From Planctomycetota bacterium (GTDB lineage: Bacteria; Planctomycetota; J058), in contig JAHBXY010000010.1 in assembly GCA_019636275.1 (NCBI GenBank), forward strand, positions 7,785 through 71,784: DNA of 64,000 bases, read 5' to 3'. A program made the translations under genes and the position numbers. Below the pieces are notes generated by a model. The model searched no databases. It saw only the letters and a program-made list of their open reading frames with translations, and was not told where the DNA came from. Below, in pieces: positions 1-64,000 of this stretch (positions within the stretch are counted from its first letter, which is position 1; each line of letters starts with the position of its first letter).

Positions 1-163
1 CCTGCTCGTCGGTGAGGAACTTGAGCCGGCGCGCCATGGCCACCACGTCGAGCGCGGTGCCGGTGCGCTGGAGCCGGATCTGCTCCTCGAGCGTGCGCTT
101 CACCTGGTCCGAGGTGAGGACCCCCTCGGTGATCAGCCACGCGGTCAGCCGCCGCTCGTCCAT
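1..163 (-). CDS. N-terminus of a protein running off the window (helical N-terminal domain of the type seen on kinases/GspE-like proteins)
   Basis: ATG at 163 on minus strand; reads MDERRLTAWLITEGVLTSDQVKRTLEEQIRLQRTG..., similar in style to the N-terminus of the kinase at 59418. Confidence 0.55.
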   Translation of the reverse strand, partial: MDERRLTAWLITEGVLTSDQVKRTLEEQIRLQRTGTALDVVAMARRLKFLTDEQ

Positions 164-190
164 GACCCCTCCCCGACCCCGCCGCCGCCG

Positions 191-225
191 GCGGCCCCCA
201 GGGATGCTGCAGGCCCGGGGGCCGC
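191..225. terminator. GC-rich hairpin (gcggccccc...gggggccgc)
   Basis: 9-bp perfect inverted repeat in the intergenic region; no U-tract. Confidence 0.3.
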
Positions 226-329
226 GAGGCAAGCGCCTGCGAAGGTCGTCGGCGGTCGGACGTGGATGTCACGTCCCGGCGGCCTCGATGTGGGTACAGA
301 GCGTGTAAATCCTTGCCGTCGGGGCGCCG

Positions 330-495
330 TCAGCTCGTCGGCGGTGGCCCGAGCCTCCAGGGCAGCGGGCGAGGCGAGGGCGACGAGGCCAAGCCGCGGC
401 GGCAGAGCGCCACGGGCGACGACGTCGCGACCTCCTTCGAGCCCGCGCGCGCGCCGCCGCGGCCAGCATCGTCGTCCGCAGCCGTCGAACACATC
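330..495 (-). repeat. Diverged copy of interspersed repeat family 1
   Basis: Contains gcgaggcgagggc and cgcagccgtcgaacac, matching motifs at 7340-7904 and 55866-56054. Confidence 0.55.
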
Positions 496-497
496 AT

Positions 498-1016
498 TCA
501 GGCCAGGACGACCGTCTCGCCGCCCGGCTCGCGCAGGTCGCGCAGCCGGACCTCCGCCCGCGGCGGCGGGCCGGGCTCGGCCTGGAGCTCGCGCACGAGC
601 GCCCGCAGGTCGTCGAGCCCGGGCGGGGCGCCGAGCGCCGGGGCGCAGACGATCGTCGTCCCCTGGCGCGCCGACGGCCCGCGGCGCTCGAGCGAGCGCG
701 TGGGCAGGGCGAACTCGTAGCGCTGGCCCCAGCGCTCGCTGCCGGTGTGGACCTCCACCTCCAGCCACGTGCAGTGCGCGTTGACGCGCGCCAGCGTGTT
801 GACCGGCCCGCGCCGCGGACCGGTGAGGATCACCTCCGCCAGCGGCCGCCCGGAGCGCGGGTGCGGGTGGACCGGCAGGCCCGGGCCGTCGTCGTCGACG
901 CGCACGGCGTCCGCCGACACCTCGACCTCGATCCGCCCGCAGCGGCCCTCGCGCGCCTCGTGCAGGGCGTTGCGCAGGAGGGCCCGCGTGACCGCCGCGA
1001 AGTCGAGCGTCTCCAC
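498..1016 (-). CDS. Stand-alone GHKL ATPase-like protein resembling the GyrB/ParE N-terminal subdomain (degenerate)
   Basis: LRNALHEA (N-box), VDDDGPGLPVHPHP (cf. GyrB VxDxGRGIPxxxHP), ARVNAHC (cf. VVNALS), GTTI; the glycine-rich lid is absent. Confidence 0.65.
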   Translation of the reverse strand: METLDFAAVTRALLRNALHEAREGRCGRIEVEVSADAVRVDDDGPGLPVHPHPRSGRPLAEVILTGPRRGPVNTLARVNAHCTWLEVEVHTGSERWGQRYEFALPTRSLERRGPSARQGTTIVCAPALGAPPGLDDLRALVRELQAEPGPPPRAEVRLRDLREPGGETVVLA

Positions 1017-1107
1017 GCGGGGAGTCTACCCCTCGGCGCCCGGGCGCGCCCGGGCCCGATCAAAGGGCGAACCCGGCCTGTCGGAGGTGGGGGGTAGACT
1101 CGGGCGC

Positions 1108-2298
1108 GTGAACGAGCCGCACCCCGCCGACCCCTGCCCCGAGCTGCCGCCCAGCGACGCCCGCTGGGAGGAGCACCTCGACGCCGACCGCCGCGCCATG
1201 GCGTCGGTCCAGCTCACGACGGAGCTCCTGAACAAGCTCCTGCACCGGCTCGCGGCGACCTGGGTCGACCTCAACTACCGGCACCTGCGCTCGGTCCTGC
1301 GGGCGCCCTCGATCCAGCTCCACGAGGCGGAGCGGCGCTGGGGCGCCTGGCACCCGGGGCGGCGGCTGATCACGATCTCGCGCCGGCAGGTCCTCTGCTA
1401 CACGTGGGGCTCGGTCGTCGAGACGCTCAAGCACGAGATGGCGCACCAGCTCGTCTCGGAGCACATGCACCGCGACTGCGAGGCGCCGCACGGGGCCGCC
1501 TTCCAGGAGGCCTGCCGGCGGCTGGCGTGCGACCCGGCGGCCACGGGCGACGGCGGCGCGTCGCTCCTGCGGCCGGGCGGCGCCGGGCGCGCGGCCGACC
1601 GCGACGACGCGCGGCTCCTGCGCATCCAGAAGCTCCTGGCGCTCGCCGACAACAACCCCGACGAGCACGAGGCCCGCGCGGCGTTCGCGCGCGCCGGCGA
1701 GCTCATGCTCAAGTACAACCTCGAGCCCGGCCGCGGCCCGGCGGGCTACGCGCACCGCCACGTCGGCGCGATGACCGGCCGGGTGCCGCACCACCGCTAC
1801 GTGATCGCCGGGATCCTGCAGGAGTTCTTCTTCGTGCGCTGCATCTGGGTCGAGGGCTACGACGTGGCCCGCGGCGCCCGGGGGCACGTGCTCGAGGTCA
1901 TGGGGACGCCCGAGAACGTCGACATGGCGGAGTACGTGCACGACTGCCTGCTCCGCCAGTGCGAGGCGCTGTGGCAGGCGTTCAAGCGGGCGCGCGGGCT
2001 CAAGGACCGGGCGGCGAAGCGCGAGTACATGGACGGGCTGCTCACGGGCTTCCGGCGGCAGCTCCAGCTCACGACGGCCACGAGCGCCGAGCGCGGGCTC
2101 GTGTGGCTGGGCGACGCGGGGCTGAAGCGGTTCGCGCGGCAGCGCCACCCGCGGACGACGACGAGCCGGCTCGACGGGGTGGCCCCGTCGGCGGTCCGGC
2201 GGGAGGGGGTGGAGGCCGGAGAGCGCATGCGCCTGCACCGGCCTGTCTCCGACAGGGCGGGCGGAGCGGGCGATCGTGGGCGGTTCCTTACTGGTTGA
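1108..2298 (+). CDS. SprT-like zinc metallopeptidase domain + DUF2786-like domain protein
   Basis: HEMAHQ zincin motif, HGAAFQEAC; RIQKLLALADNNPDEHEARAAFARAGELMLKYNL typical of DUF2786; start (GTG 1108 or ATG 1198) uncertain. Confidence 0.8.
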   Translation: MNEPHPADPCPELPPSDARWEEHLDADRRAMASVQLTTELLNKLLHRLAATWVDLNYRHLRSVLRAPSIQLHEAERRWGAWHPGRRLITISRRQVLCYTWGSVVETLKHEMAHQLVSEHMHRDCEAPHGAAFQEACRRLACDPAATGDGGASLLRPGGAGRAADRDDARLLRIQKLLALADNNPDEHEARAAFARAGELMLKYNLEPGRGPAGYAHRHVGAMTGRVPHHRYVIAGILQEFFFVRCIWVEGYDVARGARGHVLEVMGTPENVDMAEYVHDCLLRQCEALWQAFKRARGLKDRAAKREYMDGLLTGFRRQLQLTTATSAERGLVWLGDAGLKRFARQRHPRTTTSRLDGVAPSAVRREGVEAGERMRLHRPVSDRAGGAGDRGRFLTG

Positions 2299-2413
2299 GG
2301 GGGGCGCGCATCCGGTCGCCGACGTTGCTCGGCCTACGGGGGCGATCTATCCTCGCTTCGGCGGGCCGCGCCGGGGTCGGGTGGGGCCACACGCCGTGTC
2401 CCTCGGAGGCCGA

Positions 2414-3034
2414 GTGAGCCCACCGTCCGATCGCCGCGGTCCGCCCCCTCCCGGTCGTCCCGGGCCCGGCTCCGGCCGGGGCGAGCCCCAGCGGCGGCCA
2501 GGGCCGCCGCCTGGCGGCGCGCGGGCGGCGGCACGGACGCCCCCACCAGGCCGATCCGGCCCGGCGCGCCCTCAGCCGCCGCCGCGCCCGGGGCGGTCGG
2601 GCGTCCCAGGCGTCCCCGGGCGGGTGCCGACGAAGCCGCCGGCGCCCGCCGGGCGGCCGGCGACGGGGCGCGCGCGGCCGGTCGAACCTGCCGAGCCGGC
2701 GCGGCCCAAGGCGTTCGAGATCCGCCGCGGGAAGGCCAACCCCGAGGCCGACGCCGAGGAGAGGGAGGGGCCCCTCGGGGCGGTGCTGCTCCCGCGCTCG
2801 ATCACGCAGGAGGCCGAGGAGGAGCGCCTCAAGGAGCGCTTCGGCGTCGACCACCTGCCCGAGACGCAGGCGGTCAACTCTCTCGTGCGCATGACGGAGT
2901 CGCAGGGCACGCTCGGGCCCGACCGGTCGCGCCGGCGCCTGCTCCTCCTCGTCCTCGTGCTCCTCGCCGGCGCCGCCGGGGCCTTGTACTTCGCGCACGA
3001 GCGCGGGCTCCTGCAGGGCCTCCTGCCGCCGTGA
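2414..3034 (+). CDS. Proline-rich protein with C-terminal transmembrane helix
   Basis: GGAGG then GTG at 2414; hydrophobic LLLLVLVLLAGAAGALYF near the C-terminus. Confidence 0.6.
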   Translation: MSPPSDRRGPPPPGRPGPGSGRGEPQRRPGPPPGGARAAARTPPPGRSGPARPQPPPRPGRSGVPGVPGRVPTKPPAPAGRPATGRARPVEPAEPARPKAFEIRRGKANPEADAEEREGPLGAVLLPRSITQEAEEERLKERFGVDHLPETQAVNSLVRMTESQGTLGPDRSRRRLLLLVLVLLAGAAGALYFAHERGLLQGLLPP

Positions 3035-3086
3035 AGCCCGCGGCGCTGGCCTGGTCCCATGGGCAGGGGGGTGCTAGAGTCCGCGC

Positions 3087-4067
3087 GTGAGCAACGACCA
3101 CGAGTTCAGCTACCACCTGATCGAGGAGCGCGAGTTCCGCGAGCGCTTCCTCCCGGCGGTCCAGGGCAACGAGCCGATCGTCCGCGAGATCCTGGACGCG
3201 TGCGACGCCTCGGGCCCCTCCTGGACGGCGCTGCACAAGCTCTTCGACGAGACGCGCGTGACGTGGCAGCGCGCCGTCGAGTCGGACGACGGCGAGCAGG
3301 CGCAGCGCTCGCTCTTCCCCGCCTTCGCCCGCGTCGTGGCGCACCTGCGCCCGGCGTTCGTCGTGCGCGGCTTCGGACTCTCGGCGCTCGAGCCGGCGGC
3401 GCCCGACCTGGCGCGGCGGGTCCAGTCGCCGGGGCTGCTCCTGCGCGACACCGACGGGCAGGTCCTGGCGGGCGTGACGGCCACCCTGCCGGGCCGCGTC
3501 CCCGCGCGCTGCCTGCCGGGGCGCAGCGGCGGCGGGTTCATCCCGCGCGACGAGGTGCGGCCCTTCCTCGACGCGTTCCGCGCGGCCCTGCCGCGCCTGG
3601 TCGACGCCCTCGGTCCGGCGGCGGAGCCCGGGCTGACGGTGCTCCTCTCGGCCCTCGTCGAGGCCAAGCTGCAGGAGTGCGCCCTGCTCGAGGCCTCCGA
3701 GGCGCTCGTCGGCGACACCCACCTGCCGCGCAACCACAAGCTGGCCTTCGAGCGCCCGGCCGACCTCCCGCCGGCGGTCCGCCGCGAGGTGGCGCGCGCC
3801 TTCGGCCGCGACGAGCCGCCCCCGCCGCAGGAGGAGCGGGCGCCGGCGCCGGCGCCCGCCCCCGAGGTCGTGGCCTACACGCCGCGCGGCTCCTACAACG
3901 TCGGCCAGCGCCTCCAGCACAAGGCGTTCGGCACGGGCGAGGTGGTGCAGGTCCTCGACAGCCGCCGCCTGAAGGTGCGCTTCTCGGACGACGAGAAGAC
4001 GCTCGTGCAGGGCCTGCCGGGCGGCGGCGGCGCCCAGCGCCAGGACGACGGACGACAAGGCGAGTAG
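3087..4067 (+). CDS. Hypothetical protein with C-terminal Tudor/SH3-like (DUF3553-like) domain
   Basis: Good codon pattern; C-terminal YNVGQRLQHKAFGTGEVVQVLDSRRLKVRF. Confidence 0.7.
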   Translation: MSNDHEFSYHLIEEREFRERFLPAVQGNEPIVREILDACDASGPSWTALHKLFDETRVTWQRAVESDDGEQAQRSLFPAFARVVAHLRPAFVVRGFGLSALEPAAPDLARRVQSPGLLLRDTDGQVLAGVTATLPGRVPARCLPGRSGGGFIPRDEVRPFLDAFRAALPRLVDALGPAAEPGLTVLLSALVEAKLQECALLEASEALVGDTHLPRNHKLAFERPADLPPAVRREVARAFGRDEPPPPQEERAPAPAPAPEVVAYTPRGSYNVGQRLQHKAFGTGEVVQVLDSRRLKVRFSDDEKTLVQGLPGGGGAQRQDDGRQGE

Positions 4068-4082
4068 GGTCCTCCCCTCCGC

Positions 4083-4154
4083 CGCCGGGTCGTCGAAACG
4101 GTAAGACGTGGGTCTTTGAAGCCCGAGATGCAGGTTCGACCCCTGCCCCGGCGA
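4083..4154 (+). tRNA. tRNA-Gln (TTG)
   Basis: Cloverleaf: acceptor CGCCGGG/CCCGGCG, D arm GTC..GAC, anticodon loop CTTTGAA, T arm GCAGG-TTCGACC-CCTGC; no encoded CCA. Confidence 0.85.
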
Positions 4155-4190
4155 ACCGGGCGCGCTGCCGGGCCGAGCGACGGCCCGCGC

Positions 4191-5375
4191 GTGCTCGTCG
4201 TGGCCCCGCTCTACCACACCGACCGCGGCGGCCTCGGCCGCCAGGCCGTGCTCCTCACCGAGCGCCTGGCCGCGCTGGGGGCGCGCGCCACGGTCGTCAC
4301 CCGGCGCATGACCGGCCTCCCGCCGCGCGCCTGGTCGCCCGACGTGCGGCGGGTCGAGGTCGCCGCCGGCCGCGAGGGCGTGCACAACTACGAGGCGCCG
4401 ACGCTCGAGAACCTCGTCACGTCCCTGCGCTTCTCGGCCGGGCTGGCGGCGGCGCTCGTGCGCGAGCGCCGCGCCTTCGACGTCGTCCACGTGCACGGCG
4501 CCAGCGTCCCCCTGGTCGTGGCCTTGCCGGTGGCGCGCGGCCTGGGCAAGCGCGTCGTGGCCAAGGTCGCGGCGCTGGGGCAGGGGGTCGAGGCGGGCGA
4601 CCTGCGCCGCCGCTACGGGCCGCTCGGGCGCGGCCTGGCCTGGTGGCTGTCGGGCGTCGACGCGTGGGTGGCGACGACGGCCGAGATCGCCGCCGCGCTC
4701 GAGGGCGAGGGCTACCCGGCGGCGCGCGTCGCCCGGGTGCCGAACTTCGTCGACACCGACCTGTTCCGGCCCGCGCCCGCGGGCGAGCGCGCGGCCCTGC
4801 GCGCGGCCCTGGGCCTCGGCCCCGGGCCGGTCGTCGTGCACTCGGGGCGCCTCACCGCGAGGAAGAACGTCGACCTGCTGCTCGAGGCGTTCGCGCGCGC
4901 CGCCGCGCGCACGGGGGGCGCGCGGCCGACGCTGGTGCTCCTCGGCGACGGCCCGCTGCGGCAGGCGCTCGAGGCGCGCGCCGCCCGGCCGGACCTGGCC
5001 GGCCTCGTCCGCTTCGAGGGCTTCCGCGAGGACGTGCCGCGCTGGCTCGCCGCCGCCGACGTCCTGGCCTTGCCCTCGCGCCTGGAGGGCTTCCCCAACG
5101 CCCTGCTGGAAGGGATGGCCGCCGGGCTTCCGGCGGTCGCCACGTCGATCGGCGGCTGCCGCGAGGCGATCACCGACGGCGAGGAGGGCCTGCTCGTCGC
5201 GCCCGACGACGCCGCGGCGCTCGAGGCCGGCCTCGCGCGCCTCCTCGGCGACGCCGCCCTCCGCGCCCGCCTCGGGGCGGCCGCCGCGCGCGCCGTCGCC
5301 GCGCGCTTCACGCTCGACGCCGTCGCCCCGCGCTACCTCGAGCTCTACCGGCGGCTGCTCGACGACGGCCCGTAG
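4191..5375 (+). CDS. Glycosyltransferase family 4
   Basis: SGRLTARKN, DVLALPSRLEGFPNALLEGMAAGLPAVAT motifs; start placed after the tRNA. Confidence 0.9.
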   Translation: MLVVAPLYHTDRGGLGRQAVLLTERLAALGARATVVTRRMTGLPPRAWSPDVRRVEVAAGREGVHNYEAPTLENLVTSLRFSAGLAAALVRERRAFDVVHVHGASVPLVVALPVARGLGKRVVAKVAALGQGVEAGDLRRRYGPLGRGLAWWLSGVDAWVATTAEIAAALEGEGYPAARVARVPNFVDTDLFRPAPAGERAALRAALGLGPGPVVVHSGRLTARKNVDLLLEAFARAAARTGGARPTLVLLGDGPLRQALEARAARPDLAGLVRFEGFREDVPRWLAAADVLALPSRLEGFPNALLEGMAAGLPAVATSIGGCREAITDGEEGLLVAPDDAAALEAGLARLLGDAALRARLGAAAARAVAARFTLDAVAPRYLELYRRLLDDGP

Positions 5376-6175
5376 AGGCGCCGGCTCGCCGGCCGCGCGA
5401 GCGAGAGCGCGCGCACGGCCAGGAGGGCGGGCGAGGCGCGGCGGTCGACGACCACGGCGCCGAGGGCGGCGGCGCGCGCGCGGGCCGCCGCGTCGTCCTC
5501 GGGGCAGACGATCACCGCCGGCGTCCGCGGGGCGAGCTCGCGCAGCTCCGCCAGGGCGTCGAGCCCGTCGAGGCGGGGCAGGCGGCCGTCGGCCACGAGC
5601 ACGTCCGGCGCGCCGTGGCGGACCGTGGCGCCGAGCGCCTCGAGCAGCTCGAGCCCGTCGCCGACGCCGACCACCGTCGCGCCGCGCACCTCGAGCTCGG
5701 CGACGATCGCCGCGCGGCGGAGGTCGCCCTCGGTCGCCACGACCGCCGTCGTCGAGGCGGGGGCCGACAGGGCCGTCGGCGCGCGGCGCCGCTCGACGCG
5801 CGCCCGCGCCCGGCCGACGGCGCCGCGCAGACCCTCGACGTCGCGCGGGTCGTGCACGACCTCGACCCCGGCCAGCCGCGGGTCGAGGGAGCGCGGGGCC
5901 GCCCCGACGACGAGGACGAGGCCCGGCGAGCGCGGGGAGGCGCGCACCTCGGCGAGCAGGGGCTGGACGCCCGGCGTGTCCAGGTCCGCCACGATCACGT
6001 CGACGGGCGACGCGTCTCCCATGCGCGCGGCGACCAGGCACCAGAGGACCTCGTCCGCGCTGGCGGCCTCGGCGACGGCCCGGCCGTCGTCCTCGAGCGC
6101 CGCGGCGTAGGAGTTGCGGAGCACGAAGCTCGGGGAGACGAGGAGCGCGCGCCCGCCGGCCTCGCGCGGGGACAT
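5345..6175 (-). CDS. Protein with two degenerate receiver (REC) domains, paralog 1
   Basis: DVIVADL and DVLVADGRLPRLDGL REC cores; acidic pocket replaced by VSPS. Confidence 0.7.
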   Translation of the reverse strand: MSPREAGGRALLVSPSFVLRNSYAAALEDDGRAVAEAASADEVLWCLVAARMGDASPVDVIVADLDTPGVQPLLAEVRASPRSPGLVLVVGAAPRSLDPRLAGVEVVHDPRDVEGLRGAVGRARARVERRRAPTALSAPASTTAVVATEGDLRRAAIVAELEVRGATVVGVGDGLELLEALGATVRHGAPDVLVADGRLPRLDGLDALAELRELAPRTPAVIVCPEDDAAARARAAALGAVVVDRRASPALLAVRALSLARPASRRLYGPSSSSRR

Positions 6176-6207
6176 GAGTCCTCCGTTCCTCCGCCCGGCT
6201 CCCAGGA

Positions 6208-6223
6208 AGCAGGCCGAGTGCCG
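6208..6223 (-). promoter_or_regulatory. Candidate sigma54 -24/-12 promoter
   Basis: Minus strand CGGCACTCGGCCTGCT, GG-N10-GC spacing matching TGGCAC-N5-TTGC. Confidence 0.5.
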
Positions 6224-6329
6224 CTCGCAAGCCTCCGCCTTGGCAGTCTCCGCGGAGACCCACGCGGACCCGCTGCGCGGCGGAGTCCGCGGCCGTGAAC
6301 GGTCTCGCGGTCCGCGTCGACCCGCTCCG

Positions 6330-7154
6330 TCACCCCTGCCGCGCGCCGCGCACCGGCGCCACGCTGCGTGGCGTCCGCCCGGTGGCGGGCCGGCGGAGCG
6401 ACAGCGCGCGGGCGGCCAGGAGGGCGGGGGCGGCGCGCCGGTCGATCAGCACGGCCCCGAGCGCCGCCGCGCGGTCGCTGGCGTCGGCGTCGTCCTCGCG
6501 GGCGACGACGAGGGCCGGCGCGCGCCCCTCGAGCTCGGCGAGGGCGTCGAGCCCGTCGAGGCGCGGCAGGCGCGCGTCGGTCACGAGCACGTCGGGCGCC
6601 CAGCCCGGGGCGAGGCCCACGTTGGCGCCGAGCACCTCGAGCAGCTCGAGGCCGTCGGGCACGTCGATCACCGAGGCGCCGCGCGCCTCGAGCTCCGCGG
6701 CGACCCCCGCCCGCCGCGCGTCGCCCTCGAGCGCGGCGACGACGAGCGCCGGGCGCGGCGACCGCCGGCACACGAGGGCCCGCCCCACGGCCTCGCGCAG
6801 GCCCGTGAGGTCGCGCGCGTCGGCAACGAGGTCGACCTCGGCCATCCGCGGGTCGAGCAGCGCCGGCGGGAACCGCCCGGGCCGCACGACGAGGACCACC
6901 GCCGGCGGCCGCGCCGACGCCCGCACCTCGGAGAGGAGCGCCTGCACGCCCGGCGTGGCCAGGTCGGCGACGATCACGTCGATCGGCGGCGCGTCGCCCG
7001 TGCGCGCGGCGACGAGGCACCAGAGCACCTCGTCGGCCGTCGCCGCCTCGGTGACGGCGTGCCCGTCCTCGGAGAGCGCGGTGGCGTGAGCGCTGCGGAG
7101 CACGAAGCTCGGCGACACGACGAGCGCCCGTCGCCGGCCAACGTTCCGCGCCAT
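6330..7154 (-). CDS. Protein with two degenerate receiver domains, paralog 2
   Basis: Colinear and highly similar to 5345-6175; SD GGAGAGG before ATG 7154. Confidence 0.75.
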   Translation of the reverse strand: MARNVGRRRALVVSPSFVLRSAHATALSEDGHAVTEAATADEVLWCLVAARTGDAPPIDVIVADLATPGVQALLSEVRASARPPAVVLVVRPGRFPPALLDPRMAEVDLVADARDLTGLREAVGRALVCRRSPRPALVVAALEGDARRAGVAAELEARGASVIDVPDGLELLEVLGANVGLAPGWAPDVLVTDARLPRLDGLDALAELEGRAPALVVAREDDADASDRAAALGAVLIDRRAAPALLAARALSLRRPATGRTPRSVAPVRGARQG

Positions 7155-7190
7155 GGACCTCTCCTCTCCTCCTCCGCCGTCCGTCTCCGC

Positions 7191-7206
7191 AGCAGGCGCG
7201 GTGCCA
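7191..7206 (-). promoter_or_regulatory. Candidate sigma54 -24/-12 promoter
   Basis: Minus strand TGGCACCGCGCCTGCT; same relative position as the motif at 6208. Confidence 0.6.
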
Positions 7207-7339
7207 GCAGCGCGGTGCCTGGCCAGGCGCGCACTTGCGAGGGCGGCGAGGCGGGAGTGGGATCCTGCGCGGAGGCGCTCCGCGGCCGAGTCCGCGGGGC
7301 GGCGTCCAGGACCTGGCACGCTCGAGCCACCGGCGCACC

Positions 7340-7540
7340 GGAACCACGAGCGAGGCGAGGGCACGGCCGAGGCGAGGGGGGACCGCGCGCGGGTGGCCTC
7401 GATCGCCGGCTCCCCGGTGGGCCGGAGCGGACGGCCGCGAGCGGTCGGCAGCCGGGGGCCGGAGCTCGCGGAGGCGGGCCACACCGACGACCCGCGCGCC
7501 CCCCTCATTCGGCATCCGCGGTCGCAGCCGTCGATCACAC
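7340..7540 (-). repeat. Interspersed repeat family 1, copy
   Basis: From ggaaccacgagcgaggcgaggg to cgcagccgtcgatcacac; internal block ggagctcgcggaggcgggccacaccgacgacccgcgcgc shared with the next copy. Confidence 0.8.
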
Positions 7541-7597
7541 CAGGGCCTGTCTTCAAGACACGAAACGTGTGATCGACACGCGCGAACCGAGTGGAAT

Positions 7598-7904
7598 GGA
7601 ACCACGACCCAGGCGAGGGCGCGGAGGCCGAGGCGAGGGGGGAGCGCGCGCGGGTCGTATCAGACGCCCTGATCCCCGGTGGGCCGCCGGAGCGAGCGAG
7701 AGACCCGCGGCTGCGGACGGCCGCGAGCGGTAGGGTCCGCCTGGCTGCAGCGCCGCAGCCGCGGGACGGAGCTCGCGGAGGCGGGCCACACCGACGACCC
7801 GCGCGCGCCCCCCCTCGCCCCGTCGTGCGAAGCACGACGTCTCAGCCGTCGAAGCGGATCGAGCGGGCCGGGTTTGCCTCCGCGGCCGCAGCCGTCGATC
7901 ACAC
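7598..7904 (-). repeat. Interspersed repeat family 1, longer copy
   Basis: Same termini and internal block; includes hairpin gtcgtgc-gaa-gcacgac; end overlaps the stop codon of the BKACE gene. Confidence 0.8.
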
Positions 7905-8759
7905 CAGCCGCAGGAGCGCCCGGGCCTCGGCCGGGCTGGCCACCTCGCGGCCGACCTCGCGCGCGACGCGCGCCAGCGCCTCGACCAGCGCGCCGTTGCC
8001 GGGGGTCTTCTCGCCGCTCGGCAGGTAGAAGGTGTCCTCGACGCCGGTGCGCAGGTGCCCGCCGAGCTCGGCCGCGCGCCGGTGGAGCGGCCACACGTCC
8101 TGGCGGCCGATCGCGGTCACCTGCCAGGTGCTGCCCGGCCGCGCGTAGCGCGCGAGCAGCGGCAGGAGGTCGGGGTCCGCGGGCATGCCCGAGGCCACGC
8201 CCATGACGAAGTTGTACTCCGGGTCCTCCGTGAGGCCGACGTCGACGAAGAGCCCGACCGAGCGCACGATCCCCACGTCGAAGCACTCGAACTCGGGCCG
8301 CGCGCCGACGGCCTTCATGGCCACGAGCATGGCCTCGACCTTCTCCACCGGGTTGTCGAAGACGAGCGGCGGCCAGGCCCAGGCGCCCTTCGACCCGACC
8401 TTGAGGTAGTTGAGGCTCCCCGCGTTGGCGGCCGCGACCTCGGGCCGGATCCGCGCCAGGCAGGCCAGCGGCCCCGAGACGTCGGGGCCGATCACGCCGG
8501 TGGTCATGTTGATGATCACGCCCGGGCAGGCGGCGCGGATCGCGTCCGTGATCGCCGCGGCGACGTCGGGCTCCCAGCTCGGCAGGTGGCCCAGGCCGGG
8601 CTCCTGGCGGCGGAAGTGCACGTGCATGATCGCGGCGCCGGCGTCGAACGCCTCGCGCGCCGAGCGCGCCATCTCCTCGGGCGTCACCGGCACCGGGTGC
8701 TGCTGCGGGTTGGTGAGCACGCCCGTGAGCGCGCACGTGAGCACGGCCTTGTCGGTCAT
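7899..8759 (-). CDS. Beta-keto acid cleavage family enzyme (BKACE/DUF849, Kce-like)
   Basis: [38 protein letters not shown] motifs. Confidence 0.9.
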
Positions 8760-10712
8760 TCCTGGCCCTCCGGGGTGATCACCACCAGCGCCTGGCCCGC
8801 CTCGACCTGCGCGCCGGCGGCGACGCGGACCTCGACGACGACGCCCGCGACGTCGCAGACCACCTGCGTCTCGATCTTCATCGACTCGACCCGCGCCGCG
8901 ACCTGGCCGCGCGCCACCTGCGCCCCGGGCGCAACCTCGACGGCGACCACCCGCCCGCTCATGGGCGCTCGCACCGTGCCGTCGCCGGCGCGCGCGGCGT
9001 CGCGGGCGACGCCGACCGGCCGGGGCGCCACGATCACGCGCGCCCCACCCGCCTCGACCAGCAGGCGCTCGCCGTCGCGCGCGGCGTGCAGCGTCTCCTG
9101 CGCGCCGTCGACCTCGACGCGCACGCGCGCGCCCTCGCGCCAGGCGACGCGCACCTCGGCCGCCGCGCCGCCGTCGAGGCGCACCCGGCAGGCGCCCGCC
9201 CGTGACCGCCACCTCGGCCGCGACGGCCGCTCGTCGACGAGCAGCGCCAGCGGGTGCTCGCGCGGCCCGGCCGTGCCCAGCGCCGTCGCGCCTGGGCGCG
9301 GCTGGCAGCGCCCACAGCGCGACCGCGGCGACCACGACGCGCGGCCCCGGGGCCGGCCGCTCGAGCGGCTCGAGCCCGGCGAGGAAGCCGGTCGTCACCC
9401 CGCCCTCGACGAACGTGGGGTGCGCGAGCAGGTCGAGGAGGAAGCGCCGGTTCGTGCGCGGCCCGAGGAGGACCGTGTCGCCGAGCGCCCGGCGCAGCCG
9501 CCGGCGCGCCTCCTCGCGGTCGCGCCCGTGCGCGACGACCTTGGCCACCATGGGGTCGTAGTAGGGCGTCACCTCCAGGCCGGCCGCCAGGGCGTGGTCG
9601 CAGCGCAGGCCCTCGCCCGCCGCCGGCTCGAAGGCGAGCACGCGCCCCGTCTGGGGCGCGTGCCCGGCCCAGGGGTCCTCGGCGTAGAGGCGCGCCTCGA
9701 TCGCGTGGCCGACGAGCGGCACGTCCTCCTGCCGCAGGGCCAGCGGGCGCCCGGCCGCGACCTCGAGCTGCAGGGCCACGAGGTCGAGGCCCGTGACCAG
9801 CTCGGTCACCGGGTGCTCGACCTGGATCCGCGTGTTCATCTCGAGGAAGTAGAAGCGGCCGTCGCCGTCGAGCAGGAACTCGACCGTGCCGGCCCCCTGG
9901 TAGCCCACGGCGCTCGCGGCGGCCACGGCCGCCTCGCCCATGCGCGCGCGCAGGGCGGCGTCGACGGCGGGCGACGGGCACTCCTCGAGCACCTTCTGGT
10001 AGCGGCGCTGCGTCGAGCAGTCGCGCTCGAACAGGTGCAGGACCCGCCCGTGCGCGTCGGCGAGCACCTGCACCTCGACGTGCCGCGCGCCCTCGACCAG
10101 CCGCTCGAGGAGCAGCCGCCCGTCGCCGAACGCCGCCGCCGCCTCGTCGCGCGCAGAGGCCAGCGCGCGCCCGAGGTCGGCCTCGCGCTCGACGCGCCGC
10201 ATGCCGCGCCCGCCGCCGCCGGCCGCCGCCTTGATCAGGAGCGGATAGCCCACCCGCGCGGCCGCCGCGCGCAGGGCGGCCTCGTCCTGCGCGTCGCCCT
10301 CGTGGCCGGGGACCACGGGCACGCCCGCCTCGCGCATGCGGGCCTTCGCGCGGGCCTTGTCGCCCATGACCTCGATGGCCTCGACCGGCGGGCCGACGAA
10401 CACGAGCCCCGCCCAGGCGCAGGCGGCGGCGAAGGCGGCGTTCTCGGAGAGGAAGCCGTAGCCCGGGTGGACGGCGTCGGCCCCGGTGCGCGCGGCGGCC
10501 TCGATGATCGCCTCGGCCTTGAGGTAGGAGTCGCGCGCCGGCGCGGGGCCGATGCGCACGGCCTCGTCGGCCAGCCGCACGTGCGGCGCGTCGGCGTCGG
10601 CGTCGCTGAACACGGCCACGGTCGGGTAGCCCAGCGCCCGCGCCGAGCGGAGCACGCGCGCGGCGATCTCGCCGCGGTTGGCCACGAGGAGCTTCGTGAA
10701 GGGCACGCTCAC
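8756..10712 (-). CDS. Acyl-CoA carboxylase biotin carboxylase/biotin carrier subunit (AtuF/MCC alpha-like); frameshifted near 9190-9290
   Basis: [34 protein letters not shown]; biotinylation motif ESMKIE lies in another frame (8756-9184). Confidence 0.9.
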
Positions 10713-12325
10713 CCCCTCGCCACGCCGAAGGTGCTCGGCCGCAGCCGCCGGCGCTCGGCCTCCCAGCAGGTGCGCAGGGCGAAGCCGAGCACGCGCCGGC
10801 TGTCGCGCGGGTCGATCACGCCGTCGTCCCACAGCCGCGCCGTGGCGAACGTCGCCGTCGACTCCTGGTCGAGCTGCTGGCGCAGCCCGGCGCTCATGGC
10901 CTCGAGCGCGGCCTCGTCGACCTCGCCGCCCGCGCGCGCGAGCTTCTGGCGGGTGATGATCTTCATGACGGTCGCCACCTGCTCGCCGCCCATGACCGCG
11001 ATGCGGCTGTTCGGCCAGGCGAACACGAAGCGCGGGCCGAACGAGCGCCCGCACATGCCGTAGTTGCCCGCCCCGTAGCTGCCGCCGATCACGAGCGTCA
11101 CCTGCGGCACGGTGGCGTTGGCCACGGCCTGGATCATCTTCGCCCCGTGCTTCACCGCGCCCGCCTGCTCGGCGGCCGTGCCGACCATGTAGCCGGTCGT
11201 GTTCTGCAGGTAGACGAGCGGCAGCCCCGCCTGGCAGCAGAGCTGGATGAACTGCGCCGCCTTGACCGAGCCCTGGGGGAAGATCGGCCCGTTGTTGCCG
11301 ACGACCCCGCAGGCGACGCCCTCGATGCGCGCGTGGCCGCACACGGTCTGCGGGCCGAAGCCGGGCTTGAACTCGAGCCACTCCGAGCCGTCGACGAGCC
11401 GCGCGATCACCTCGCGCACGTCGTAGGGGCGCCGCGGGTCGGGCGGCACGACGCCGCACAGCTCGTCGGGGTCGTAGCGCGGCGGCGCGCCCGGGCCGGG
11501 CGGCGCCGGGAGGTCGCGGTCCCAGTCGAGGGCATGGACGATGTCGCGCGCGAGCGCCACCGCGTGCGCGTCGTCGTCGGCCAGGTACTCGGCCGTGCCC
11601 GAGACCTGCGCGTGCATGTCGGCGCCGCCCAGCGCCTCCTCGTCGGCGTCCTCGCCGATCGCCGCCTTGACCAGCGGCGGGCCGGCGAGGAACACGCGCG
11701 CCCGCTCGCGCACCATGACCACGTAGTCGGCGAGCCCCGGGATGTAGGCGCCACCGGCCGTCGACGAGCCGTGGACGACCGTCACCTGCGGCAGGCCCAT
11801 GGCCGACATGCGCGCCATGTTGAAGAACACGCGCCCGCCGTCGACGAACAGCTCGGCCTGGTAGAGCAGGTTGGCGCCCGCGCTCTCGACGAGCGACACC
11901 GCCGGGAGGCGGTTCTCGATCGCGATCTCCTGCGCGCGCAGGCTCTTCTTCAGGCCCATGGGCGTGATCGCGCCGCCCTTGATCGCGCTGTTGTGGGCGG
12001 CGACCAGGCAGCGGACGCCGCGGACGAGGCCGACGCCGACGATGCTCCCGCCGCCCATGGCCTCGTCGCCGCCGTCGTCGTCGTGCATGCCGAGGCCGGC
12101 CAGCGTCGACAGCTCGAGGAACGGCGCCCCGGGGTCGAGGAGGCGGTGGAGCCGCTCGCGCGGCATGAGCTGCCCGCGCGCGGCGAACTTCGGCGCCGCG
12201 CGGCGCGAGCGCTCCTCGACGCGCTCCTCGATCGCCCGCACCTGCGCGACGAGCGCGAGCATCTCCTCGCGCTGGGCCCGGAAGGCGTCGCTCCGCGGGT
12301 CGACCCGCGACTCGATGACCGCCAC
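10709..12325 (-). CDS. Acyl-CoA carboxylase carboxyltransferase subunit (AtuC/geranyl-CoA carboxylase beta-like)
   Basis: [46 protein letters not shown]; 4-nt overlap with the downstream gene. Confidence 0.93.
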
Positions 12326-13008
12326 TACTCCCCCCCTCCCGCCTCGCGCCGCGCGCGGCGCCGCCCGAGCGGCCGCAGCGCCGCGACGCGCGCCTCGGGC
12401 GCGCCGAGCGCCCGGAGCATGAACCGGCCCGCGTGGGCCAGCGTCTCGCCGGCCGGCGCCGGCCGCCCGTACTCCAGCGCCTCGTAGACGAGGTCGTCGA
12501 GGAGCGCCAGCAGGAGGTGCGCGGCCATCGTCGGGTCGTCGGCGAAGAGGCTGCCGTCCGCCTCGCCGGCGGCGATCAGGCGGGCCAGCGGCGCGGCCAG
12601 GGCGGCCCGCCCCTCGAGGCGCACGCGCTCCGTCTCGAGCCCGCCCGCCGCCTGCCGGAAGACGCGCAGGAGGGCGTGGTGGCGGCGCACCTCGCGCCCG
12701 ATCCGCTCGAGGCCGCGCAGGAGGCGCTCGTCGGCCAGCCCCTCGCCGGCGGCCCCCGCCTCGAGCGCCGCCTGGTAGCTGGCGAGGACCTCGGCCCGCA
12801 GGTGCAGGAGCACGTGCTCCTTGCTGCGGAAGTAGAGGTAGAAGGTCCCCTGCGCCACGCCCGCCTCGCGCACGATCGCGGCCACGCTCGTGCCCTCGTA
12901 GCCGTCGGCGAGGAAGCGGCGGCGCGCCGCCTCGAGCAGGGCGCGCCGCCGGTCGTCGCGCCGCGCGCGCACCCCGGGCCGCCGCGTCACTGACTGACGG
13001 TCAGTCAT
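12325..13008 (-). CDS. TetR/AcrR family transcriptional regulator
   Basis: [32 protein letters not shown]. Confidence 0.93.
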
Positions 13009-13137
13009 GGCGGGAGTCTCCCCGGCGGTCCGGACGTGGTCAAGACGACACCGCGGACCGCGGAGATGTTCTCGGTGAGATCCGTTTGGACGCGGCGCCG
13101 CGGTTCACTACACTCGGCGCGCGAGGGCAGGCTGACC

Positions 13138-13497
13138 TTGAACGCTCCCGTGCTGGTCGTCGACGACCACGAGGACTTCCGCTGCCTGCTGGCCGCCTGG
13201 ATCGGCGACGAGCTGCGCCTGCCGGTGCGCCTCGCCTGCGACGGGCTCGACGCGCAGCGGTTCTTCACCGACCCGGGGCAGCCCGCGCCGGCGGTCGTGC
13301 TCCTCGACCTCGAGATGCCCGGCCTCGACGGGCGCGGCCTGTTCGCCTGGCTGCGCCAGCACGCGCGGCCCATGCCCCGCGTGTTCCTCGTCTCGGCCTC
13401 GACGAGCCTCGCGCGCGTGGCGGCCGAGCTCGAGGTCGACGGCTACCTTCCCAAGCCCGTGACGCTCCCCGGGCTGCGCCGCGCGCTCGGCGTGTGA
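13138..13497 (+). CDS. Single-domain response regulator
   Basis: VLVVDD, VLLDLEMPGLDG, VSAS, LPKP conserved. Confidence 0.88.
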   Translation: MNAPVLVVDDHEDFRCLLAAWIGDELRLPVRLACDGLDAQRFFTDPGQPAPAVVLLDLEMPGLDGRGLFAWLRQHARPMPRVFLVSASTSLARVAAELEVDGYLPKPVTLPGLRRALGV

Positions 13498-13534
13498 GCG
13501 ACGGGCGCCCCCGCGCCGCGCGAGGGCGCCCGAG

Positions 13535-13558
13535 ATGGGCCCGCCGGGATTCGAACCC
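13535..13558. repeat. att-like direct repeat (duplicated tRNA 3' end)
   Basis: atgggcccgccgggattcgaaccc identical to 17839-17862. Confidence 0.92.
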
Positions 13559-13560
13559 CG

Positions 13561-13959
13561 CCGGGTGCGCAGGACTTCGACGTCACCTGGTGGGATGGGT
13601 TCCTCGCGGCCCGTCCCGCGCCAGCCCTCGGGCGCTTCCGGGCGATCCTGAGTGAGCTCCTGTGCGCCCTCTCGGCGCCGCCCTCAACCGACAAGGACCG
13701 GCGCGCGCGCGAGGTCGACGACCTCGATCGGTCTTACGACCCGACCGGCGGTCAGTGGCGCGTGGGACGGTTCGTCATGTTCGCGGCGATCCTGGCACGC
13801 CACGGTGTCCTGAGGCCAGGCGACCTCGACGCGGTGGCCGAGCACGCGGTCACGCTCGCAGGGGAGGCCTGGGCAACGGCGACCCCGGAGCATTGGGCTT
13901 CCGCCGTGGCAGCCGCGCGACGTCGCGTCGAGGACGAGTTCGTCGCGGACGGGAGGTGA
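13561..13959 (+). pseudogene. Probable 5'-truncated hypothetical gene at the islet edge
   Basis: Open frame QDFDVTWWDGFLAARP...EDEFVADGR extends to the att site with no upstream start codon. Confidence 0.4.
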
Positions 13960-14024
13960 ACTCGCTTTGTGGGGTTGCGCCACCTGAGAGCAAAAGGAAC
14001 CCTGGGCACCAACCGGAGGACCCC

Positions 14025-14486
14025 ATGCGCAACGTTGCCGTCGCCTCGCTCCTGGCCGCTCTCGCGCTTGCCCAGTCGGGCTGTTTCGCCCTCTACCGCG
14101 GGACGAAGCAGCACGTCCACGTCACTTCCGACCCGCCTGGGGCCGTCGTGAACTTCAACGGGGTGACCGCCACGACGCCTTGCATGCTTCCCGTGTGGCG
14201 TAGCAGCAAGCCGCGCATGCTGCGCGTCGAGGCCGGCGACCGAGAGTCGCTGCAGGTCGAGGTCACGTCGACGCCGTTCGAGAGCCGAGACTCGTTCGGC
14301 GCCTACATGCTCCTGGTCGTCGACGTGTTCTTCGTGATCCCCGCGCTCATTGACCTGGCGTTCCCCGACGCGTTCTACGACTGGCCGAAGGAGATGCATG
14401 TCACGCTCGCGCCTGCGGGCCGCGTGGGGACTACGGCGTGGTTCGTGCGAGATCGCGCGAGGGAGCCTGGGATCTATCGAGACTGA
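14025..14486 (+). CDS. PEGA-like domain lipoprotein
   Basis: GGAGG SD, lipobox AQSGC, VHVTSDPPGAVVNFNG...TTPC, hydrophobic C-terminal segment. Confidence 0.75.
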   Translation: MRNVAVASLLAALALAQSGCFALYRGTKQHVHVTSDPPGAVVNFNGVTATTPCMLPVWRSSKPRMLRVEAGDRESLQVEVTSTPFESRDSFGAYMLLVVDVFFVIPALIDLAFPDAFYDWPKEMHVTLAPAGRVGTTAWFVRDRAREPGIYRD

Positions 14487-14679
14487 GGCTGCGGCCGCGG
14501 CGCCTTCCGACCTCCGCCGGCGCCGCCCGTCCGCCACCCCGGCAGCGCGCCGCCGACGGCCTCGAGATCTTCGACGGCAAGCCAGCGCCAGCGCGGGACG
14601 CGATCTCGCCCACTCGCGGCCGAAGCCGAGCGGGAAGAGGTTGACGAGACGCTTGGCCGATGTCTGATTGAGACAGGGC

Positions 14680-14708
14680 TTGCGCATTGGGCTAAAGCCA
14701 CTTAGGCT
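14680..14708 (+). promoter_or_regulatory. Candidate sigma70 promoter of the antitoxin-Fic operon
   Basis: TTGCGC-N17-TAGGCT; small palindrome GGCT-AA-AGCC in the spacer; GGAGGT SD at 14741. Confidence 0.5.
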
Positions 14709-14757
14709 GTTTGTCCGACATTAGAGTTAGTTTCCGCTCGGGAGGTGGCGAGTAAGC

Positions 14758-15633
14758 GTGGCAAACGCTGACGTTGCGTCGATCCTGCTGGAGCCGGAGC
14801 ACTCCCTTGAGACCCTCGCCACTCGCGAGGCCAGTCTCAGGGTCGAGTACATCAGAGTCCAGATCCCTCGTCGAGCGACGCCCGCTCGTGGGATCTCCAA
14901 GGTGGTCTGGGCCCAGATCCTCAACGAGACAACTCGCGTAATCGAGCTGACTCTCGCGGTCGCCGGCTTTGCTGAGGCCGCCAAGGAACTCGGGCAGCGA
15001 GCCGCAGAGGGCGCCGCCTCGAACGTCGAGGCGGTCAGGCGCCTTGCGACCACCATCATTGGACAGGACCCGTTCGATATCTTGGCCAGGAACCCCGACT
15101 TTGTGAGGGCGGCCGCCGCTGCTTCTGCGTCGCAGCGCACGTCGATCACGGATTGGGAGTCTGCGTTCGATGCGCTGATTCATGCAGCGCGGGCGCTCGT
15201 GTCCGCAGTGCCCATCGAGACGTTGTTGTCCGTGGGGCACTTGGTGGGCGATCCTGAATTGGCTCATCGCTGCCGCATGGCGCATGGCGCACTGAAGGCA
15301 TTTCTTCGCCGATGCGATCCCTCAGTGAAGGCCTCTACGCGCGCGGCAGGGCGCGCGTACGCTCAGGGTAGGATCACCGCCACGGAAGTGGCCCTACTGC
15401 TTGACCTGACGCCATCAGATGCCGTTGCGCTACTTGAAGAGCAGGGCTTCCACCGTCCGATCGGTGTCATTGAACTGACGGACGCTGATCGAGCGGAGCG
15501 GCTAGCGAAGATCAGAGAGGATCGATTTGCGCGTCGCGGCGCTCCCGCTTCCTCCAGCGATCTAATCGATCGAGACGTTGTCGCGAGCCAGCGTATCGAG
15601 GGGGTCGACGCAAGGCAGTGGACCTTCCGCTGA
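14758..15633 (+). CDS. Putative multi-domain Fic antitoxin (helical N-terminal domain, HTH-like segment, C-terminal VbhA-like inhibitory motif)
   Basis: C-terminal VVASQRIEGVD fits (S/T)xxxE(G/N); overlaps the Fic start; AYAQGRITATEVALLLDL is HTH-like. Confidence 0.75.
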   Translation: MANADVASILLEPEHSLETLATREASLRVEYIRVQIPRRATPARGISKVVWAQILNETTRVIELTLAVAGFAEAAKELGQRAAEGAASNVEAVRRLATTIIGQDPFDILARNPDFVRAAAAASASQRTSITDWESAFDALIHAARALVSAVPIETLLSVGHLVGDPELAHRCRMAHGALKAFLRRCDPSVKASTRAAGRAYAQGRITATEVALLLDLTPSDAVALLEEQGFHRPIGVIELTDADRAERLAKIREDRFARRGAPASSSDLIDRDVVASQRIEGVDARQWTFR

Positions 15634-16241
15634 TCCTCGGACAACCCGCAGGGCCAGATCCGCTTCGGTGCTACACACCCGCGGAGGAACTGGCATTAAC
15701 AACCAACCTGCAGGCAATCGCCGGCGCCATTCACCGTGGCGAGTACGTCGGACTGCGGCATGACCTCGATCTTCTTTGCTCGATCCACGAGCGGCTGTTC
15801 GGAAGCGTCAGAGACCACGCTGGCCGAATCCGAAGGAGGGGGTACGGAAGCGAAAGGCTGACGTTCGGCCCGCACCGCTCGTTCCATCGGGACGAAGTCG
15901 AGGCGGGTCTCGACAGAGTCTTCACCTCGCTCGACCGGTCGATTCGTTCGCTCGATGCCAACCCGGACGCGCCCGAGTACGAGACAAGCGCCATCCACCT
16001 CGCGGCTTGGACCCACGCCGAAGTGATACGGGTGCACCCGTTCGAGGACGGCAACGGACGTTCCTCAAGAGCGCTCATGAACTCCATTCTTGTTCGCCAA
16101 GGCCTCCGGCCTGTTGCAGTCGAGGCTACGAAGGAGGAGTACATCGGCGTCCTGAATCACTTCATCAAGACGAGCGACATCCTTCCCCTTCGCGATCTGT
16201 ACATTCGCCTCATGGCCGAGCAGATTCCGAACGGCAACTGA
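15618..16241 (+). CDS. Fic family AMP-transferase (toxin)
   Basis: Canonical HPFEDGNGRSSR at 16035-16070; IHERLFG..HAGRIR; no internal inhibitory motif seen. Confidence 0.93.
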   Translation: MDLPLILGQPAGPDPLRCYTPAEELALTTNLQAIAGAIHRGEYVGLRHDLDLLCSIHERLFGSVRDHAGRIRRRGYGSERLTFGPHRSFHRDEVEAGLDRVFTSLDRSIRSLDANPDAPEYETSAIHLAAWTHAEVIRVHPFEDGNGRSSRALMNSILVRQGLRPVAVEATKEEYIGVLNHFIKTSDILPLRDLYIRLMAEQIPNGN

Positions 16242-16458
16242 GCCGCGCAACGCGTCCTTCAAGCGCGCGGCGACGGCCAGCGCCTTGAGCAGCGCGTAGG
16301 CGGAGCCTCGCGGCCAGGTCGAGGTCGCCCCCGGATGCGGGTGTAGACGGTAGGTCATGACGGCGCGGGCCGCCGCAAATCGTTGTGGTCGGTCTCTCCG
16401 CCGAGCAGACCGTGCCCGTCCTGACCGCGACATCAAGCCGGCGAACGTGCTCGGCGCG

Positions 16459-16716
16459 CTAGGCATCCGGCCGAGGCGCGCGCCCGTCCGGCTCCCCGAA
16501 GAACCAGCCCACGCTGCGCCCGGTCGCTGCGGCGAGCGCGGCGAGCACGTAGGGCTGGGCCGCCGTCCGCCCGCTCTCGACCTCGCGCACCCAGGGCTGG
16601 GTGCGCCCGAGCGCCCGGCCGAGCTCCTCCTGGGTGAGCCCGAGCTCGAGGCGCGCCGCCTTCACCCGATCGCCCAGCGTCCGGTGTAGGGCTGCCTGCT
16701 GCTCGGTGGAGAGCAC
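16459..16716 (-). CDS. XRE family HTH regulator
   Basis: LGDRVKAARLELGLTQEELGRALGRTQPWVREVESG; start uncertain (16716 or 16815). Confidence 0.85.
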   Translation of the reverse strand: MLSTEQQAALHRTLGDRVKAARLELGLTQEELGRALGRTQPWVREVESGRTAAQPYVLAALAAATGRSVGWFFGEPDGRAPRPDA

Positions 16717-16749
16717 GCACCGGGCGAGGACGCCCTCGGATCGACCTGG

Positions 16750-17126
16750 CTGTGTCGTCGACGGCGCGCGACCTTTCGCGGCCCTGCCCCGCGGGGGGCC
16801 GCTGGTGTTCGGCACCGACGCGAAAGCCGCGTCCCGCCGCTGGCTCCGCGCCCCTGCAGGTGCTCGACCGTCCCTGGACGTGGCGAACCTGCGGCAGACG
16901 ACCGCGAGCTACCTGGCGTGCGCGCCGTCGATCTTCGGCGCCGCGTCGATCGTCCGCTAGTCGCGGCAGTTGGGCCACGGGATCGAGATCGCGATGCGGC
17001 AACTACGTGGGCACGCTGCGCGCGATCCCGCGGGACGCGACGGTGCTGGAGGGACGCGATGGAGCGGCCGAGGCCTTCCGTGCGGTGGTCGCCCGGCAGG
17101 GCGCCCGGGAGACGGTGGCATGCTGA
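16750..17126 (+). pseudogene. C-terminal remnant of a tyrosine recombinase/integrase
   Basis: VANLRQTTASYLACAPSIFGAASIVR*SRQLGHGIEIAMR/NYVG: box II (LRxT.AS.L), LGH and catalytic Tyr; TAG at 16958 and a 1-nt frameshift at ~17000. Confidence 0.75.
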
Positions 17127-17680
17127 CCACGCTACCGCTCGCGGCCGCGCCGCCGCCCGCCTCGCCCGAGGACGAGGCGACGACTTTCCTGCGCGCGCTC
17201 CTGGTCGTGCTCCCGCGCCACGCCGACCCCGAGGAGACGCGCGCCCGCCGGGCCGAGCTCCGGCGCAACCGCGACCCCCTCCACCCCGACCGGCTCCCCG
17301 CCCGCCGCCAGGCCCGTCGGTTCGAGGTGCTCCTGCGCCGCGGCGTCGAGGCCGAGGCCGCCCGCGCCCGGCTGCGCGCCGAGGAGGAGGCCCGGGCCGA
17401 GGCCCGGCGCGCCTACCAGGAGCGCGTGCGCGCCCTGAGGGCCGAGGTCGAGGCGCTCGAGGACGAGCACCGCGACCTGGTGAGCTGGATCTACACCGGC
17501 GCCGCGGGGTCGAGGCGGCGCATGGTGAAGCTGCTCGCGTGGGCTTCGCTGGGGCTCCTCGAGCAGCGCCACGACGCGACCGAGTCCCTGCGCCTCGAGC
17601 ATCGGCGGGCCGTCGTCGAGGCGCTCGTCGCGCCGACGGTCGGGGCGGCGAGGTTCCCGCTCGTGAAAGCGACGCCGTGA
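17120..17680 (+). CDS. Hypothetical coiled-coil protein
   Basis: ATG overlaps the integrase-remnant stop (ATGCTGA); long EA/R-rich helix. Confidence 0.55.
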   Translation: MLTTLPLAAAPPPASPEDEATTFLRALLVVLPRHADPEETRARRAELRRNRDPLHPDRLPARRQARRFEVLLRRGVEAEAARARLRAEEEARAEARRAYQERVRALRAEVEALEDEHRDLVSWIYTGAAGSRRRMVKLLAWASLGLLEQRHDATESLRLEHRRAVVEALVAPTVGAARFPLVKATP

Positions 17681-17839
17681 CCCTCGCCCTGCTCGCCGCC
17701 GGGGGGCGCGCGCCCTCGGCGGCGACCTCGGCGCCTCGCCAAGAAGTGCTCCGCCGGCGGACGGTCGCCGCCCGCTCTCCCCGGCTCCTCAGGGGGGAGC
17801 CCAGGGGGGAGCGGGCGATTTGGACGGTTGCAACTCGAA

Positions 17840-17912
17840 TGGGCCCGCCGGGATTCGAACCCGGAACCAAGAGATTATGAGTCTCGCGCTCTGACCGTTG
17901 AGCTACGGGCCC
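17840..17912 (-). tRNA. tRNA with CAT anticodon, most likely tRNA-Ile2
   Basis: GGGCCCGTAGCTCAACGGTCAGAGCGCGAGACTCATAATCTCTTGGTTCCGGGTTCGAATCCCGGCGGGCCCA; G1:C72, A73, resembles ileX-type tRNAs. Confidence 0.93.
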
Positions 17913-17927
17913 GGCGCGCTGGCTCGA

Positions 17928-19895
17928 CTATACCCGTGGCCGGGCGATCGGGCTCGCCGGCCCGGGCTCTCCCTGGGCCTCCTTGCCCTGGTCCAGGGCG
18001 GCCCGCACGGCGGTCGCGAGGTGGTCGGGCGTGAAGGGCTTCTCCAGCACCGTGGCCCACGGCTCGACGTCGGCGCGGGCCACGAGGTCGCCCGAGTAGC
18101 CGGACATGAACAGCACGCGCACGCCGGGCTCGAGCGCCGCGATCCGCTCGGCGAGGTCGCGGCCGTTGACCCCGGGCATGACCACGTCCGACAGGAGCAG
18201 GTCGATCCGCCCGCGCCGTTGGGCGGCGAGCTCGACCGCCTCATCGCCGCGGCTGGCCTCGAGGACGTCGTAGCCGCGCGCGCTCAGGACCTCGCGCACG
18301 AGCTGGCGCACGGCCTCCTCGTCCTCGACGACGAGGATCGTCTCCCGCCCGCCGGGGGTGGGCGTCGTGGCCGGGCGCTGGCCGCCTTCGACGACCTCGG
18401 CCTCGACGGCCGGGAACGTGAGCTCGAACGTCGTGCCCGCGCCGGGCGCGCTGCGCACCTGCACGTCGCCGCCGCTCTGCTTCACGATCCCGTAGACCGT
18501 GGACAGCCCGAGCCCCGTCCCGCGGCCGACCGCCTTCGTGGTGAAGAAGGGCTCGAACACGCGCTCGAGCACCTCCGGGGGCATCCCCTCGCCCGTGTCG
18601 GTCACGACCAGGGCCACGCGCGGCGCCTCACCGGCCGGCGCGCGCGTGGCGATCGTCAGCCGCCCGCCGCGCGGCATGGCGTCGCGCGCGTTGACCGCCA
18701 GGTTCAGGACCACCTGCTCGAGCTGCGCGCGGTCGGCCCGCACCCGGCCGAGCCCCGGCGCCAGGTCGACGACGACCTCGATGTCCTCGCTGATGAGCCG
18801 GCGGAGCATGTCGTTCATGCCCGCGACCACCTGCCCCACGTCCAGCACCTCGGGCTGCAGCACCTGCTTCCTGCTGAACGCCAGCAGCTGGTGCGTCAGC
18901 GCCGCCGCGCGCTGCCCCGCCTGCCGGATGGCCTCGACGGCGCGCCGCTGCGCCCCCGGCGCGACCTGCTCGGCGAGCAGCTCGCTGTAGCCGATGATCG
19001 CCGTGAGCAGGTTGTTGAAGTCGTGCGCCACCCCGCCGGCGAGCTGGCCGATCGCCTCCATCTTCTGCGCCTGCCGCAGCTCCTCCTCCCGCCGGACCCG
19101 GCCGGTCTGGTCCATGAGCGTGCCCACCGCGCGCACCGGCCGGCCCGCCGCGTCGCGCACCAGGTAGGCCCGGTCGAGCACGTGCGCCCAGGTCCCGTCG
19201 GCCCGGCGCAGGCGGTACTCCTCGTTCCACGTGGCCGTCTGGCCGCCGGCCAGCCCGCGGAAGCTCGTCGTGACCCGCTCGCGGTCGTCCTGATGCACGC
19301 GCTCCGCCCACCACGCCGCGCCGGCCGGGATCTCGTCGAGCCCGTAGCCGAACACGCGCCGGAACGCCTCGCTCACGCGCGTGACGCCCGTCGTGAGGTC
19401 GATGACCCAGCTCGTGTCGCTCGAGGCCTGGGCCACGTGGCGCAGGTGCTCCTCGGAGGCCCGCTGCAGGTCCTCGCCCTGGCGGGTCAGCCGCGCGCGC
19501 TCGGCCCGCTCGGCGGCGTGGCGCAAGGACGTCACGAGGTGCTCGGGGGTCAGCCGGTGCTTGACCAGGTAGTCGACCGCCCCGGACTTCATCGCCTGGA
19601 CGGCCACCTGTTCGTCGCCGCGCCCGGTGAGCACGATGATCGGGGCCGTGACCCCGTGAGCGCCGCAGGCCTCGATCAGCTCGAGGCCCGTGCGCCCGCC
19701 GAGGCGGTGGTCGAACACGAGCACGTCGAACCCGCCGCCGGTCGCCCGGGCCAGCCCCTCCTCGAAGGTCGTGACCTGCGTCATGTCGGTCGCCGGAGCG
19801 CCCGGGGCCAGCTCCAGAAGAGCCTGCAAGGTGAACGCCGCGTCCGGGTCGTCGTCGACGACGAGCAGCCGCAACGCCCCCGGATTCCCCTCCAT
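17928..19895 (-). CDS. Hybrid sensor histidine kinase REC-PAS-HisKA-HATPase-REC (CckA-like)
   Basis: AGGVAHDFNNLL, NLAVNARDAM, FFTTK..GTGLGL, receiver domains at both ends. Confidence 0.95.
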   Translation of the reverse strand: MEGNPGALRLLVVDDDPDAAFTLQALLELAPGAPATDMTQVTTFEEGLARATGGGFDVLVFDHRLGGRTGLELIEACGAHGVTAPIIVLTGRGDEQVAVQAMKSGAVDYLVKHRLTPEHLVTSLRHAAERAERARLTRQGEDLQRASEEHLRHVAQASSDTSWVIDLTTGVTRVSEAFRRVFGYGLDEIPAGAAWWAERVHQDDRERVTTSFRGLAGGQTATWNEEYRLRRADGTWAHVLDRAYLVRDAAGRPVRAVGTLMDQTGRVRREEELRQAQKMEAIGQLAGGVAHDFNNLLTAIIGYSELLAEQVAPGAQRRAVEAIRQAGQRAAALTHQLLAFSRKQVLQPEVLDVGQVVAGMNDMLRRLISEDIEVVVDLAPGLGRVRADRAQLEQVVLNLAVNARDAMPRGGRLTIATRAPAGEAPRVALVVTDTGEGMPPEVLERVFEPFFTTKAVGRGTGLGLSTVYGIVKQSGGDVQVRSAPGAGTTFELTFPAVEAEVVEGGQRPATTPTPGGRETILVVEDEEAVRQLVREVLSARGYDVLEASRGDEAVELAAQRRGRIDLLLSDVVMPGVNGRDLAERIAALEPGVRVLFMSGYSGDLVARADVEPWATVLEKPFTPDHLATAVRAALDQGKEAQGEPGPASPIARPRV

Positions 19896-20046
19896 CCCGA
19901 CCGCCTTCCCGCTGGACCTCCCCTGATTCTAGACCCGGGGAGGCCCCGGGACCCGCGGGAACCTGCGCGAAAGGTTGTGAGCGTCCCGGTAACCCAAATC
20001 CCTTGGGGCCATTGGCGCACGAGCCGCCGCCCGGTCATCGTGGGTC

Positions 20047-20396
20047 GTGGCCGCCGACGACCCTCGCAACCAGCCACCCGCTCAGGACTGGTCGTGGGAC
20101 AGCGACTCTGCGTCACCGTCCCCGGCGCCCGCGCCGTCCCCGCCGGCGAGCCCCCTGCGACGCACCGCGTCCGGGCGGGTGGCGCACGTCGACGGGCGCT
20201 ACGAGGTGCTGGGCGAGCTGGGCCGCGGCGCCATGGGGGTGGTCTACCGCGCGCGCGACCTCGTCAGCGGCCGCGAGGTGGCGCTCAAGCTGCTCCTCGA
20301 GCACCAGGAGCCCAGGGAGCCCGCGCAGTGGGAGTGGGACGGCGCGGCCTGGCGCCGCTGCGGGGCGCGCGGGCCGCCCGGACGTCGAGCGGGTGA
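20047..20396 (+). pseudogene. Truncated Ser/Thr kinase (subdomains I-II only) joined to a WEWDG kelch-like end
   Basis: RYEVLGELGRGAMGVVYRARD..VALKLL then QWEWDGAAW; no HRD/DFG. Confidence 0.65.
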
Positions 20397-20430
20397 CCCG
20401 CCTACGATCGGAGCAGCGGGCGAGCACACC

Positions 20431-21546
20431 TCAGGCCAGGCGCGCGCCCTCGCGCAGGGCCGGGTGGAAGCGGCGCGGGAGGGCCGCCGGGTCGGCGGCG
20501 GCGACGAGCGGGGCGAGGTCCACGCTGGAGAAGGTGTGCCAGAAGAGGACGCGGCGCCCGCGCAGGGCCGGGCTGGCCGCCAGGCGCAGGAAGGCGGCGG
20601 CGGCCTTGCCCGTGTAGGTCGTCTCCAGCGCGATCCCCTCGGCCGCGAAGCGCTCGCAGGCGGCGCGCGCGGCCGGCGTGTCGACGCCGTAGCCGCCGCC
20701 CAGCTCGTGCGGGTCGAGCTCGACCGGGGCGCGCGGCCCGCGCGACCAGCGGGCGCCGGCGCGGCGCAGGAGGCGCCGCGCGGTGAGGTCGAGGCGACGC
20801 AGCAGCCAGGCGTTGGTGACCGCGGCGGGGACGACGCGCACGGCCACGACGCGGGCCGGCAGGCCGGCCAGCTCGAGGCCGAGGGCGATCCCGGCCGCCG
20901 TGCCGCAGGTGCCGGCCGCGACGACGACGCAGTCGGGCGCCGGCAGGAGCCCCTGCCGCACCTGGTCGGCCAGCTCGAGGGCGCCTTCGACGTAGCCGAG
21001 CGTCCCCAGCGCCGACGACCCGCCGGGCGGCACGACCTCGGTCCGCGGCGCGCGCCGGGCCACGACCTCGGCCACGAGCGGCGCGAGCGCGGCGTGCGGC
21101 GTCCAGACGAGGCGCGCGCCGACGGCGTGGTCGGCGAGCAGGTCGTCGAGGACGTGCGCCGTGATCGGCTGCGGGTAGAGCACCAGGTCGACCTCGAGGC
21201 CCAGCGCCCGCGCGTAGACCGCCGTGGCCAGCGCGTGGTGCGACCCGTAGGCGCCGATCGTGACCACGCCGCGGCGCCGGCGGGCCAGCGCGCGCCCGAG
21301 CAGGAGCTCGAGCTTGCGCACCTTGTTGCCGCCGTAGCGCGCGCCGGCGCGGTCGTCGCGCTTGACCCAGCACTCGGCGCCGAGCGCGCGCGACAGCCCC
21401 TCGAGCGGCTCGACCGGCGTGGGGAAGGCGCCGAGCGCCACGTGCGGCAGGTCGAGGTCGCCGAAGCGCGCCCGCAGCCGCGGCGGCCCGGACGGCGTGA
21501 ACGCCGTCGCGACGTCGAGCGAGGCGAGCTCCCGCGGCGCGACCAC
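20431..21546 (-). CDS. PLP-dependent D-cysteine desulfhydrase/ACC deaminase family protein
   Basis: FPTPV, WVKRDD, GGNKVRKLE, GGSSALGTLGY, AGTCGTAAG, ETTYTGK. Confidence 0.9.
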   Translation of the reverse strand: MVAPRELASLDVATAFTPSGPPRLRARFGDLDLPHVALGAFPTPVEPLEGLSRALGAECWVKRDDRAGARYGGNKVRKLELLLGRALARRRRGVVTIGAYGSHHALATAVYARALGLEVDLVLYPQPITAHVLDDLLADHAVGARLVWTPHAALAPLVAEVVARRAPRTEVVPPGGSSALGTLGYVEGALELADQVRQGLLPAPDCVVVAAGTCGTAAGIALGLELAGLPARVVAVRVVPAAVTNAWLLRRLDLTARRLLRRAGARWSRGPRAPVELDPHELGGGYGVDTPAARAACERFAAEGIALETTYTGKAAAAFLRLAASPALRGRRVLFWHTFSSVDLAPLVAAADPAALPRRFHPALREGARLA

Positions 21547-21565
21547 GAGCCGATGATACCGCCGC

Positions 21566-22725
21566 TCAGCCCCGCCCGTCGCCCAGCCGCCGGGCCGCCT
21601 TCTCCGCCGAGCGCGCGCGGCGCGCGGCGCGCTGGCCGCGGCCCTCCTCCTCGACGAAGCGCTCCAGCGCCCGCACCCCGAGCGGCGTGTAGCGGGCGCG
21701 CGCCTCGTCGAGGAGCGGGGCCAGCTCGGCCGGGTCGGGCGCCTTCCCCGGGCGCACGGCCGCCGCGATGCGCGCGTAGGCGGGGGCGAGGGGGCCGGCG
21801 CCGAAGTGGCGCACCGGGTGCCAGGTGAGGTCGTGCACGTAGCAGGCGCCGAGGAGGCCGTCGTCGGTCGCCTCGCGGTCGAGGTCGCCCAGCGGGTCGT
21901 AGGGCTGGAGCCCGACGACGCGCACGGGGAAGGGCAAGGCCCCCGAGGCGTCGAGGCGCGCCACGGCGGCCTCGAGCGCGTGCTCGTCGAGGGCGGCGCC
22001 GCCGGGCACGGCCAGCCCGTAGCCCACGCGGCTGAACCCCAGGCGGCGGGCCCCGCCGCCGAGCAGGTCGCTGACCGCGCGGAACAGGTCCAGGTCGCAG
22101 CAGGCGAAGCGCGCCTCCCCCGAGGCGTGGAAGGCGACGAACAGGCCGAAGTCGAAGTCGGGCCCGTGGGCCGAGAACAGGCGCGTGCGCGGCTCCTCGT
22201 CCTCGCCGCGCGTGGCGGCCGCGCGCCGGGCGGCGTCATCCTCGCCCGAGGCCGCGCGCCGGGCGACGAAGCGCACGAGCGCCGACGGGTCGTCGGTCAG
22301 GGCGGGGGCCAGGTCGCCCAGGCGGGCGGCCTGCGCGCGGACGAGCGGGTCGGCGTCGGCGGCGCCGGCTCGAGCGCGCCGGCCGCGCCAGCACCGCCGC
22401 GCCGCCGAGCGCGACGAGGCGCGCCAGGCGGTCGTCGCCCGCGCGCGCGGCGGGGGCCGCGGCCAGCTCCTCGGATCGGCGCCGACCGCCGCGGGTCAAG
22501 CGCCCGGGCGGCGGCGCCGGCGGCGGCCGCCGCGTCGACCTGCTCCGAGCGCAGGAGCGCCTCGGCCCGCACGGCGAGCGCGTCGGCCTGCTCGAGGCCC
22601 TCGGTCGTGGCCAGGACGTCGGCCCAGCGCGCGGCGCGGCGCTGCGTGTGGGCCAGCCGGACCCGCGCCGAGGCGCCCCCCTCGCGGGCGGCCTCGCGCT
22701 CCGCGCGCCGCGCCTGCTCGTCCAT
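21566..22725 (-). CDS. Hypothetical protein (helical N-terminus), apparently frameshifted near 22280-22520
   Basis: ATG 22725 MDEQARRAERE...; coding signal moves through three frames to end at 21566. Confidence 0.5.
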
Positions 22726-22864
22726 GCGCTCAGGCTGGCACGCAGCCCGCCCCCGGTCCACGGCGCGCGCGACGGTCCAGGAACGGACCGCTCCGACCCC
22801 GGCGGGGCCGTGGGTTACGCAGGCACGGTGGCTGCTAAGAGGATCCGCGGGAGGAGAGGACGCC

Positions 22865-23713
22865 ATGAAGGGACGGATGATCACACCGCTGCTCGCCCTC
22901 GCCGCGCTCGCGGCGCCGGCCAGCGCGCAGCCGCTGAGCGGTCGCGAGACCATCTGGGCGCAGGGCGTCGGGCAGGAGCTCGGCGGGTCGACCTGGGCGC
23001 AGCGCTTCTCCATTCCCCGGCCCGTCGAGGGCGTGGTCAAGAACAACGACGTCGCGCGGGCCCCCCTCAAGGGCCCGCTGGCCCACGGGATCAGGATCGG
23101 GGGCGGCGACGACGTGGTCGAGCGGCTGCGCTTCGACTCGCCGGCCTCGGCGCAGCAGTACGTGGCCAGCGCCGTCGCCCTCGAGGGGCCCGGCGCGGTC
23201 GCCGGAGAGCTGCGCGGGAGCCAGGTCCTCCTCGTCCGCGGCCCGCGCGCGAAGGACCCCGCGCGCGCCCGCGCGCTGCTCGACGCCGGGTGGAAGGTGC
23301 TCCCCGTGGCGGACGAGACCGACGCCACGTTCGCCCGCCTCGAGGACGGCGGGCTCGCCCTCAGCACGCGGCTCCCGGACGGGCCCCTGCGGGAGTCCGT
23401 CGACAAGGCGCTCGACTCGCTCCGCCACAACGCCGGGGGCGACGTGGCGATCGAGTGGGCCTCCCCGCGCGGGGCGCACGTGCGCTTCCCGTCCGGCTAC
23501 GAGGCCGAGGTGCGGAGCGACCCCCAGGGCGCCTCGGCCGTGACGTCGCCCAGCCCCGGCGGGCTGCCCGCCATGCAGGATTACCTGGCCGCCATGCAGC
23601 CCCCGCCGGTCGACGACGCGCCGAGCACGGCCTTGAGGACGCGCGAGGCGACCCGGAGTTCGACGGAGACGGAGGGCGCCGCCGGGCGGATCCGCCGCCT
23701 GCTCGGGGAGTGA
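22865..23713 (+). CDS. Hypothetical secreted protein
   Basis: GGAGGA SD; signal peptide MITPLLALAALAAPASA. Confidence 0.7.
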   Translation: MKGRMITPLLALAALAAPASAQPLSGRETIWAQGVGQELGGSTWAQRFSIPRPVEGVVKNNDVARAPLKGPLAHGIRIGGGDDVVERLRFDSPASAQQYVASAVALEGPGAVAGELRGSQVLLVRGPRAKDPARARALLDAGWKVLPVADETDATFARLEDGGLALSTRLPDGPLRESVDKALDSLRHNAGGDVAIEWASPRGAHVRFPSGYEAEVRSDPQGASAVTSPSPGGLPAMQDYLAAMQPPPVDDAPSTALRTREATRSSTETEGAAGRIRRLLGE

Positions 23714-23877
23714 TCGCGATCTGCTCCAGCAGCACCACGCCTCGGCCGCTCATGGGGCGCAGAGAGCACAGGCTGGCCGGCCAGAACCCAACCGGCCTCA
23801 GAGGAGGCGCAGAGATCGCGTCCAATCGTCTCGAATGAAGCCTGCCGTTCCATGGCCGGCCTGAGAGCGCCCGCCGA

Positions 23878-25716
23878 TCACCCGACGGGCAGCTCGACCG
23901 TGAACCGCGCCCCTTGCCCCGGGGCGCTCTCGAGGTGGATCGTGCCGCCGTGCGCGGCGACGACGTGCTTGACGATCCACAGGCCCAGGCCCAGCCCGCC
24001 GTAGTGGCGCTCCGAGACGGCGCGCTCGAAGCGCTCGAAGATCCGCCCCTGGTCCTCGAGCGCGACGCCGATCCCCTCGTCCTGCACGACCAGCCGGGCC
24101 CGCTCGCCCGCCGCCTCCACGCGCACGGTCACGGGCCGGCCGCGGCCGTACTTCACGGCGTTGTGCACGAGGTTCCACACGAGCTGGTCGAGCTGCCCGG
24201 GGTCCCACCGGCCGACGACCGGCTCGCCGGCGACGACCGTCACGGACGACGAGCTCGCCTGCGCCTCGGCCTCGAGGCGCGCGGCGACCGAGCGTGCCAC
24301 CCCGACGAGGTCGACGTCGCTCGCCTCGATCGTCGGGCCCTCGGCGGCGATGCGCGAGACGTCGAGGAGGCGGTCGACGAGCTCGCCCAACCGCTCGAGC
24401 TGCCGCTGCGCCGTGGCCAGGCGCGGGAGCGCCGTCTCCGAGGCCACGGTCGGGCCGCGGGCGGCGAGCCGGGCCAGGCCCTCGAGGTGCAGCGCCAGCG
24501 GCGTGAGCGGCGTCTTGAGCTCGTGGCTGACGATGCTCAGGAACTCGTCGCGCCGCCGGATCGCCAGCTTCTGGGCGTGGATGTCGGTGAAGGCGCCGAA
24601 CCACGCCAGCGCCGCGCCCTGCGCCCCGGGCAGCGGCTCGGCCGCGGCCAGGAACCAGCGGTGCGCGCCGTCCGACTGCCGCAGGCGCAGCTCGACCTCG
24701 AAGCGCTCGCCCGCGGCGAGCGCCGCGCGCCAGGCCGCGAGGGCCGCCTCGCGGTCGTCGGGGTGCACCTGCGCCGCCCACGGCCCCGGCTCGTCGCGGC
24801 GCAGTCCGGTGTAGGCCCACCAGCGCTCGTTGTAGAAGACCGGCCGGCCGTCGGCGTCGGCGGTCCACACGAGCGACGGCACCATGTTGGCGAGGTGCTG
24901 GAAGCGCTGCTCGCTCTCGCGGCGCGCCGTCAGGTCGCGCGTGACCTTGGCGAACCCGCGCAGCTCCCCCGACTCCTCGCGCAGGGCCGTGACCACGGCG
25001 TTGGCCCAGAAGCGCCCGCCGTCGCGGCGCACGCGCCAGCCCTCGACCTCATGGCGCCCGGCGGGCCCGGCGGCCAGGCGCAGCTCCTCGTCGGGCAGGC
25101 CGGCGTCGCGCGCCTCGGGCGGGAAGAAGAGCGAGAAGTGGCGCCCGATCACCTCGTCGGGGCGGTAGCCCTTGATCCGCTCGGCGCCCTGGTTCCAGGT
25201 GGCGACGTGCCCGCGCGGGTCGAGGAGGAAGATCGCGTACTCCTGCACCGAGTCGACCAGCAGGCGGAACGCGTCGTCGGTCTGCAGGCGCGCCCGGCGC
25301 TCGGCGATCCGGTCGGGCCGGTGGTGCTCCGCCTCGCGCAGCACGGCGCGGATCGCCCCCACGAGCTGGTCGAGCTTCAGCGGCTTGGGGAGGAGGCCGG
25401 CGGCGTGGAAGGCCGCCGCCGCCGAGCGCGCGGCCGCCGGCTCCCGGGCGGTGAGGATCAGCACCGGCGTCTCGCAGAGAGGGGCCGGCTGCTGGCGCAG
25501 CCAGGCGAGGAGGTCCTCGCCCGAGAGGTGCGGGAGCATGAGGTCGAGGAGGATCAGCCGCGGCGGGCCGCTCGCTCTCGCGAGCAGGTCGCGCGCGGCC
25601 TGCCCGTCGCCGACCGCCTCGACCGAGAAGCCCTCCGCGCGGAGGGCCTCGAGGAGCGCGGCGGCCGTGTCCTCGTCGTCCTCGACCACGAGCAGGGCGG
25701 GCGGGGGAGGGGCCAT
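23878..25716 (-). CDS. Sensor histidine kinase REC-PAS-PAS-HisKA-HATPase
   Basis: SHELKTPL, NAVKY, GLGLGL; WNQGAERIKGY PAS. Confidence 0.95.
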   Translation of the reverse strand: MAPPPPALLVVEDDEDTAAALLEALRAEGFSVEAVGDGQAARDLLARASGPPRLILLDLMLPHLSGEDLLAWLRQQPAPLCETPVLILTAREPAAARSAAAAFHAAGLLPKPLKLDQLVGAIRAVLREAEHHRPDRIAERRARLQTDDAFRLLVDSVQEYAIFLLDPRGHVATWNQGAERIKGYRPDEVIGRHFSLFFPPEARDAGLPDEELRLAAGPAGRHEVEGWRVRRDGGRFWANAVVTALREESGELRGFAKVTRDLTARRESEQRFQHLANMVPSLVWTADADGRPVFYNERWWAYTGLRRDEPGPWAAQVHPDDREAALAAWRAALAAGERFEVELRLRQSDGAHRWFLAAAEPLPGAQGAALAWFGAFTDIHAQKLAIRRRDEFLSIVSHELKTPLTPLALHLEGLARLAARGPTVASETALPRLATAQRQLERLGELVDRLLDVSRIAAEGPTIEASDVDLVGVARSVAARLEAEAQASSSSVTVVAGEPVVGRWDPGQLDQLVWNLVHNAVKYGRGRPVTVRVEAAGERARLVVQDEGIGVALEDQGRIFERFERAVSERHYGGLGLGLWIVKHVVAAHGGTIHLESAPGQGARFTVELPVG

Positions 25717-25750
25717 GGCGTCTCCATTGTCGCCCCTCCTCGCCGGGTCG

Positions 25751-27052
25751 TCAGGCGCCCGCGGCCGGGCGGCGCGTGGCGCGGACGTAGCGCACGGTCG
25801 GCGCGTCCGCCGCCAGGTCGACCGGGGGAGGCGCCGGCGCGGTCACGGGCGGCGACACGCCCGCCTCGTCCGCGGCCTGCTCGAGCGCCTCGAGCGCCTC
25901 CGTCGGCGTCGCCGGGCGCCGCGCGGGGTCGAGCGCGGTCAGCCACGCGAGGAGCGCGCGCGCGCCGGCGCCGAGGTGGGGCGGGATCGCCGGCGGGACC
26001 TCGGCCATGGCCTGCAGGAGCGCCATGCCGCGCAGGCCGTCGAACGGGTGGCGACCCGCGAGCGCCTGCAGGGCGACGACGCCGGCGACGTACAGGTCGC
26101 TGCGGGCGTCGGCCTCGGCCCCGGTGATCACCTCCGGGGCCATGAACCCGGGCGTCCCGAGGATGATGTCGGGGGCCGTGAGTCCCTGGTCGAGCGCCGG
26201 CTTGGCCAGGCCGAAGTCGATGACCACCGGCCGCGCGGGGCAGGCGCCCTCGAGGATCACGTTGCGGGGGGTGAGGTCGCGGTGCACGAGGCCGCGGGCG
26301 GCCAGGGCGCCGAGCGCGCGCAGGAGCCCGCGCAGGAGCGCCAGCCCCGCCGCCGGCGCCAGGGGCCCCGTGTCGCGCAGGTGCCGCTCGAGGGTCGGGC
26401 CATGGACGAGGCGCATGGCGCAGTAGGCGCGGCCGCCGACGACGCCCGCGTCGCGCATGGCCACGACGTGCGGGTCGTCGACGCGCGCCAGCACGCGCGA
26501 CTCGCGCACGAAGCGCGCCAGGTCCTCGGGCTCGGCGGCCTCGGGCGCGAGGACCTTCAGGGCCACGGCCTCGCCGCGCAGGGCGTCCCAGGCCTCGTAG
26601 ACGACGCCGAAGCTGCCGCGGCCGAGCGCGCGCCACACGGCGTAGCGGCCGAAGGCCAGCCCCTCGGCGGCGCCGGGGAGGTCGAGGCCGACGGGCTCCT
26701 CGTCGAGGAGGCGCTCGACGAGGCGCGCGAGCGGGTCCGGGTCGAGGGGCCGGAGCGCGTGGGCGGTGGCGCCGACCGCGCGGCCGCGGGCGGCGTCGGC
26801 CGGGTCGGCGGACACGACGACCACCGGGAAGGGGCGCGCGTGGAGGGCGCGGACGCGGGCCACGAGGTCGAGGCCGCCGCCGTCGGGGAGGTCGAGCGCG
26901 ACGACCAGCAGGTCGGGCGCGCGCGGGGCCAGGGCCTGCAGGGCCGCCCGCACCCCGGCGCACTCCTGCACGGCGTGGCCCGCCCGCCCCAGCGTGGTGG
27001 CCACGCGGGCGCGCTCCTGCGGGTCGGCGTCGACGACGACGGCTGTGGCCAC
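25751..27052 (-). CDS. Response-regulator (REC)-Ser/Thr protein kinase fusion
   Basis: N-terminal REC then GRGSFGVVY, VALK, HRDLTPRN, DFG, GTPGFMAPE. Confidence 0.9.
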   Translation of the reverse strand: MATAVVVDADPQERARVATTLGRAGHAVQECAGVRAALQALAPRAPDLLVVALDLPDGGGLDLVARVRALHARPFPVVVVSADPADAARGRAVGATAHALRPLDPDPLARLVERLLDEEPVGLDLPGAAEGLAFGRYAVWRALGRGSFGVVYEAWDALRGEAVALKVLAPEAAEPEDLARFVRESRVLARVDDPHVVAMRDAGVVGGRAYCAMRLVHGPTLERHLRDTGPLAPAAGLALLRGLLRALGALAARGLVHRDLTPRNVILEGACPARPVVIDFGLAKPALDQGLTAPDIILGTPGFMAPEVITGAEADARSDLYVAGVVALQALAGRHPFDGLRGMALLQAMAEVPPAIPPHLGAGARALLAWLTALDPARRPATPTEALEALEQAADEAGVSPPVTAPAPPPVDLAADAPTVRYVRATRRPAAGA

Positions 27053-27271
27053 GTTCCCTCCGGGCGGCGGCGCCGAGCAGATCGGGGGCCGCGACCCCGG
27101 GCTCGCGCGACAACGACTTGCGCGACGACGCCGCGGACTTCCGCGCGGAGGACCAGCCAGGAGTCCTCGCTCGCGCCGGTCCGCGCAGTCGTCCGCGCGC
27201 GCGACCGCCGCGACGCGGCTTGGGCGCGGCGCAGGTCGTGCTCGTCGGCGCCGACGAACAAGGAGGTCGAC

Positions 27272-28004
27272 GTGAGCGCCCCGCGCGCCTCGGCTGAGAA
27301 GACGACGAAGGCCGTGCTCGTGCTTCGCCGGCCGGGCTCGATCGTCGGGCGGCTCGCCCCCGGCGGACGGCTGCTGATCGGCCGCGCGCCCTCGGCCGAC
27401 GTGACGCTCCACGACCCGAGCGTGTCGCGCCTGCACGCCCGGATCACCTGGTCGGAGGGCCGGACGCGCCCCTGGGTCGAGGACCTGCACAGCGCCAACG
27501 GGGTGTGGCTCGACGGGCGGCGGATCGCGCAGGCGGCCGAGCTGCGCGACGGCGTGACCCTGCGCCTGGGCTCCTACGCGCTGCAGGTGGAGCTGGGCGA
27601 GGACGCGCCGCCGGCGCTCCTCGACGAGGGCGGGACCGTCCGCGTGCGGCTGTTCTCGGAGACCGGCCCCGAGCTCCAGGGGCGGCTGCGAGACCCGCAG
27701 GACCTGCGCGAACCTGCTCGTCGACCTCGAGGCGCGCCGGCGCACGGGCACGCTCCTCCTGCCGGGCGGGGGGCAGGTCGTGCTGGCGCGCGGGCGCGTG
27801 GTCCACGCGCGGACGCCGGACGCCGTCGGGTTCGAGGCGCTGAGCGACCTGCTCACCGCGGGCGGGGCCGGAACGTTTCGCTTCGTGCTCGAGCTCGCGC
27901 CGCTCGAGAGCGAGCTCGACGTGTCCCCGCGCGCGCTCCTCGAGAGCGGCCGCGCACCCACCGAGCGACTCGGCCGTGACGCGGGCCGGAGCCGCGCCTC
28001 CTGA
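27272..28004 (+). CDS. FHA domain + DUF4388/PATAN-like domain protein, copy 1 (1-nt insertion at ~27711)
   Basis: IGR..D..VSRLHA..DLHSANG FHA motifs; gcgcgAacctg vs gcgacctg in the paralog. Confidence 0.85.
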
Positions 28005-28122
28005 GCGCGCCGGCGAGTCGCGAGGGTGACACGCGCGCCGAGAAGTCCGCGCGCGAGCGGCCGAAGGGTCGGAGATTTCCGCTCTTGTGCCCGGCTCGGG
28101 CGATCCCCTAGGCTTGCGGGCG

Positions 28123-28407
28123 ATGGCGATCGAACGGACCAGCAGCTCCGGCAGCCTGATCGACGTGCTCGACCGCGTCCTCGACAAGGGGATCGTGATC
28201 GACGCCTGGGTGCGGGTGTCGCTCGTCGGGATCGACCTGCTCACGGTCGAGGCGCGCGTCGTCGTGGCCTCGATCGAGACCTACCTCAGGTTCTCCGACG
28301 CGGTCCACCAGGCGACGACGATGGCGCGGCCCGCCGCCGCGTCCCCCGCGCCCGAGGCTGCGGACCGGGGCGCGGCCGCGGCGACGCGGACCGTCCCGAC
28401 CGGCTGA
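28123..28407 (+). CDS. gvpA: Gas vesicle structural protein GvpA family, copy 1
   Basis: [45 protein letters not shown]. Confidence 0.95.
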
Positions 28408-28584
28408 CCCGAGCGAGCCTCCTCCCGAGCGCGAGGAGCCACGGGCCGTCTGCCCGCACGCGATCACGAGCCGCCGTCGTCAGGATGGGCGCCGGACGCG
28501 GAGGAGTTCGCGCCCCGACGACCAGCGCGTCACTTGGGCTCGGCCCGCGATTGGCTCCCTGACGATCGCCTCGAGGAGGGCCCC

Positions 28585-28776
28585 GTGGAGCCTCTGAAGA
28601 TCGTCCCCTGCGTCGTCTGCGGCGCACACGTTCGCCGGGTCCGCCCCGTCGGCCTCGTCACCTGCGGCGCCTACTGCCGCACGATCATCTGCCGCCTGCG
28701 GGCCGAGCAGGCCCGACCGGCGGCGGCGGCGCGGCGATCGGCGCAGGGCGCGCGGCAGGGCGCGCGGCAGGGCTGA
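28585..28776 (+). CDS. Small Cys-rich (CxxC...CxxxC) protein
   Basis: GAGGAG SD; CVVCGAHVRRVRPVGLVTCGAYC. Confidence 0.55.
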   Translation: MEPLKIVPCVVCGAHVRRVRPVGLVTCGAYCRTIICRLRAEQARPAAAARRSAQGARQGARQG

Positions 28777-28777
28777 C

Positions 28778-29002
28778 GTGAGCGAGCCGGGTCCGACCCG
28801 CCGCCAGCGCGCGGTCGAGGAGGGGCTCCGCTGGTGTCACCAGCGGGGCGTGCAGATCGAGTGGCTCGACCGCGACCGCGTGCTCTGCCGCGTTCAGTGC
28901 GTCGTCGAGCCCTCGGCGCGGATGATCACGATCATCGCGCCCAGCTTCCTGGACGCCTACATGGAGCTGCGGGCCGAGCTCGAGCGGCAGGGGGCGTCCT
29001 GA
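28778..29002 (+). CDS. Small hypothetical protein
   Basis: Starts 1 nt after the previous stop; coherent codon usage. Confidence 0.55.
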   Translation: MSEPGPTRRQRAVEEGLRWCHQRGVQIEWLDRDRVLCRVQCVVEPSARMITIIAPSFLDAYMELRAELERQGAS

Positions 29003-29281
29003 CGGTCGGTCGGCGATCGGGAACGCGCCGGGCGTGCAGGGCGCGCAGCCGGGCCACGAGGCCCGAGCCCGCGCCGTCCCGGAGGTCCAGCGCGACCGCC
29101 CCGGGCGACCGCTCAGCGCGACCGCCCAGCGCGACCCCGAGGAAGTCGGAGCGCGCGGGGCGGCGGCGGCGAGGGCCGCGCGCGCCCGCGCACTCCTGGG
29201 AGGCGTGGCCGCGCGGCTCAGGGCCGCGCTGATCCGCGCGCGCTCCTGCGAGTCTGCGCCGACGACGAGGACGACGGCCAC
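29003..29281 (-). pseudogene. Decayed copy of the REC domain of the kinase at 25751-27052
   Basis: VAVVLVVGADSQERARIS vs VATAVVVDADPQERARVA; DNA cactcctg..ggcgtggcc shared; frameshifts, kinase domain missing. Confidence 0.75.
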
Positions 29282-29384
29282 GGTCCTTCGCCCGGCGCGG
29301 CGCCGAGCAGAGAGGGCTCCACGGCCCGTGGCCTCTGGGTCACGGGTCGTGGACCCCGCCGCGAACTCCTGCACGGAGCACCGA

Positions 29385-29551
29385 CTGACCGCGCTCACCG
29401 GTTGATCTGAGAGCGAAGCGAGCAGATCGACCGGTGGCCCAGCGTAGGCCGCGAAGCGGCCGGAGCGAGGGCGACAGGTGCGTCACTGCGGATCGGAGCA
29501 TCGGCCCGCGCTCCTCGACGTGGGCATCACGACGAGCGACGGCCGCTGTGA
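29385..29551 (+). repeat. Interspersed structured repeat family 2, copy 1
   Basis: ctgaccgcgctcacc...gagagcgaagcgagcagatcg...ggccgcgaagcggccggagcgagggcgacaggtgc...gcgacggccgctgtga. Confidence 0.85.
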
Positions 29552-29673
29552 AGTCCTCGCCCCCACCCGATGGGTGGATCGTCCGCGCAGCCGTCCGCGC
29601 TCGACGCGGCCGCGCCAGGAGATGCGCGCGGACCGGAGAGTGCAGCGGCGCCGCGCCACGAAAGGAGTCGCCG

Positions 29674-30390
29674 TTGAGCGCTTCGCGCGTTGCCTCGCTG
29701 CCCGCGCTTCGCCTTCGCCGCCGCGGATCGGTCACCGCCCGCCTCGCCCCGGGGGAGCGGCTCCTGATCGGCCGGGCCCCCTCGGCCGACCTGACGCTCG
29801 CCGACCCGAGCGTCTCGCGCCTGCACGCCCGGATCACGTGGCCCGAGGGGCGGCCGCGCCCCGTGGTCGAGGACCTGCACAGCGCCAACGGCGTGTGGCT
29901 CGACGACCGGCGGGTCGCCGGGAAGGCCGAGCTGCGCGACGGCGTGACGTTGCGCCTCGGCACCTACGCGCTGGAGGTGGAGCTGGGCGACGACGCGCCG
30001 CCGGCCCTCCTCGACGACGGCGGCACCGTGCGCGTGCGGCTGTTCTCGGAAGCGGGGCCCGAGCTCTCGGGGCAGCTCCGGGATCCCCAGGACCTCCGCG
30101 ACCTGCTCCTCGACCTCGAGGCGCGTCGCCGCACGGGCACGCTGGCCCTGCCCGGGCGCGGGCAGGTCGTGTTCGCCCGCGGCCGCGTGGTCCACGCGGA
30201 GACCTCCCGGGCCAAGGGCGTCGAGGCCCTGGGCGAGCTCCTCACCTCCGCCGCCACGGGTCCGTTCCGCTTCCAGCTCGACGTGGCCCCCCTCGAGAGC
30301 CGTCTGGACGTGTCGATCCGCGCCGTCCTCGAGCGCGCGATGACGCCGACCGAGCGGCTCGGGCGCGGAGACCGGAGCCGTGCGTCATGA
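29674..30390 (+). CDS. FHA domain + DUF4388/PATAN-like protein, copy 2
   Basis: AAGGAG SD, TTG start; colinear with copy 1, intact. Confidence 0.88.
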   Translation: MSASRVASLPALRLRRRGSVTARLAPGERLLIGRAPSADLTLADPSVSRLHARITWPEGRPRPVVEDLHSANGVWLDDRRVAGKAELRDGVTLRLGTYALEVELGDDAPPALLDDGGTVRVRLFSEAGPELSGQLRDPQDLRDLLLDLEARRRTGTLALPGRGQVVFARGRVVHAETSRAKGVEALGELLTSAATGPFRFQLDVAPLESRLDVSIRAVLERAMTPTERLGRGDRSRAS

Positions 30391-30499
30391 CGCGCACGAC
30401 GGTTCGAGCGGGTGACACCCGCGGGGACGTCTCCGCGGGGACCGTGCGGGCATTTCCGCTCTTGCGCTCGTCTCGAGCGATCCCCCAGGCTTCCTGATC

Positions 30500-30784
30500 A
30501 TGGCCATCGAGCGGACACACGGCTCCGGCAGCCTGATCGACGTCCTCGACCGCGTCCTCGACAAGGGCATCGTGATCGACGCGTGGGTGCGCGTGTCGCT
30601 CGTCGGGATCGACCTGCTCACGGTCGAGGCGCGGGTGGTCGTCGCCTTGATCGAGACCTACCTCAGGTTCTCCGACGCGGTCAACCAGGCGACGACGATC
30701 GCCCGGCCGGCGCCGACCGACGAGCCGGCCCTGGGGACCACGGGGCGGGCGCCCAGGTCGCCGGGGCGGCTGGCGCCCGTCTGA
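30500..30784 (+). CDS. gvpA: GvpA family protein, copy 2
   Basis: Same core as copy 1; VVALIETY instead of VVASIETY. Confidence 0.95.
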
Positions 30785-30965
30785 CCGCGCTCACCGCTCG
30801 ATCCGAGAGCGAAGCGAGCAGATCGAGCCGTGGCGCGCATCCCCGAGCGAAGGCCGCGAAGCGGCCGGAGCGAGGGCGACAGGTGCCTCACTGCGGATGG
30901 GAGCGGATCGGAGCAAGGGTCCCGCTCCATGACGTGGACGTCAACACAAGCGACGGCCGCTGTGA
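30781..30965 (+). repeat. Interspersed structured repeat family 2, copy 2
   Basis: Same motifs as 29385-29551; begins at the gvpA stop codon. Confidence 0.85.
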
Positions 30966-31081
30966 GCGCGACGCGCGGAACGCCCTGTGCGTACCGGGTG
31001 GGGTCTCGCCGGGAACGCGCGACTTACGGCGCGCAGTTTCTCTCGGCGCGAGGTCCTCCGCGGGAGAATGGGGCGGCGGCG

Positions 31082-31270
31082 GTGTCGAGCGGGCTCCGGT
31101 GCGTGGTCTGCCGGGTGGTCTCCGCGCGGCGGGTGGTGATCGAGCCCTCCCGGCTGCCGGTCCGCCTGTGCAGCCGCGCCTGCGAGGACGTCTACCGGGA
31201 GCGCCTGAGGGAGGCGCTGCGCGACCCCTCCGACGCCACGGCCGCCGACGACACCCCGCTGGGTCAGTAG
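31082..31270 (+). CDS. Small Cys-rich (CxxC...CSxxC) protein
   Basis: CVVCRVVSARRVVIEPSRLPVRLCSRAC; positional counterpart of 28585-28776. Confidence 0.5.
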   Translation: MSSGLRCVVCRVVSARRVVIEPSRLPVRLCSRACEDVYRERLREALRDPSDATAADDTPLGQ

Positions 31271-31273
31271 ACG

Positions 31274-32011
31274 TCAGCGCCCGATCGCCGCGCGCACCCG
31301 CTCGACGTCCGCCTCGCAGTCGGTGTGGCCCGCCTCGACGGCGGCCTGCAGGTCGGCCAGCGCCGGCTCGAGCTGGCCGGCGCGCTCGCGGATCAGCCCG
31401 CGCAGCCACAGCCCACGGCCCCGCGCGCCGTCGTCCTCGGGCGCGTGCCGGACGACCGCCTCGGCGTCGAGGATCGCGCGCGGCAGCTCGCCCAGCTCCA
31501 GCAGGCACAGCCCGCGGCTGATCCGCAGCTCGAGCTCGTCCTTGCCGCCGTCGATGCACCGCGACAGGTCGGCCGCGCCCTCGGTCCACTGGCCGAGCTC
31601 CGTGCGCACGGCGCCGCGCAGGGCGAAGAGGTCGAGGAGGAGCGCCTCCTCGCGCGTGCGGTCGATCGCCGCCCCGAGGTCGTCGACCGCCGCCTGTCGC
31701 TGGCCGAGGTGGTTGTGCGCCAGCGAGCGGGCGGCGTAGGGGAAGGGGTCGTCCGGGGTGAGCGCGACCGCGCGCGTGAACGCCTGCAGGGCGTCGTCCG
31801 GCCGGCCGTCGTTGAGGCAGGCCATGCCGCGCCGGCAGTGGTCCTCGGCCTCGGCGGCGGGGTCGGGCGCGGGCGTGGCCGCCGGCGTCGCCGGCTGGCC
31901 GTCCGGGGCGCCGGCGGGCGCTGCCGGCGCGTCGTCGCGCGCCGGCGCGGGTTCGGCCGACGAGCAGCCGGCGAGGAGCGCGAGGCAGAGCGCGAGCGTG
32001 ATCGGGCGCAT
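31274..32011 (-). CDS. TPR-repeat lipoprotein
   Basis: Lipobox LAGC; multiple TPR helices. Confidence 0.85.
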   Translation of the reverse strand: MRPITLALCLALLAGCSSAEPAPARDDAPAAPAGAPDGQPATPAATPAPDPAAEAEDHCRRGMACLNDGRPDDALQAFTRAVALTPDDPFPYAARSLAHNHLGQRQAAVDDLGAAIDRTREEALLLDLFALRGAVRTELGQWTEGAADLSRCIDGGKDELELRISRGLCLLELGELPRAILDAEAVVRHAPEDDGARGRGLWLRGLIRERAGQLEPALADLQAAVEAGHTDCEADVERVRAAIGR

Positions 32012-32033
32012 GACTTCCCCCTGGGCGCAGATC

Positions 32034-32582
32034 CTACTGGGCGTCCGCCGCGGCGTCTGGGGCCGGCGCGTCGCCCATGGGCAGGACGTGGGAGCGCCGC
32101 ACCCGCTGGTCCTCGTACCAGATCGTGCCGGCGAACGGTCGCCGGGCGACGACGAACGGGAGGAACTCGCGGTCGCCGGGCCACAGGTTCAGGCCCGGGA
32201 GGTCGCCCGCCGCCACCCAGTGCAGGTCGCCCTCGGGCCCGCCGAGCGGGCGCGCGAGGGCGTCGTCGGGCGCGTCGGCGACGAGGACCATGCACAGCCA
32301 GTCCTCGTTCTTGTGGGCCTTGAAGCTCGGGAACTGCAGCACGCCGAGCGGGCGGTAGGCCTCGAGTGGCAGGTCGAGCCCCGACTCCTCGCGCACCTCG
32401 CGACGCGCGGCCTCGACGAACGACTCGTCGGGCTCGCACTTGCCGCCCAGGCCGTTCCACTTGCCGGCGTGGTGGTCGTCGGGCCGGGCGTTCCTGTGCA
32501 CCATGAGCACCCGCCCGCCGGCGCGCACGTAGACGAGCACGGCCGGGATCACCCGGCGCAGCCCCGCCTCGAAGGCGTTCAC
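32034..32582 (-). CDS. NUDIX hydrolase (8-oxo-dGTPase-like)
   Basis: KWNGLGGKCEPDESFVEAARREVREESG Nudix box. Confidence 0.9.
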   Translation of the reverse strand: MNAFEAGLRRVIPAVLVYVRAGGRVLMVHRNARPDDHHAGKWNGLGGKCEPDESFVEAARREVREESGLDLPLEAYRPLGVLQFPSFKAHKNEDWLCMVLVADAPDDALARPLGGPEGDLHWVAAGDLPGLNLWPGDREFLPFVVARRPFAGTIWYEDQRVRRSHVLPMGDAPAPDAAADAQ

Positions 32583-33883
32583 GCCAGCGGCCGGACGATC
32601 GACACGACGCGCCGGGCCGGGTCGAGCAGGAGGTCGAGGCCGGCCTCGAGGTCGGCGAGGCCCACGGCCTCGACCGCCTCGACGTAGGCCAGGACGTCCC
32701 AGCCGTTGAGCCGCGCGCTGGTCACCTGGCTCACGACCTGCTCGACCGAGTTCCAGCTGCGCACGAAGCTGCCGTAGGCGCGGTTGCGCATGCGCGCGAA
32801 GTCGTCGCGGTCGAGGCCGCCCTGGCGCGCCTCGCGCGCCCGGTCGAGCACGGCCGCGACGAACGCGTCGGGGTCCTTCGTCTCGCCGCCGACGACCGAG
32901 TAGGCGTAGCCGCTGCGCCCGCCCATCCAGCCGTGCGAGAACGAGCCGTCGATCAGGCCCGAGGCGTAGTGCGCCTCGTAGAACGCCGTCGAGCGCCCGT
33001 AGAGCAGCTCGAGCAGCAGCCCCTGCACGAGCGAGCGCCGGAGCAGGTCGGCCCCCGCGGCCGCGGGCGCGTCCTTCCAGCCGACGAGCACGCGGGGCGA
33101 GGCCACCGGGTGGCGCTCCTCGACCGCCGCCTCGACGACCCCCGGCGGCTCGTCGACCTCGAGCCGCTCCGGCGCGCCGGCGGCCGGCGGCGCGCCGCGC
33201 CGCTCGCGCCGCCGGGCCGCCGAGGCCTCGAGCTGGGCGAAGACGTCCTGCGGCGCGAGGTCGCCCGAGACGACGAGGAGCATGTCCTCGGGCCGATAGA
33301 AGGCGCCGTGGCACAGCTCGAGGAGGCCCTTGTCGATCGCCTGGATCGACTCGAGCGTGCCCGGGACCTCCTCGCGCACCGGGTGGCGGTGGTAGAGCGC
33401 GCGGAGCAGGTTCTGGTGGGCGCGCGCGTCGGGGTCGTCCAGGTACATGCGGATCTCCTGGGCGATCACCTGCCGCTCCTTCTCGATCTGCTCCTGGGTG
33501 AAGTAGGGGTCGGTGACGAAGTCGAGCAGCAGGTCCAGGCACTCGGGGAAGCGCTCGCTCGTGGCGAAGTAGTAGCCCGTCTCGTGATGCGTCGTGTAGG
33601 CGTTGGCCGCGGCGCCCACGCGCGCGAACTGGTCGAACACGTCGCCCGCCTGGTCCTCGAACAGCTTGTGCTCGAGGAAGTGGGCGATCCCCGCCGGCGT
33701 CCGGCGCAGCTCGCCGCCCAGGCGGAACGCCTGGTCGACGGCGCCGTAGCGCGTCGTGAGCAGGGCCACCGACTTGAGGTAGCCGGGCTTGGGCACGACG
33801 ACGACCGGCAGGCCGTCGTCGAGCGTGGCCTCGTGCAGGGCCTCGTCGAGGCGCTGGCTGGTGCGGACGGTCAGCTCGCGCAC
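32579..33883 (-). CDS. M16 family peptidase (YmfH-like)
   Basis: PAGIAHFLEHKLFE, NAYT, EKERQVIAQEI. Confidence 0.92.
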   Translation of the reverse strand: MRELTVRTSQRLDEALHEATLDDGLPVVVVPKPGYLKSVALLTTRYGAVDQAFRLGGELRRTPAGIAHFLEHKLFEDQAGDVFDQFARVGAAANAYTTHHETGYYFATSERFPECLDLLLDFVTDPYFTQEQIEKERQVIAQEIRMYLDDPDARAHQNLLRALYHRHPVREEVPGTLESIQAIDKGLLELCHGAFYRPEDMLLVVSGDLAPQDVFAQLEASAARRRERRGAPPAAGAPERLEVDEPPGVVEAAVEERHPVASPRVLVGWKDAPAAAGADLLRRSLVQGLLLELLYGRSTAFYEAHYASGLIDGSFSHGWMGGRSGYAYSVVGGETKDPDAFVAAVLDRAREARQGGLDRDDFARMRNRAYGSFVRSWNSVEQVVSQVTSARLNGWDVLAYVEAVEAVGLADLEAGLDLLLDPARRVVSIVRPLA

Positions 33884-35190
33884 GCGGCCTCCCCCTGCTC
33901 CTCGGGCTCGAGGGCGTAGGTCGTGTCGAGCCGCAGCCCCGCCGCGGCGGCGACGACCTCGTCCTTGACCACGGCGGCCACCGCCCGGCTGGCGTCGTCC
34001 GGCGCGCCGCTGCGCCCGCCGAGGGCCATGATGTAGTCGAGGTTCACGAGCTGCGCCGGCGCGTCGAGGAGCTGCCGGTAGCCCTGGGCGTAGGCCAGGC
34101 GCGTGTGCTCGAGCTCCTCGTCGGTGACCTCGCCGCGGGCGATCGCCGCCACCTGCTCGAGGCACAGGTCGCGCGCGCGGGCCACCTCGCGCGCCTCGAC
34201 GCCGCAGGCGATGAACACGAGCCCCTTGAGCCGCTCGTGCGTCGACGCGGCGTCGTAGCACAGCCCCGCCTTCTCGCGGACGTTGCGGAACAGCTTGGCG
34301 TGCGGGAAGCCGCCCAGGACGCCGTTCATGAGCAGGAGCGCCCAGTAGCCCGGGTCCGCGAGGCGCACGGGCGCGCGCAGCCCGAGGACCAGCCGCGCCT
34401 GCTTGACCGGGAGGCGCTCGGTCACGGCCCGCGGGGCGCCGGGCGCCGGGTGGTCGGTCGTCCCGCGCTGGTCGGCGCGCGCGCCGCCGCCTGCGAGGCG
34501 CGCGCCGAAGACGCGCAGGACGACCTCGCGCGCGGCGTCGGGGTCGAAGGCGCCGGCCAGGTAGACGTCGAGCGGGGCGCCCGCGAGGAGCGCGCCGCGC
34601 CGGGCCTCGAGCCGCGCGCCGTCGACGGCGGCGAGGTCGTCGAGGCGCCCGTACTCCGACAGGCCGTAGGGCTCGTCGGCGCACATGACCTGCACGCAGC
34701 GCTCCGACGCCCAGGCCGCCTTGTCGTCGATCAGCCCCTCGAGGTAGCGGCGCAGCTTGTCCTGCTCCTGCGCCACGGCGGCGGCCGGCAGGGCGCCCTG
34801 GTCGTCGCGGCGCGGGTCGAGGAGCAGGTCGGCCAGGAGCTCGAGGGCCGGCGCGAGCACGCCCTCGCCGGGCGGGAGGTAGGCGTCGCCCAGGAGGTCG
34901 AGGCGCAGCGAGAGCACCTGCTGCTCGCCGAGCTTGAGCACGTCGACCCCGAGGCGCGCCCCGTAGAGGGCCTCGAGCGCCCGGTTGACGGCGCGCATGG
35001 ACGGCAGCCGGCGCGTGCCGTGGCGCAGGACGAAGGGCAGCAGGGCGACCTCGGTCGCCGTGGCGCGGTCGAGGTCGGCGCGCACGAAGACCTTGACCAC
35101 GGCCGTCTTGAACTTGCGCGACGGCGCCAGGTGCACGCGGACGCCGCCCTCGAGCGTCAGCCGCTCGAAGCGACCGTCCCAGGCGCTCAG
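33871..35190 (-). CDS. M16 family inactive subunit (YmfF-like)
   Basis: KFKT, QARLVLG, NGVLGGFPHAKLFRNVREKAGLCY; no HxxEH; start uncertain. Confidence 0.88.
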   Translation of the reverse strand: MSAWDGRFERLTLEGGVRVHLAPSRKFKTAVVKVFVRADLDRATATEVALLPFVLRHGTRRLPSMRAVNRALEALYGARLGVDVLKLGEQQVLSLRLDLLGDAYLPPGEGVLAPALELLADLLLDPRRDDQGALPAAAVAQEQDKLRRYLEGLIDDKAAWASERCVQVMCADEPYGLSEYGRLDDLAAVDGARLEARRGALLAGAPLDVYLAGAFDPDAAREVVLRVFGARLAGGGARADQRGTTDHPAPGAPRAVTERLPVKQARLVLGLRAPVRLADPGYWALLLMNGVLGGFPHAKLFRNVREKAGLCYDAASTHERLKGLVFIACGVEAREVARARDLCLEQVAAIARGEVTDEELEHTRLAYAQGYRQLLDAPAQLVNLDYIMALGGRSGAPDDASRAVAAVVKDEVVAAAAGLRLDTTYALEPEEQGEAACAS

Positions 35191-36149
35191 GGGCGGGCTC
35201 CGAAGACCTGCAGGAGCACCTGCCGGATCCGCTCCACCGACTCGGCGGCGCCGGCGAACTCGGCCGCGGCGCGGCCGCCGACCTCGCGGATGCGCACGCG
35301 CGCCGCGCCCGCCAGGCCGGCCACGTTGAACGTGCGCACGAGGCCGGGCCGCTCGGTGCCCGCCTCGACCTCGCGCCGGCGCACGTGGACCACGCCCGTG
35401 GCCGCGCGGTGCGTCTCGTAGTGGTAGACGACGATCGAGCCCTCGCGCCGGACGCGCTCGGTGTGCACGCCGATGCGGCGGGGCGGCTTGAGCTGCTGCC
35501 CCGGGACGGGGAGGAAGGCGAGGAGGGCCAGGAGGTCGCCCGCGACCTTCACGTCGTGGCCGGGCAGGGCGTCGAGCGCCAGGCGGTCGCTGCGCGGGGG
35601 GGCGTAGGCGGGCTCGCGGGCGTTGCGCCCGAGGACCTGCACGTCGAGGCCCGCCGTGGCCAGCTGCCGGCCGATCGTCTTGCGCAGCTCGTTGGCCTTC
35701 GTCGGCTCGCTCGTCCACACGCGCACCTGCCCGAGGGCGCGCCCCGCCTGCACGGCGGCCAGCGCGCTCTTCGACAGCTCGCGCCCGGCCAGGTCGCGCA
35801 CCTGCGCGGCGTTGAGGCGCACGCGCACGTCGCCGCCCACGCCGAGGAGCTCGAGCACCCGGTGGCGCGTGGTGCCCTCGTCGATCTCCGTGGCGAGCGC
35901 CAGCACCTGCGGTCCCACCTGGTAGTAGGAGGCGCTGTAGAGGAAGCCGGCGCCGTTGTGGCCCACGTGCTCGTAGGTCGTGCCGAGCGGCTTGGGGACC
36001 GCGCCGACGACGTCGAACGAGAGCATGCGCACGAGCTCGTCCACCGAGAGCTCGAACGTCCGCGGGTGCAGCGAGAGGGCCCGTGGCTCGCTGGCCAGGG
36101 TCGACTCGGTCTCGAAGGGGTCCAGGATGACGGGGGGTGCGGCGATCAC
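35187..36149 (-). CDS. Hypothetical protein
   Basis: Translationally coupled in the operon; good codon usage. Confidence 0.7.
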   Translation of the reverse strand: MIAAPPVILDPFETESTLASEPRALSLHPRTFELSVDELVRMLSFDVVGAVPKPLGTTYEHVGHNGAGFLYSASYYQVGPQVLALATEIDEGTTRHRVLELLGVGGDVRVRLNAAQVRDLAGRELSKSALAAVQAGRALGQVRVWTSEPTKANELRKTIGRQLATAGLDVQVLGRNAREPAYAPPRSDRLALDALPGHDVKVAGDLLALLAFLPVPGQQLKPPRRIGVHTERVRREGSIVVYHYETHRAATGVVHVRRREVEAGTERPGLVRTFNVAGLAGAARVRIREVGGRAAAEFAGAAESVERIRQVLLQVFGARP

Positions 36150-36778
36150 GACGGCTCCGGCGCGCGTTCGGCGAAGAACGTGAGGTACAGCGAGACGAGG
36201 ACCTGCAGCGGGGCCGCGGCGACGAGCAGCGCCATGCCCCAGGCCGGCTTCAGGGTCAGGTTGCGGGCGAGGACGGCCAGCGGGTCGCGGCTGGCCGCCT
36301 GCGTGTCGACGGCGGCGACGTCGCCCGCGGGCGCGGCGCCCTCGGCGGAGCGGCTCGAGTCGACGCGGGCGGCGCGGAGCTGCGCCTGGGCCACGTCGCG
36401 GGCCGTGCCGAAGATCGCGTCCTGCGTGGCCACGACGCGGTGGACGAGCGCGCCCGCGGCGGCGAGGGCGACCAGGCTCGCGGCGAGGACGGGCGCCTGG
36501 ATGTCGGCGTCGGCCACGAGGTCGTAGCTGGCGAAGAAGAAGGCCACGATCGCCGCCAGGGCGGCGATGAAGGCCAGCGGCTCCATGGGGGCGGCCCGGG
36601 CAGCGTCGTAGCCGGCGTGCCGGGCGAGGTGCTGGCCGTCGACCAGCAGGTCCCACCATGGCCCCTGCGAGCCGACGAGGACGCAGCCCTGTAGGCCCAG
36701 GTGCACGGCCAGCGCCGCGCGGCGGCGCAGGAGCACGCCGGGCGACGGCGCGACGGGAGCGCGCTTGCGGCGGCTCAT
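36146..36778 (-). CDS. Hypothetical multi-pass membrane protein
   Basis: About four hydrophobic segments; 4-nt overlaps on both sides. Confidence 0.7.
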   Translation of the reverse strand: MSRRKRAPVAPSPGVLLRRRAALAVHLGLQGCVLVGSQGPWWDLLVDGQHLARHAGYDAARAAPMEPLAFIAALAAIVAFFFASYDLVADADIQAPVLAASLVALAAAGALVHRVVATQDAIFGTARDVAQAQLRAARVDSSRSAEGAAPAGDVAAVDTQAASRDPLAVLARNLTLKPAWGMALLVAAAPLQVLVSLYLTFFAERAPEPS

Positions 36779-37926
36779 CGGCCGCCTCCCTGCCGCGGGG
36801 CGGCGGGCGGGGCGCCGCTGGAGACGGAGCGCACCGACGCCGGGGTGGCCTCACGCTCGGCCGACCGCTCGGCGCGCAGGGCCGCGCCGGCGGCGACACC
36901 CACACCGAGCGCCACGGCGAGCGGCGCCAGGATGCCGAGCGGCGACGACGGGCGCCCGCGGGCGCGCGCGCTGGCCCAGGCGCCGGCGGAGCCGGCGCGG
37001 CGGCGGGCGCGCCGGGCGCGGCGGACGCCCGAGGCGTGCGGGCCGTCGGCCCGGGGGTCCGCGTCGACGCCGCCGGCCCCGTCGACGACGACCTCGCCCA
37101 CGCGGGCCTGCGCGTCCTCGAGGAGCGCCAGGGCGTCTCTGGCCGTCGCCGGCCGCTCGTCGCGCGCGCGGGCCATGAGCCGCCGCACGGCGGCCACGGT
37201 GGCCGGCGAGGCGGCGGCGTGGCCCTCGAGCCCGGGCGGGTCCTCCTGGACGATCCGCTCCATGGTCAGGACGGCGTTCTCGCCGCGGCCGTAGGGCATA
37301 TCGCCCGTCACCATGGTGAAGAGCACGGCGCCGAGCGCCCACAGGTCGCTGCGGATGTCGAGGTCGCCCGCGCCGCGGCACTGTTCGGGCGAGAGGAAGG
37401 CCACGGTGCCGACGGTCACGCCCTCGGCCGTGATCGAGCCGTCGCCCTGGGCCTTGGCCAGGCCCAGGTCGGCCAGCTTCACCGCGCCGTCGTGGCCGAG
37501 GAGGATGTTCTCCGGCTTCACGTCGCGGTGCACGAGGCCGTGCTCCTCGGCGGCCGCGAGGGCGCGCGCGACCTCGATCGCCACGTCGAGCGCCTCGTCC
37601 TCGGGCAAGGCGCCGCGCCGGGCGAGGCACTCGCTCAGGTCCTCGCCCTCGACGAGCTCCATGGCGAACCAGTAGGTCCCCTCGTGCTCGCCCGCCTCAT
37701 AGGCGCGCACGACGTTGCCGTGGCTCAGGCGCGCGGCGGCGCGGGCCTCGCGCAGGAAGCGCTCGCGGTAGTCGGGGTCGCGGGCCACGCCGCGGTGGAG
37801 CACCTTGAGCGCCACCTGCCGCTGCAGGGCGGTCTGGACGGCGCGGTACACGGTGGCCATGGCGCCCGTGCCGAGCACGTCCAGCACCTCGAACCCCGGC
37901 ACCTTCACCCGGCGCGTCTTCTTCAC
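36775..37926 (-). CDS. Ser/Thr protein kinase with C-terminal TM helix
   Basis: GTGAMATVY, VALK, HRDVKPEN, DLG, GTVAFLSPEQ. Confidence 0.92.
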   Translation of the reverse strand: MKKTRRVKVPGFEVLDVLGTGAMATVYRAVQTALQRQVALKVLHRGVARDPDYRERFLREARAAARLSHGNVVRAYEAGEHEGTYWFAMELVEGEDLSECLARRGALPEDEALDVAIEVARALAAAEEHGLVHRDVKPENILLGHDGAVKLADLGLAKAQGDGSITAEGVTVGTVAFLSPEQCRGAGDLDIRSDLWALGAVLFTMVTGDMPYGRGENAVLTMERIVQEDPPGLEGHAAASPATVAAVRRLMARARDERPATARDALALLEDAQARVGEVVVDGAGGVDADPRADGPHASGVRRARRARRRAGSAGAWASARARGRPSSPLGILAPLAVALGVGVAAGAALRAERSAEREATPASVRSVSSGAPPAAPRQGGGR

Positions 37927-38098
37927 AAGGTCGCACAGTCTATGGATTTGGCGTGCCTGGGTCCAGCCGGTTCTCGGATCGGACCGCACCGAAAGGACTT
38001 GGGGACGGCGCACCGCGTCGCGCGCCTTGAAGGGCCGCGACTTGCTGCGGGGACGACCCGCGCCCCGGTCGTGGTTATCCTGCGGGACTGGAGCGGCC

Positions 38099-40753
38099 TT
38101 GATCCGGTTCGACGCCCAGCGCCGCCGCCTGACCCTCTCGGTCCGCGACCTCGCCGACGAGCAGGACTACCGGTTCGCCGGCCCGGCGCCGCTGTCGCTC
38201 AAGCGGCGGGCCGTCCTGGGCCGCGTGGCGCACGAGGACCACCAGGGCAGCCGCGAGGAGCAGGTCACCTCCTACCGGCGCGAGCGCCAGGTGCGCTACG
38301 AGACCGAGGTCGGCGGCTGGTCGGTCCTGGTCACGGGGCGGATCGACGGGATCTACACCGACGGCGACGGCCGCACGGTGATCGAGGAGGTCAAGACCGT
38401 CGTCGGCACCGACGGGCAGCTCGGCGCGATCGACGAGGCGACCTACCCGGCCTACACGCGGCAGCTCCAGCTCTACCGCCACCTGCTCGAGGAGGGCAGC
38501 GGCGCGCTCGGGTTCGAGGCCGGCGCGCCCGAGATCGCCCTGCACCTCGTCGTGATCGCCCTGCCGAGCCGGACGCAGCGGACCGTCGTCCTCCCCTACG
38601 ACGCCGCGACCTGCCGGGCGCTCGTGCGGCGGCGGCTCGAGGCGGTGCTCGCCGGGCACGAGGCGCAGGGGCGCCGGGTCGCGCGCCGCGCGGCGGCGGC
38701 CGCCGACGTGCAGTTCCCCCACGCCGGCATGCGGCCGCACCAGGACGCCATGGTCCAGGCGATCGAGACGGCCCTGGCCCAGGGGCGGCCGATCCTCTGC
38801 TCGGCGCCGACCGGGATCGGCAAGACGGCTGCGGCCCTCGTGCCGGCGCTGCGCCACGCGGCGGGGATCGGCGGGCGCGTGTTCGTGGCCACGTCGAAGA
38901 CCACGCAGCAGGCGATCTTCGCCCGCACCGTGCGGCTCCTGCGCGAGGCGGGCGCGCCCGTGCGCGCGGTCGTGCTCACGGCGCGCGAGAAGGCCTGCCT
39001 GAACGAGGTCGTCCACTGCACGGCCGAGGCCTGCGAGTTCGCCCGCGAGTACGCGGCCAAGCTGGCCGCGAGCGGCGCGGTCGAGCGGCTGACGGCGCAG
39101 CCGGTGGCCGACCTCGAGGCGATCACCGCCGAGGCGCGCGCGCACCGCTTCTGCCCGGCCGAGGCGGCGCTCGACCTCACGGCCGAGGTCGACGTGGTGA
39201 TCGGCGACTACAACTACGTCTTCGACCCCGGGGCGGCGCTCCGGCGCATGTTCGTCGACGAGGAGCCGCGCGACGTCGTCCTCGTGATCGACGAGGCGCA
39301 CAACCTCTACGAGCGCGGCATGGAGTACTACTCGCCGCAGCTCCGCCGCGACCTGCTGCGCGACCTCGACCGGGCGCTGGCCCACGACGCCGGGCGGATC
39401 GCCGGGCGCGCGCGGGCGCTCGTGGCGCTGCTCCTGGCGGAGCTCGACCGGATCGAGCGCGGCGGCGGCGTCGCGCCGCCGCCCGCGCCGCCGCCGCCGA
39501 CGCCCGAGCAGGGGCTCCTGTTCGACGACCCTCAGGCGGGGGCCTCGCGCCGGCGGTCGACGAGCCGCCGCCACGACAAGTCGGCCCGCTTCGCGCTCGA
39601 GCTGGAGCGCGCCTCCGGCGACGACCGGCCGGCGCTGCCCGAGACGGCGCGAGGGGCGCCGCTGCCGCCCGAGCGCGAGGTGCAGCTCGACGTGGCCTTC
39701 TTCGTGGCGGTGCGCGACGAGCTCGACGAGCTGTCGGTCGCCTGGTTCGCCGAGGGGCGCCGCGGGCGCCCGCTGGCCGAGGACCCGCTGGTGGTCCTGA
39801 GCCGGGTCGTGAGCCGCTTCGTGGGCGTGCTCGAGCTCGGCGGCGACGAGTTCTCGACGCTCTTCCGCGCCAGCGACGGCGGCGCGCTCAAGGTCCTGTG
39901 CAAGGACCCGTCGCGCCAGCTCGGCCGGCGGGTCCGCGCCTGCGCCGGCGCCGTGGCCGTCTCGGCCACGCTCGAGCCGCTCGAGTTCTACCGCGACGTC
40001 CTCGGCTTCGGCCCCGACGCCGTCCTGCGCTCGTTCCCCTCGCCCTTCGACCGGCGGCGCCGGCGCGTGCTCGTCCTCGACAAACCCTCGACGAGCTACA
40101 AGGAGCGCGAGCGCGACCTGCCGATCGTCGAGGACGCCGTGCGCGCCGTCGTGGCCGCACGACCGGGCAACTACCTCGTGTGCTGCCCGTCGTTCGAGTA
40201 CCTCGACAAGCTCGCCCCGCGCCTCGACCACCTGCCCGGCTTCGACGTCGTGGCCCAGCCCCGGTCGCTCGACGAGCCCGGCCGCGCGGCCGTGCTCGAG
40301 CGTCTCGGCGAGGCGGCCGCCGGCCGCCGGCCGCCCGTGGTGCTCGTGACCGTGCAGGGCGGGATCTTCACCGAGGGCGTCGACTACCCGGGCGCGCTGT
40401 GCGTCGGCGCGATCATCGTCGGCCCGGGGCTGCCGCGCGTGAGCTTCGAGCGCGAGCTCATCCAGGCCCACTTCCAGCGCGTCTACGGGCGCGGCTTCGA
40501 CTACGCGTTCCTCTACCCCGGCATGAGCCGCGTGATCCAGGCCGCCGGGCGCGTGATCCGCACGCCCACCGACGAGGGCGTCGTCGTGCTCGTCGGCGAC
40601 CGCTTCGCCACCGACCGCTACGCCGGCCTGTTCCCGCGCGACTGGTTCGAGCGCCACCCGCGCGAGCTCGTGTGCCACGACCCCTACGGCGCGCTGGTCG
40701 AGTTCTGGCGGGGGCGCCAGGACGCGCGGGCCGTGGTCCGGGGCGGGGCGTAG
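38099..40753 (+). CDS. PD-(D/E)XK nuclease + Fe-S DinG/XPD-family helicase
   Basis: GRIDG..IEEVKT, QLQLY; APTGIGKT; four Cys (KAC..C..C..FCP); IDEAHN; QAAGRVIR. Confidence 0.92.
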   Translation: MIRFDAQRRRLTLSVRDLADEQDYRFAGPAPLSLKRRAVLGRVAHEDHQGSREEQVTSYRRERQVRYETEVGGWSVLVTGRIDGIYTDGDGRTVIEEVKTVVGTDGQLGAIDEATYPAYTRQLQLYRHLLEEGSGALGFEAGAPEIALHLVVIALPSRTQRTVVLPYDAATCRALVRRRLEAVLAGHEAQGRRVARRAAAAADVQFPHAGMRPHQDAMVQAIETALAQGRPILCSAPTGIGKTAAALVPALRHAAGIGGRVFVATSKTTQQAIFARTVRLLREAGAPVRAVVLTAREKACLNEVVHCTAEACEFAREYAAKLAASGAVERLTAQPVADLEAITAEARAHRFCPAEAALDLTAEVDVVIGDYNYVFDPGAALRRMFVDEEPRDVVLVIDEAHNLYERGMEYYSPQLRRDLLRDLDRALAHDAGRIAGRARALVALLLAELDRIERGGGVAPPPAPPPPTPEQGLLFDDPQAGASRRRSTSRRHDKSARFALELERASGDDRPALPETARGAPLPPEREVQLDVAFFVAVRDELDELSVAWFAEGRRGRPLAEDPLVVLSRVVSRFVGVLELGGDEFSTLFRASDGGALKVLCKDPSRQLGRRVRACAGAVAVSATLEPLEFYRDVLGFGPDAVLRSFPSPFDRRRRRVLVLDKPSTSYKERERDLPIVEDAVRAVVAARPGNYLVCCPSFEYLDKLAPRLDHLPGFDVVAQPRSLDEPGRAAVLERLGEAAAGRRPPVVLVTVQGGIFTEGVDYPGALCVGAIIVGPGLPRVSFERELIQAHFQRVYGRGFDYAFLYPGMSRVIQAAGRVIRTPTDEGVVVLVGDRFATDRYAGLFPRDWFERHPRELVCHDPYGALVEFWRGRQDARAVVRGGA

Positions 40754-41028
40754 GAGGACACGCGCTGCGCCGGTGCCCACGTGGGCGCGGCGCCGTGCGG
40801 GTGGCGCTCGGACAGCGGCGCACGCCGGGAGCCCCACAGGCGGGCCGGGGTTGGACCGCGGCCTCCCGTTGGAGGCCTGGCTAACGTTTCACGGACTCAT
40901 GCAGTCGGAACGTCTGCCCGAATCGTATTTTGCACGCATGAGCACAGGAACCATGCCGGCGGGCGGGGTGTTCTGAGGGGTGGCGGTGACGCGGTCGACG
41001 CCTCGAAGATCACTGCCGCAGGTGACCG

Positions 41029-42342
41029 ATGAACGTGCTGGACCTCGACCCCGCGACGACGAGAGGCTGGGCCTGCGATGACGCGGTCCAAGCGGAGGTG
41101 GAGCGGCGCCTGGCCGAGGCGCAGGCGCTCGATGCCGAGATCCGGGACCTCGTGAAGGCGCGGCGCCTGGGCAAGGCCCGGCTGTGCGACCGGCTCGCGC
41201 GCATGCGGCAAGAGCGGCTTCATGAGCCGCTCAACTACGCGACGTTCGCTGACTACGCTGTCGCCGTCGGCGCGGCGACGTCGCCTCGCGCCGCGCGGCA
41301 GCAAGCCGACCTCGCCCAGCGCCTCGAAGGCCTCCCCGCGCTGAGAGGTGTGTTCACCGCGGGTCAGGCCGACTGGACCAAGCTCCGCGAGGCGGTGACG
41401 GCGGCGACGAGCGAGACGGACGCCGACTGGGCTCGTCGCGTCGTCACGGACAGCTACGACCAGGTGCGCGCGGCGGCCAGGGAGGCCCGCGGGGAGGCAC
41501 CGACGCAGCGGATCAGCTTCGAGCTGCCGCTCGAGGTCGTCATCCGGTTCCGCCGGTTCGTGGACGCGGTGGGCGAGCGCCTGGCCCAGCGGGTGACGAA
41601 CGCGGAGGCGTTCGAGATGATGCTCGAGACCGCAGCGCGGTCGGAGACACCCGGGCGCCGGCCAGAGGGCGGCTCGACCCCGGACGCGTCGTCTTCGCCG
41701 GACCCACGACCGGTGACGTGCCCACGTGGGCAGGGCACCGACGCGGTTCCGCCGGACCAGCCCCCGGAGGGCCTCTCCGCCTCGGCCCAACGCATGGACG
41801 ACGACAGTGTTCCACCGCCGTCCGCGACGCTCGTTGGTTACGTGTGTGAGCGGTGCGATCAGACCGCGGCAGTCGGGCCGAACGGCCGGCCAGTGCTCCT
41901 CGACCCCGCCCGCGCCGCCACCCTCGCGTGCGACGCCGTGATCCAGGAGGCCAGCGGTCGGCGGAGACGGAGGATCCCGCCGCGGATCCGATCGCTCGTC
42001 TACGTGCGCGACGGGGGGCGCTGCCGCGTGCCGGGCTGCGGCGCGGCCGGGTTCCTCCACCAGCACCATGAAGGCCCGGGCGGCTGGCGCGAGGTGGGTA
42101 ACGACCCTGACAAGCTGTGTCTGTTGTGCTTCGGCCACCACCTGCAGCGCCACAAGGGCCTGCTGAGGATCGCGCCGCTGGGCGCCGGAAGGTTCCGGTT
42201 CTTCCGGGCGGACGGCTGGGAGCTCACCGAAGGCCCAGGGGCGAACGGCACGACGACGGTCGCACGACCGCCCGAGCCTTCACCGGCCGCGGACCCCGAG
42301 GCGGAGCGCGCAGTCGAACGCAAGCGGGCCGAGGCAGGCTGA
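41029..42342 (+). CDS. DUF222-like HNH endonuclease
   Basis: LACDA; VYVRDGGRCRVPGC..HQHH..G.N...LCLLCFGHH; codon usage differs from neighbours. Confidence 0.85.
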   Translation: MNVLDLDPATTRGWACDDAVQAEVERRLAEAQALDAEIRDLVKARRLGKARLCDRLARMRQERLHEPLNYATFADYAVAVGAATSPRAARQQADLAQRLEGLPALRGVFTAGQADWTKLREAVTAATSETDADWARRVVTDSYDQVRAAAREARGEAPTQRISFELPLEVVIRFRRFVDAVGERLAQRVTNAEAFEMMLETAARSETPGRRPEGGSTPDASSSPDPRPVTCPRGQGTDAVPPDQPPEGLSASAQRMDDDSVPPPSATLVGYVCERCDQTAAVGPNGRPVLLDPARAATLACDAVIQEASGRRRRRIPPRIRSLVYVRDGGRCRVPGCGAAGFLHQHHEGPGGWREVGNDPDKLCLLCFGHHLQRHKGLLRIAPLGAGRFRFFRADGWELTEGPGANGTTTVARPPEPSPAADPEAERAVERKRAEAG

Positions 42343-42425
42343 ACACGGGACCCGGTCGCCGTCACGGGCCCCGGTCGTCTACCTCGCCGGTCGATTATCC
42401 TGCTGGGCCTGCCCTGGAGGTCCTC

Positions 42426-43850
42426 ATGCTCCGCGCCCTCCTCCTGTCCTTGGCCCTGCTCCTCGCGCTCGGCCCGCTCGCGTCCGCGCAGGAAGCGCCG
42501 CCCGATGCGGCCCCGCCGCAGGCCGAGCCGGAGGCGCCGGCGAGGAGGGTCGAGGAGAAGGGCCCGAACCTCCAGCCGCCGCCCTGGTTCTCGCCGGCCC
42601 AGCGCGAGGCCGTCGAGGCGGCCACGCGCGTGTGGGAGGACGCCTTCGAGGCCTACAAGAAGGAGGGCGCGGCGGCGGCGCGGCCGAAGGTCGACCAGGC
42701 GATCGCCGCCCTGATCGAGGCGCGCAAGGTCGACGCGCGCTGCGGGATCCCCGACCACTACCTGGGGATCGCCTACCAGCTCACGGGAGAGTTCGACAAG
42801 GCGATCGAGCGCCTGCGCGAGGCCGTGCGCAAGAACTCGAGCTTCCACGAGGCCATGGTCGAGCTGGGCGACGCCTACCGCTGGGCGAGCAAGCTCGACG
42901 ACGCCATGCGCAGCTACGACCAGGCGATCGCCACGAAGCCCGACTACGCGCTGGCCTACAAGATGCGCGCCCTCCTGCGCGTGCAGAAGGACCAGCTCGC
43001 ACAGGCGCGCCAGGACGCCGCGCGGGCCAAGGAGCTCGACCCGTCGGACCCGGAGGTCGCGGCGATCGAGATGCGGCTGGCGCTCGTCCTAGAGGGGCCG
43101 CCCTGGGAGAACAAGTTCACCTGCGAGACGCGCCACCACATCGTGTGGACGAACGTCGACCAGGCCATGGCCGACGAGATCGGCCGCCACGCCGAGCTGA
43201 TCCGCAAGCTCTACGAGAAGATCTTCCCCCGCCCGCCGCGCGCCAAGCGCAAGTTCCCGATCGTGGTCTTCGCCACGCGCGAGGAGTACCACCGGAACGG
43301 CGGGCCCCAGGGCGCCGGCGGCCACTTCGACCCGGCGTTCAAGCAGCTGTTCCTGTTCCGCTACGAGAAGCTGTCGGACACGCTCCTCGTGCTCTACCAC
43401 GAGGGCTTCCACCAGTTCCTCGACTCGATCCTCGACGTCCACGCCCCGCAGTGGTTCAACGAGGGGCTGGCCGACTTCTTCGGCCCCTCCGAGTACTACA
43501 AGGAGCGCAACGACGAGGGCATGCGCATCAAGACGAACCCGTGGCGCCTGCGCACCGTGCAGACGCTGATCCGGCAGGACCGGGCCACGGACTTCGAGAA
43601 GCTGATGACGATGACGCAGCAGGAGATGTACGAGCCGCGCGCGGCGGGCAACCACTACGCGCAGGCCTGGTCGATGGTCTACTTCCTCGCCCAGGCCGAC
43701 GACGGCGCCTACTTCCCGTACCTGCGCGACTACTTCCAGGCCCTGCGCCGCGGCAAGAACATCCGCGAGGCCTACCAGGCGGCGTTCGGCAAGGCCGACA
43801 TGGCGGCCATGCAGGCGCGCTGGCGGGAGTACGTCCTGCAGCTCAGGTGA
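42426..43850 (+). CDS. Secreted TPR + DUF1570-like zincin protein
   Basis: Signal peptide, TPRs, LYHEGFHQF..PQWFNEGLADFF, HYAQAWSMVYFL. Confidence 0.85.
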   Translation: MLRALLLSLALLLALGPLASAQEAPPDAAPPQAEPEAPARRVEEKGPNLQPPPWFSPAQREAVEAATRVWEDAFEAYKKEGAAAARPKVDQAIAALIEARKVDARCGIPDHYLGIAYQLTGEFDKAIERLREAVRKNSSFHEAMVELGDAYRWASKLDDAMRSYDQAIATKPDYALAYKMRALLRVQKDQLAQARQDAARAKELDPSDPEVAAIEMRLALVLEGPPWENKFTCETRHHIVWTNVDQAMADEIGRHAELIRKLYEKIFPRPPRAKRKFPIVVFATREEYHRNGGPQGAGGHFDPAFKQLFLFRYEKLSDTLLVLYHEGFHQFLDSILDVHAPQWFNEGLADFFGPSEYYKERNDEGMRIKTNPWRLRTVQTLIRQDRATDFEKLMTMTQQEMYEPRAAGNHYAQAWSMVYFLAQADDGAYFPYLRDYFQALRRGKNIREAYQAAFGKADMAAMQARWREYVLQLR

Positions 43851-43867
43851 GGGCGTAGACTGTCCTC

Positions 43868-45076
43868 GTGACGCTCATCGACCGCCAGGCCGACCTCGAC
43901 CGGGTCCTCGCCGCCCTCGCGCCGGCGACGACGATCGCGCTGGACACCGAGTTCCTGTGGGAGCGGACCTACCACCCGACCCTGGCGCTCGTGCAGGTGG
44001 CCGCGCGCGACCCGGGCGGCGAGGCCCAGGCGTTCGCCGTGGACCCGCTGCGCGTCGACCTCACGCCGCTCACCCGGCTCCTGGCCGAGCCCGGGCGGCT
44101 CAAGGTCGTGCACGCGGGGCGGATCGACCTCGAGCTGTTCCACGCCCGGCTCGGCGCGCCGATGGGCCCCGTGTTCGACACGCAGCGGGCGGCGGCGCTC
44201 GCCGGCCACGGGCACCAGGTGGGCTACGCCAACCTCGTCGAGGCCCTCACCGGGCGGCGCCTGAAGAAGACCGAGCAGTGGTCCGACTGGACGCGGCGCC
44301 CGCTGCGCCCCGAGCAGGTGAGCTACGCCCTCGACGACGTCGTCCCCCTCCTGGTCGTGCACGACCGGCTCCTGGAACGGCTGCGCGAGGCGGGGCGGCT
44401 CGCGTGGGCCGAGGAGGAGATGGCCCCCCTCACCGACCCGGCCAGCTACGCCCCCGTGCCCGACGAGGAGCTGTGGCGGCGAGTGAAGAACCGCCGCGGC
44501 CTCGACCGCCGGGCGCTGGGCGTCCTGCGCGCGCTAGCCGTGTGGCGGGAGCGCACCTCGCGCGAGCGCGACCTGCGCCCGGGGTTCGTCGTCAAGGACC
44601 CGGTCCTGGTCGAGCTGGCGCGGCGGGCGCCGACCTCGCGCGGGCAGCTCGAGCACGTGCGCGGCCTGCACCCGGGTGAGCTGAAGAAGAGCGCCGAGGG
44701 CCTCCTGGACGCGATCCGCGCCGCGCTGGCCCTGCCCGACGACGCGCTCCCCCCGGCCGACCGGCGGCCCGCCGGCCCCGACCCCGGCCCGGCGGTCGAG
44801 CTCATGCGGGCCTACGTCGGCGCCCGCGCCGCCGAGGCGGGCGTGGCGCCCGAGACGCTGGCCACGACGCGCGACCTCGAGCGCCTGGCCCGCGCCCACC
44901 TGCGCGGCGAGGCGCCCGAGGTGATCGACGACGGCGACGACGACGAGGGCGACGGGCACGACGTCCTGCGCGGCTGGCGCGGCGCCCTCGTCGGGCGCGA
45001 CCTCCTGCGCCTGCTCGAGGGCAAGGTGTCGCTCCGCATCGACCCCGCGCGCGGGTCGCTGCGCGTCGACGGCTGA
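43868..45076 (+). CDS. rnd: Ribonuclease D
   Basis: IALDTEF..RTYHPTLALVQ, FDTQ, DWTRRPL..Q..YALDD, HRDC region, WRG. Confidence 0.93.
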   Translation: MTLIDRQADLDRVLAALAPATTIALDTEFLWERTYHPTLALVQVAARDPGGEAQAFAVDPLRVDLTPLTRLLAEPGRLKVVHAGRIDLELFHARLGAPMGPVFDTQRAAALAGHGHQVGYANLVEALTGRRLKKTEQWSDWTRRPLRPEQVSYALDDVVPLLVVHDRLLERLREAGRLAWAEEEMAPLTDPASYAPVPDEELWRRVKNRRGLDRRALGVLRALAVWRERTSRERDLRPGFVVKDPVLVELARRAPTSRGQLEHVRGLHPGELKKSAEGLLDAIRAALALPDDALPPADRRPAGPDPGPAVELMRAYVGARAAEAGVAPETLATTRDLERLARAHLRGEAPEVIDDGDDDEGDGHDVLRGWRGALVGRDLLRLLEGKVSLRIDPARGSLRVDG

Positions 45077-45130
45077 CGCCCGGCGACGCGCGCCCGGCGC
45101 TCGCCGGTAGACTCGTGGCGCGGAGGGCGG

Positions 45131-46660
45131 GTGCAGCGCGGCGCCTGGTGGTGGCAGGGGGTCCTCGTGGCCCTGGCGGTGTGGGGCGTGCACCTCGCCA
45201 GCATGGCCGGCACGGGCGCGGTCATCGCCGAGACCGACAGCCCCTGGCACCTGACCGCCGGCCGCGTGATCGTCGAGGCGGGCGGCCTGCCCCACGCCGA
45301 CCCGATCTGCTTCTCGTCGGACGGCGCGCGCTGGATCAACCAGAACTGGCTGGCCAACGTCATCCTCTACCGGGCCTACCAGGCGCTCGGCGCCGTGGGG
45401 CCGCTGGCCGTGACCACGTGCCTCCTGGCCGCGACGCTCCTGGTCCAGGGGTCGCGCCTGCGCCGCCGGCGGGTTAGCCCGCTGTTCCTCGTCCTGGCCC
45501 TCCTGGCGACGCTCTGGACGCTGCGCTACGCCGGCGTTGACGCGTCGATCCGCCCGCGCTTCTTCAGCGCCCTCCTGCTCGTCGCCCTGGCCTGGCTCCT
45601 CGAGCGCGACGACCCCGAGCGGCGCCTGGGGCCCTGGCCGGCGGCCGGGCTCGTCGGCCTCCTGGCGCTCTGGTTCAACCTCCACGGCGAGGTGGTCCTC
45701 GGCCTGTGCCTGGTCGGCGCCGACGCGGTCGGCACGTCGCTCGACGCCTGGCGCGAGGGGAAGGGCCCCCTGCCGCCGCGCACCCGCTGGCTCCTGGGGG
45801 CCGCCGCCGTCGGGGCCCTCTCCTGCGCCCTGCACCCGCAGGGGCTCGACGCGCTCCTGCACACGGGCCGCACCCTGGCCGGCAGCGCGCAGCAGCTCGA
45901 CCTCGTCGTCGAGGGCCTGGCGCTCGACTTCCGCACGCGCCTGGGGCGGCTCGTCGAGGTCGTGCTCCTGGTCGGGCTCTGGGCCTGCTGGGTCGGGCCG
46001 CGGCGCGTCTCTGCGCGCGACGCGCTGTGGTCGCTCGCGCTCCTGCACCTGGCCCTCATCATGCGCCGCGGGGCGGTGCCCTTCGTGCTCGTCGCCGCGC
46101 CGGTCGTGGCCGACCAGGCCTCGCGCGCGCTCGAGGCCCTGCGCGCCGAGGGCGGCCTCGCCGCCCGGCTGCTCGACGGCCTCGACCAGCGCGCGCGCGC
46201 GGCCGCCGCCAGCGCGCCCTGGGTGATCGCCCTGGCCCTCGCCGCCTACCTGCTCCTGGCCGTGCCCCTGCGCGCGCGCCCGGGCGTTCCGGGCGGGCTC
46301 ACCGGCCTGAGCCCGGCCGTGTTCCCGCTCGAGGCCGCGCGCTTCCTGCAGGAGCGCCGGCCGCCCGGGCGAATCTTCTGCGACTACTCCGCGGGCGGGC
46401 TCCTCGGCTGGGCGCTCTACCCCGAGCGGCGCGTGTTCATCGACGGCCGCACCGACCTGCACCTCGCGACGGGCGCCTACGAGCGCTACGTCTCGATCGT
46501 CACCCTCGCCCCGGGCTGGGACGACGAGCTCGACGCGCTCGAGGTCGACCTGGTCGTCCTGCCCTCGTCGGCCCGGCTGGCGTACGTGCTGCACGCGTGG
46601 CGCGGCTGGGAGGCGCTCCACCAGGACGCCGGGTGGGTCGTCCTGCGGCGGCCGGGCTGA
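45131..46660 (+). CDS. Polytopic membrane protein, GT-C-like glycosyltransferase
   Basis: D..WHL..GR, RP.FFS, WFNLHG, GG.LGW..Y..VFIDGR.D; many TM helices. Confidence 0.7.
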   Translation: MQRGAWWWQGVLVALAVWGVHLASMAGTGAVIAETDSPWHLTAGRVIVEAGGLPHADPICFSSDGARWINQNWLANVILYRAYQALGAVGPLAVTTCLLAATLLVQGSRLRRRRVSPLFLVLALLATLWTLRYAGVDASIRPRFFSALLLVALAWLLERDDPERRLGPWPAAGLVGLLALWFNLHGEVVLGLCLVGADAVGTSLDAWREGKGPLPPRTRWLLGAAAVGALSCALHPQGLDALLHTGRTLAGSAQQLDLVVEGLALDFRTRLGRLVEVVLLVGLWACWVGPRRVSARDALWSLALLHLALIMRRGAVPFVLVAAPVVADQASRALEALRAEGGLAARLLDGLDQRARAAAASAPWVIALALAAYLLLAVPLRARPGVPGGLTGLSPAVFPLEAARFLQERRPPGRIFCDYSAGGLLGWALYPERRVFIDGRTDLHLATGAYERYVSIVTLAPGWDDELDALEVDLVVLPSSARLAYVLHAWRGWEALHQDAGWVVLRRPG

Positions 46661-46664
46661 GGCG

Positions 46665-47588
46665 TCAGAACCAGAAGTCGCTGCTGGCGAAGATCACCGG
46701 CTCGTAGCTGATCGGCTTGCCGCCGCCGCGCCACAGGCTCTGCCAGTGGTGCGCCAGGTTCGTCCACAGGCCGCCGGCCCGGTCGATCTCGACGGTCGCC
46801 AGGTTGTGGACGCGGGTCGGGTCGCTGGCGTAGAGGTCGAGGAAGGCGGCGAAGATCGCCGTCGTCCCCGACGGCTCGTGCGGCGTCGTGGCGTAGCCGC
46901 GCGGACAGGCGGCGATCACCACGCCCTCGAACCGGCCCCAGCGGGCCGCCTCCTCGGCGAAGATCCCCGCCTCGCAGGCGTTGAGCAGGACGGCCTTGCG
47001 CCCCTGGACCGGCTCGAGCGCGGCGAACAGGTCGGCCGGCGTGATCGTCGTCCCCTGCGGCACGAGGTGCCGCGACTGACCCAGCCGCATGCTCCGCGTG
47101 CGCAGGCCCGTCGAGTCGCCCTCGCCCGAGTAGGCGACGAGCACCTGCGTCTCGTCGTCGGACACGAAGACGATCCGCTCCAGCAGCGCGCGCAGCGTGT
47201 CGGGCGTCACGCGCCCGTAGTCGAGGCGGTAGACGTCGTAGCCCTTGCTGAGGAGCAGCCGCGTGAGCTGGTCCATGTCGCCCTGGACCCAGGGGTCGTC
47301 GATCGCCTCGCCCTTGAGCAGGTCGTCGGCGTCGTGGATCGCCAGCCCGTCGACCGGCGGCTGGAACACGCGCCCGTTCATGACCACCGCGTAGCGGTTC
47401 TGCGGCGCGCGGCGGAAGGGGAGGTAGTCGGCGTCGACGACCTCCATGGCCTCGGCGTCGCCCGCCCGCGGCAGCTCGCCGAGCGGCGGGGTGACGATGC
47501 AGCCCGGCGCGGCGACCAGGAGCAGGAGCCCCAGGGTCAGCGCGCGGGCGCGCGGGGCGGACAGGGAGGCGATCAGGGCAGGCTGCAT
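46665..47588 (-). CDS. Caspase-like (C14) fold lipoprotein with atypical dyad
   Basis: Lipobox APGC; VAYSGEG (cf. YSGHG) and LLNACEAG (cf. DACHSG). Confidence 0.65.
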   Translation of the reverse strand: MQPALIASLSAPRARALTLGLLLLVAAPGCIVTPPLGELPRAGDAEAMEVVDADYLPFRRAPQNRYAVVMNGRVFQPPVDGLAIHDADDLLKGEAIDDPWVQGDMDQLTRLLLSKGYDVYRLDYGRVTPDTLRALLERIVFVSDDETQVLVAYSGEGDSTGLRTRSMRLGQSRHLVPQGTTITPADLFAALEPVQGRKAVLLNACEAGIFAEEAARWGRFEGVVIAACPRGYATTPHEPSGTTAIFAAFLDLYASDPTRVHNLATVEIDRAGGLWTNLAHHWQSLWRGGGKPISYEPVIFASSDFWF

Positions 47589-47800
47589 GCGACCACTCAC
47601 CACGACCCGTGCTTTGGCCTCCCCCTCTGACCGAGACGATGGCAACGGGTGACGACCTCTGCACCCCTGCGCCCGACCACGCGCGCCGTAAGTCGCACAT
47701 ACTCAGTTGCTTGCGGGGTCCGACCGCACGTCGCGCCCGGGTGCCGCCGCGCGGCGCGGGAGCCTGGCCGCCGGCCCGGGGTGGCGGTACCTTCTCGGCC

Positions 47801-48949
47801 ATGCCCACCGTCAACCCCGTGCTCGCCGCCCTGCCCGACTACCCGATCGTCCGCATCGAGGCGGCGAAGGAGCGCCTGCGCCAGGCGGGGCGCGAGGTGT
47901 TCGACTTCGGCACCGGCGACCCGATCGAGCCGACGCCGGCCTTCGTGCGCCAGGCGCTCCTCGGCGCCGTCCCCGAGGTGTGCCGCTACCCCACCTACAA
48001 GGGCGGCCCCGACCTCCGGCGCGCCGCCGCCGGCTACCTGCGCCGGCGGTTCGGCGTCGACCTCGACCCGGAGCGGCAGGTCCTGGGCACGCTCGGCAGC
48101 AAGGAGTCGATCTTCAACCTGCCGTTCGCCTTCCTCGACGCGGCCGGCGGCCGCGACACGGTGGTCTACCCCACGCCCGGCTACCCCGTGTTCGAGGCCG
48201 GGACGCGCTTCGCCGGCGGGCGCGCGCACGGCGTGCCGCTGCGGCCGGAGAGCCGCTTCCTCCTCGAGCCCTGGGCGCTCCCGCGCGAGGTGCGCCAGCG
48301 CCTGGCGATCGTGTGGATCAACTACCCGCACAACCCCACCGGCGCCGTCGCGCCGACCGACTACCTGGAGCGCGTCGCCCGCTTCGCCGCCGACGAGGAC
48401 GTCCTCGTGTGCTCGGACGAGTGCTACGTCGACGTCTACTCGGGCGCGCCCCCGCGCTCGCTCCTCGAGCTGGGCACGAAGAACGTGCTGGCCTTCTTCT
48501 CCTGCTCGAAGCGCTCCGGCATGACCGGCTACCGCAGCGGCTTCGTCGCGGGCGACCCCGCCCTGATCGCGACCTTCGGCAAGCTGCGGCCGAACGTCGG
48601 CACCGCCAGCCAGGTGTTCGTCGACGCCGCCGCCGCCGCCGCCTGGTCGGACGACGAGCACGCCGCCGCGCGCCGCGGGACCTTCGCCGCCAAGCGGGCC
48701 CTCGTCGAGGCCTTCCTGCGCGAGGCCGGGCTCGAGCAGGTCGGCGGCGACGCCACGTTCTTCATGTGGTTCCGCGCCCCCGGCGGCGACGACGTCGCCT
48801 ACGCGGCCCACCTCCTCGAGCGGGGCGGGCTCGTGCTGATCCCCGGAAGCTACTTCGGCCCGGGCGGCGAGGGCTACTGCCGGTTGGCGCTCGTCCCCGA
48901 CCAGGAGACCTGCCGTCGCGCCATGGAGACCTGGCGGCAACTTCTCTGA
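47801..48949 (+). CDS. Class I/II PLP aminotransferase (DapC-like)
   Basis: NYPHNPTG, SDECY, SCSKRSGMTGYRSG. Confidence 0.92.
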   Translation: MPTVNPVLAALPDYPIVRIEAAKERLRQAGREVFDFGTGDPIEPTPAFVRQALLGAVPEVCRYPTYKGGPDLRRAAAGYLRRRFGVDLDPERQVLGTLGSKESIFNLPFAFLDAAGGRDTVVYPTPGYPVFEAGTRFAGGRAHGVPLRPESRFLLEPWALPREVRQRLAIVWINYPHNPTGAVAPTDYLERVARFAADEDVLVCSDECYVDVYSGAPPRSLLELGTKNVLAFFSCSKRSGMTGYRSGFVAGDPALIATFGKLRPNVGTASQVFVDAAAAAAWSDDEHAAARRGTFAAKRALVEAFLREAGLEQVGGDATFFMWFRAPGGDDVAYAAHLLERGGLVLIPGSYFGPGGEGYCRLALVPDQETCRRAMETWRQLL

Positions 48950-49111
48950 CGAAGGGGACTTGGCGACAGCCCCGTTGACGTCCTCCGGGGAAGCCGCCCC
49001 CCGCCTCGCGCGAACGCACCCGAACGAACACCGACCTCCACGGCCGCGCCGCGGTCTCCGCGTGGGCCCTCGTTTGTTCGAGGGTCCGGGCGAAAGGAGG
49101 TCTCTTCCCTC

Positions 49112-50152
49112 GTGATGTCCCTTCGCTCTCGCCTCGTCTCCGGCTCGGCCGCCTTGCTCGCGGTCGGAGCCCTGTCCTTCGGCTGCACCGACACCAAGCG
49201 ACGAACCACCTTCGTCGACGACCCCGAGCGCGGCCGGATCGACGTGTGGGTCACCGACGCGCCGCCCCAGCTCGACCGGCTGCGGCAGGTCAACGTGTTC
49301 TTCGAGCGCGTCGACGCCATCGGCGTCGTCGACACCGGGACGGCGGCCACGCCGATCAACGTCCCCGTGCTGCTCACCCCCGACGACGCCCCGATCCAGG
49401 TCGACCTCTTGCCCCTGCGCGCCGGCCAGCGCCAGTTCCTGGGCTCGGGCGCGGTACCCCGCGGCACCTACCAGAGGTTCAGGGTGTACTTCTCCGATGT
49501 CGAGGTCCTCTACGAGACGACGTTCGGCGAGGAGACCTACTCGATCGCCAACGGCCGCCTCACCGTCGACGGCGCCACGCAGCAGGGCGACCTGTACGCC
49601 TTCGACATCGACGCGCCCGTCGACGCGGCCGGCCAGGGCATCGTGGTCGAGCCAGGCGTGAACGTGCCGGTCCTCATCGACATGGACCTGTTCGAGTCGC
49701 TCGACGCCGTGGGCGACGTGACCGCGCCGACGGCCATGACCTTCACCCCGACGGCGCGCATGCGCCGCCTCGACGGCCCGACGGGCACCGGGTCGATCGC
49801 CGGGCAGGTGCGCGGCGACCGCGGGACCCCCGACCAGGTCGACGACGTGCCGGTCGCGGACGCCATCGTCCAGCTCCGCCAGCCGCTCGACGACGAGACG
49901 ATCGTGGCGAGCACCAAGACCGACGCCCAGGGCATCTACGTGATCGAGGGCCTCGCCCCGGGCGCCTACACGCTGCTCGTCACGAAGGAAGGCGTCGAGC
50001 CGAGCGAGACCGTGGTCAACGTGAACGAGGGTCAGCGGACGACCCAGGACGTCCTGCTCACGGAGGGCCCGGTCGAGCCGACGGACCCCACCGACCCCAC
50101 CGACCCCACCGACCCGAACAACAACAACAACAACAACGGCGCGACCCAGTAG
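49112..50152 (+). CDS. DUF4382 + carboxypeptidase-regulatory-like domain lipoprotein, paralog 1
   Basis: Lipobox SFGC; VWVTDAP, VDLLPL, PRGTY; C-terminal (PTD)x4 and N7 tail. Confidence 0.8.
   Translation: MMSLRSRLVSGSAALLAVGALSFGCTDTKRRTTFVDDPERGRIDVWVTDAPPQLDRLRQVNVFFERVDAIGVVDTGTAATPINVPVLLTPDDAPIQVDLLPLRAGQRQFLGSGAVPRGTYQRFRVYFSDVEVLYETTFGEETYSIANGRLTVDGATQQGDLYAFDIDAPVDAAGQGIVVEPGVNVPVLIDMDLFESLDAVGDVTAPTAMTFTPTARMRRLDGPTGTGSIAGQVRGDRGTPDQVDDVPVADAIVQLRQPLDDETIVASTKTDAQGIYVIEGLAPGAYTLLVTKEGVEPSETVVNVNEGQRTTQDVLLTEGPVEPTDPTDPTDPTDPNNNNNNNGATQ
50078..50137 (+). repeat. In-frame tandem repeats (9-nt x4 and AAC x7)
   Basis: ccgacggaccccaccgaccccaccgaccccaccgacccg followed by (aac)7. Confidence 0.9.
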
Positions 50153-50160
50153 CGCCCGGC

Positions 50161-50201
50161 CCGGCCGCGAGACCAGGCGACGCGCCTGGTCTCGCGGCCG
50201 G
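50161..50201. terminator. 19-bp perfect hairpin between paralogs
   Basis: ccggccgcgagaccaggcg-acg-cgcctggtctcgcggccgg. Confidence 0.65.
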
Positions 50202-50338
50202 GTGAGATCCCCCACCCGGGGAAGTCGACCCGACGTCGCGAGAACTCCCCGCACGTCACCCCCCGGGCGCACCCGAGGTCGCTCCGCCTCCACGTTGGGC
50301 CCCCGTTTGTTTGTCGGGCCGGCGAAAGGAGGCTCTCC

Positions 50339-51271
50339 GTGATCTCTCTTCGCTCACGCTTCGTTTCCGCCCTGGTCGTGCTCGTCGCGGCCGGGACCTT
50401 CGCCGCCGGCTGCAGCAGCGACCGGCGCAGGCGCACGGTCACCGACCCGGAGCGGGGTCGGATCGACCTGTTCATCACCGACGCGCCCCCGCAGCTCGAC
50501 CGGCTCCGCGCCGTGAACGTGCACATCGAGCGCATCGACGCGATCGGCGTGATCGACACGGCCGTCGGCACCCCGGTGACCGCCCCCATGTTCCTGGCCC
50601 CGCAGGGCCAGGCGACCTCGATCGACCTGCTGCCGCTCCGCGGCGGCCAGCGCCACCAGCTCGCGACGGGCGACATCCCGCGCGGCGTCTACAACGCCGC
50701 GCGCGTCTACCTGCGCGACGTCGAGGTGCGCTACGACACGCCGTTCGGCGAGGAGTCCTACTCCACGACCGACGGCCGGCTGACGATCGCGGGCGCCCAG
50801 CCCGAGGCGGACCGCTGGTACTTCGACGTCGAGCTGCCGGGCGGGGTCGAGGTCCAGCCGGGCCAGACCACCCCGATCCTCATCGACGTCGACCTGTTCG
50901 AGTCGCTCGACGTCCAGGGTGACCTCGAGGCGCCGACGGCCATGACCTTCACGCCGATCGCGCGCGTCCGCCCGCTGACCGCCGAGTTCGGCGGCTCGAT
51001 CGCCGGCGTCGTCCGCACCGACCGCGGGACGGTCGACACGCAGGACGACCAGCCGCTGGCCAACGCCAGCGTGACCGCGCGCCGCGACGGCGCCGTGATC
51101 GCCCGCACCAAGACCGACGCGCAGGGCGTCTACGTGCTCGAGGGGCTCGCGGCCGGGCCCTACGCGATCGAGGCGGACGCGCCGGGCGTCGAGCCCACGC
51201 AGACGGACGTCAACGTCAACGAGGGCCAGCGCACGACGCAGGACCTCCTGCTCGCCGAGCCGCAGTCGTAG
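50339..51271 (+). CDS. DUF4382 lipoprotein, paralog 2
   Basis: Lipobox AAGC; colinear with 49112-50152. Confidence 0.8.
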   Translation: MISLRSRFVSALVVLVAAGTFAAGCSSDRRRRTVTDPERGRIDLFITDAPPQLDRLRAVNVHIERIDAIGVIDTAVGTPVTAPMFLAPQGQATSIDLLPLRGGQRHQLATGDIPRGVYNAARVYLRDVEVRYDTPFGEESYSTTDGRLTIAGAQPEADRWYFDVELPGGVEVQPGQTTPILIDVDLFESLDVQGDLEAPTAMTFTPIARVRPLTAEFGGSIAGVVRTDRGTVDTQDDQPLANASVTARRDGAVIARTKTDAQGVYVLEGLAAGPYAIEADAPGVEPTQTDVNVNEGQRTTQDLLLAEPQS

Positions 51272-51307
51272 GCCGCCGACCGGGCTGACGACCGAGCTGA
51301 CGACGAC

Positions 51308-51344
51308 CCGCGCGCCGGGCCCCCTCGAGGGGTCCCGGCGCGCG
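51308..51344. terminator. Hairpin between convergent genes
   Basis: ccgcgcgccggg-cccctcgaggggt-cccggcgcgcgg. Confidence 0.6.
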
Positions 51345-51360
51345 GTCATTCGGCGCGGCG

Positions 51361-52734
51361 TCAGAAGTCCTTGACGTCGACCCGCCAGGCGCCGTCCTCG
51401 CCGCGCACGAGCAGGACCTCGCGCTCGGCCGGGTCGCCCTCGTCGGGGCGCAGGCGGACCTTGAACACGACCTTGCCGGGCTCCGGCTCGTTGCGCGACA
51501 CGAGCTCGCAGTGGCGGAAGCTCGGGATCGGGTCGCTCAGGCCCAGCTTCCGGTCGACGTAGAGCCGGGCGACGACCGCCCGCTCGCCGTGGCGCCACGC
51601 GGCCAGGAGCGAGGTCAGCGCCTGGTTGGCGCCGCGCGTGTCGAGCGCGCGGAAGAAGGCCTCGTTGGCGCGCAGCCCGCCGGCGACCAGCGTGGCGGCC
51701 GTGGCGACGTTGGGGTCGGCGTCGCTGCGGAAGCGGTGGACGTAGCCCAGGCCCGGCCGGCCGAGCAGGCTCAGCTCGGCGCGCGCGGCCTCGCTGCGCG
51801 CGCGGTCGCGCGAGGCGACCTCGCGCACCAGCGCCCCGGCGCGGTGGATCAGCGCCACGTGCACGAGCGCCTCCTCCCAGCGCCGCGCGCCGAGGACCTC
51901 GTCGGGCAGCTCGCCCGAGGCCCCCCCCGACCCGCCGAGGACCACGGCCGCCATGCCCTGGGCCACGAACAGGCCCCCGTCCCCCGGCTGGGCGCCGATC
52001 CCGACCGACACCTGCGGCAGCTCGCGCTTGAGGCGCGTGACGAGCTGCTCCATGTAGGTCGCGTGCGAGAGCGAGCGCGAGAACAGGTCCCAGAAGACCA
52101 CCGGCGCGCGCGGCACCTGCCGCAGGGTCAGCCAGTCGCGGAACTTGCTCGTGAACGTCTCGTCGAGGCCGGTCAGGTAGACGAGCTGGTAGTGCTGCGA
52201 CAGCGTGCGCAGCGCCAGGAACGCCCCGTCGACGACGGGGATCTGGTCGTTGGCCTTGCCGCGGAACATGGTCAGGTTCGTCGCTTGCGACACGGTCCCG
52301 TCGACCTGCACGAGGATCACGGCGCGGTCGGGCGCCGGGACGGCCACGAGCAAGGGCGCCGGCAGCGCCACGTAGGACGACCCGCGGCGCACGCGCACCT
52401 CGACGTCGAACTGCCCGGCCGCCGGGGGCGTCCACTCCAGCTCGGCGTCGCCGTCGTTGCTGGTCTCGCCCGTGCCGAGGAAGCGCCCCTCCTCGAGGGC
52501 GCGCCCGTCCTCGCCCACGAGGTAGAAGTCGAGCGGCTCGCCCTTGACGTCGGGGTTGATCCCCATGAAGCCCTTGCGCTGCAGCTTGGCGCGCAGCTTC
52601 ACCGACCGGCCCGGCCGGCCGAGGACGTCGGTCGCGCGCAGCTCGCCCTGCTTCGTCTCCGCCCGCGCCGCCGGCGGCGGGGCCAGCAGCAGCGCCAGCA
52701 GCGCCGCCCCCGTGAACGCGATCCTCGAGCTCAT
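51361..52734 (-). CDS. Secreted protein: Ig-like + LNS2/HAD-like (degenerate) + helical + NTF2-like C-terminus
   Basis: Signal peptide; VILVQVDGTVS, VYLTG, VGIG...D pattern. Confidence 0.6.
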   Translation of the reverse strand: MSSRIAFTGAALLALLLAPPPAARAETKQGELRATDVLGRPGRSVKLRAKLQRKGFMGINPDVKGEPLDFYLVGEDGRALEEGRFLGTGETSNDGDAELEWTPPAAGQFDVEVRVRRGSSYVALPAPLLVAVPAPDRAVILVQVDGTVSQATNLTMFRGKANDQIPVVDGAFLALRTLSQHYQLVYLTGLDETFTSKFRDWLTLRQVPRAPVVFWDLFSRSLSHATYMEQLVTRLKRELPQVSVGIGAQPGDGGLFVAQGMAAVVLGGSGGASGELPDEVLGARRWEEALVHVALIHRAGALVREVASRDRARSEAARAELSLLGRPGLGYVHRFRSDADPNVATAATLVAGGLRANEAFFRALDTRGANQALTSLLAAWRHGERAVVARLYVDRKLGLSDPIPSFRHCELVSRNEPEPGKVVFKVRLRPDEGDPAEREVLLVRGEDGAWRVDVKDF

Positions 52735-52754
52735 GGTTCGACCTCCGCGCCGGC

Positions 52755-53255
52755 TCACCAGCGGAACGCGCACCGCGCGCACACCCGCGCGCAGGCGTCG
52801 ATCAGGTTGTCGTGGTCGTTGAAGCACGACGGGCACACGTGGTCGGGCATGTAGACCTCGCGCGCCGTCCCGTCGGGCAGCTCGACCGTGAAGCGCGAGC
52901 GCGTCGTGAGCACGCCCGCGTGGTCCCAGCCCCCGGCCGGCGCAGGCGGCCCGTCCGCCGCCTCGCCCTCGGCCCCGCAGCCGCAGCCCCGGCCGGCGCG
53001 GCCGGCGCGGGGGCAGCGGCGGCAGGTGCCGCCGGCCGCGCCGCGCGGCCCGGGGCGCAGGACGCCGACGAGCTCGAGCCTGTCCTCCGGCCGCGCCGCG
53101 CTGACCCACAGCTCCGCGCCGGCGCCGTCGAGCAGCGCGCGCAGCCCGTCGAGCGCGCCCGCGCGGTCGAGCCGCTCGAGCTCGCGCGCGACCTCCTCGT
53201 TGACGCGGTAGAACGCGCTGGGGTCGGGCGGCAGGAGCGGCCTCGCGTCGAGCAT
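52755..53255 (-). CDS. Cys-rich hypothetical protein
   Basis: ATG 53255; CRRC, CGC, CPSC, CARVCARC. Confidence 0.6.
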   Translation of the reverse strand: MLDARPLLPPDPSAFYRVNEEVARELERLDRAGALDGLRALLDGAGAELWVSAARPEDRLELVGVLRPGPRGAAGGTCRRCPRAGRAGRGCGCGAEGEAADGPPAPAGGWDHAGVLTTRSRFTVELPDGTAREVYMPDHVCPSCFNDHDNLIDACARVCARCAFRW

Positions 53256-53384
53256 GGGGCGAGTATAGCGGGGACGCGCGCGTCCCGTCGCGGCGGGACC
53301 CCTCCTGCGTGGGGGCGGCGGGGCCGAACGGCTACGATCGACCCGTGGACGACTCGACACGGGGGCTCTGATACGCTCGGCCCC

Positions 53385-54872
53385 ATGCACGACCTCGTCG
53401 TCCGCGGCGGGACGGTGTTCGACGGCTCGGGCGCGCCGCCGCGCCAGGCCGACGTGGCGATCGCCGGCGGGCGCGTCGTGGCGATCGACCGCCTCCCGCC
53501 GGGCGGCGCCGCGCGCGAGGTCGACGCCGCGGGCGCGCTCGTCACGCCGGGCTTCGTCGACATCCACACGCACTACGACCTGTGCGTCGACTGGCCGGGG
53601 CTCGGCGAGCACTGCCTGCGGCAGGGGATCACGTCGGTCGTCGGCGGCAACTGCGGCCTGGGCGACCCCGACCCCGGCGCCCTCCTCGCGCGCGCCCGGG
53701 CGGCGCGGCTGCCCGTGCACCTGGGCGTCCTGGCGCCGTTCGGGCCCCTGCGCGGGCTCGTCGTCCCGCGCCATGAAGGCCGCCCGGCGCGGCCCGACGA
53801 GGTGCCGCTCGTGGCGGCGGCCGTGGCGCAGGCGCTCGACCAGGGCGCGCTCGGGCTCTCGTGGGGCCCCTACCACGGCAACACGCTGGCCTCGCCCGAC
53901 GAGCTGGCGGCGGCCGTGGCCACGGCGGCGCGCCGGGGCAAGCCGCTCGTCGTCCACCGCCGCAGCGAGGGCGTGCACGGCCTCGCGGCCACGCGCGAGG
54001 CGATCGCCCTGGCCCGCGCGGCGGGCGCCAGGCTGCAGGTCTCGCACCTCAAGGCGGCCGGCCGCGTCCACTGGGGGCAGTTCGAGCCGGTGCTCGAGGC
54101 GCTCGACGACGCCCGCCGCGACCTCGACGTGGCCGTCGACGTCTACCCCTACGACGCCAGCCTCACCTACCTCTCGGCCATGCTCCCGAACGAGCTCACC
54201 GCCGACGGCCGCCTCCTCGAGGCGCTCGCCACGCGCGACGGGCGCGCGCGCGCGCGCGCCGCCGTGGCCACGTGGTTCGCCGAGCGGCAGGGGCCCGAGC
54301 ACGTCGTCGTGCACGAGCCGACGCTGCCGGCGGTCCCGCGAGGGTCGTCGCTCCTGGCCGCCGCCCGGGCGCTCGGCGAGGACGACGCGGCCGAGGCGGC
54401 CCTGCGCCTGATCGCCGCCGACCCGCGCGGCACGGGCGGCTGGACCACCTACAAGCACACCATGGCGCCGGAGCAGGTCGAGCACGCCCTCGACCTGCCC
54501 TGGGCGGCGATCGCCTCCGACGCCGTGCCCGAGGAGGACGGCTCGGGGCTCTCGACCTCCACGCACCCGCGCTGCTTCTCGACCTTCGCCCGGGCGCTGG
54601 GCCGCGCGGCGCGGCGCGGTGACGACGCCCTGGCGCGCGCCGTGCGCCAGGCCACCTCGCTGCCGGCCGCGCGCTTCGGCCTCGAGCGCGGGCGCCTGGC
54701 CCCGGGCGCGCCCGCCGACCTCGTCGTCCTGCGCGACCTCGACGACGTCGCCACGCACGAGGCGCCGGCCCGCTACCCACCCGGCGTCGCGGCGGTCGTC
54801 GTCGAGGGCGCCCTGGCGCTCGTCGACGGCGCCCTCACCGGGGCCCGCCCCGGGGTGATCCTCGCCGGGTGA
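53385..54872 (+). CDS. N-acyl-D-amino-acid deacylase (amidohydrolase)
   Basis: PGFVDIHTHYD, GNCG, HRRSEG, SHLKA, DVYPY, IASD, THPR. Confidence 0.88.
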   Translation: MHDLVVRGGTVFDGSGAPPRQADVAIAGGRVVAIDRLPPGGAAREVDAAGALVTPGFVDIHTHYDLCVDWPGLGEHCLRQGITSVVGGNCGLGDPDPGALLARARAARLPVHLGVLAPFGPLRGLVVPRHEGRPARPDEVPLVAAAVAQALDQGALGLSWGPYHGNTLASPDELAAAVATAARRGKPLVVHRRSEGVHGLAATREAIALARAAGARLQVSHLKAAGRVHWGQFEPVLEALDDARRDLDVAVDVYPYDASLTYLSAMLPNELTADGRLLEALATRDGRARARAAVATWFAERQGPEHVVVHEPTLPAVPRGSSLLAAARALGEDDAAEAALRLIAADPRGTGGWTTYKHTMAPEQVEHALDLPWAAIASDAVPEEDGSGLSTSTHPRCFSTFARALGRAARRGDDALARAVRQATSLPAARFGLERGRLAPGAPADLVVLRDLDDVATHEAPARYPPGVAAVVVEGALALVDGALTGARPGVILAG

Positions 54873-55094
54873 CGCCCCGCCCGCACGCCGGCCGCCCGCG
54901 GGCTGTTTTACGGTCGCGTGACCGAGAGCCGGTTCGGACAACGTTCGCGCGCGAGCGCGGGCAAACCCTTCGCCGGTCGCGACCGGCCGCGAGGGCCCGC
55001 GGGGCGACGCGCGGTCACACGTCGGGGTCGTCGCGCGACCAACTCTCCGTCGCGCTTTCCTGGCGGCGCGATCCCTGGTTTCCTTAACCGGGCC

Positions 55095-55871
55095 ATGAGT
55101 GACCATCTCGCCTGCATCGGGATCTCGGCCGCCGAGCCGCAGGCGTTCGAGCAGACGCTGAACCAGCTCGCCGCGCGCGCCCCGGTGCGCGCGCGCCCGG
55201 ACGGGGGCAAGCTCCTCGCCTGGCGCGACCGCAGCGGCGCCGCCCTCGTCTTGCAGCTCGGGCGCAAGGGCGAGGTGCTGTGCTTCACGCCCACCTTCGA
55301 CGGCGCCTCGCGGATCCCCGCCGTGCCGCGGCGGCTGATCAACGACAGCCGCTGCCCCTTCTGCGAGCGCATGCTCGTGGACGTGCGCGACGACGAGGGC
55401 CGCGTCGTCTACCCGCTGATCGTGTCGGTCGAGGACGCCGGCGCCGTGCGCGACCGGATCCCGCTCGACGAGGACGTGACCCTCTCGGTCACGGCCTTCG
55501 CCGAGGTGATCGAGTCCTGGCCCGACGAGCCCTCGTTCCTGCGCGACCAGGGGCCGGGCGAGCCCGGCGTCGAGGCGCTCCTCCCGGCCGGCCTCTACGC
55601 CGACCAGCCGGCGGCCGAGGCGATCTTCACCGGCCGCGTGCTCGCCTCCGAGGTGCGCACCAACGCCTCGACCGGGCAGCGCTTCGTGTGGGCGCACGTG
55701 AAGACCCAGGGCGGCGCCTACGACGTCGTCGCCTCGACCGAGAGCCTCCCCACCGGCCTGGCGCCGGGCGCGATCGTCCAGGGCGTGTTCTGGATGGTCG
55801 GCCGCGTGGTGCAGGGGCTCAAGACGCTCACGCCGCCGTCGAAGAAGGCCAAGGCCAACGGCCAGGTGTGA
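55095..55871 (+). CDS. Hypothetical protein
   Basis: Good codon usage; OB-fold-like C-terminal half. Confidence 0.7.
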   Translation: MSDHLACIGISAAEPQAFEQTLNQLAARAPVRARPDGGKLLAWRDRSGAALVLQLGRKGEVLCFTPTFDGASRIPAVPRRLINDSRCPFCERMLVDVRDDEGRVVYPLIVSVEDAGAVRDRIPLDEDVTLSVTAFAEVIESWPDEPSFLRDQGPGEPGVEALLPAGLYADQPAAEAIFTGRVLASEVRTNASTGQRFVWAHVKTQGGAYDVVASTESLPTGLAPGAIVQGVFWMVGRVVQGLKTLTPPSKKAKANGQV

Positions 55872-56054
55872 TCGACGGCTGCGGCCGCGGATGCCGGGCG
55901 ATCCCGCGCGCGCGCTCGTCGTGTGATCGACGGCTGCGGCCGCGGATGCCGGGCGAGGCCGCGCGCGCGCGGCCGCCAGGATCCGGCGATCGATAGCGCC
56001 CGCGCGCGCGCGGCCTCGCCTCGGCCTCCGCGCCCTCGCCTCGCTCGTGGCTCC
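55866..56054 (+). repeat. Repeat family 1 (partial copy plus full copy)
   Basis: gtgtgatcgacggctgcggccgcggatgccgggcga twice (55866, 55921); ends ctcgcctcgctcgtggctcc; reverse complement of 7340-7904 motifs. Confidence 0.85.
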
Positions 56055-56149
56055 GTTCCGCCCGTGGCCTTGGCGTATCGGCGCATGTTGCGTCGTTGCA
56101 GAGGGCACTCGCTCGTCGAAGCGCGCCTGCTGCTGAAGGCTCGTAAGCG

Positions 56150-56214
56150 GACTCGCCGCCACTCGACTCGCCGCCAGTCGACGCCAGTCGACTCGCTGCC
56201 GGTCTGCTCGCCGC
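56150..56214. repeat. Degenerate ~15-nt tandem repeat
   Basis: gactcgccgccactc / gactcgccgccagtc / gacgccagtc / gactcgctgccggtc. Confidence 0.6.
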
Positions 56215-56245
56215 ATTGCGACGCGCCGGCGGCAGATCGCCCCCC

Positions 56246-58003
56246 TCAGCAGCCGATCACGCAGGCGGCGTCCGGGGGCAGGTGGACGGCCCCGTCGCTC
56301 AGGGCCACGCCCTCGCGCGAGGCGAGGAGCAGCCGCGGCACGGCGGGCAGCGGCGGCAGCGGGACCGCCTGCGCGTGGGTGGCGAGGTTCAGGGCCACGG
56401 CGGTGCGCGCCCGGCGCAGCACGAGCCAGCGGGCGTCCTCGTCGAAGGTCACGCCGGCCGGGTCGAGGACGCCGTCGCGCAGGTCGGCGCGCTCGCGCCT
56501 GAGGGCGAGGAGGGCGCGGTGCCACTCGAGGGCGGCGCGCTGTTCGGCGAGGTCGAGCTCGTCCCAGCGCAGCGTCGAGGCCTCGAAGGTCCGCGGGTCC
56601 TGCGGGTCGGGCATGTCCTGCGGCGAGAGGCCCCAGGGCAGGCCGAACTCCCTCCAGCGCCCCTCGCGCACCGACGGCGGCAGCCAGGGGTCCCGGTGGT
56701 CGCAGAAGAAGTGCCACGGCGTCGTCGCGAACCACTCCTCGCCCTGGAAGAGCATGGGCACGCCGGGCGCGCACAGGACCAGCGCCGCGGCCGCCCGCGC
56801 GCGGTCGGCGCCGACGAGGTGGTGCAGCCGCTCGCCGCGCGCGCGGTTGCCCACCTGGTCATGGTTCTGCAGGTAGCCGAGGAACGCGCGGCCCGGCGCG
56901 GCGGGCCAGGTCACGGGCGGCGGCGCCTGCTGCCCGCGCTTGCGCCGCTTCGGGCTGGGCGTGCCGGGCTCGAGCACGAAGCCCCGCCCGAGCGCCTGCG
57001 CGACCTGCGCCAGCGGGCCGAAGTCCTCGTACCAGCCGGCGCGCTCGCCCGTGAGCGCGGCGTGCAGGGCGTGGTGCAGGTCGTCGCACCACTGCGCGTC
57101 GAAGCCGTGCCCGCCCTGCGCCCGCGGCGTGACCGTCCGTGGGTCGTGGCGGTTGGTCTCGGCGATCAGCACGAGCGGCCGGCCGAGCGCGCGCGACAGG
57201 TCGTCGGTCTCCCGCGCGAGCTGCGTCATGAGGTGCTCGGGCGAGCCGTCGTGGAGCGCGTGCACGGCGTCGACGCGCAGGCCGTCGAGGTGGAAGGCCT
57301 CGTGCCACCAGCGCGCGTTGTCGCACAGGAACCGCCGCACGGCCGCGCTGCCCGGGCCGTCGAGGTTCATGGCCGGCCCCCAGGGCGTCGAGGTCGTCCG
57401 GCTGAAGTAGGGCCCGAAGCGCGGCAGGTAGTTGCCCTCGGGGCCGAGGTGGTTGTAGACGACGTCCAGGAGCACGGCGAGCCCGCGCGCGTGGCAGGCG
57501 TCGACGAGCCGTTGCAGGCCACGCGGCCCGCCCTGGGCGTGGTGCGCGGCGAAGAGCCCCACGCCGTCGTAGCCCCACCCGCGCTCGCCCGACGCCTCGG
57601 CGATCGGCAGGAGCTCGACGTGCGTCACGCCCAGCCGGACGAGGTGGTCGAGCTTGCCGATCGCCGCCTCGAAGGTGCCCTCGGGCGTGAAGGTGCCCAC
57701 GTGCAGCTCGTAGATCACCCCGTCCTCGAGCGCCGGCGGCCGCCACCCGGCGTCGGTCCAGCGGAACGCCGCCGGGTCGAACACCCGCGACGGCCCGTGC
57801 ACGCCCGTGGGCTGCCACGCCGAGCGCGGGTCGGGGAGCGGCGGGCCGCCGTCGAGCGAGAAGGCGTAGTCCGCGCCCGGCGACAACGGCTCGCCGAGCG
57901 TCCAGCGGCCGTCGTCGTCGGCCCGGCGGAGGAGGCGACGACGGCCCTCGACCTCCACCTCGACGCGGTCCGCGAGCGGCGCCCACACCCACAGGTCGTC
58001 CAC
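56246..58003 (-). CDS. treZ: Malto-oligosyltrehalose trehalohydrolase
   Basis: WGYDGV, DVVYNHLGPEGNYL, DGLRVDAVHAL, LQNHDQVGNR, MLFQGEEW. Confidence 0.95.
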   Translation of the reverse strand: MDDLWVWAPLADRVEVEVEGRRRLLRRADDDGRWTLGEPLSPGADYAFSLDGGPPLPDPRSAWQPTGVHGPSRVFDPAAFRWTDAGWRPPALEDGVIYELHVGTFTPEGTFEAAIGKLDHLVRLGVTHVELLPIAEASGERGWGYDGVGLFAAHHAQGGPRGLQRLVDACHARGLAVLLDVVYNHLGPEGNYLPRFGPYFSRTTSTPWGPAMNLDGPGSAAVRRFLCDNARWWHEAFHLDGLRVDAVHALHDGSPEHLMTQLARETDDLSRALGRPLVLIAETNRHDPRTVTPRAQGGHGFDAQWCDDLHHALHAALTGERAGWYEDFGPLAQVAQALGRGFVLEPGTPSPKRRKRGQQAPPPVTWPAAPGRAFLGYLQNHDQVGNRARGERLHHLVGADRARAAAALVLCAPGVPMLFQGEEWFATTPWHFFCDHRDPWLPPSVREGRWREFGLPWGLSPQDMPDPQDPRTFEASTLRWDELDLAEQRAALEWHRALLALRRERADLRDGVLDPAGVTFDEDARWLVLRRARTAVALNLATHAQAVPLPPLPAVPRLLLASREGVALSDGAVHLPPDAACVIGC

Positions 58004-58138
58004 GGGGTTCCTTCAGGCCACGAGGATACGCCGGTCCCTGAACGACGCGGCGCGGCGCGACATCGCCCTTCCACCGGAAGGGCTTAGGCTGCTGTCGATC
58101 CGGCCCGGCGCCGTTCGACCAGGAGGCGGAGGTGATCC

Positions 58139-58774
58139 ATGAAGTACCTGTGCCTGGCCTACGGTGACCGCGCGGCGCTCGAGGCCCTGACCCCGACGGA
58201 GCGCGAGGCGCTCCGCGCGCGCCTCGAGGCCCACGAGGCGGACCTGCGCGCCACCGGGCAGGTGGTCGACTCGCGGAGCCTCGAGTGGGCCGCGGCGTCG
58301 ATCCGCCCCCGCGGGGGCGCGCCGGTCGTGACCGACGGCCCGTTCCTCGAGACCAAGGAGCAGGTGGGCGGGCTCGTGATGCTCGAGGCGCGCGACCTCA
58401 ACGAGGCCGTGCGCGTGGCCTCGCTCCACCCGGCCGCGCACCTCGGCGACGACCTGGGCTGCGGCGTCGAGGTCCGGCCGATCGAGCGGCCCCAGCCGCT
58501 CGACGCGCGCGCGGCCGAAGCGGCGCCGGCGACCTTCCTCTTCCTGGCCTACGGCCAGCGCGAGCCCATGGAGCGCCTCTCGCCCGACGACCTCGCCGCG
58601 CTCGGGGCGGCGTGCCAGGCGCATGACGCGGCGCTGCGGGCCACCGGGCGCCTGGTCCAGGGGTTCAGCCTGACCTGGGACGCGCTGTCGATCCTACGAG
58701 CGCGCGCTGGCCCTCGCGCGGCAGGCGCCCGAGCGGCGCCTCCTCGAGCGGAGGCTGGCCGCCCTGGACCCTGA
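58139..58774 (+). CDS. YciI/DGPF family protein with a second, truncated copy of the domain
   Basis: MKYLCLAY, VTDGPFLETKEQVGG, EVRPI. Confidence 0.85.
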   Translation: MKYLCLAYGDRAALEALTPTEREALRARLEAHEADLRATGQVVDSRSLEWAAASIRPRGGAPVVTDGPFLETKEQVGGLVMLEARDLNEAVRVASLHPAAHLGDDLGCGVEVRPIERPQPLDARAAEAAPATFLFLAYGQREPMERLSPDDLAALGAACQAHDAALRATGRLVQGFSLTWDALSILRARAGPRAAGARAAPPRAEAGRPGP

Positions 58775-58803
58775 CGGACGCCCGCCGCTGCTACCCTGAC
58801 CCC

Positions 58804-59400
58804 ATGTCCCGCCGCTTCGCCGAGGCCGCCGACGAGAACAAGGACGACATCCTCCCCGTCCTCGCGCGCGCCCTCGCCGGCGTGCCGCCGGGCGGGCTGG
58901 TCCTCGAGGTCGCGTCCGGCACCGGCCAGCACGCGGCGCACTTCGCCGCGCGGCTCCCCCACCTGCGCTGGCAGCCGACCGACGCCGACCCGGACGCCCT
59001 GCCGAGCATCGCCGCCTGGGCGACCGACGCGCCGAACGTCCTGCAGCCGGTCCTGCTCGACGCCGCGGCCGCGCGCTGGCCGGTGGAGCGGGCCGACGCG
59101 GTCGTGTGCGCCAACATGATCCATATCGCGCCCTGGTCGGCGTGCCTGGGCCTCCTGGCTGGCGCCGCGCGCGTCCTGCCGCCGGGCGGGGTGGTGTTCC
59201 TCTACGGCCCCTACCGGCTCGACGGCGCGATCGCCCCGAGCAACGAGGCGTTCGACCGCTCGCTCCGCTCGCGCGACCCGCGCTGGGGCGTGCGCGACGC
59301 GGCGGAGGTCGAGGCGGCCGCGCGGCAGGCCGGCCTCGAGCCGGTCGAGCGGGTGACGATGGCCTGGGACAACCTCTCGCTCGTGCTCCGCCGGCCCTGA
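58804..59400 (+). CDS. DUF938 family SAM-dependent methyltransferase
   Basis: VLEVASGTGQHA, WQPTD, NMIHIAPW, LYGPY, FDRSLRSRDPRWGVRD. Confidence 0.92.
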   Translation: MSRRFAEAADENKDDILPVLARALAGVPPGGLVLEVASGTGQHAAHFAARLPHLRWQPTDADPDALPSIAAWATDAPNVLQPVLLDAAAARWPVERADAVVCANMIHIAPWSACLGLLAGAARVLPPGGVVFLYGPYRLDGAIAPSNEAFDRSLRSRDPRWGVRDAAEVEAAARQAGLEPVERVTMAWDNLSLVLRRP

Positions 59401-59417
59401 CGGCATAAGCTGGACGC

Positions 59418-61874
59418 GTGGAGCCCGACGACGACGCGGAGCTCGTGCGCGTCCTGGTCGCCCGCGGGGCGCTCGCGCCGGAGCGCGCCCGGGCGTGCCT
59501 CGACGAGACCCGGCGCCGCCGCCAGGCCGGCGAGCCCACGAGCGCCGCGCGCCTCCTCGCCCAGCACGGGCACGTGCCGCCCGACGTCGTCGAGCGGGCG
59601 CTCGTCGAGGTCGTGCAGCGCGGGAACACCGTCTCGGCCCGCCCCGCGTCGTCGCTCTGGCCGGGGCGCCCGCAGCCGACCGGCGCGTCGGTCCCGCCGC
59701 GCACCGGCGCCTGGCGGCGGCCGCCGCTGCGCTCGGATGCCTGGGCACCACCGGCTCGGGCGCCTGCTCGCGCGCGGCGGCATGGGCGCCGTCTACGAGG
59801 CCGTCCACGCGCCGTCGGGCGCGCCGCGCGCGGTCAAGCTCCTCCTCGGCGGCGCCGACGCCGAGGCGCGCGAGCGCTTCCGCCGCGAGGCCGAGGTCAT
59901 GGCGACGCTCGACCACCCGCACGTCGCGCGCGTCCACACGGCCGACCTCGCCAGCGACCCGCCCTACCTGGTCCAGGACCTGCTCCCCGGGGGCTCGCTC
60001 CAGGATCGCCTGCGCCAGGGCCCGCTCTCGCCGGCGGAGGTCCTGGCCCTGGGCGAGAAGGTCGCCCGCGCCGTCGCGCACGCGCACGCCCGCGGCGTGC
60101 TCCACCGCGACCTCAAGCCCGCCAACGTCCTGTTCGACGACCGCGGCGAGCCGCGCGTGACCGACTTCGGCCTCTCGCGCCGCGCCGGGCAGGGCTCGGT
60201 GGCGCTGACGGCCACGGGGCAGGTGCTCGGGACGCCGGCCTACATGGCCCCCGAGCAGGCGCTCGGTCTGCGCGAGGTCGACGCGAGGAGCGACGTCTAC
60301 GGCCTGGGCGCCGTCCTCTACGCGGCCCTCGCCGGCACGAGCCCTTCCCCGGCGCGGGCGTCGCCGAGGTGCTCGAGCGCGTGGTCAAGGAGGAGCCGCC
60401 GCGCCCGTCGCGCCTGCGACCCGACGTGCCGCCCGCCCTCGAAGCCGTCGTCCTGCGCGCGATGGCCAAGGCCCCGGACGAGCGCTTCCCCTCGGCCGAG
60501 GCCCTGGCCGACGCCCTGCTCGCCGCGCGCGAGGGCGAGGCGCCCGCCCGCGCACCCGCCGCCGGTCGGCGGCGCCGACGACGCCTCGCGCCCGTGATCG
60601 CCGCGGCTGGCTCGCTGGTCGCCGCCGCCATAGCGCGGCTGGTGAAGTTCCGGCTGGCACCCCCGGGTCGGATCGCCGCCCCCGGCGACCCCCGCGCGCC
60701 CCGCGCCCCCAGCGGTCGACGACCCCCGCCCGCGCCCGCCGGCGGGCGAGGGCCGTTGGTCGGGGCTGCCGCCCGACGGGGCGTTCGACGCCACGCTCTC
60801 GCTCCTCGCCGAGTGCCCTGGCGTCGGCGCGCCGGCCCTCGGCGCCAGCCTGCTCCTGCGCCTCGAGGTCGGCCCCGACGCGCCGGACGGCCGCGTGTCG
60901 CTCTGGGCGACCGTGCGGCGCGTCCGCGTGCAGGTGCGCGGGCCGCTGTTCGCGATCGACCACGACGGGGCGACGCGCAAGGGCGACGAGCCGCAGGTCC
61001 GGGCCGCGTTCGAGGCGGTCGTCGGCCAGCGCCTCGGCCTCGACGTCGACCGCGCCAGCGGCGCCGTGCGCCTGCGCGACTTCGCCCGCCTGCGCGCGGC
61101 CGTGCTCGGGGCGGCGCCGCCGCTCCCGCCGCGGCCAGAGACGACGCGCGACTGGGCCCTGCGCGCCTTCGCCGACGGCTTCGAGGAGGCGTCGCTCGCG
61201 CGCGCCGTCGACGCCATGTTCCGCGGCCAGGCGCCCGCCCGCTTCGCCGACGGCCGCCTGGCCCGCGGCCTGGTCGACGAGCGCCTCGTCCTCGGCGGGC
61301 GCGACGTGCGCGCCTGGCGCGGCTGGCACGAGGTCGGCGTCCACGTCGTCGCCGCCGGCGAGATGCTGGGCAAGATCGCGGACCGTCACGCCTTGCCCTT
61401 CCCGGCCCTGGCGCTGTCGAACGGCCTCGACGACCCCAACCTGATCCAGGTGGGCGCGGCGCTCGAGCTCCCCCGGCCGCCCCCGGCGCGCCCCCGGCGC
61501 GCCGTCGAGGTCCGCGCGGACGGCCTCGTCGCGCGCGACCGGCCGGGCGGCCTGGGCGTGGCCACCCTCGCCGCGGGCCTCCGGTTCGTGAGCGACGCCG
61601 AGGACCTGGGCTGGGCGCGCCTGGACCTCGGCGGCGGCTGGGCGTGGGCGCCGCTCGACGCCCTCGCGCCCGTGCGCGGCGCGCAGGCGGTCGAGGTCGC
61701 CGCCGCGCAGCCGGTCGTGCGCGTCGAGCGCCCGGGCGCCCCGCGCTACGCCTCGCGCGGGCAGGCCTACGTGGTCCGCGCGGCCGGCGCGACGCTCAGC
61801 GAGGTGCAGTTCGACGAGGCTCCCGCCTCGATCCGCGCCAGCCTCCTCCGGCCCGTGGCGCTGGAGGAGCCGCC

Positions 61875-61878
<4 letters not shown>
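59418..61878 (+). CDS. Ser/Thr kinase-TM-extracellular domain-LysM (frameshifts at ~59740, ~60337, ~60660)
   Basis: Kinase motifs across two frames, TM segment, then Pro-rich linker into the frame carrying LysM HVVAAGEMLGKIA..NGLDDPNLIQVGAALELP. Confidence 0.7.
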
Positions 61879-63921
<2,043 letters not shown>

Positions 63922-64000
63922 TCACCTCGTCGGCGGAGATCGCCTCGGCCTCGGCGTGGTAGCTGAGCATGATCCTGTGGCGCATGGCCGGGTGGATCAC

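Follow-up and report, generated by a model that had tools for sequence, protein, structure and literature searches.

The locus lies within a 64-kb window, a term used here for the whole stretch of DNA that was analysed, and is organized in two blocks. The first harbors an intact gene coding for a receiver (REC) and a Hanks-type kinase domain, a frameshifted FHA-PATAN(DUF4388) gene and a canonical gvpA, and the second combines a multiply frameshifted, kinase-less REC remnant with an intact FHA-PATAN gene and another gvpA. The domain assignments of the initial annotation (REC, kinase, FHA/DUF4388 and GvpA) are all borne out by Pfam, and the duplication it described is real as DNA: a DNA-level comparison finds positions 26825–28339 duplicated at 29018–30715 with 71–89% identity, covering the first ~75 REC codons, the divergent intergenic region, the FHA-PATAN gene and gvpA up to about codon 73. 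The two Cys-rich ORFs that it also assigned to the blocks lie, however, outside the duplicated DNA, and its second REC gene is a pseudogene remnant (approximately 29018..29382, minus strand) with several frameshifts, homologous pieces spread over at least two frames, an insertion and no kinase domain. As read from the sequence, the window thus holds one working kinase, one working adaptor and two gvpA genes, and not two working modules. A tandem duplication of ~1.5 kb (REC N-terminus, FHA-PATAN and gvpA core), followed by reciprocal decay of the copies, would have left a single intact kinase, a single intact adaptor and both gvpA genes.

Two further elements are absent from the earlier description. 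A 74-aa ORF of unassigned function (28778..29002, plus strand, GC3 0.97) lies between the two blocks; it is present in the source annotation, forms a cluster of one, and yields neither homologues nor family matches in homologue and family searches, NCBIfam included. The other element is a pair of ~190-nt repeats on the plus strand, of which copy A (29381..29555), containing a long hairpin, is inserted in the intergenic region of block 2 where block 1 has just ~25 nt, and copy B (30777..30968) lies between gvpA2 and the downstream Cys-rich gene. Among the ~47 predicted genes of the window there is no gvp family besides gvpA and no PP2C phosphatase.

The kinase (25751..27052, minus strand) is a soluble protein of 433 aa that matches the Pfam models Pkinase (1.1e-35) and Response_reg (4.5e-11), and its catalytic motifs VALK, HRDLTPRN, DFG and GTPGFMAPE are all intact in sequence. 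Full-length REC–Ser/Thr kinase (STK) homologues number ~21 in 5.8e9 proteins. When receiver residues are judged by alignment to E. coli CheY, the gvpA-linked subfamily has A, G or R in place of the phospho-acceptor D57, which is deleted in one member, A, P or S in place of D13, and R in place of K109, together with a 2-aa deletion. Since these residues are lost there, while more distant homologues without a linked gvpA retain them all, the REC domain of the linked kinases is most likely a pseudo-receiver. A hybrid histidine kinase with the Pfam architecture REC-PAS-PAS-HisKA-HATPase (23878..25716, minus strand) is encoded on the same strand as the kinase gene and 35 bp downstream of it, an arrangement matched in locus L005 only; in its own REC the DD, D, T and K residues are canonical, as read from its sequence. 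On the other side of the kinase gene, the divergent intergenic region (27053..27271) retains short motifs that align with L005, L007 and L009, e.g., GAGCAnnTnnGGGGCCGCG.

Both FHA genes encode an FHA and a DUF4388/PatA_N domain according to Pfam. FHA domains read phosphothreonine, and PATAN is a protein-interaction domain. Copy 1 (27272..28004, plus strand; FHA 8.8e-19) has a GTG start after an AAGGAGG Shine-Dalgarno sequence and a single extra A at ~27710/27711, relative to both copy 2 and the L005 orthologue, which places its FHA and PATAN parts in different frames; the frameshift reflects either recent pseudogenization or an error in the assembly, and purifying selection persists beyond it (dN/dS 0.25 against L005). 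Copy 2 is intact (29674..30390, plus strand, 238 aa; FHA 1.1e-16) and has a TTG start after an AAAGGAG Shine-Dalgarno sequence, while its DUF4388 match scores 27.9 bits against a Pfam cut-off of 25. In its AF2 model the FHA fold is confirmed by Foldseek matches, the top-ranked being Chlamydia CT664 (3gqs) and Rv1747 FHA-1 (3po8/3poa, 6ccd), and the C-terminal α/β domain is modelled confidently. There are 17 full-length FHA-PATAN homologues in 5.8e9 proteins, and the phosphothreonine-binding residues GR, SxxH and NG are invariant across 13 homologues.

The two gvpA genes, gvpA1 (28123..28407) and gvpA2 (30500..30784), both on the plus strand, encode canonical major shell proteins of 94 aa that match PF00741 (Gas_vesicle, E ~1e-16) and exceed the NCBIfam GvpA (NF006874) cut-off of 100 bits with 111.4 and 106.9 bits, respectively. 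Both align end to end with the solved GvpA shells 8GBS and 7R1C, GvpA2 with its residues 1–71 on the former and 1–62 on the latter. Their cores evolve under constraint (dN/dS 0.15 between the two), and, together with the linked proteins of L005, L007 and L176, they keep essentially all core residues of shell-forming GvpA, with ~70% identity to Anabaena GvpA over 71 residues; their closest relatives belong to full gvp clusters. GvpA1 ends in a Pro/Ala/Thr-rich tail of ~25 aa, and in GvpA2 the VVVAS motif, conserved elsewhere, carries S50L, and the tail includes GTTGRAPR. Of the top 120 GvpA matches, just three, all of them module-linked, have the tail motif T-x-x-R-A-P, which is missing from GvpA1, the L005 GvpA and P0004. 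The linked GvpA-like gene of L009/L010, identical between independent samples, keeps the N-terminal helix but has lost the hydrophobic β-hairpin, all along which polar and Pro residues are substituted; this loss and its NCBIfam score of 40 bits against the cut-off of 100 rule it out as a shell former.

A promoter-like element precedes each gvpA of the window (28080..28122 and 30457..30499, plus strand), consisting of CGCTCTTG, a spacer of 17–18 nt and TCCCCTAGGCT, followed in gvpA1 by 8 nt to the ATG. Each of the six module-linked gvpA genes is preceded by this motif at the same distance, ending 8–9 nt before the ATG, and it is absent from the cluster-type gvpA genes compared; its CGCTCTTG box is invariant, against a background of 0.03 per kb for an 8-mer. 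Because gvpA1 has no Shine-Dalgarno sequence, its mRNA is probably leaderless. The gene is probably driven by its own promoter, so that co-transcription with the FHA gene would be unnecessary and the linkage need not be that of an operon. As for the Cys-rich ORF predicted in each block, Cys2 (31082..31270, plus strand, GC3 0.97–1.0) is a real gene and a recurrent partner of the module: it encodes a zinc-ribbon-like protein of 62 aa (CxxC-x18-CxxxC) with a 62-aa orthologue, P0268 (74% identity), and relatives that lie beside FHA188 in L007 and directly upstream of FHA-PATAN in L014/L015. Cys1 (28534..28776, plus strand, CxxC-x14-CxxxC, GC3 0.8–0.9, start codon uncertain) resembles it at the motif level only and has no Pfam or NCBIfam match; it is probably related to Cys2 and either diverged or in decay. 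The zinc-ribbon ORF is not found in the available sequence of L009, L176 and L005, although in L005 the contig ends 72 nt past gvpA, which makes its absence there uninformative.

The coupling of kinase and FHA protein to gvpA, first proposed from the window, is strengthened by a neighbourhood check, in which the kinase family lies at most 1.3 kb from gvpA in four further loci (L005, L007, L009 and L176). The pseudo-receiver subfamily therefore has gvpA within 1.3 kb in five of the five loci examined, a count resting on loci that are perhaps not fully independent. Flanking genes are unrelated and gene orders differ among them: L007 and L009 have single-domain receivers on the flanks of the module, and L176 lacks the FHA gene and has gvpA and the kinase gene directly divergent. 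The kinase–gvpA pairing has outlasted these rearrangements, the proteins being ~60% identical. No gvpA accompanies the only relative with a canonical REC that was examined (L177), and FHA-PATAN homologues occur without gvpA nearby in L011–L015 and L097. Judged from these neighbourhoods, the coupling of kinase and FHA protein to gvpA is no chance feature of the window. Its carriers, a small group of bacteria with very high GC content, are uncultured, and every functional inference made here comes from gene neighbourhood in such organisms.

The proposed model, to which we assign an even chance of being correct, is that of a lineage-specific phosphothreonine signaling cassette, genetically coupled to gvpA, that would control GvpA or gas-vesicle formation. 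Its core would consist of the soluble Hanks-type kinase with its degenerate receiver, the divergent FHA-PATAN adaptor and a canonical gvpA with its own promoter, and the small zinc-ribbon protein and single-domain receivers would be variable extras. The kinase would autophosphorylate, or target Thr residues on the adaptor or on surface-exposed GvpA tails; the FHA domain would then dock onto the phosphothreonine, and the PATAN domain would recruit or block a partner, thereby gating GvpA assembly or gas-vesicle organization post-translationally. The accessory gvp genes required to build vesicles would have to sit elsewhere in the genome.

It could also be argued that the pathway is purely transcriptional, toggling the conserved gvpA promoter, perhaps via the zinc-ribbon protein or an unlinked factor, with GvpA never phosphorylated or bound. 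The fixed element with its invariant box on all linked gvpA genes does resemble a dedicated regulatory site, regulators often adjoin their target genes, the recurrent CxxC…CxxxC neighbour could bind nucleic acid, and Sandaracinus-type gvp clusters place histidine kinase/response regulator (HK/RR) pairs directly after gvpA. However, no core protein has a DNA-binding domain recognisable by Pfam or NCBIfam, the zinc-ribbon ORF is not found in the sequence available for the loci named above, and bacterial STK/FHA gene pairs, such as PknB–FhaA/GarA and PpkA–Fha1, usually denote kinase–substrate or adaptor relations, which leaves this explanation unlikely, though deserving of some weight. The earlier proposal of a phosphorelay, running from a histidine kinase through the REC of the Ser/Thr kinase to the FHA protein and GvpA, could draw on the adjacent histidine kinase in the window and L005 and on the single-domain receivers of L007 and L009. 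A two-component relay into the kinase is nevertheless unlikely, because the receiver of this subfamily has lost its phospho-acceptor Asp and its Lys: the acceptor, D13 and K109 are missing in every gvpA-linked member, and the neighbouring histidine kinase does not recur in L007, L009 or L176. The phosphorelay in its full form is accordingly highly improbable.

An exapted GvpA paralogue could instead work with kinase and adaptor outside gas vesicles, e.g., as an amphipathic scaffold or membrane-active partner, in genomes without assembly genes. No other gvp gene occurs in the 64-kb window, the 23-kb L009 contig or the 16-kb L176 contig, the GvpA tails stand out by their length and by a module-specific motif, and the β-hairpin of the L009/L010 gene is degenerate. 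Yet the constraint on the GvpA core in the window, L005, L007 and L176 is hard to account for without wall formation, and the nearest relatives sit in complete gvp clusters, so that exaptation appears quite unlikely. Nor is it probable that there is no functional link at all, the adjacency being inherited synteny of a small clade and the window a decaying tandem duplication. Each block does have genes that are broken, the small clade is closely sampled, and the L009 gvpA is degenerate; however, the pairing persists between flanks that differ in every lineage, the linked genes are under purifying selection, and the non-coding promoter element has stayed conserved, which makes this reading very unlikely.

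The phosphothreonine cassette, as proposed, would act by a mechanism that resembles the PpkA/Fha1 switch of the type VI secretion system (T6SS) or the GarA/OdhI-type FHA switches. The T6SS threonine-phosphorylation pathway comprises the PpkA kinase, the FHA protein Fha1/TagH and the PppA phosphatase, and controls assembly post-translationally. There, too, a Hanks kinase and an FHA adaptor are encoded beside structural genes of a large protein assembly, and the window FHA domain weakly matches the TagH model (NCBIfam); the window has, in contrast, no T6SS genes and no phosphatase gene, its adaptor carries PATAN, its soluble kinase has a pseudo-receiver, and the putative target is a gas-vesicle shell protein. 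GarA/OdhI-type proteins are small FHA proteins serving as kinase substrates and switches. Together with FhaA/FhaB of the actinobacterial PknB/PknG systems, they are among the closest FHA structural matches (3oun, 4qcj, 6i2p), and the L005 orthologue carries a run of seven Thr ahead of its FHA domain, but the FHA-PATAN family as a whole does not retain this N-terminal Thr cluster, the C-terminal domain of the window protein is PATAN, and the targets are unrelated. Sandaracinus-type clusters (L001/L002 from S. amylolyticus, and L008), with the order gvpA-gvpA-HK-RR-gvpF-gvpG-arsA-gvpF-gvpJ-gvpL-gvpK-HK-RR, encode GvpAs 71–79% identical to those of the window and have signaling genes directly beside gvpA. 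They are full assembly clusters with two-component regulators, whereas the window gvpA lacks accessory gvp genes, has a Hanks kinase and an FHA-PATAN adaptor as its partners, and carries a promoter element that they do not share. The DUF4388/PatA_N domain is also common to PatA and the PixG/TaxP1-type PATAN-REC regulators of type IV pili, described as controlling a motility machine by protein–protein interaction (bioRxiv 10.1101/2021.06.11.447907); these join PATAN to a receiver and act on a pilus motor, whereas the window PATAN forms part of an FHA fusion whose gene is linked to a buoyancy gene.

The combination had been annotated as unrecognised, in agreement with full-text literature searches, which give no natural link of gas vesicles to an STK or FHA protein. 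The sole co-mention of gas vesicles, kinase and FHA in the literature searched is an engineered biosensor, UReKA (PMC13602928), in which phosphorylation of a gas-vesicle surface protein alters vesicle properties and an FHA fusion was also tried; it is a synthetic, GvpC-based design with PKA, while the window cassette has no GvpC. If the proposed model is correct, it would represent an undescribed phospho-control of buoyancy organelles, in which gvpA lies beside a kinase and its adaptor instead of the usual gas-vesicle genes.

Because the window has a GC content of ~76%, GC at the third codon position served to assign reading frames, which were then checked against Pfam. On the minus strand, a hybrid histidine kinase of REC-PAS-PAS-HisKA-HATPase architecture (23878-25716) adjoins the gene of a 433-residue protein that combines a receiver-like domain with a Hanks-type kinase domain (25751-27052), both recognised by Pfam. 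Divergent from these kinase genes, the plus strand carries the first copy of a gene encoding an FHA and a DUF4388 (PATAN) domain (27272-28004) and gvpA1 (28123-28407), again recognised by Pfam, then the weakly coding Cys-rich ORF Cys1 (28534-28776), assigned by third-position GC, and an ORF of 74 amino acids (28778-29002). The second block comprises a REC fragment (about 29018-29382, minus strand) and, on the plus strand, the second FHA-PATAN gene (29674-30390), gvpA2 (30500-30784) and the Cys-rich ORF Cys2, of 62 amino acids (31082-31270). Cys1, Cys2 and the 74-residue ORF have no match in Pfam, NCBIfam or PADLOC.

The initial annotation described these genes as two colinear duplicated blocks, each with a receiver gene. 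Duplication is borne out at the DNA level, as 26825-28339 and 29018-30715 share 71-89% identity, but the duplicated unit extends from within the REC coding sequence to about codon 73 of gvpA and includes neither the GvpA tails nor either Cys ORF. Nor does the second block hold a comparable receiver gene, its REC being split over several frames and lacking a kinase. Relative to copy 2 and to the orthologue at L005, a locus syntenic with the window, the first FHA-PATAN copy contains a single additional A at about 27711. As the codons past this frameshift are still under purifying selection (dN/dS 0.25 against L005), the lesion either arose very recently or stems from an error in the assembly. 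The L005 orthologue corresponds to copy 1 (dS 0.22); for copy 2, a dS of about 0.45-0.5 indicates greater age or divergence. The two blocks have decayed in complementary ways, and therefore the window retains a single intact copy each of the kinase and the adaptor alongside two gvpA genes. Elsewhere, at 49205-50152 and 50366-51271, two adjacent paralogues with DUF4382 and CarboxypepD_reg domains form a further local tandem duplication.

The neighbourhood search suggested by the initial annotation, for gvpA beside FHA or Ser/Thr kinase genes, found the kinase–gvpA linkage again at L005, L007, L009 and L176. L005 has a histidine kinase, the kinase, FHA-PATAN and gvpA; L007 has gvpA and a REC gene, a Cys ORF, an FHA gene and the kinase on the opposite strand, and then FHA-PATAN; L009/L010 has the kinase, FHA-PATAN, a degenerate GvpA gene and a REC gene; and in L176 a canonical gvpA is directly divergent from the kinase, with no FHA-PATAN gene. 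In the pseudo-receiver kinase subfamily, gvpA thus lies at most 1.3 kb away in 5/5 examined loci, with different flanking genes in each lineage. It is absent from L177, the sole relative with a canonical receiver that was examined, from the more distant FHA-PATAN loci L011-L015 and L097, and from all 160 distant FHA loci. Homologues of GvpA number in the thousands, while 5.8 billion proteins yielded ~21 REC-kinase homologues and 17 full-length FHA-PATAN homologues. The FHA-PATAN profile retrieved no close relatives from the GTDB species representatives (best 38% identity) and, from the JGI metagenomes, a single poor contig of 2.1 kb, L097. The close homologues are labelled Planctomycetota by NCBI, yet GvpA is closest to that of the myxobacterium Sandaracinus. 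The gvpA-adjacent single-domain receivers of L007 and L009 were considered as orthologues of the response regulator in the Sandaracinus gvp cluster, and were rejected because they have only generic REC similarity to it.

The kinase domain is of Hanks type (Pkinase, 1.1e-35 in Pfam) and its translation contains all the catalytic motifs (VALK, HRDLTPRN, DFG and GTPGFMAPE). A phospho-accepting receiver was defined, by alignment with E. coli CheY, as one that has the acidic pair D12/D13, the acceptor D57, T/S87 and K109. In all gvpA-linked kinases the position of D57 holds A, G or R or is deleted (in the homologue P0153), that of D13 holds A, P or S, and that of K109 holds R; of the key residues, only S87 is kept. 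All these residues are present in distant, non-linked homologues such as L177 and P0161-P0168. By this alignment the receiver of the gvpA-linked kinases is degenerate, and the loss of D57, D13 and K109 makes phosphotransfer from a histidine kinase to the receiver unlikely. The two-component-to-Ser/Thr relay of the initial annotation loses ground here, these residues being gone in every gvpA-linked member.

The FHA-PATAN protein is the putative adaptor. Across 13 sequences, no variation is seen in its FHA residues for binding phosphothreonine (G33/R34, S48/H51 and N72/G73), and the top Foldseek matches of the predicted fold are FHA domains (TM-target 0.78-0.84), among them the solved domains of CT664, Rv1747 (FHA-1), FhaA, OdhI and GarA. 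With these residues and this modelled fold, the domain is predicted to bind phosphothreonine. The C-terminal α/β domain is also modelled confidently. Its DUF4388 membership (PF14332) is marginal, since copy 2 scores 27.9 bits against a gathering score of 25 and the match is weak or absent in several homologues. In the L005 orthologue, seven consecutive Thr residues are encoded right before the FHA domain (5816-5900), and the N-terminal stretch of copy 1 (window 27272-27330) contains EKTTK. The Thr run recalls the N-terminal phosphothreonine site of GarA and OdhI, which is autoinhibitory in those proteins, but it is not conserved in the family. As for Cys2, an exhaustive phmmer search returned one orthologue (62 amino acids, 74% identity), the remaining matches being repetitive giants, and its relatives adjoin FHA genes in L007 and L014/L015; judged by this conservation, Cys2 is a real small protein.

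GvpA1 and GvpA2 match the Gas_vesicle family (PF00741, E about 1e-16) and both exceed the 100-bit cut-off of the NCBIfam GvpA model NF006874, with 111.4 and 106.9 bits, respectively. They align with solved shell proteins over residues 1-71 (8GBS, Anabaena) and 1-62 (7R1C, Bacillus megaterium), colinearly through the helix, β-hairpin and helix core, and this core has a dN/dS of 0.15. Their sequences are those of canonical shell proteins, which may form gas-filled vesicles. The closest named homologue belongs to Sandaracinus amylolyticus and is encoded in a full gvp cluster that has HK/RR pairs embedded in it. Each window GvpA ends in a Pro/Ala/Thr-rich tail of ~25 residues. Of the best 120 GvpA matches, only the module-linked GvpA2, L007 and L176 proteins have the tail motif T-x-x-R-A-P; it is missing from GvpA1, L005 and P0004 (a close orthologue), and is therefore only a lead. 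Codon 50 of gvpA2 (30647-30649), within the VVVAS(I/V) stretch, encodes Leu in place of the Ser shared by GvpA1, P0004 and the solved GvpAs; this copy-specific change is possibly mildly deleterious. Downstream of FHA-PATAN, the GvpA-like gene of L009 (10785-11003) and L010 (896-1090) retains the N-terminal helix and has polar and Pro substitutions, in frame, in the β-hairpin; the L009 product falls below the NF006874 cut-off (40.4 bits). Since the sequence is identical between the NCBI MAG and independent read assemblies, the variant is real, and the gene is either decaying or repurposed.

Alignment of upstream regions revealed that every linked gvpA is preceded by CGCTCTTG, N17/18 and TCCnCTAsGyT, at 28080-28122 and 30457-30499 in the window and at L005 6647, L007 9957, L009 10741 and L176 9809 (minus strand); a sigma-70 scan had found no promoter. 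Background loci contain the 8-mer of this element at 0.03 per kb, and cluster-type gvpA genes, those inside a full assembly cluster, lack it upstream. The element stops 8-9 nt short of the gvpA ATG and a Shine-Dalgarno sequence is missing, which suggests a leaderless mRNA produced from a putative dedicated promoter or regulatory site. A repeat of ~190 nt occurs in two copies, ~90% identical, with no further copy in the window: one is inserted in the kinase/FHA intergenic region of block 2 (29381-29555) and the other lies between gvpA2 and Cys2 (30777-30968). It contains a hairpin with a 14-bp stem (CACCGGTTGATCTG…CAGATCGACCGGTG) and one compensatory pair change between copies; RNA folding gives z-scores of -3.2 and -1.9, and no Rfam family matches. 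Possible identities are a small mobile or REP-like element and a regulatory RNA or operator.

Within the window, gvpA is not accompanied by a gvp assembly cluster (gvpF/L, gvpG, gvpJ/M/S, gvpK, gvpN/O): a tblastn search with the full Sandaracinus Gvp set matched only gvpA1 and gvpA2, and Pfam found no other gvp family among about 47 predicted genes of the 64 kb, which are housekeeping and signalling genes only. Rfam, at gathering and E-value thresholds, returned just two tRNAs and two chance-level matches. A defence-system reading was discarded, as the PADLOC matches (PD-T4-6/Mad6) concern the generic kinase domain only and the other module proteins have none. Three more Hanks-type kinase genes (36790-37926, minus strand; 59737-60342 and 61869-62846, plus strand) and several receiver and histidine-kinase genes, including 13111-13494 and 17973-19925, are present; signalling genes are very abundant in this genome, as is typical of Myxococcota and Planctomycetota. 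Beside tRNA-Met (17840-17912), a low-GC islet (13700-17000, ~65% vs 76%), probably acquired horizontally, holds a Fic-domain ORF (15618-16241, HPFEDGNGR motif), an upstream, overlapping ORF of 291 amino acids (14758-15633) and an XRE-type HTH ORF (16459-16815, minus strand); the islet may be a unit akin to a Fic toxin-antitoxin system.

Functional statements on the cassette draw on its sequence and genomic neighbourhood. That a rare kinase subfamily is found beside gvpA again and again, despite rearrangements and unrelated flanks, argues for functional coupling, and synteny without function appears quite improbable. The core proteins lack any recognisable DNA-binding domain, and bacterial Ser/Thr kinase and FHA gene pairs usually reflect relations of kinase, adaptor and substrate; for these two reasons post-translational control is favoured. 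Transcriptional control acting on the conserved gvpA promoter is rather unlikely. The general proposal, coupling by a phosphothreonine/FHA-PATAN switch that would control GvpA or gas-vesicle assembly post-translationally, is one for and against which we see roughly equal grounds.

A more specific model, which is doubtful, proposes that the kinase phosphorylates a Thr of the exposed C-terminal tail of GvpA, with G-T-x-x-R-A-P as candidate motif, and that FHA-PATAN would then bind at the vesicle surface and so control assembly, clustering or positioning. An exapted GvpA with a non-vesicle role is improbable, although the degeneracy of the L009 copy and the absence of nearby gvp genes speak for it. 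The phosphorelay proposed at first is very improbable, as the receiver alignment with CheY speaks against it. The T6SS threonine phosphorylation pathway, in which kinase, FHA protein and PP2C phosphatase are encoded with T6SS genes, is similar to the window in logic only; Pfam scans found no PP2C phosphatase among the about 47 predicted window genes and no T6SS family in the 64 kb.

The cassette is made of known parts in a new combination. Known gas-vesicle regulation is transcriptional or proceeds via cluster-encoded factors, e.g., GvpD/E and GvrA-C, and gas vesicles serve as acoustic reporter genes. In agreement with the initial impression that such a combination had not been described, full-text literature searches found no natural link of gas vesicles to a Ser/Thr kinase or FHA protein, the sole co-mention being an engineered GvpC-based kinase reporter (PMC13602928). 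As kinase-responsive versions are being engineered, a natural solution would be of practical value, and the shell switch, if true, would be a ready-made part for kinase-responsive acoustic reporters. PATAN domains occur, according to a preprint (bioRxiv 10.1101/2021.06.11.447907), in regulators of type IV pilus motility. The FHA-PATAN adaptor described here comes with a candidate target, alongside a rare pseudo-receiver kinase subfamily. If the carrier genomes lack accessory gvp genes, the shell protein would have been recruited to a new role. The shell switch, if true, would be the first case of kinase control over a bacterial protein-shelled organelle. The conserved kinase/FHA cassette beside gvpA offers a concrete route by which buoyancy could be controlled post-translationally.
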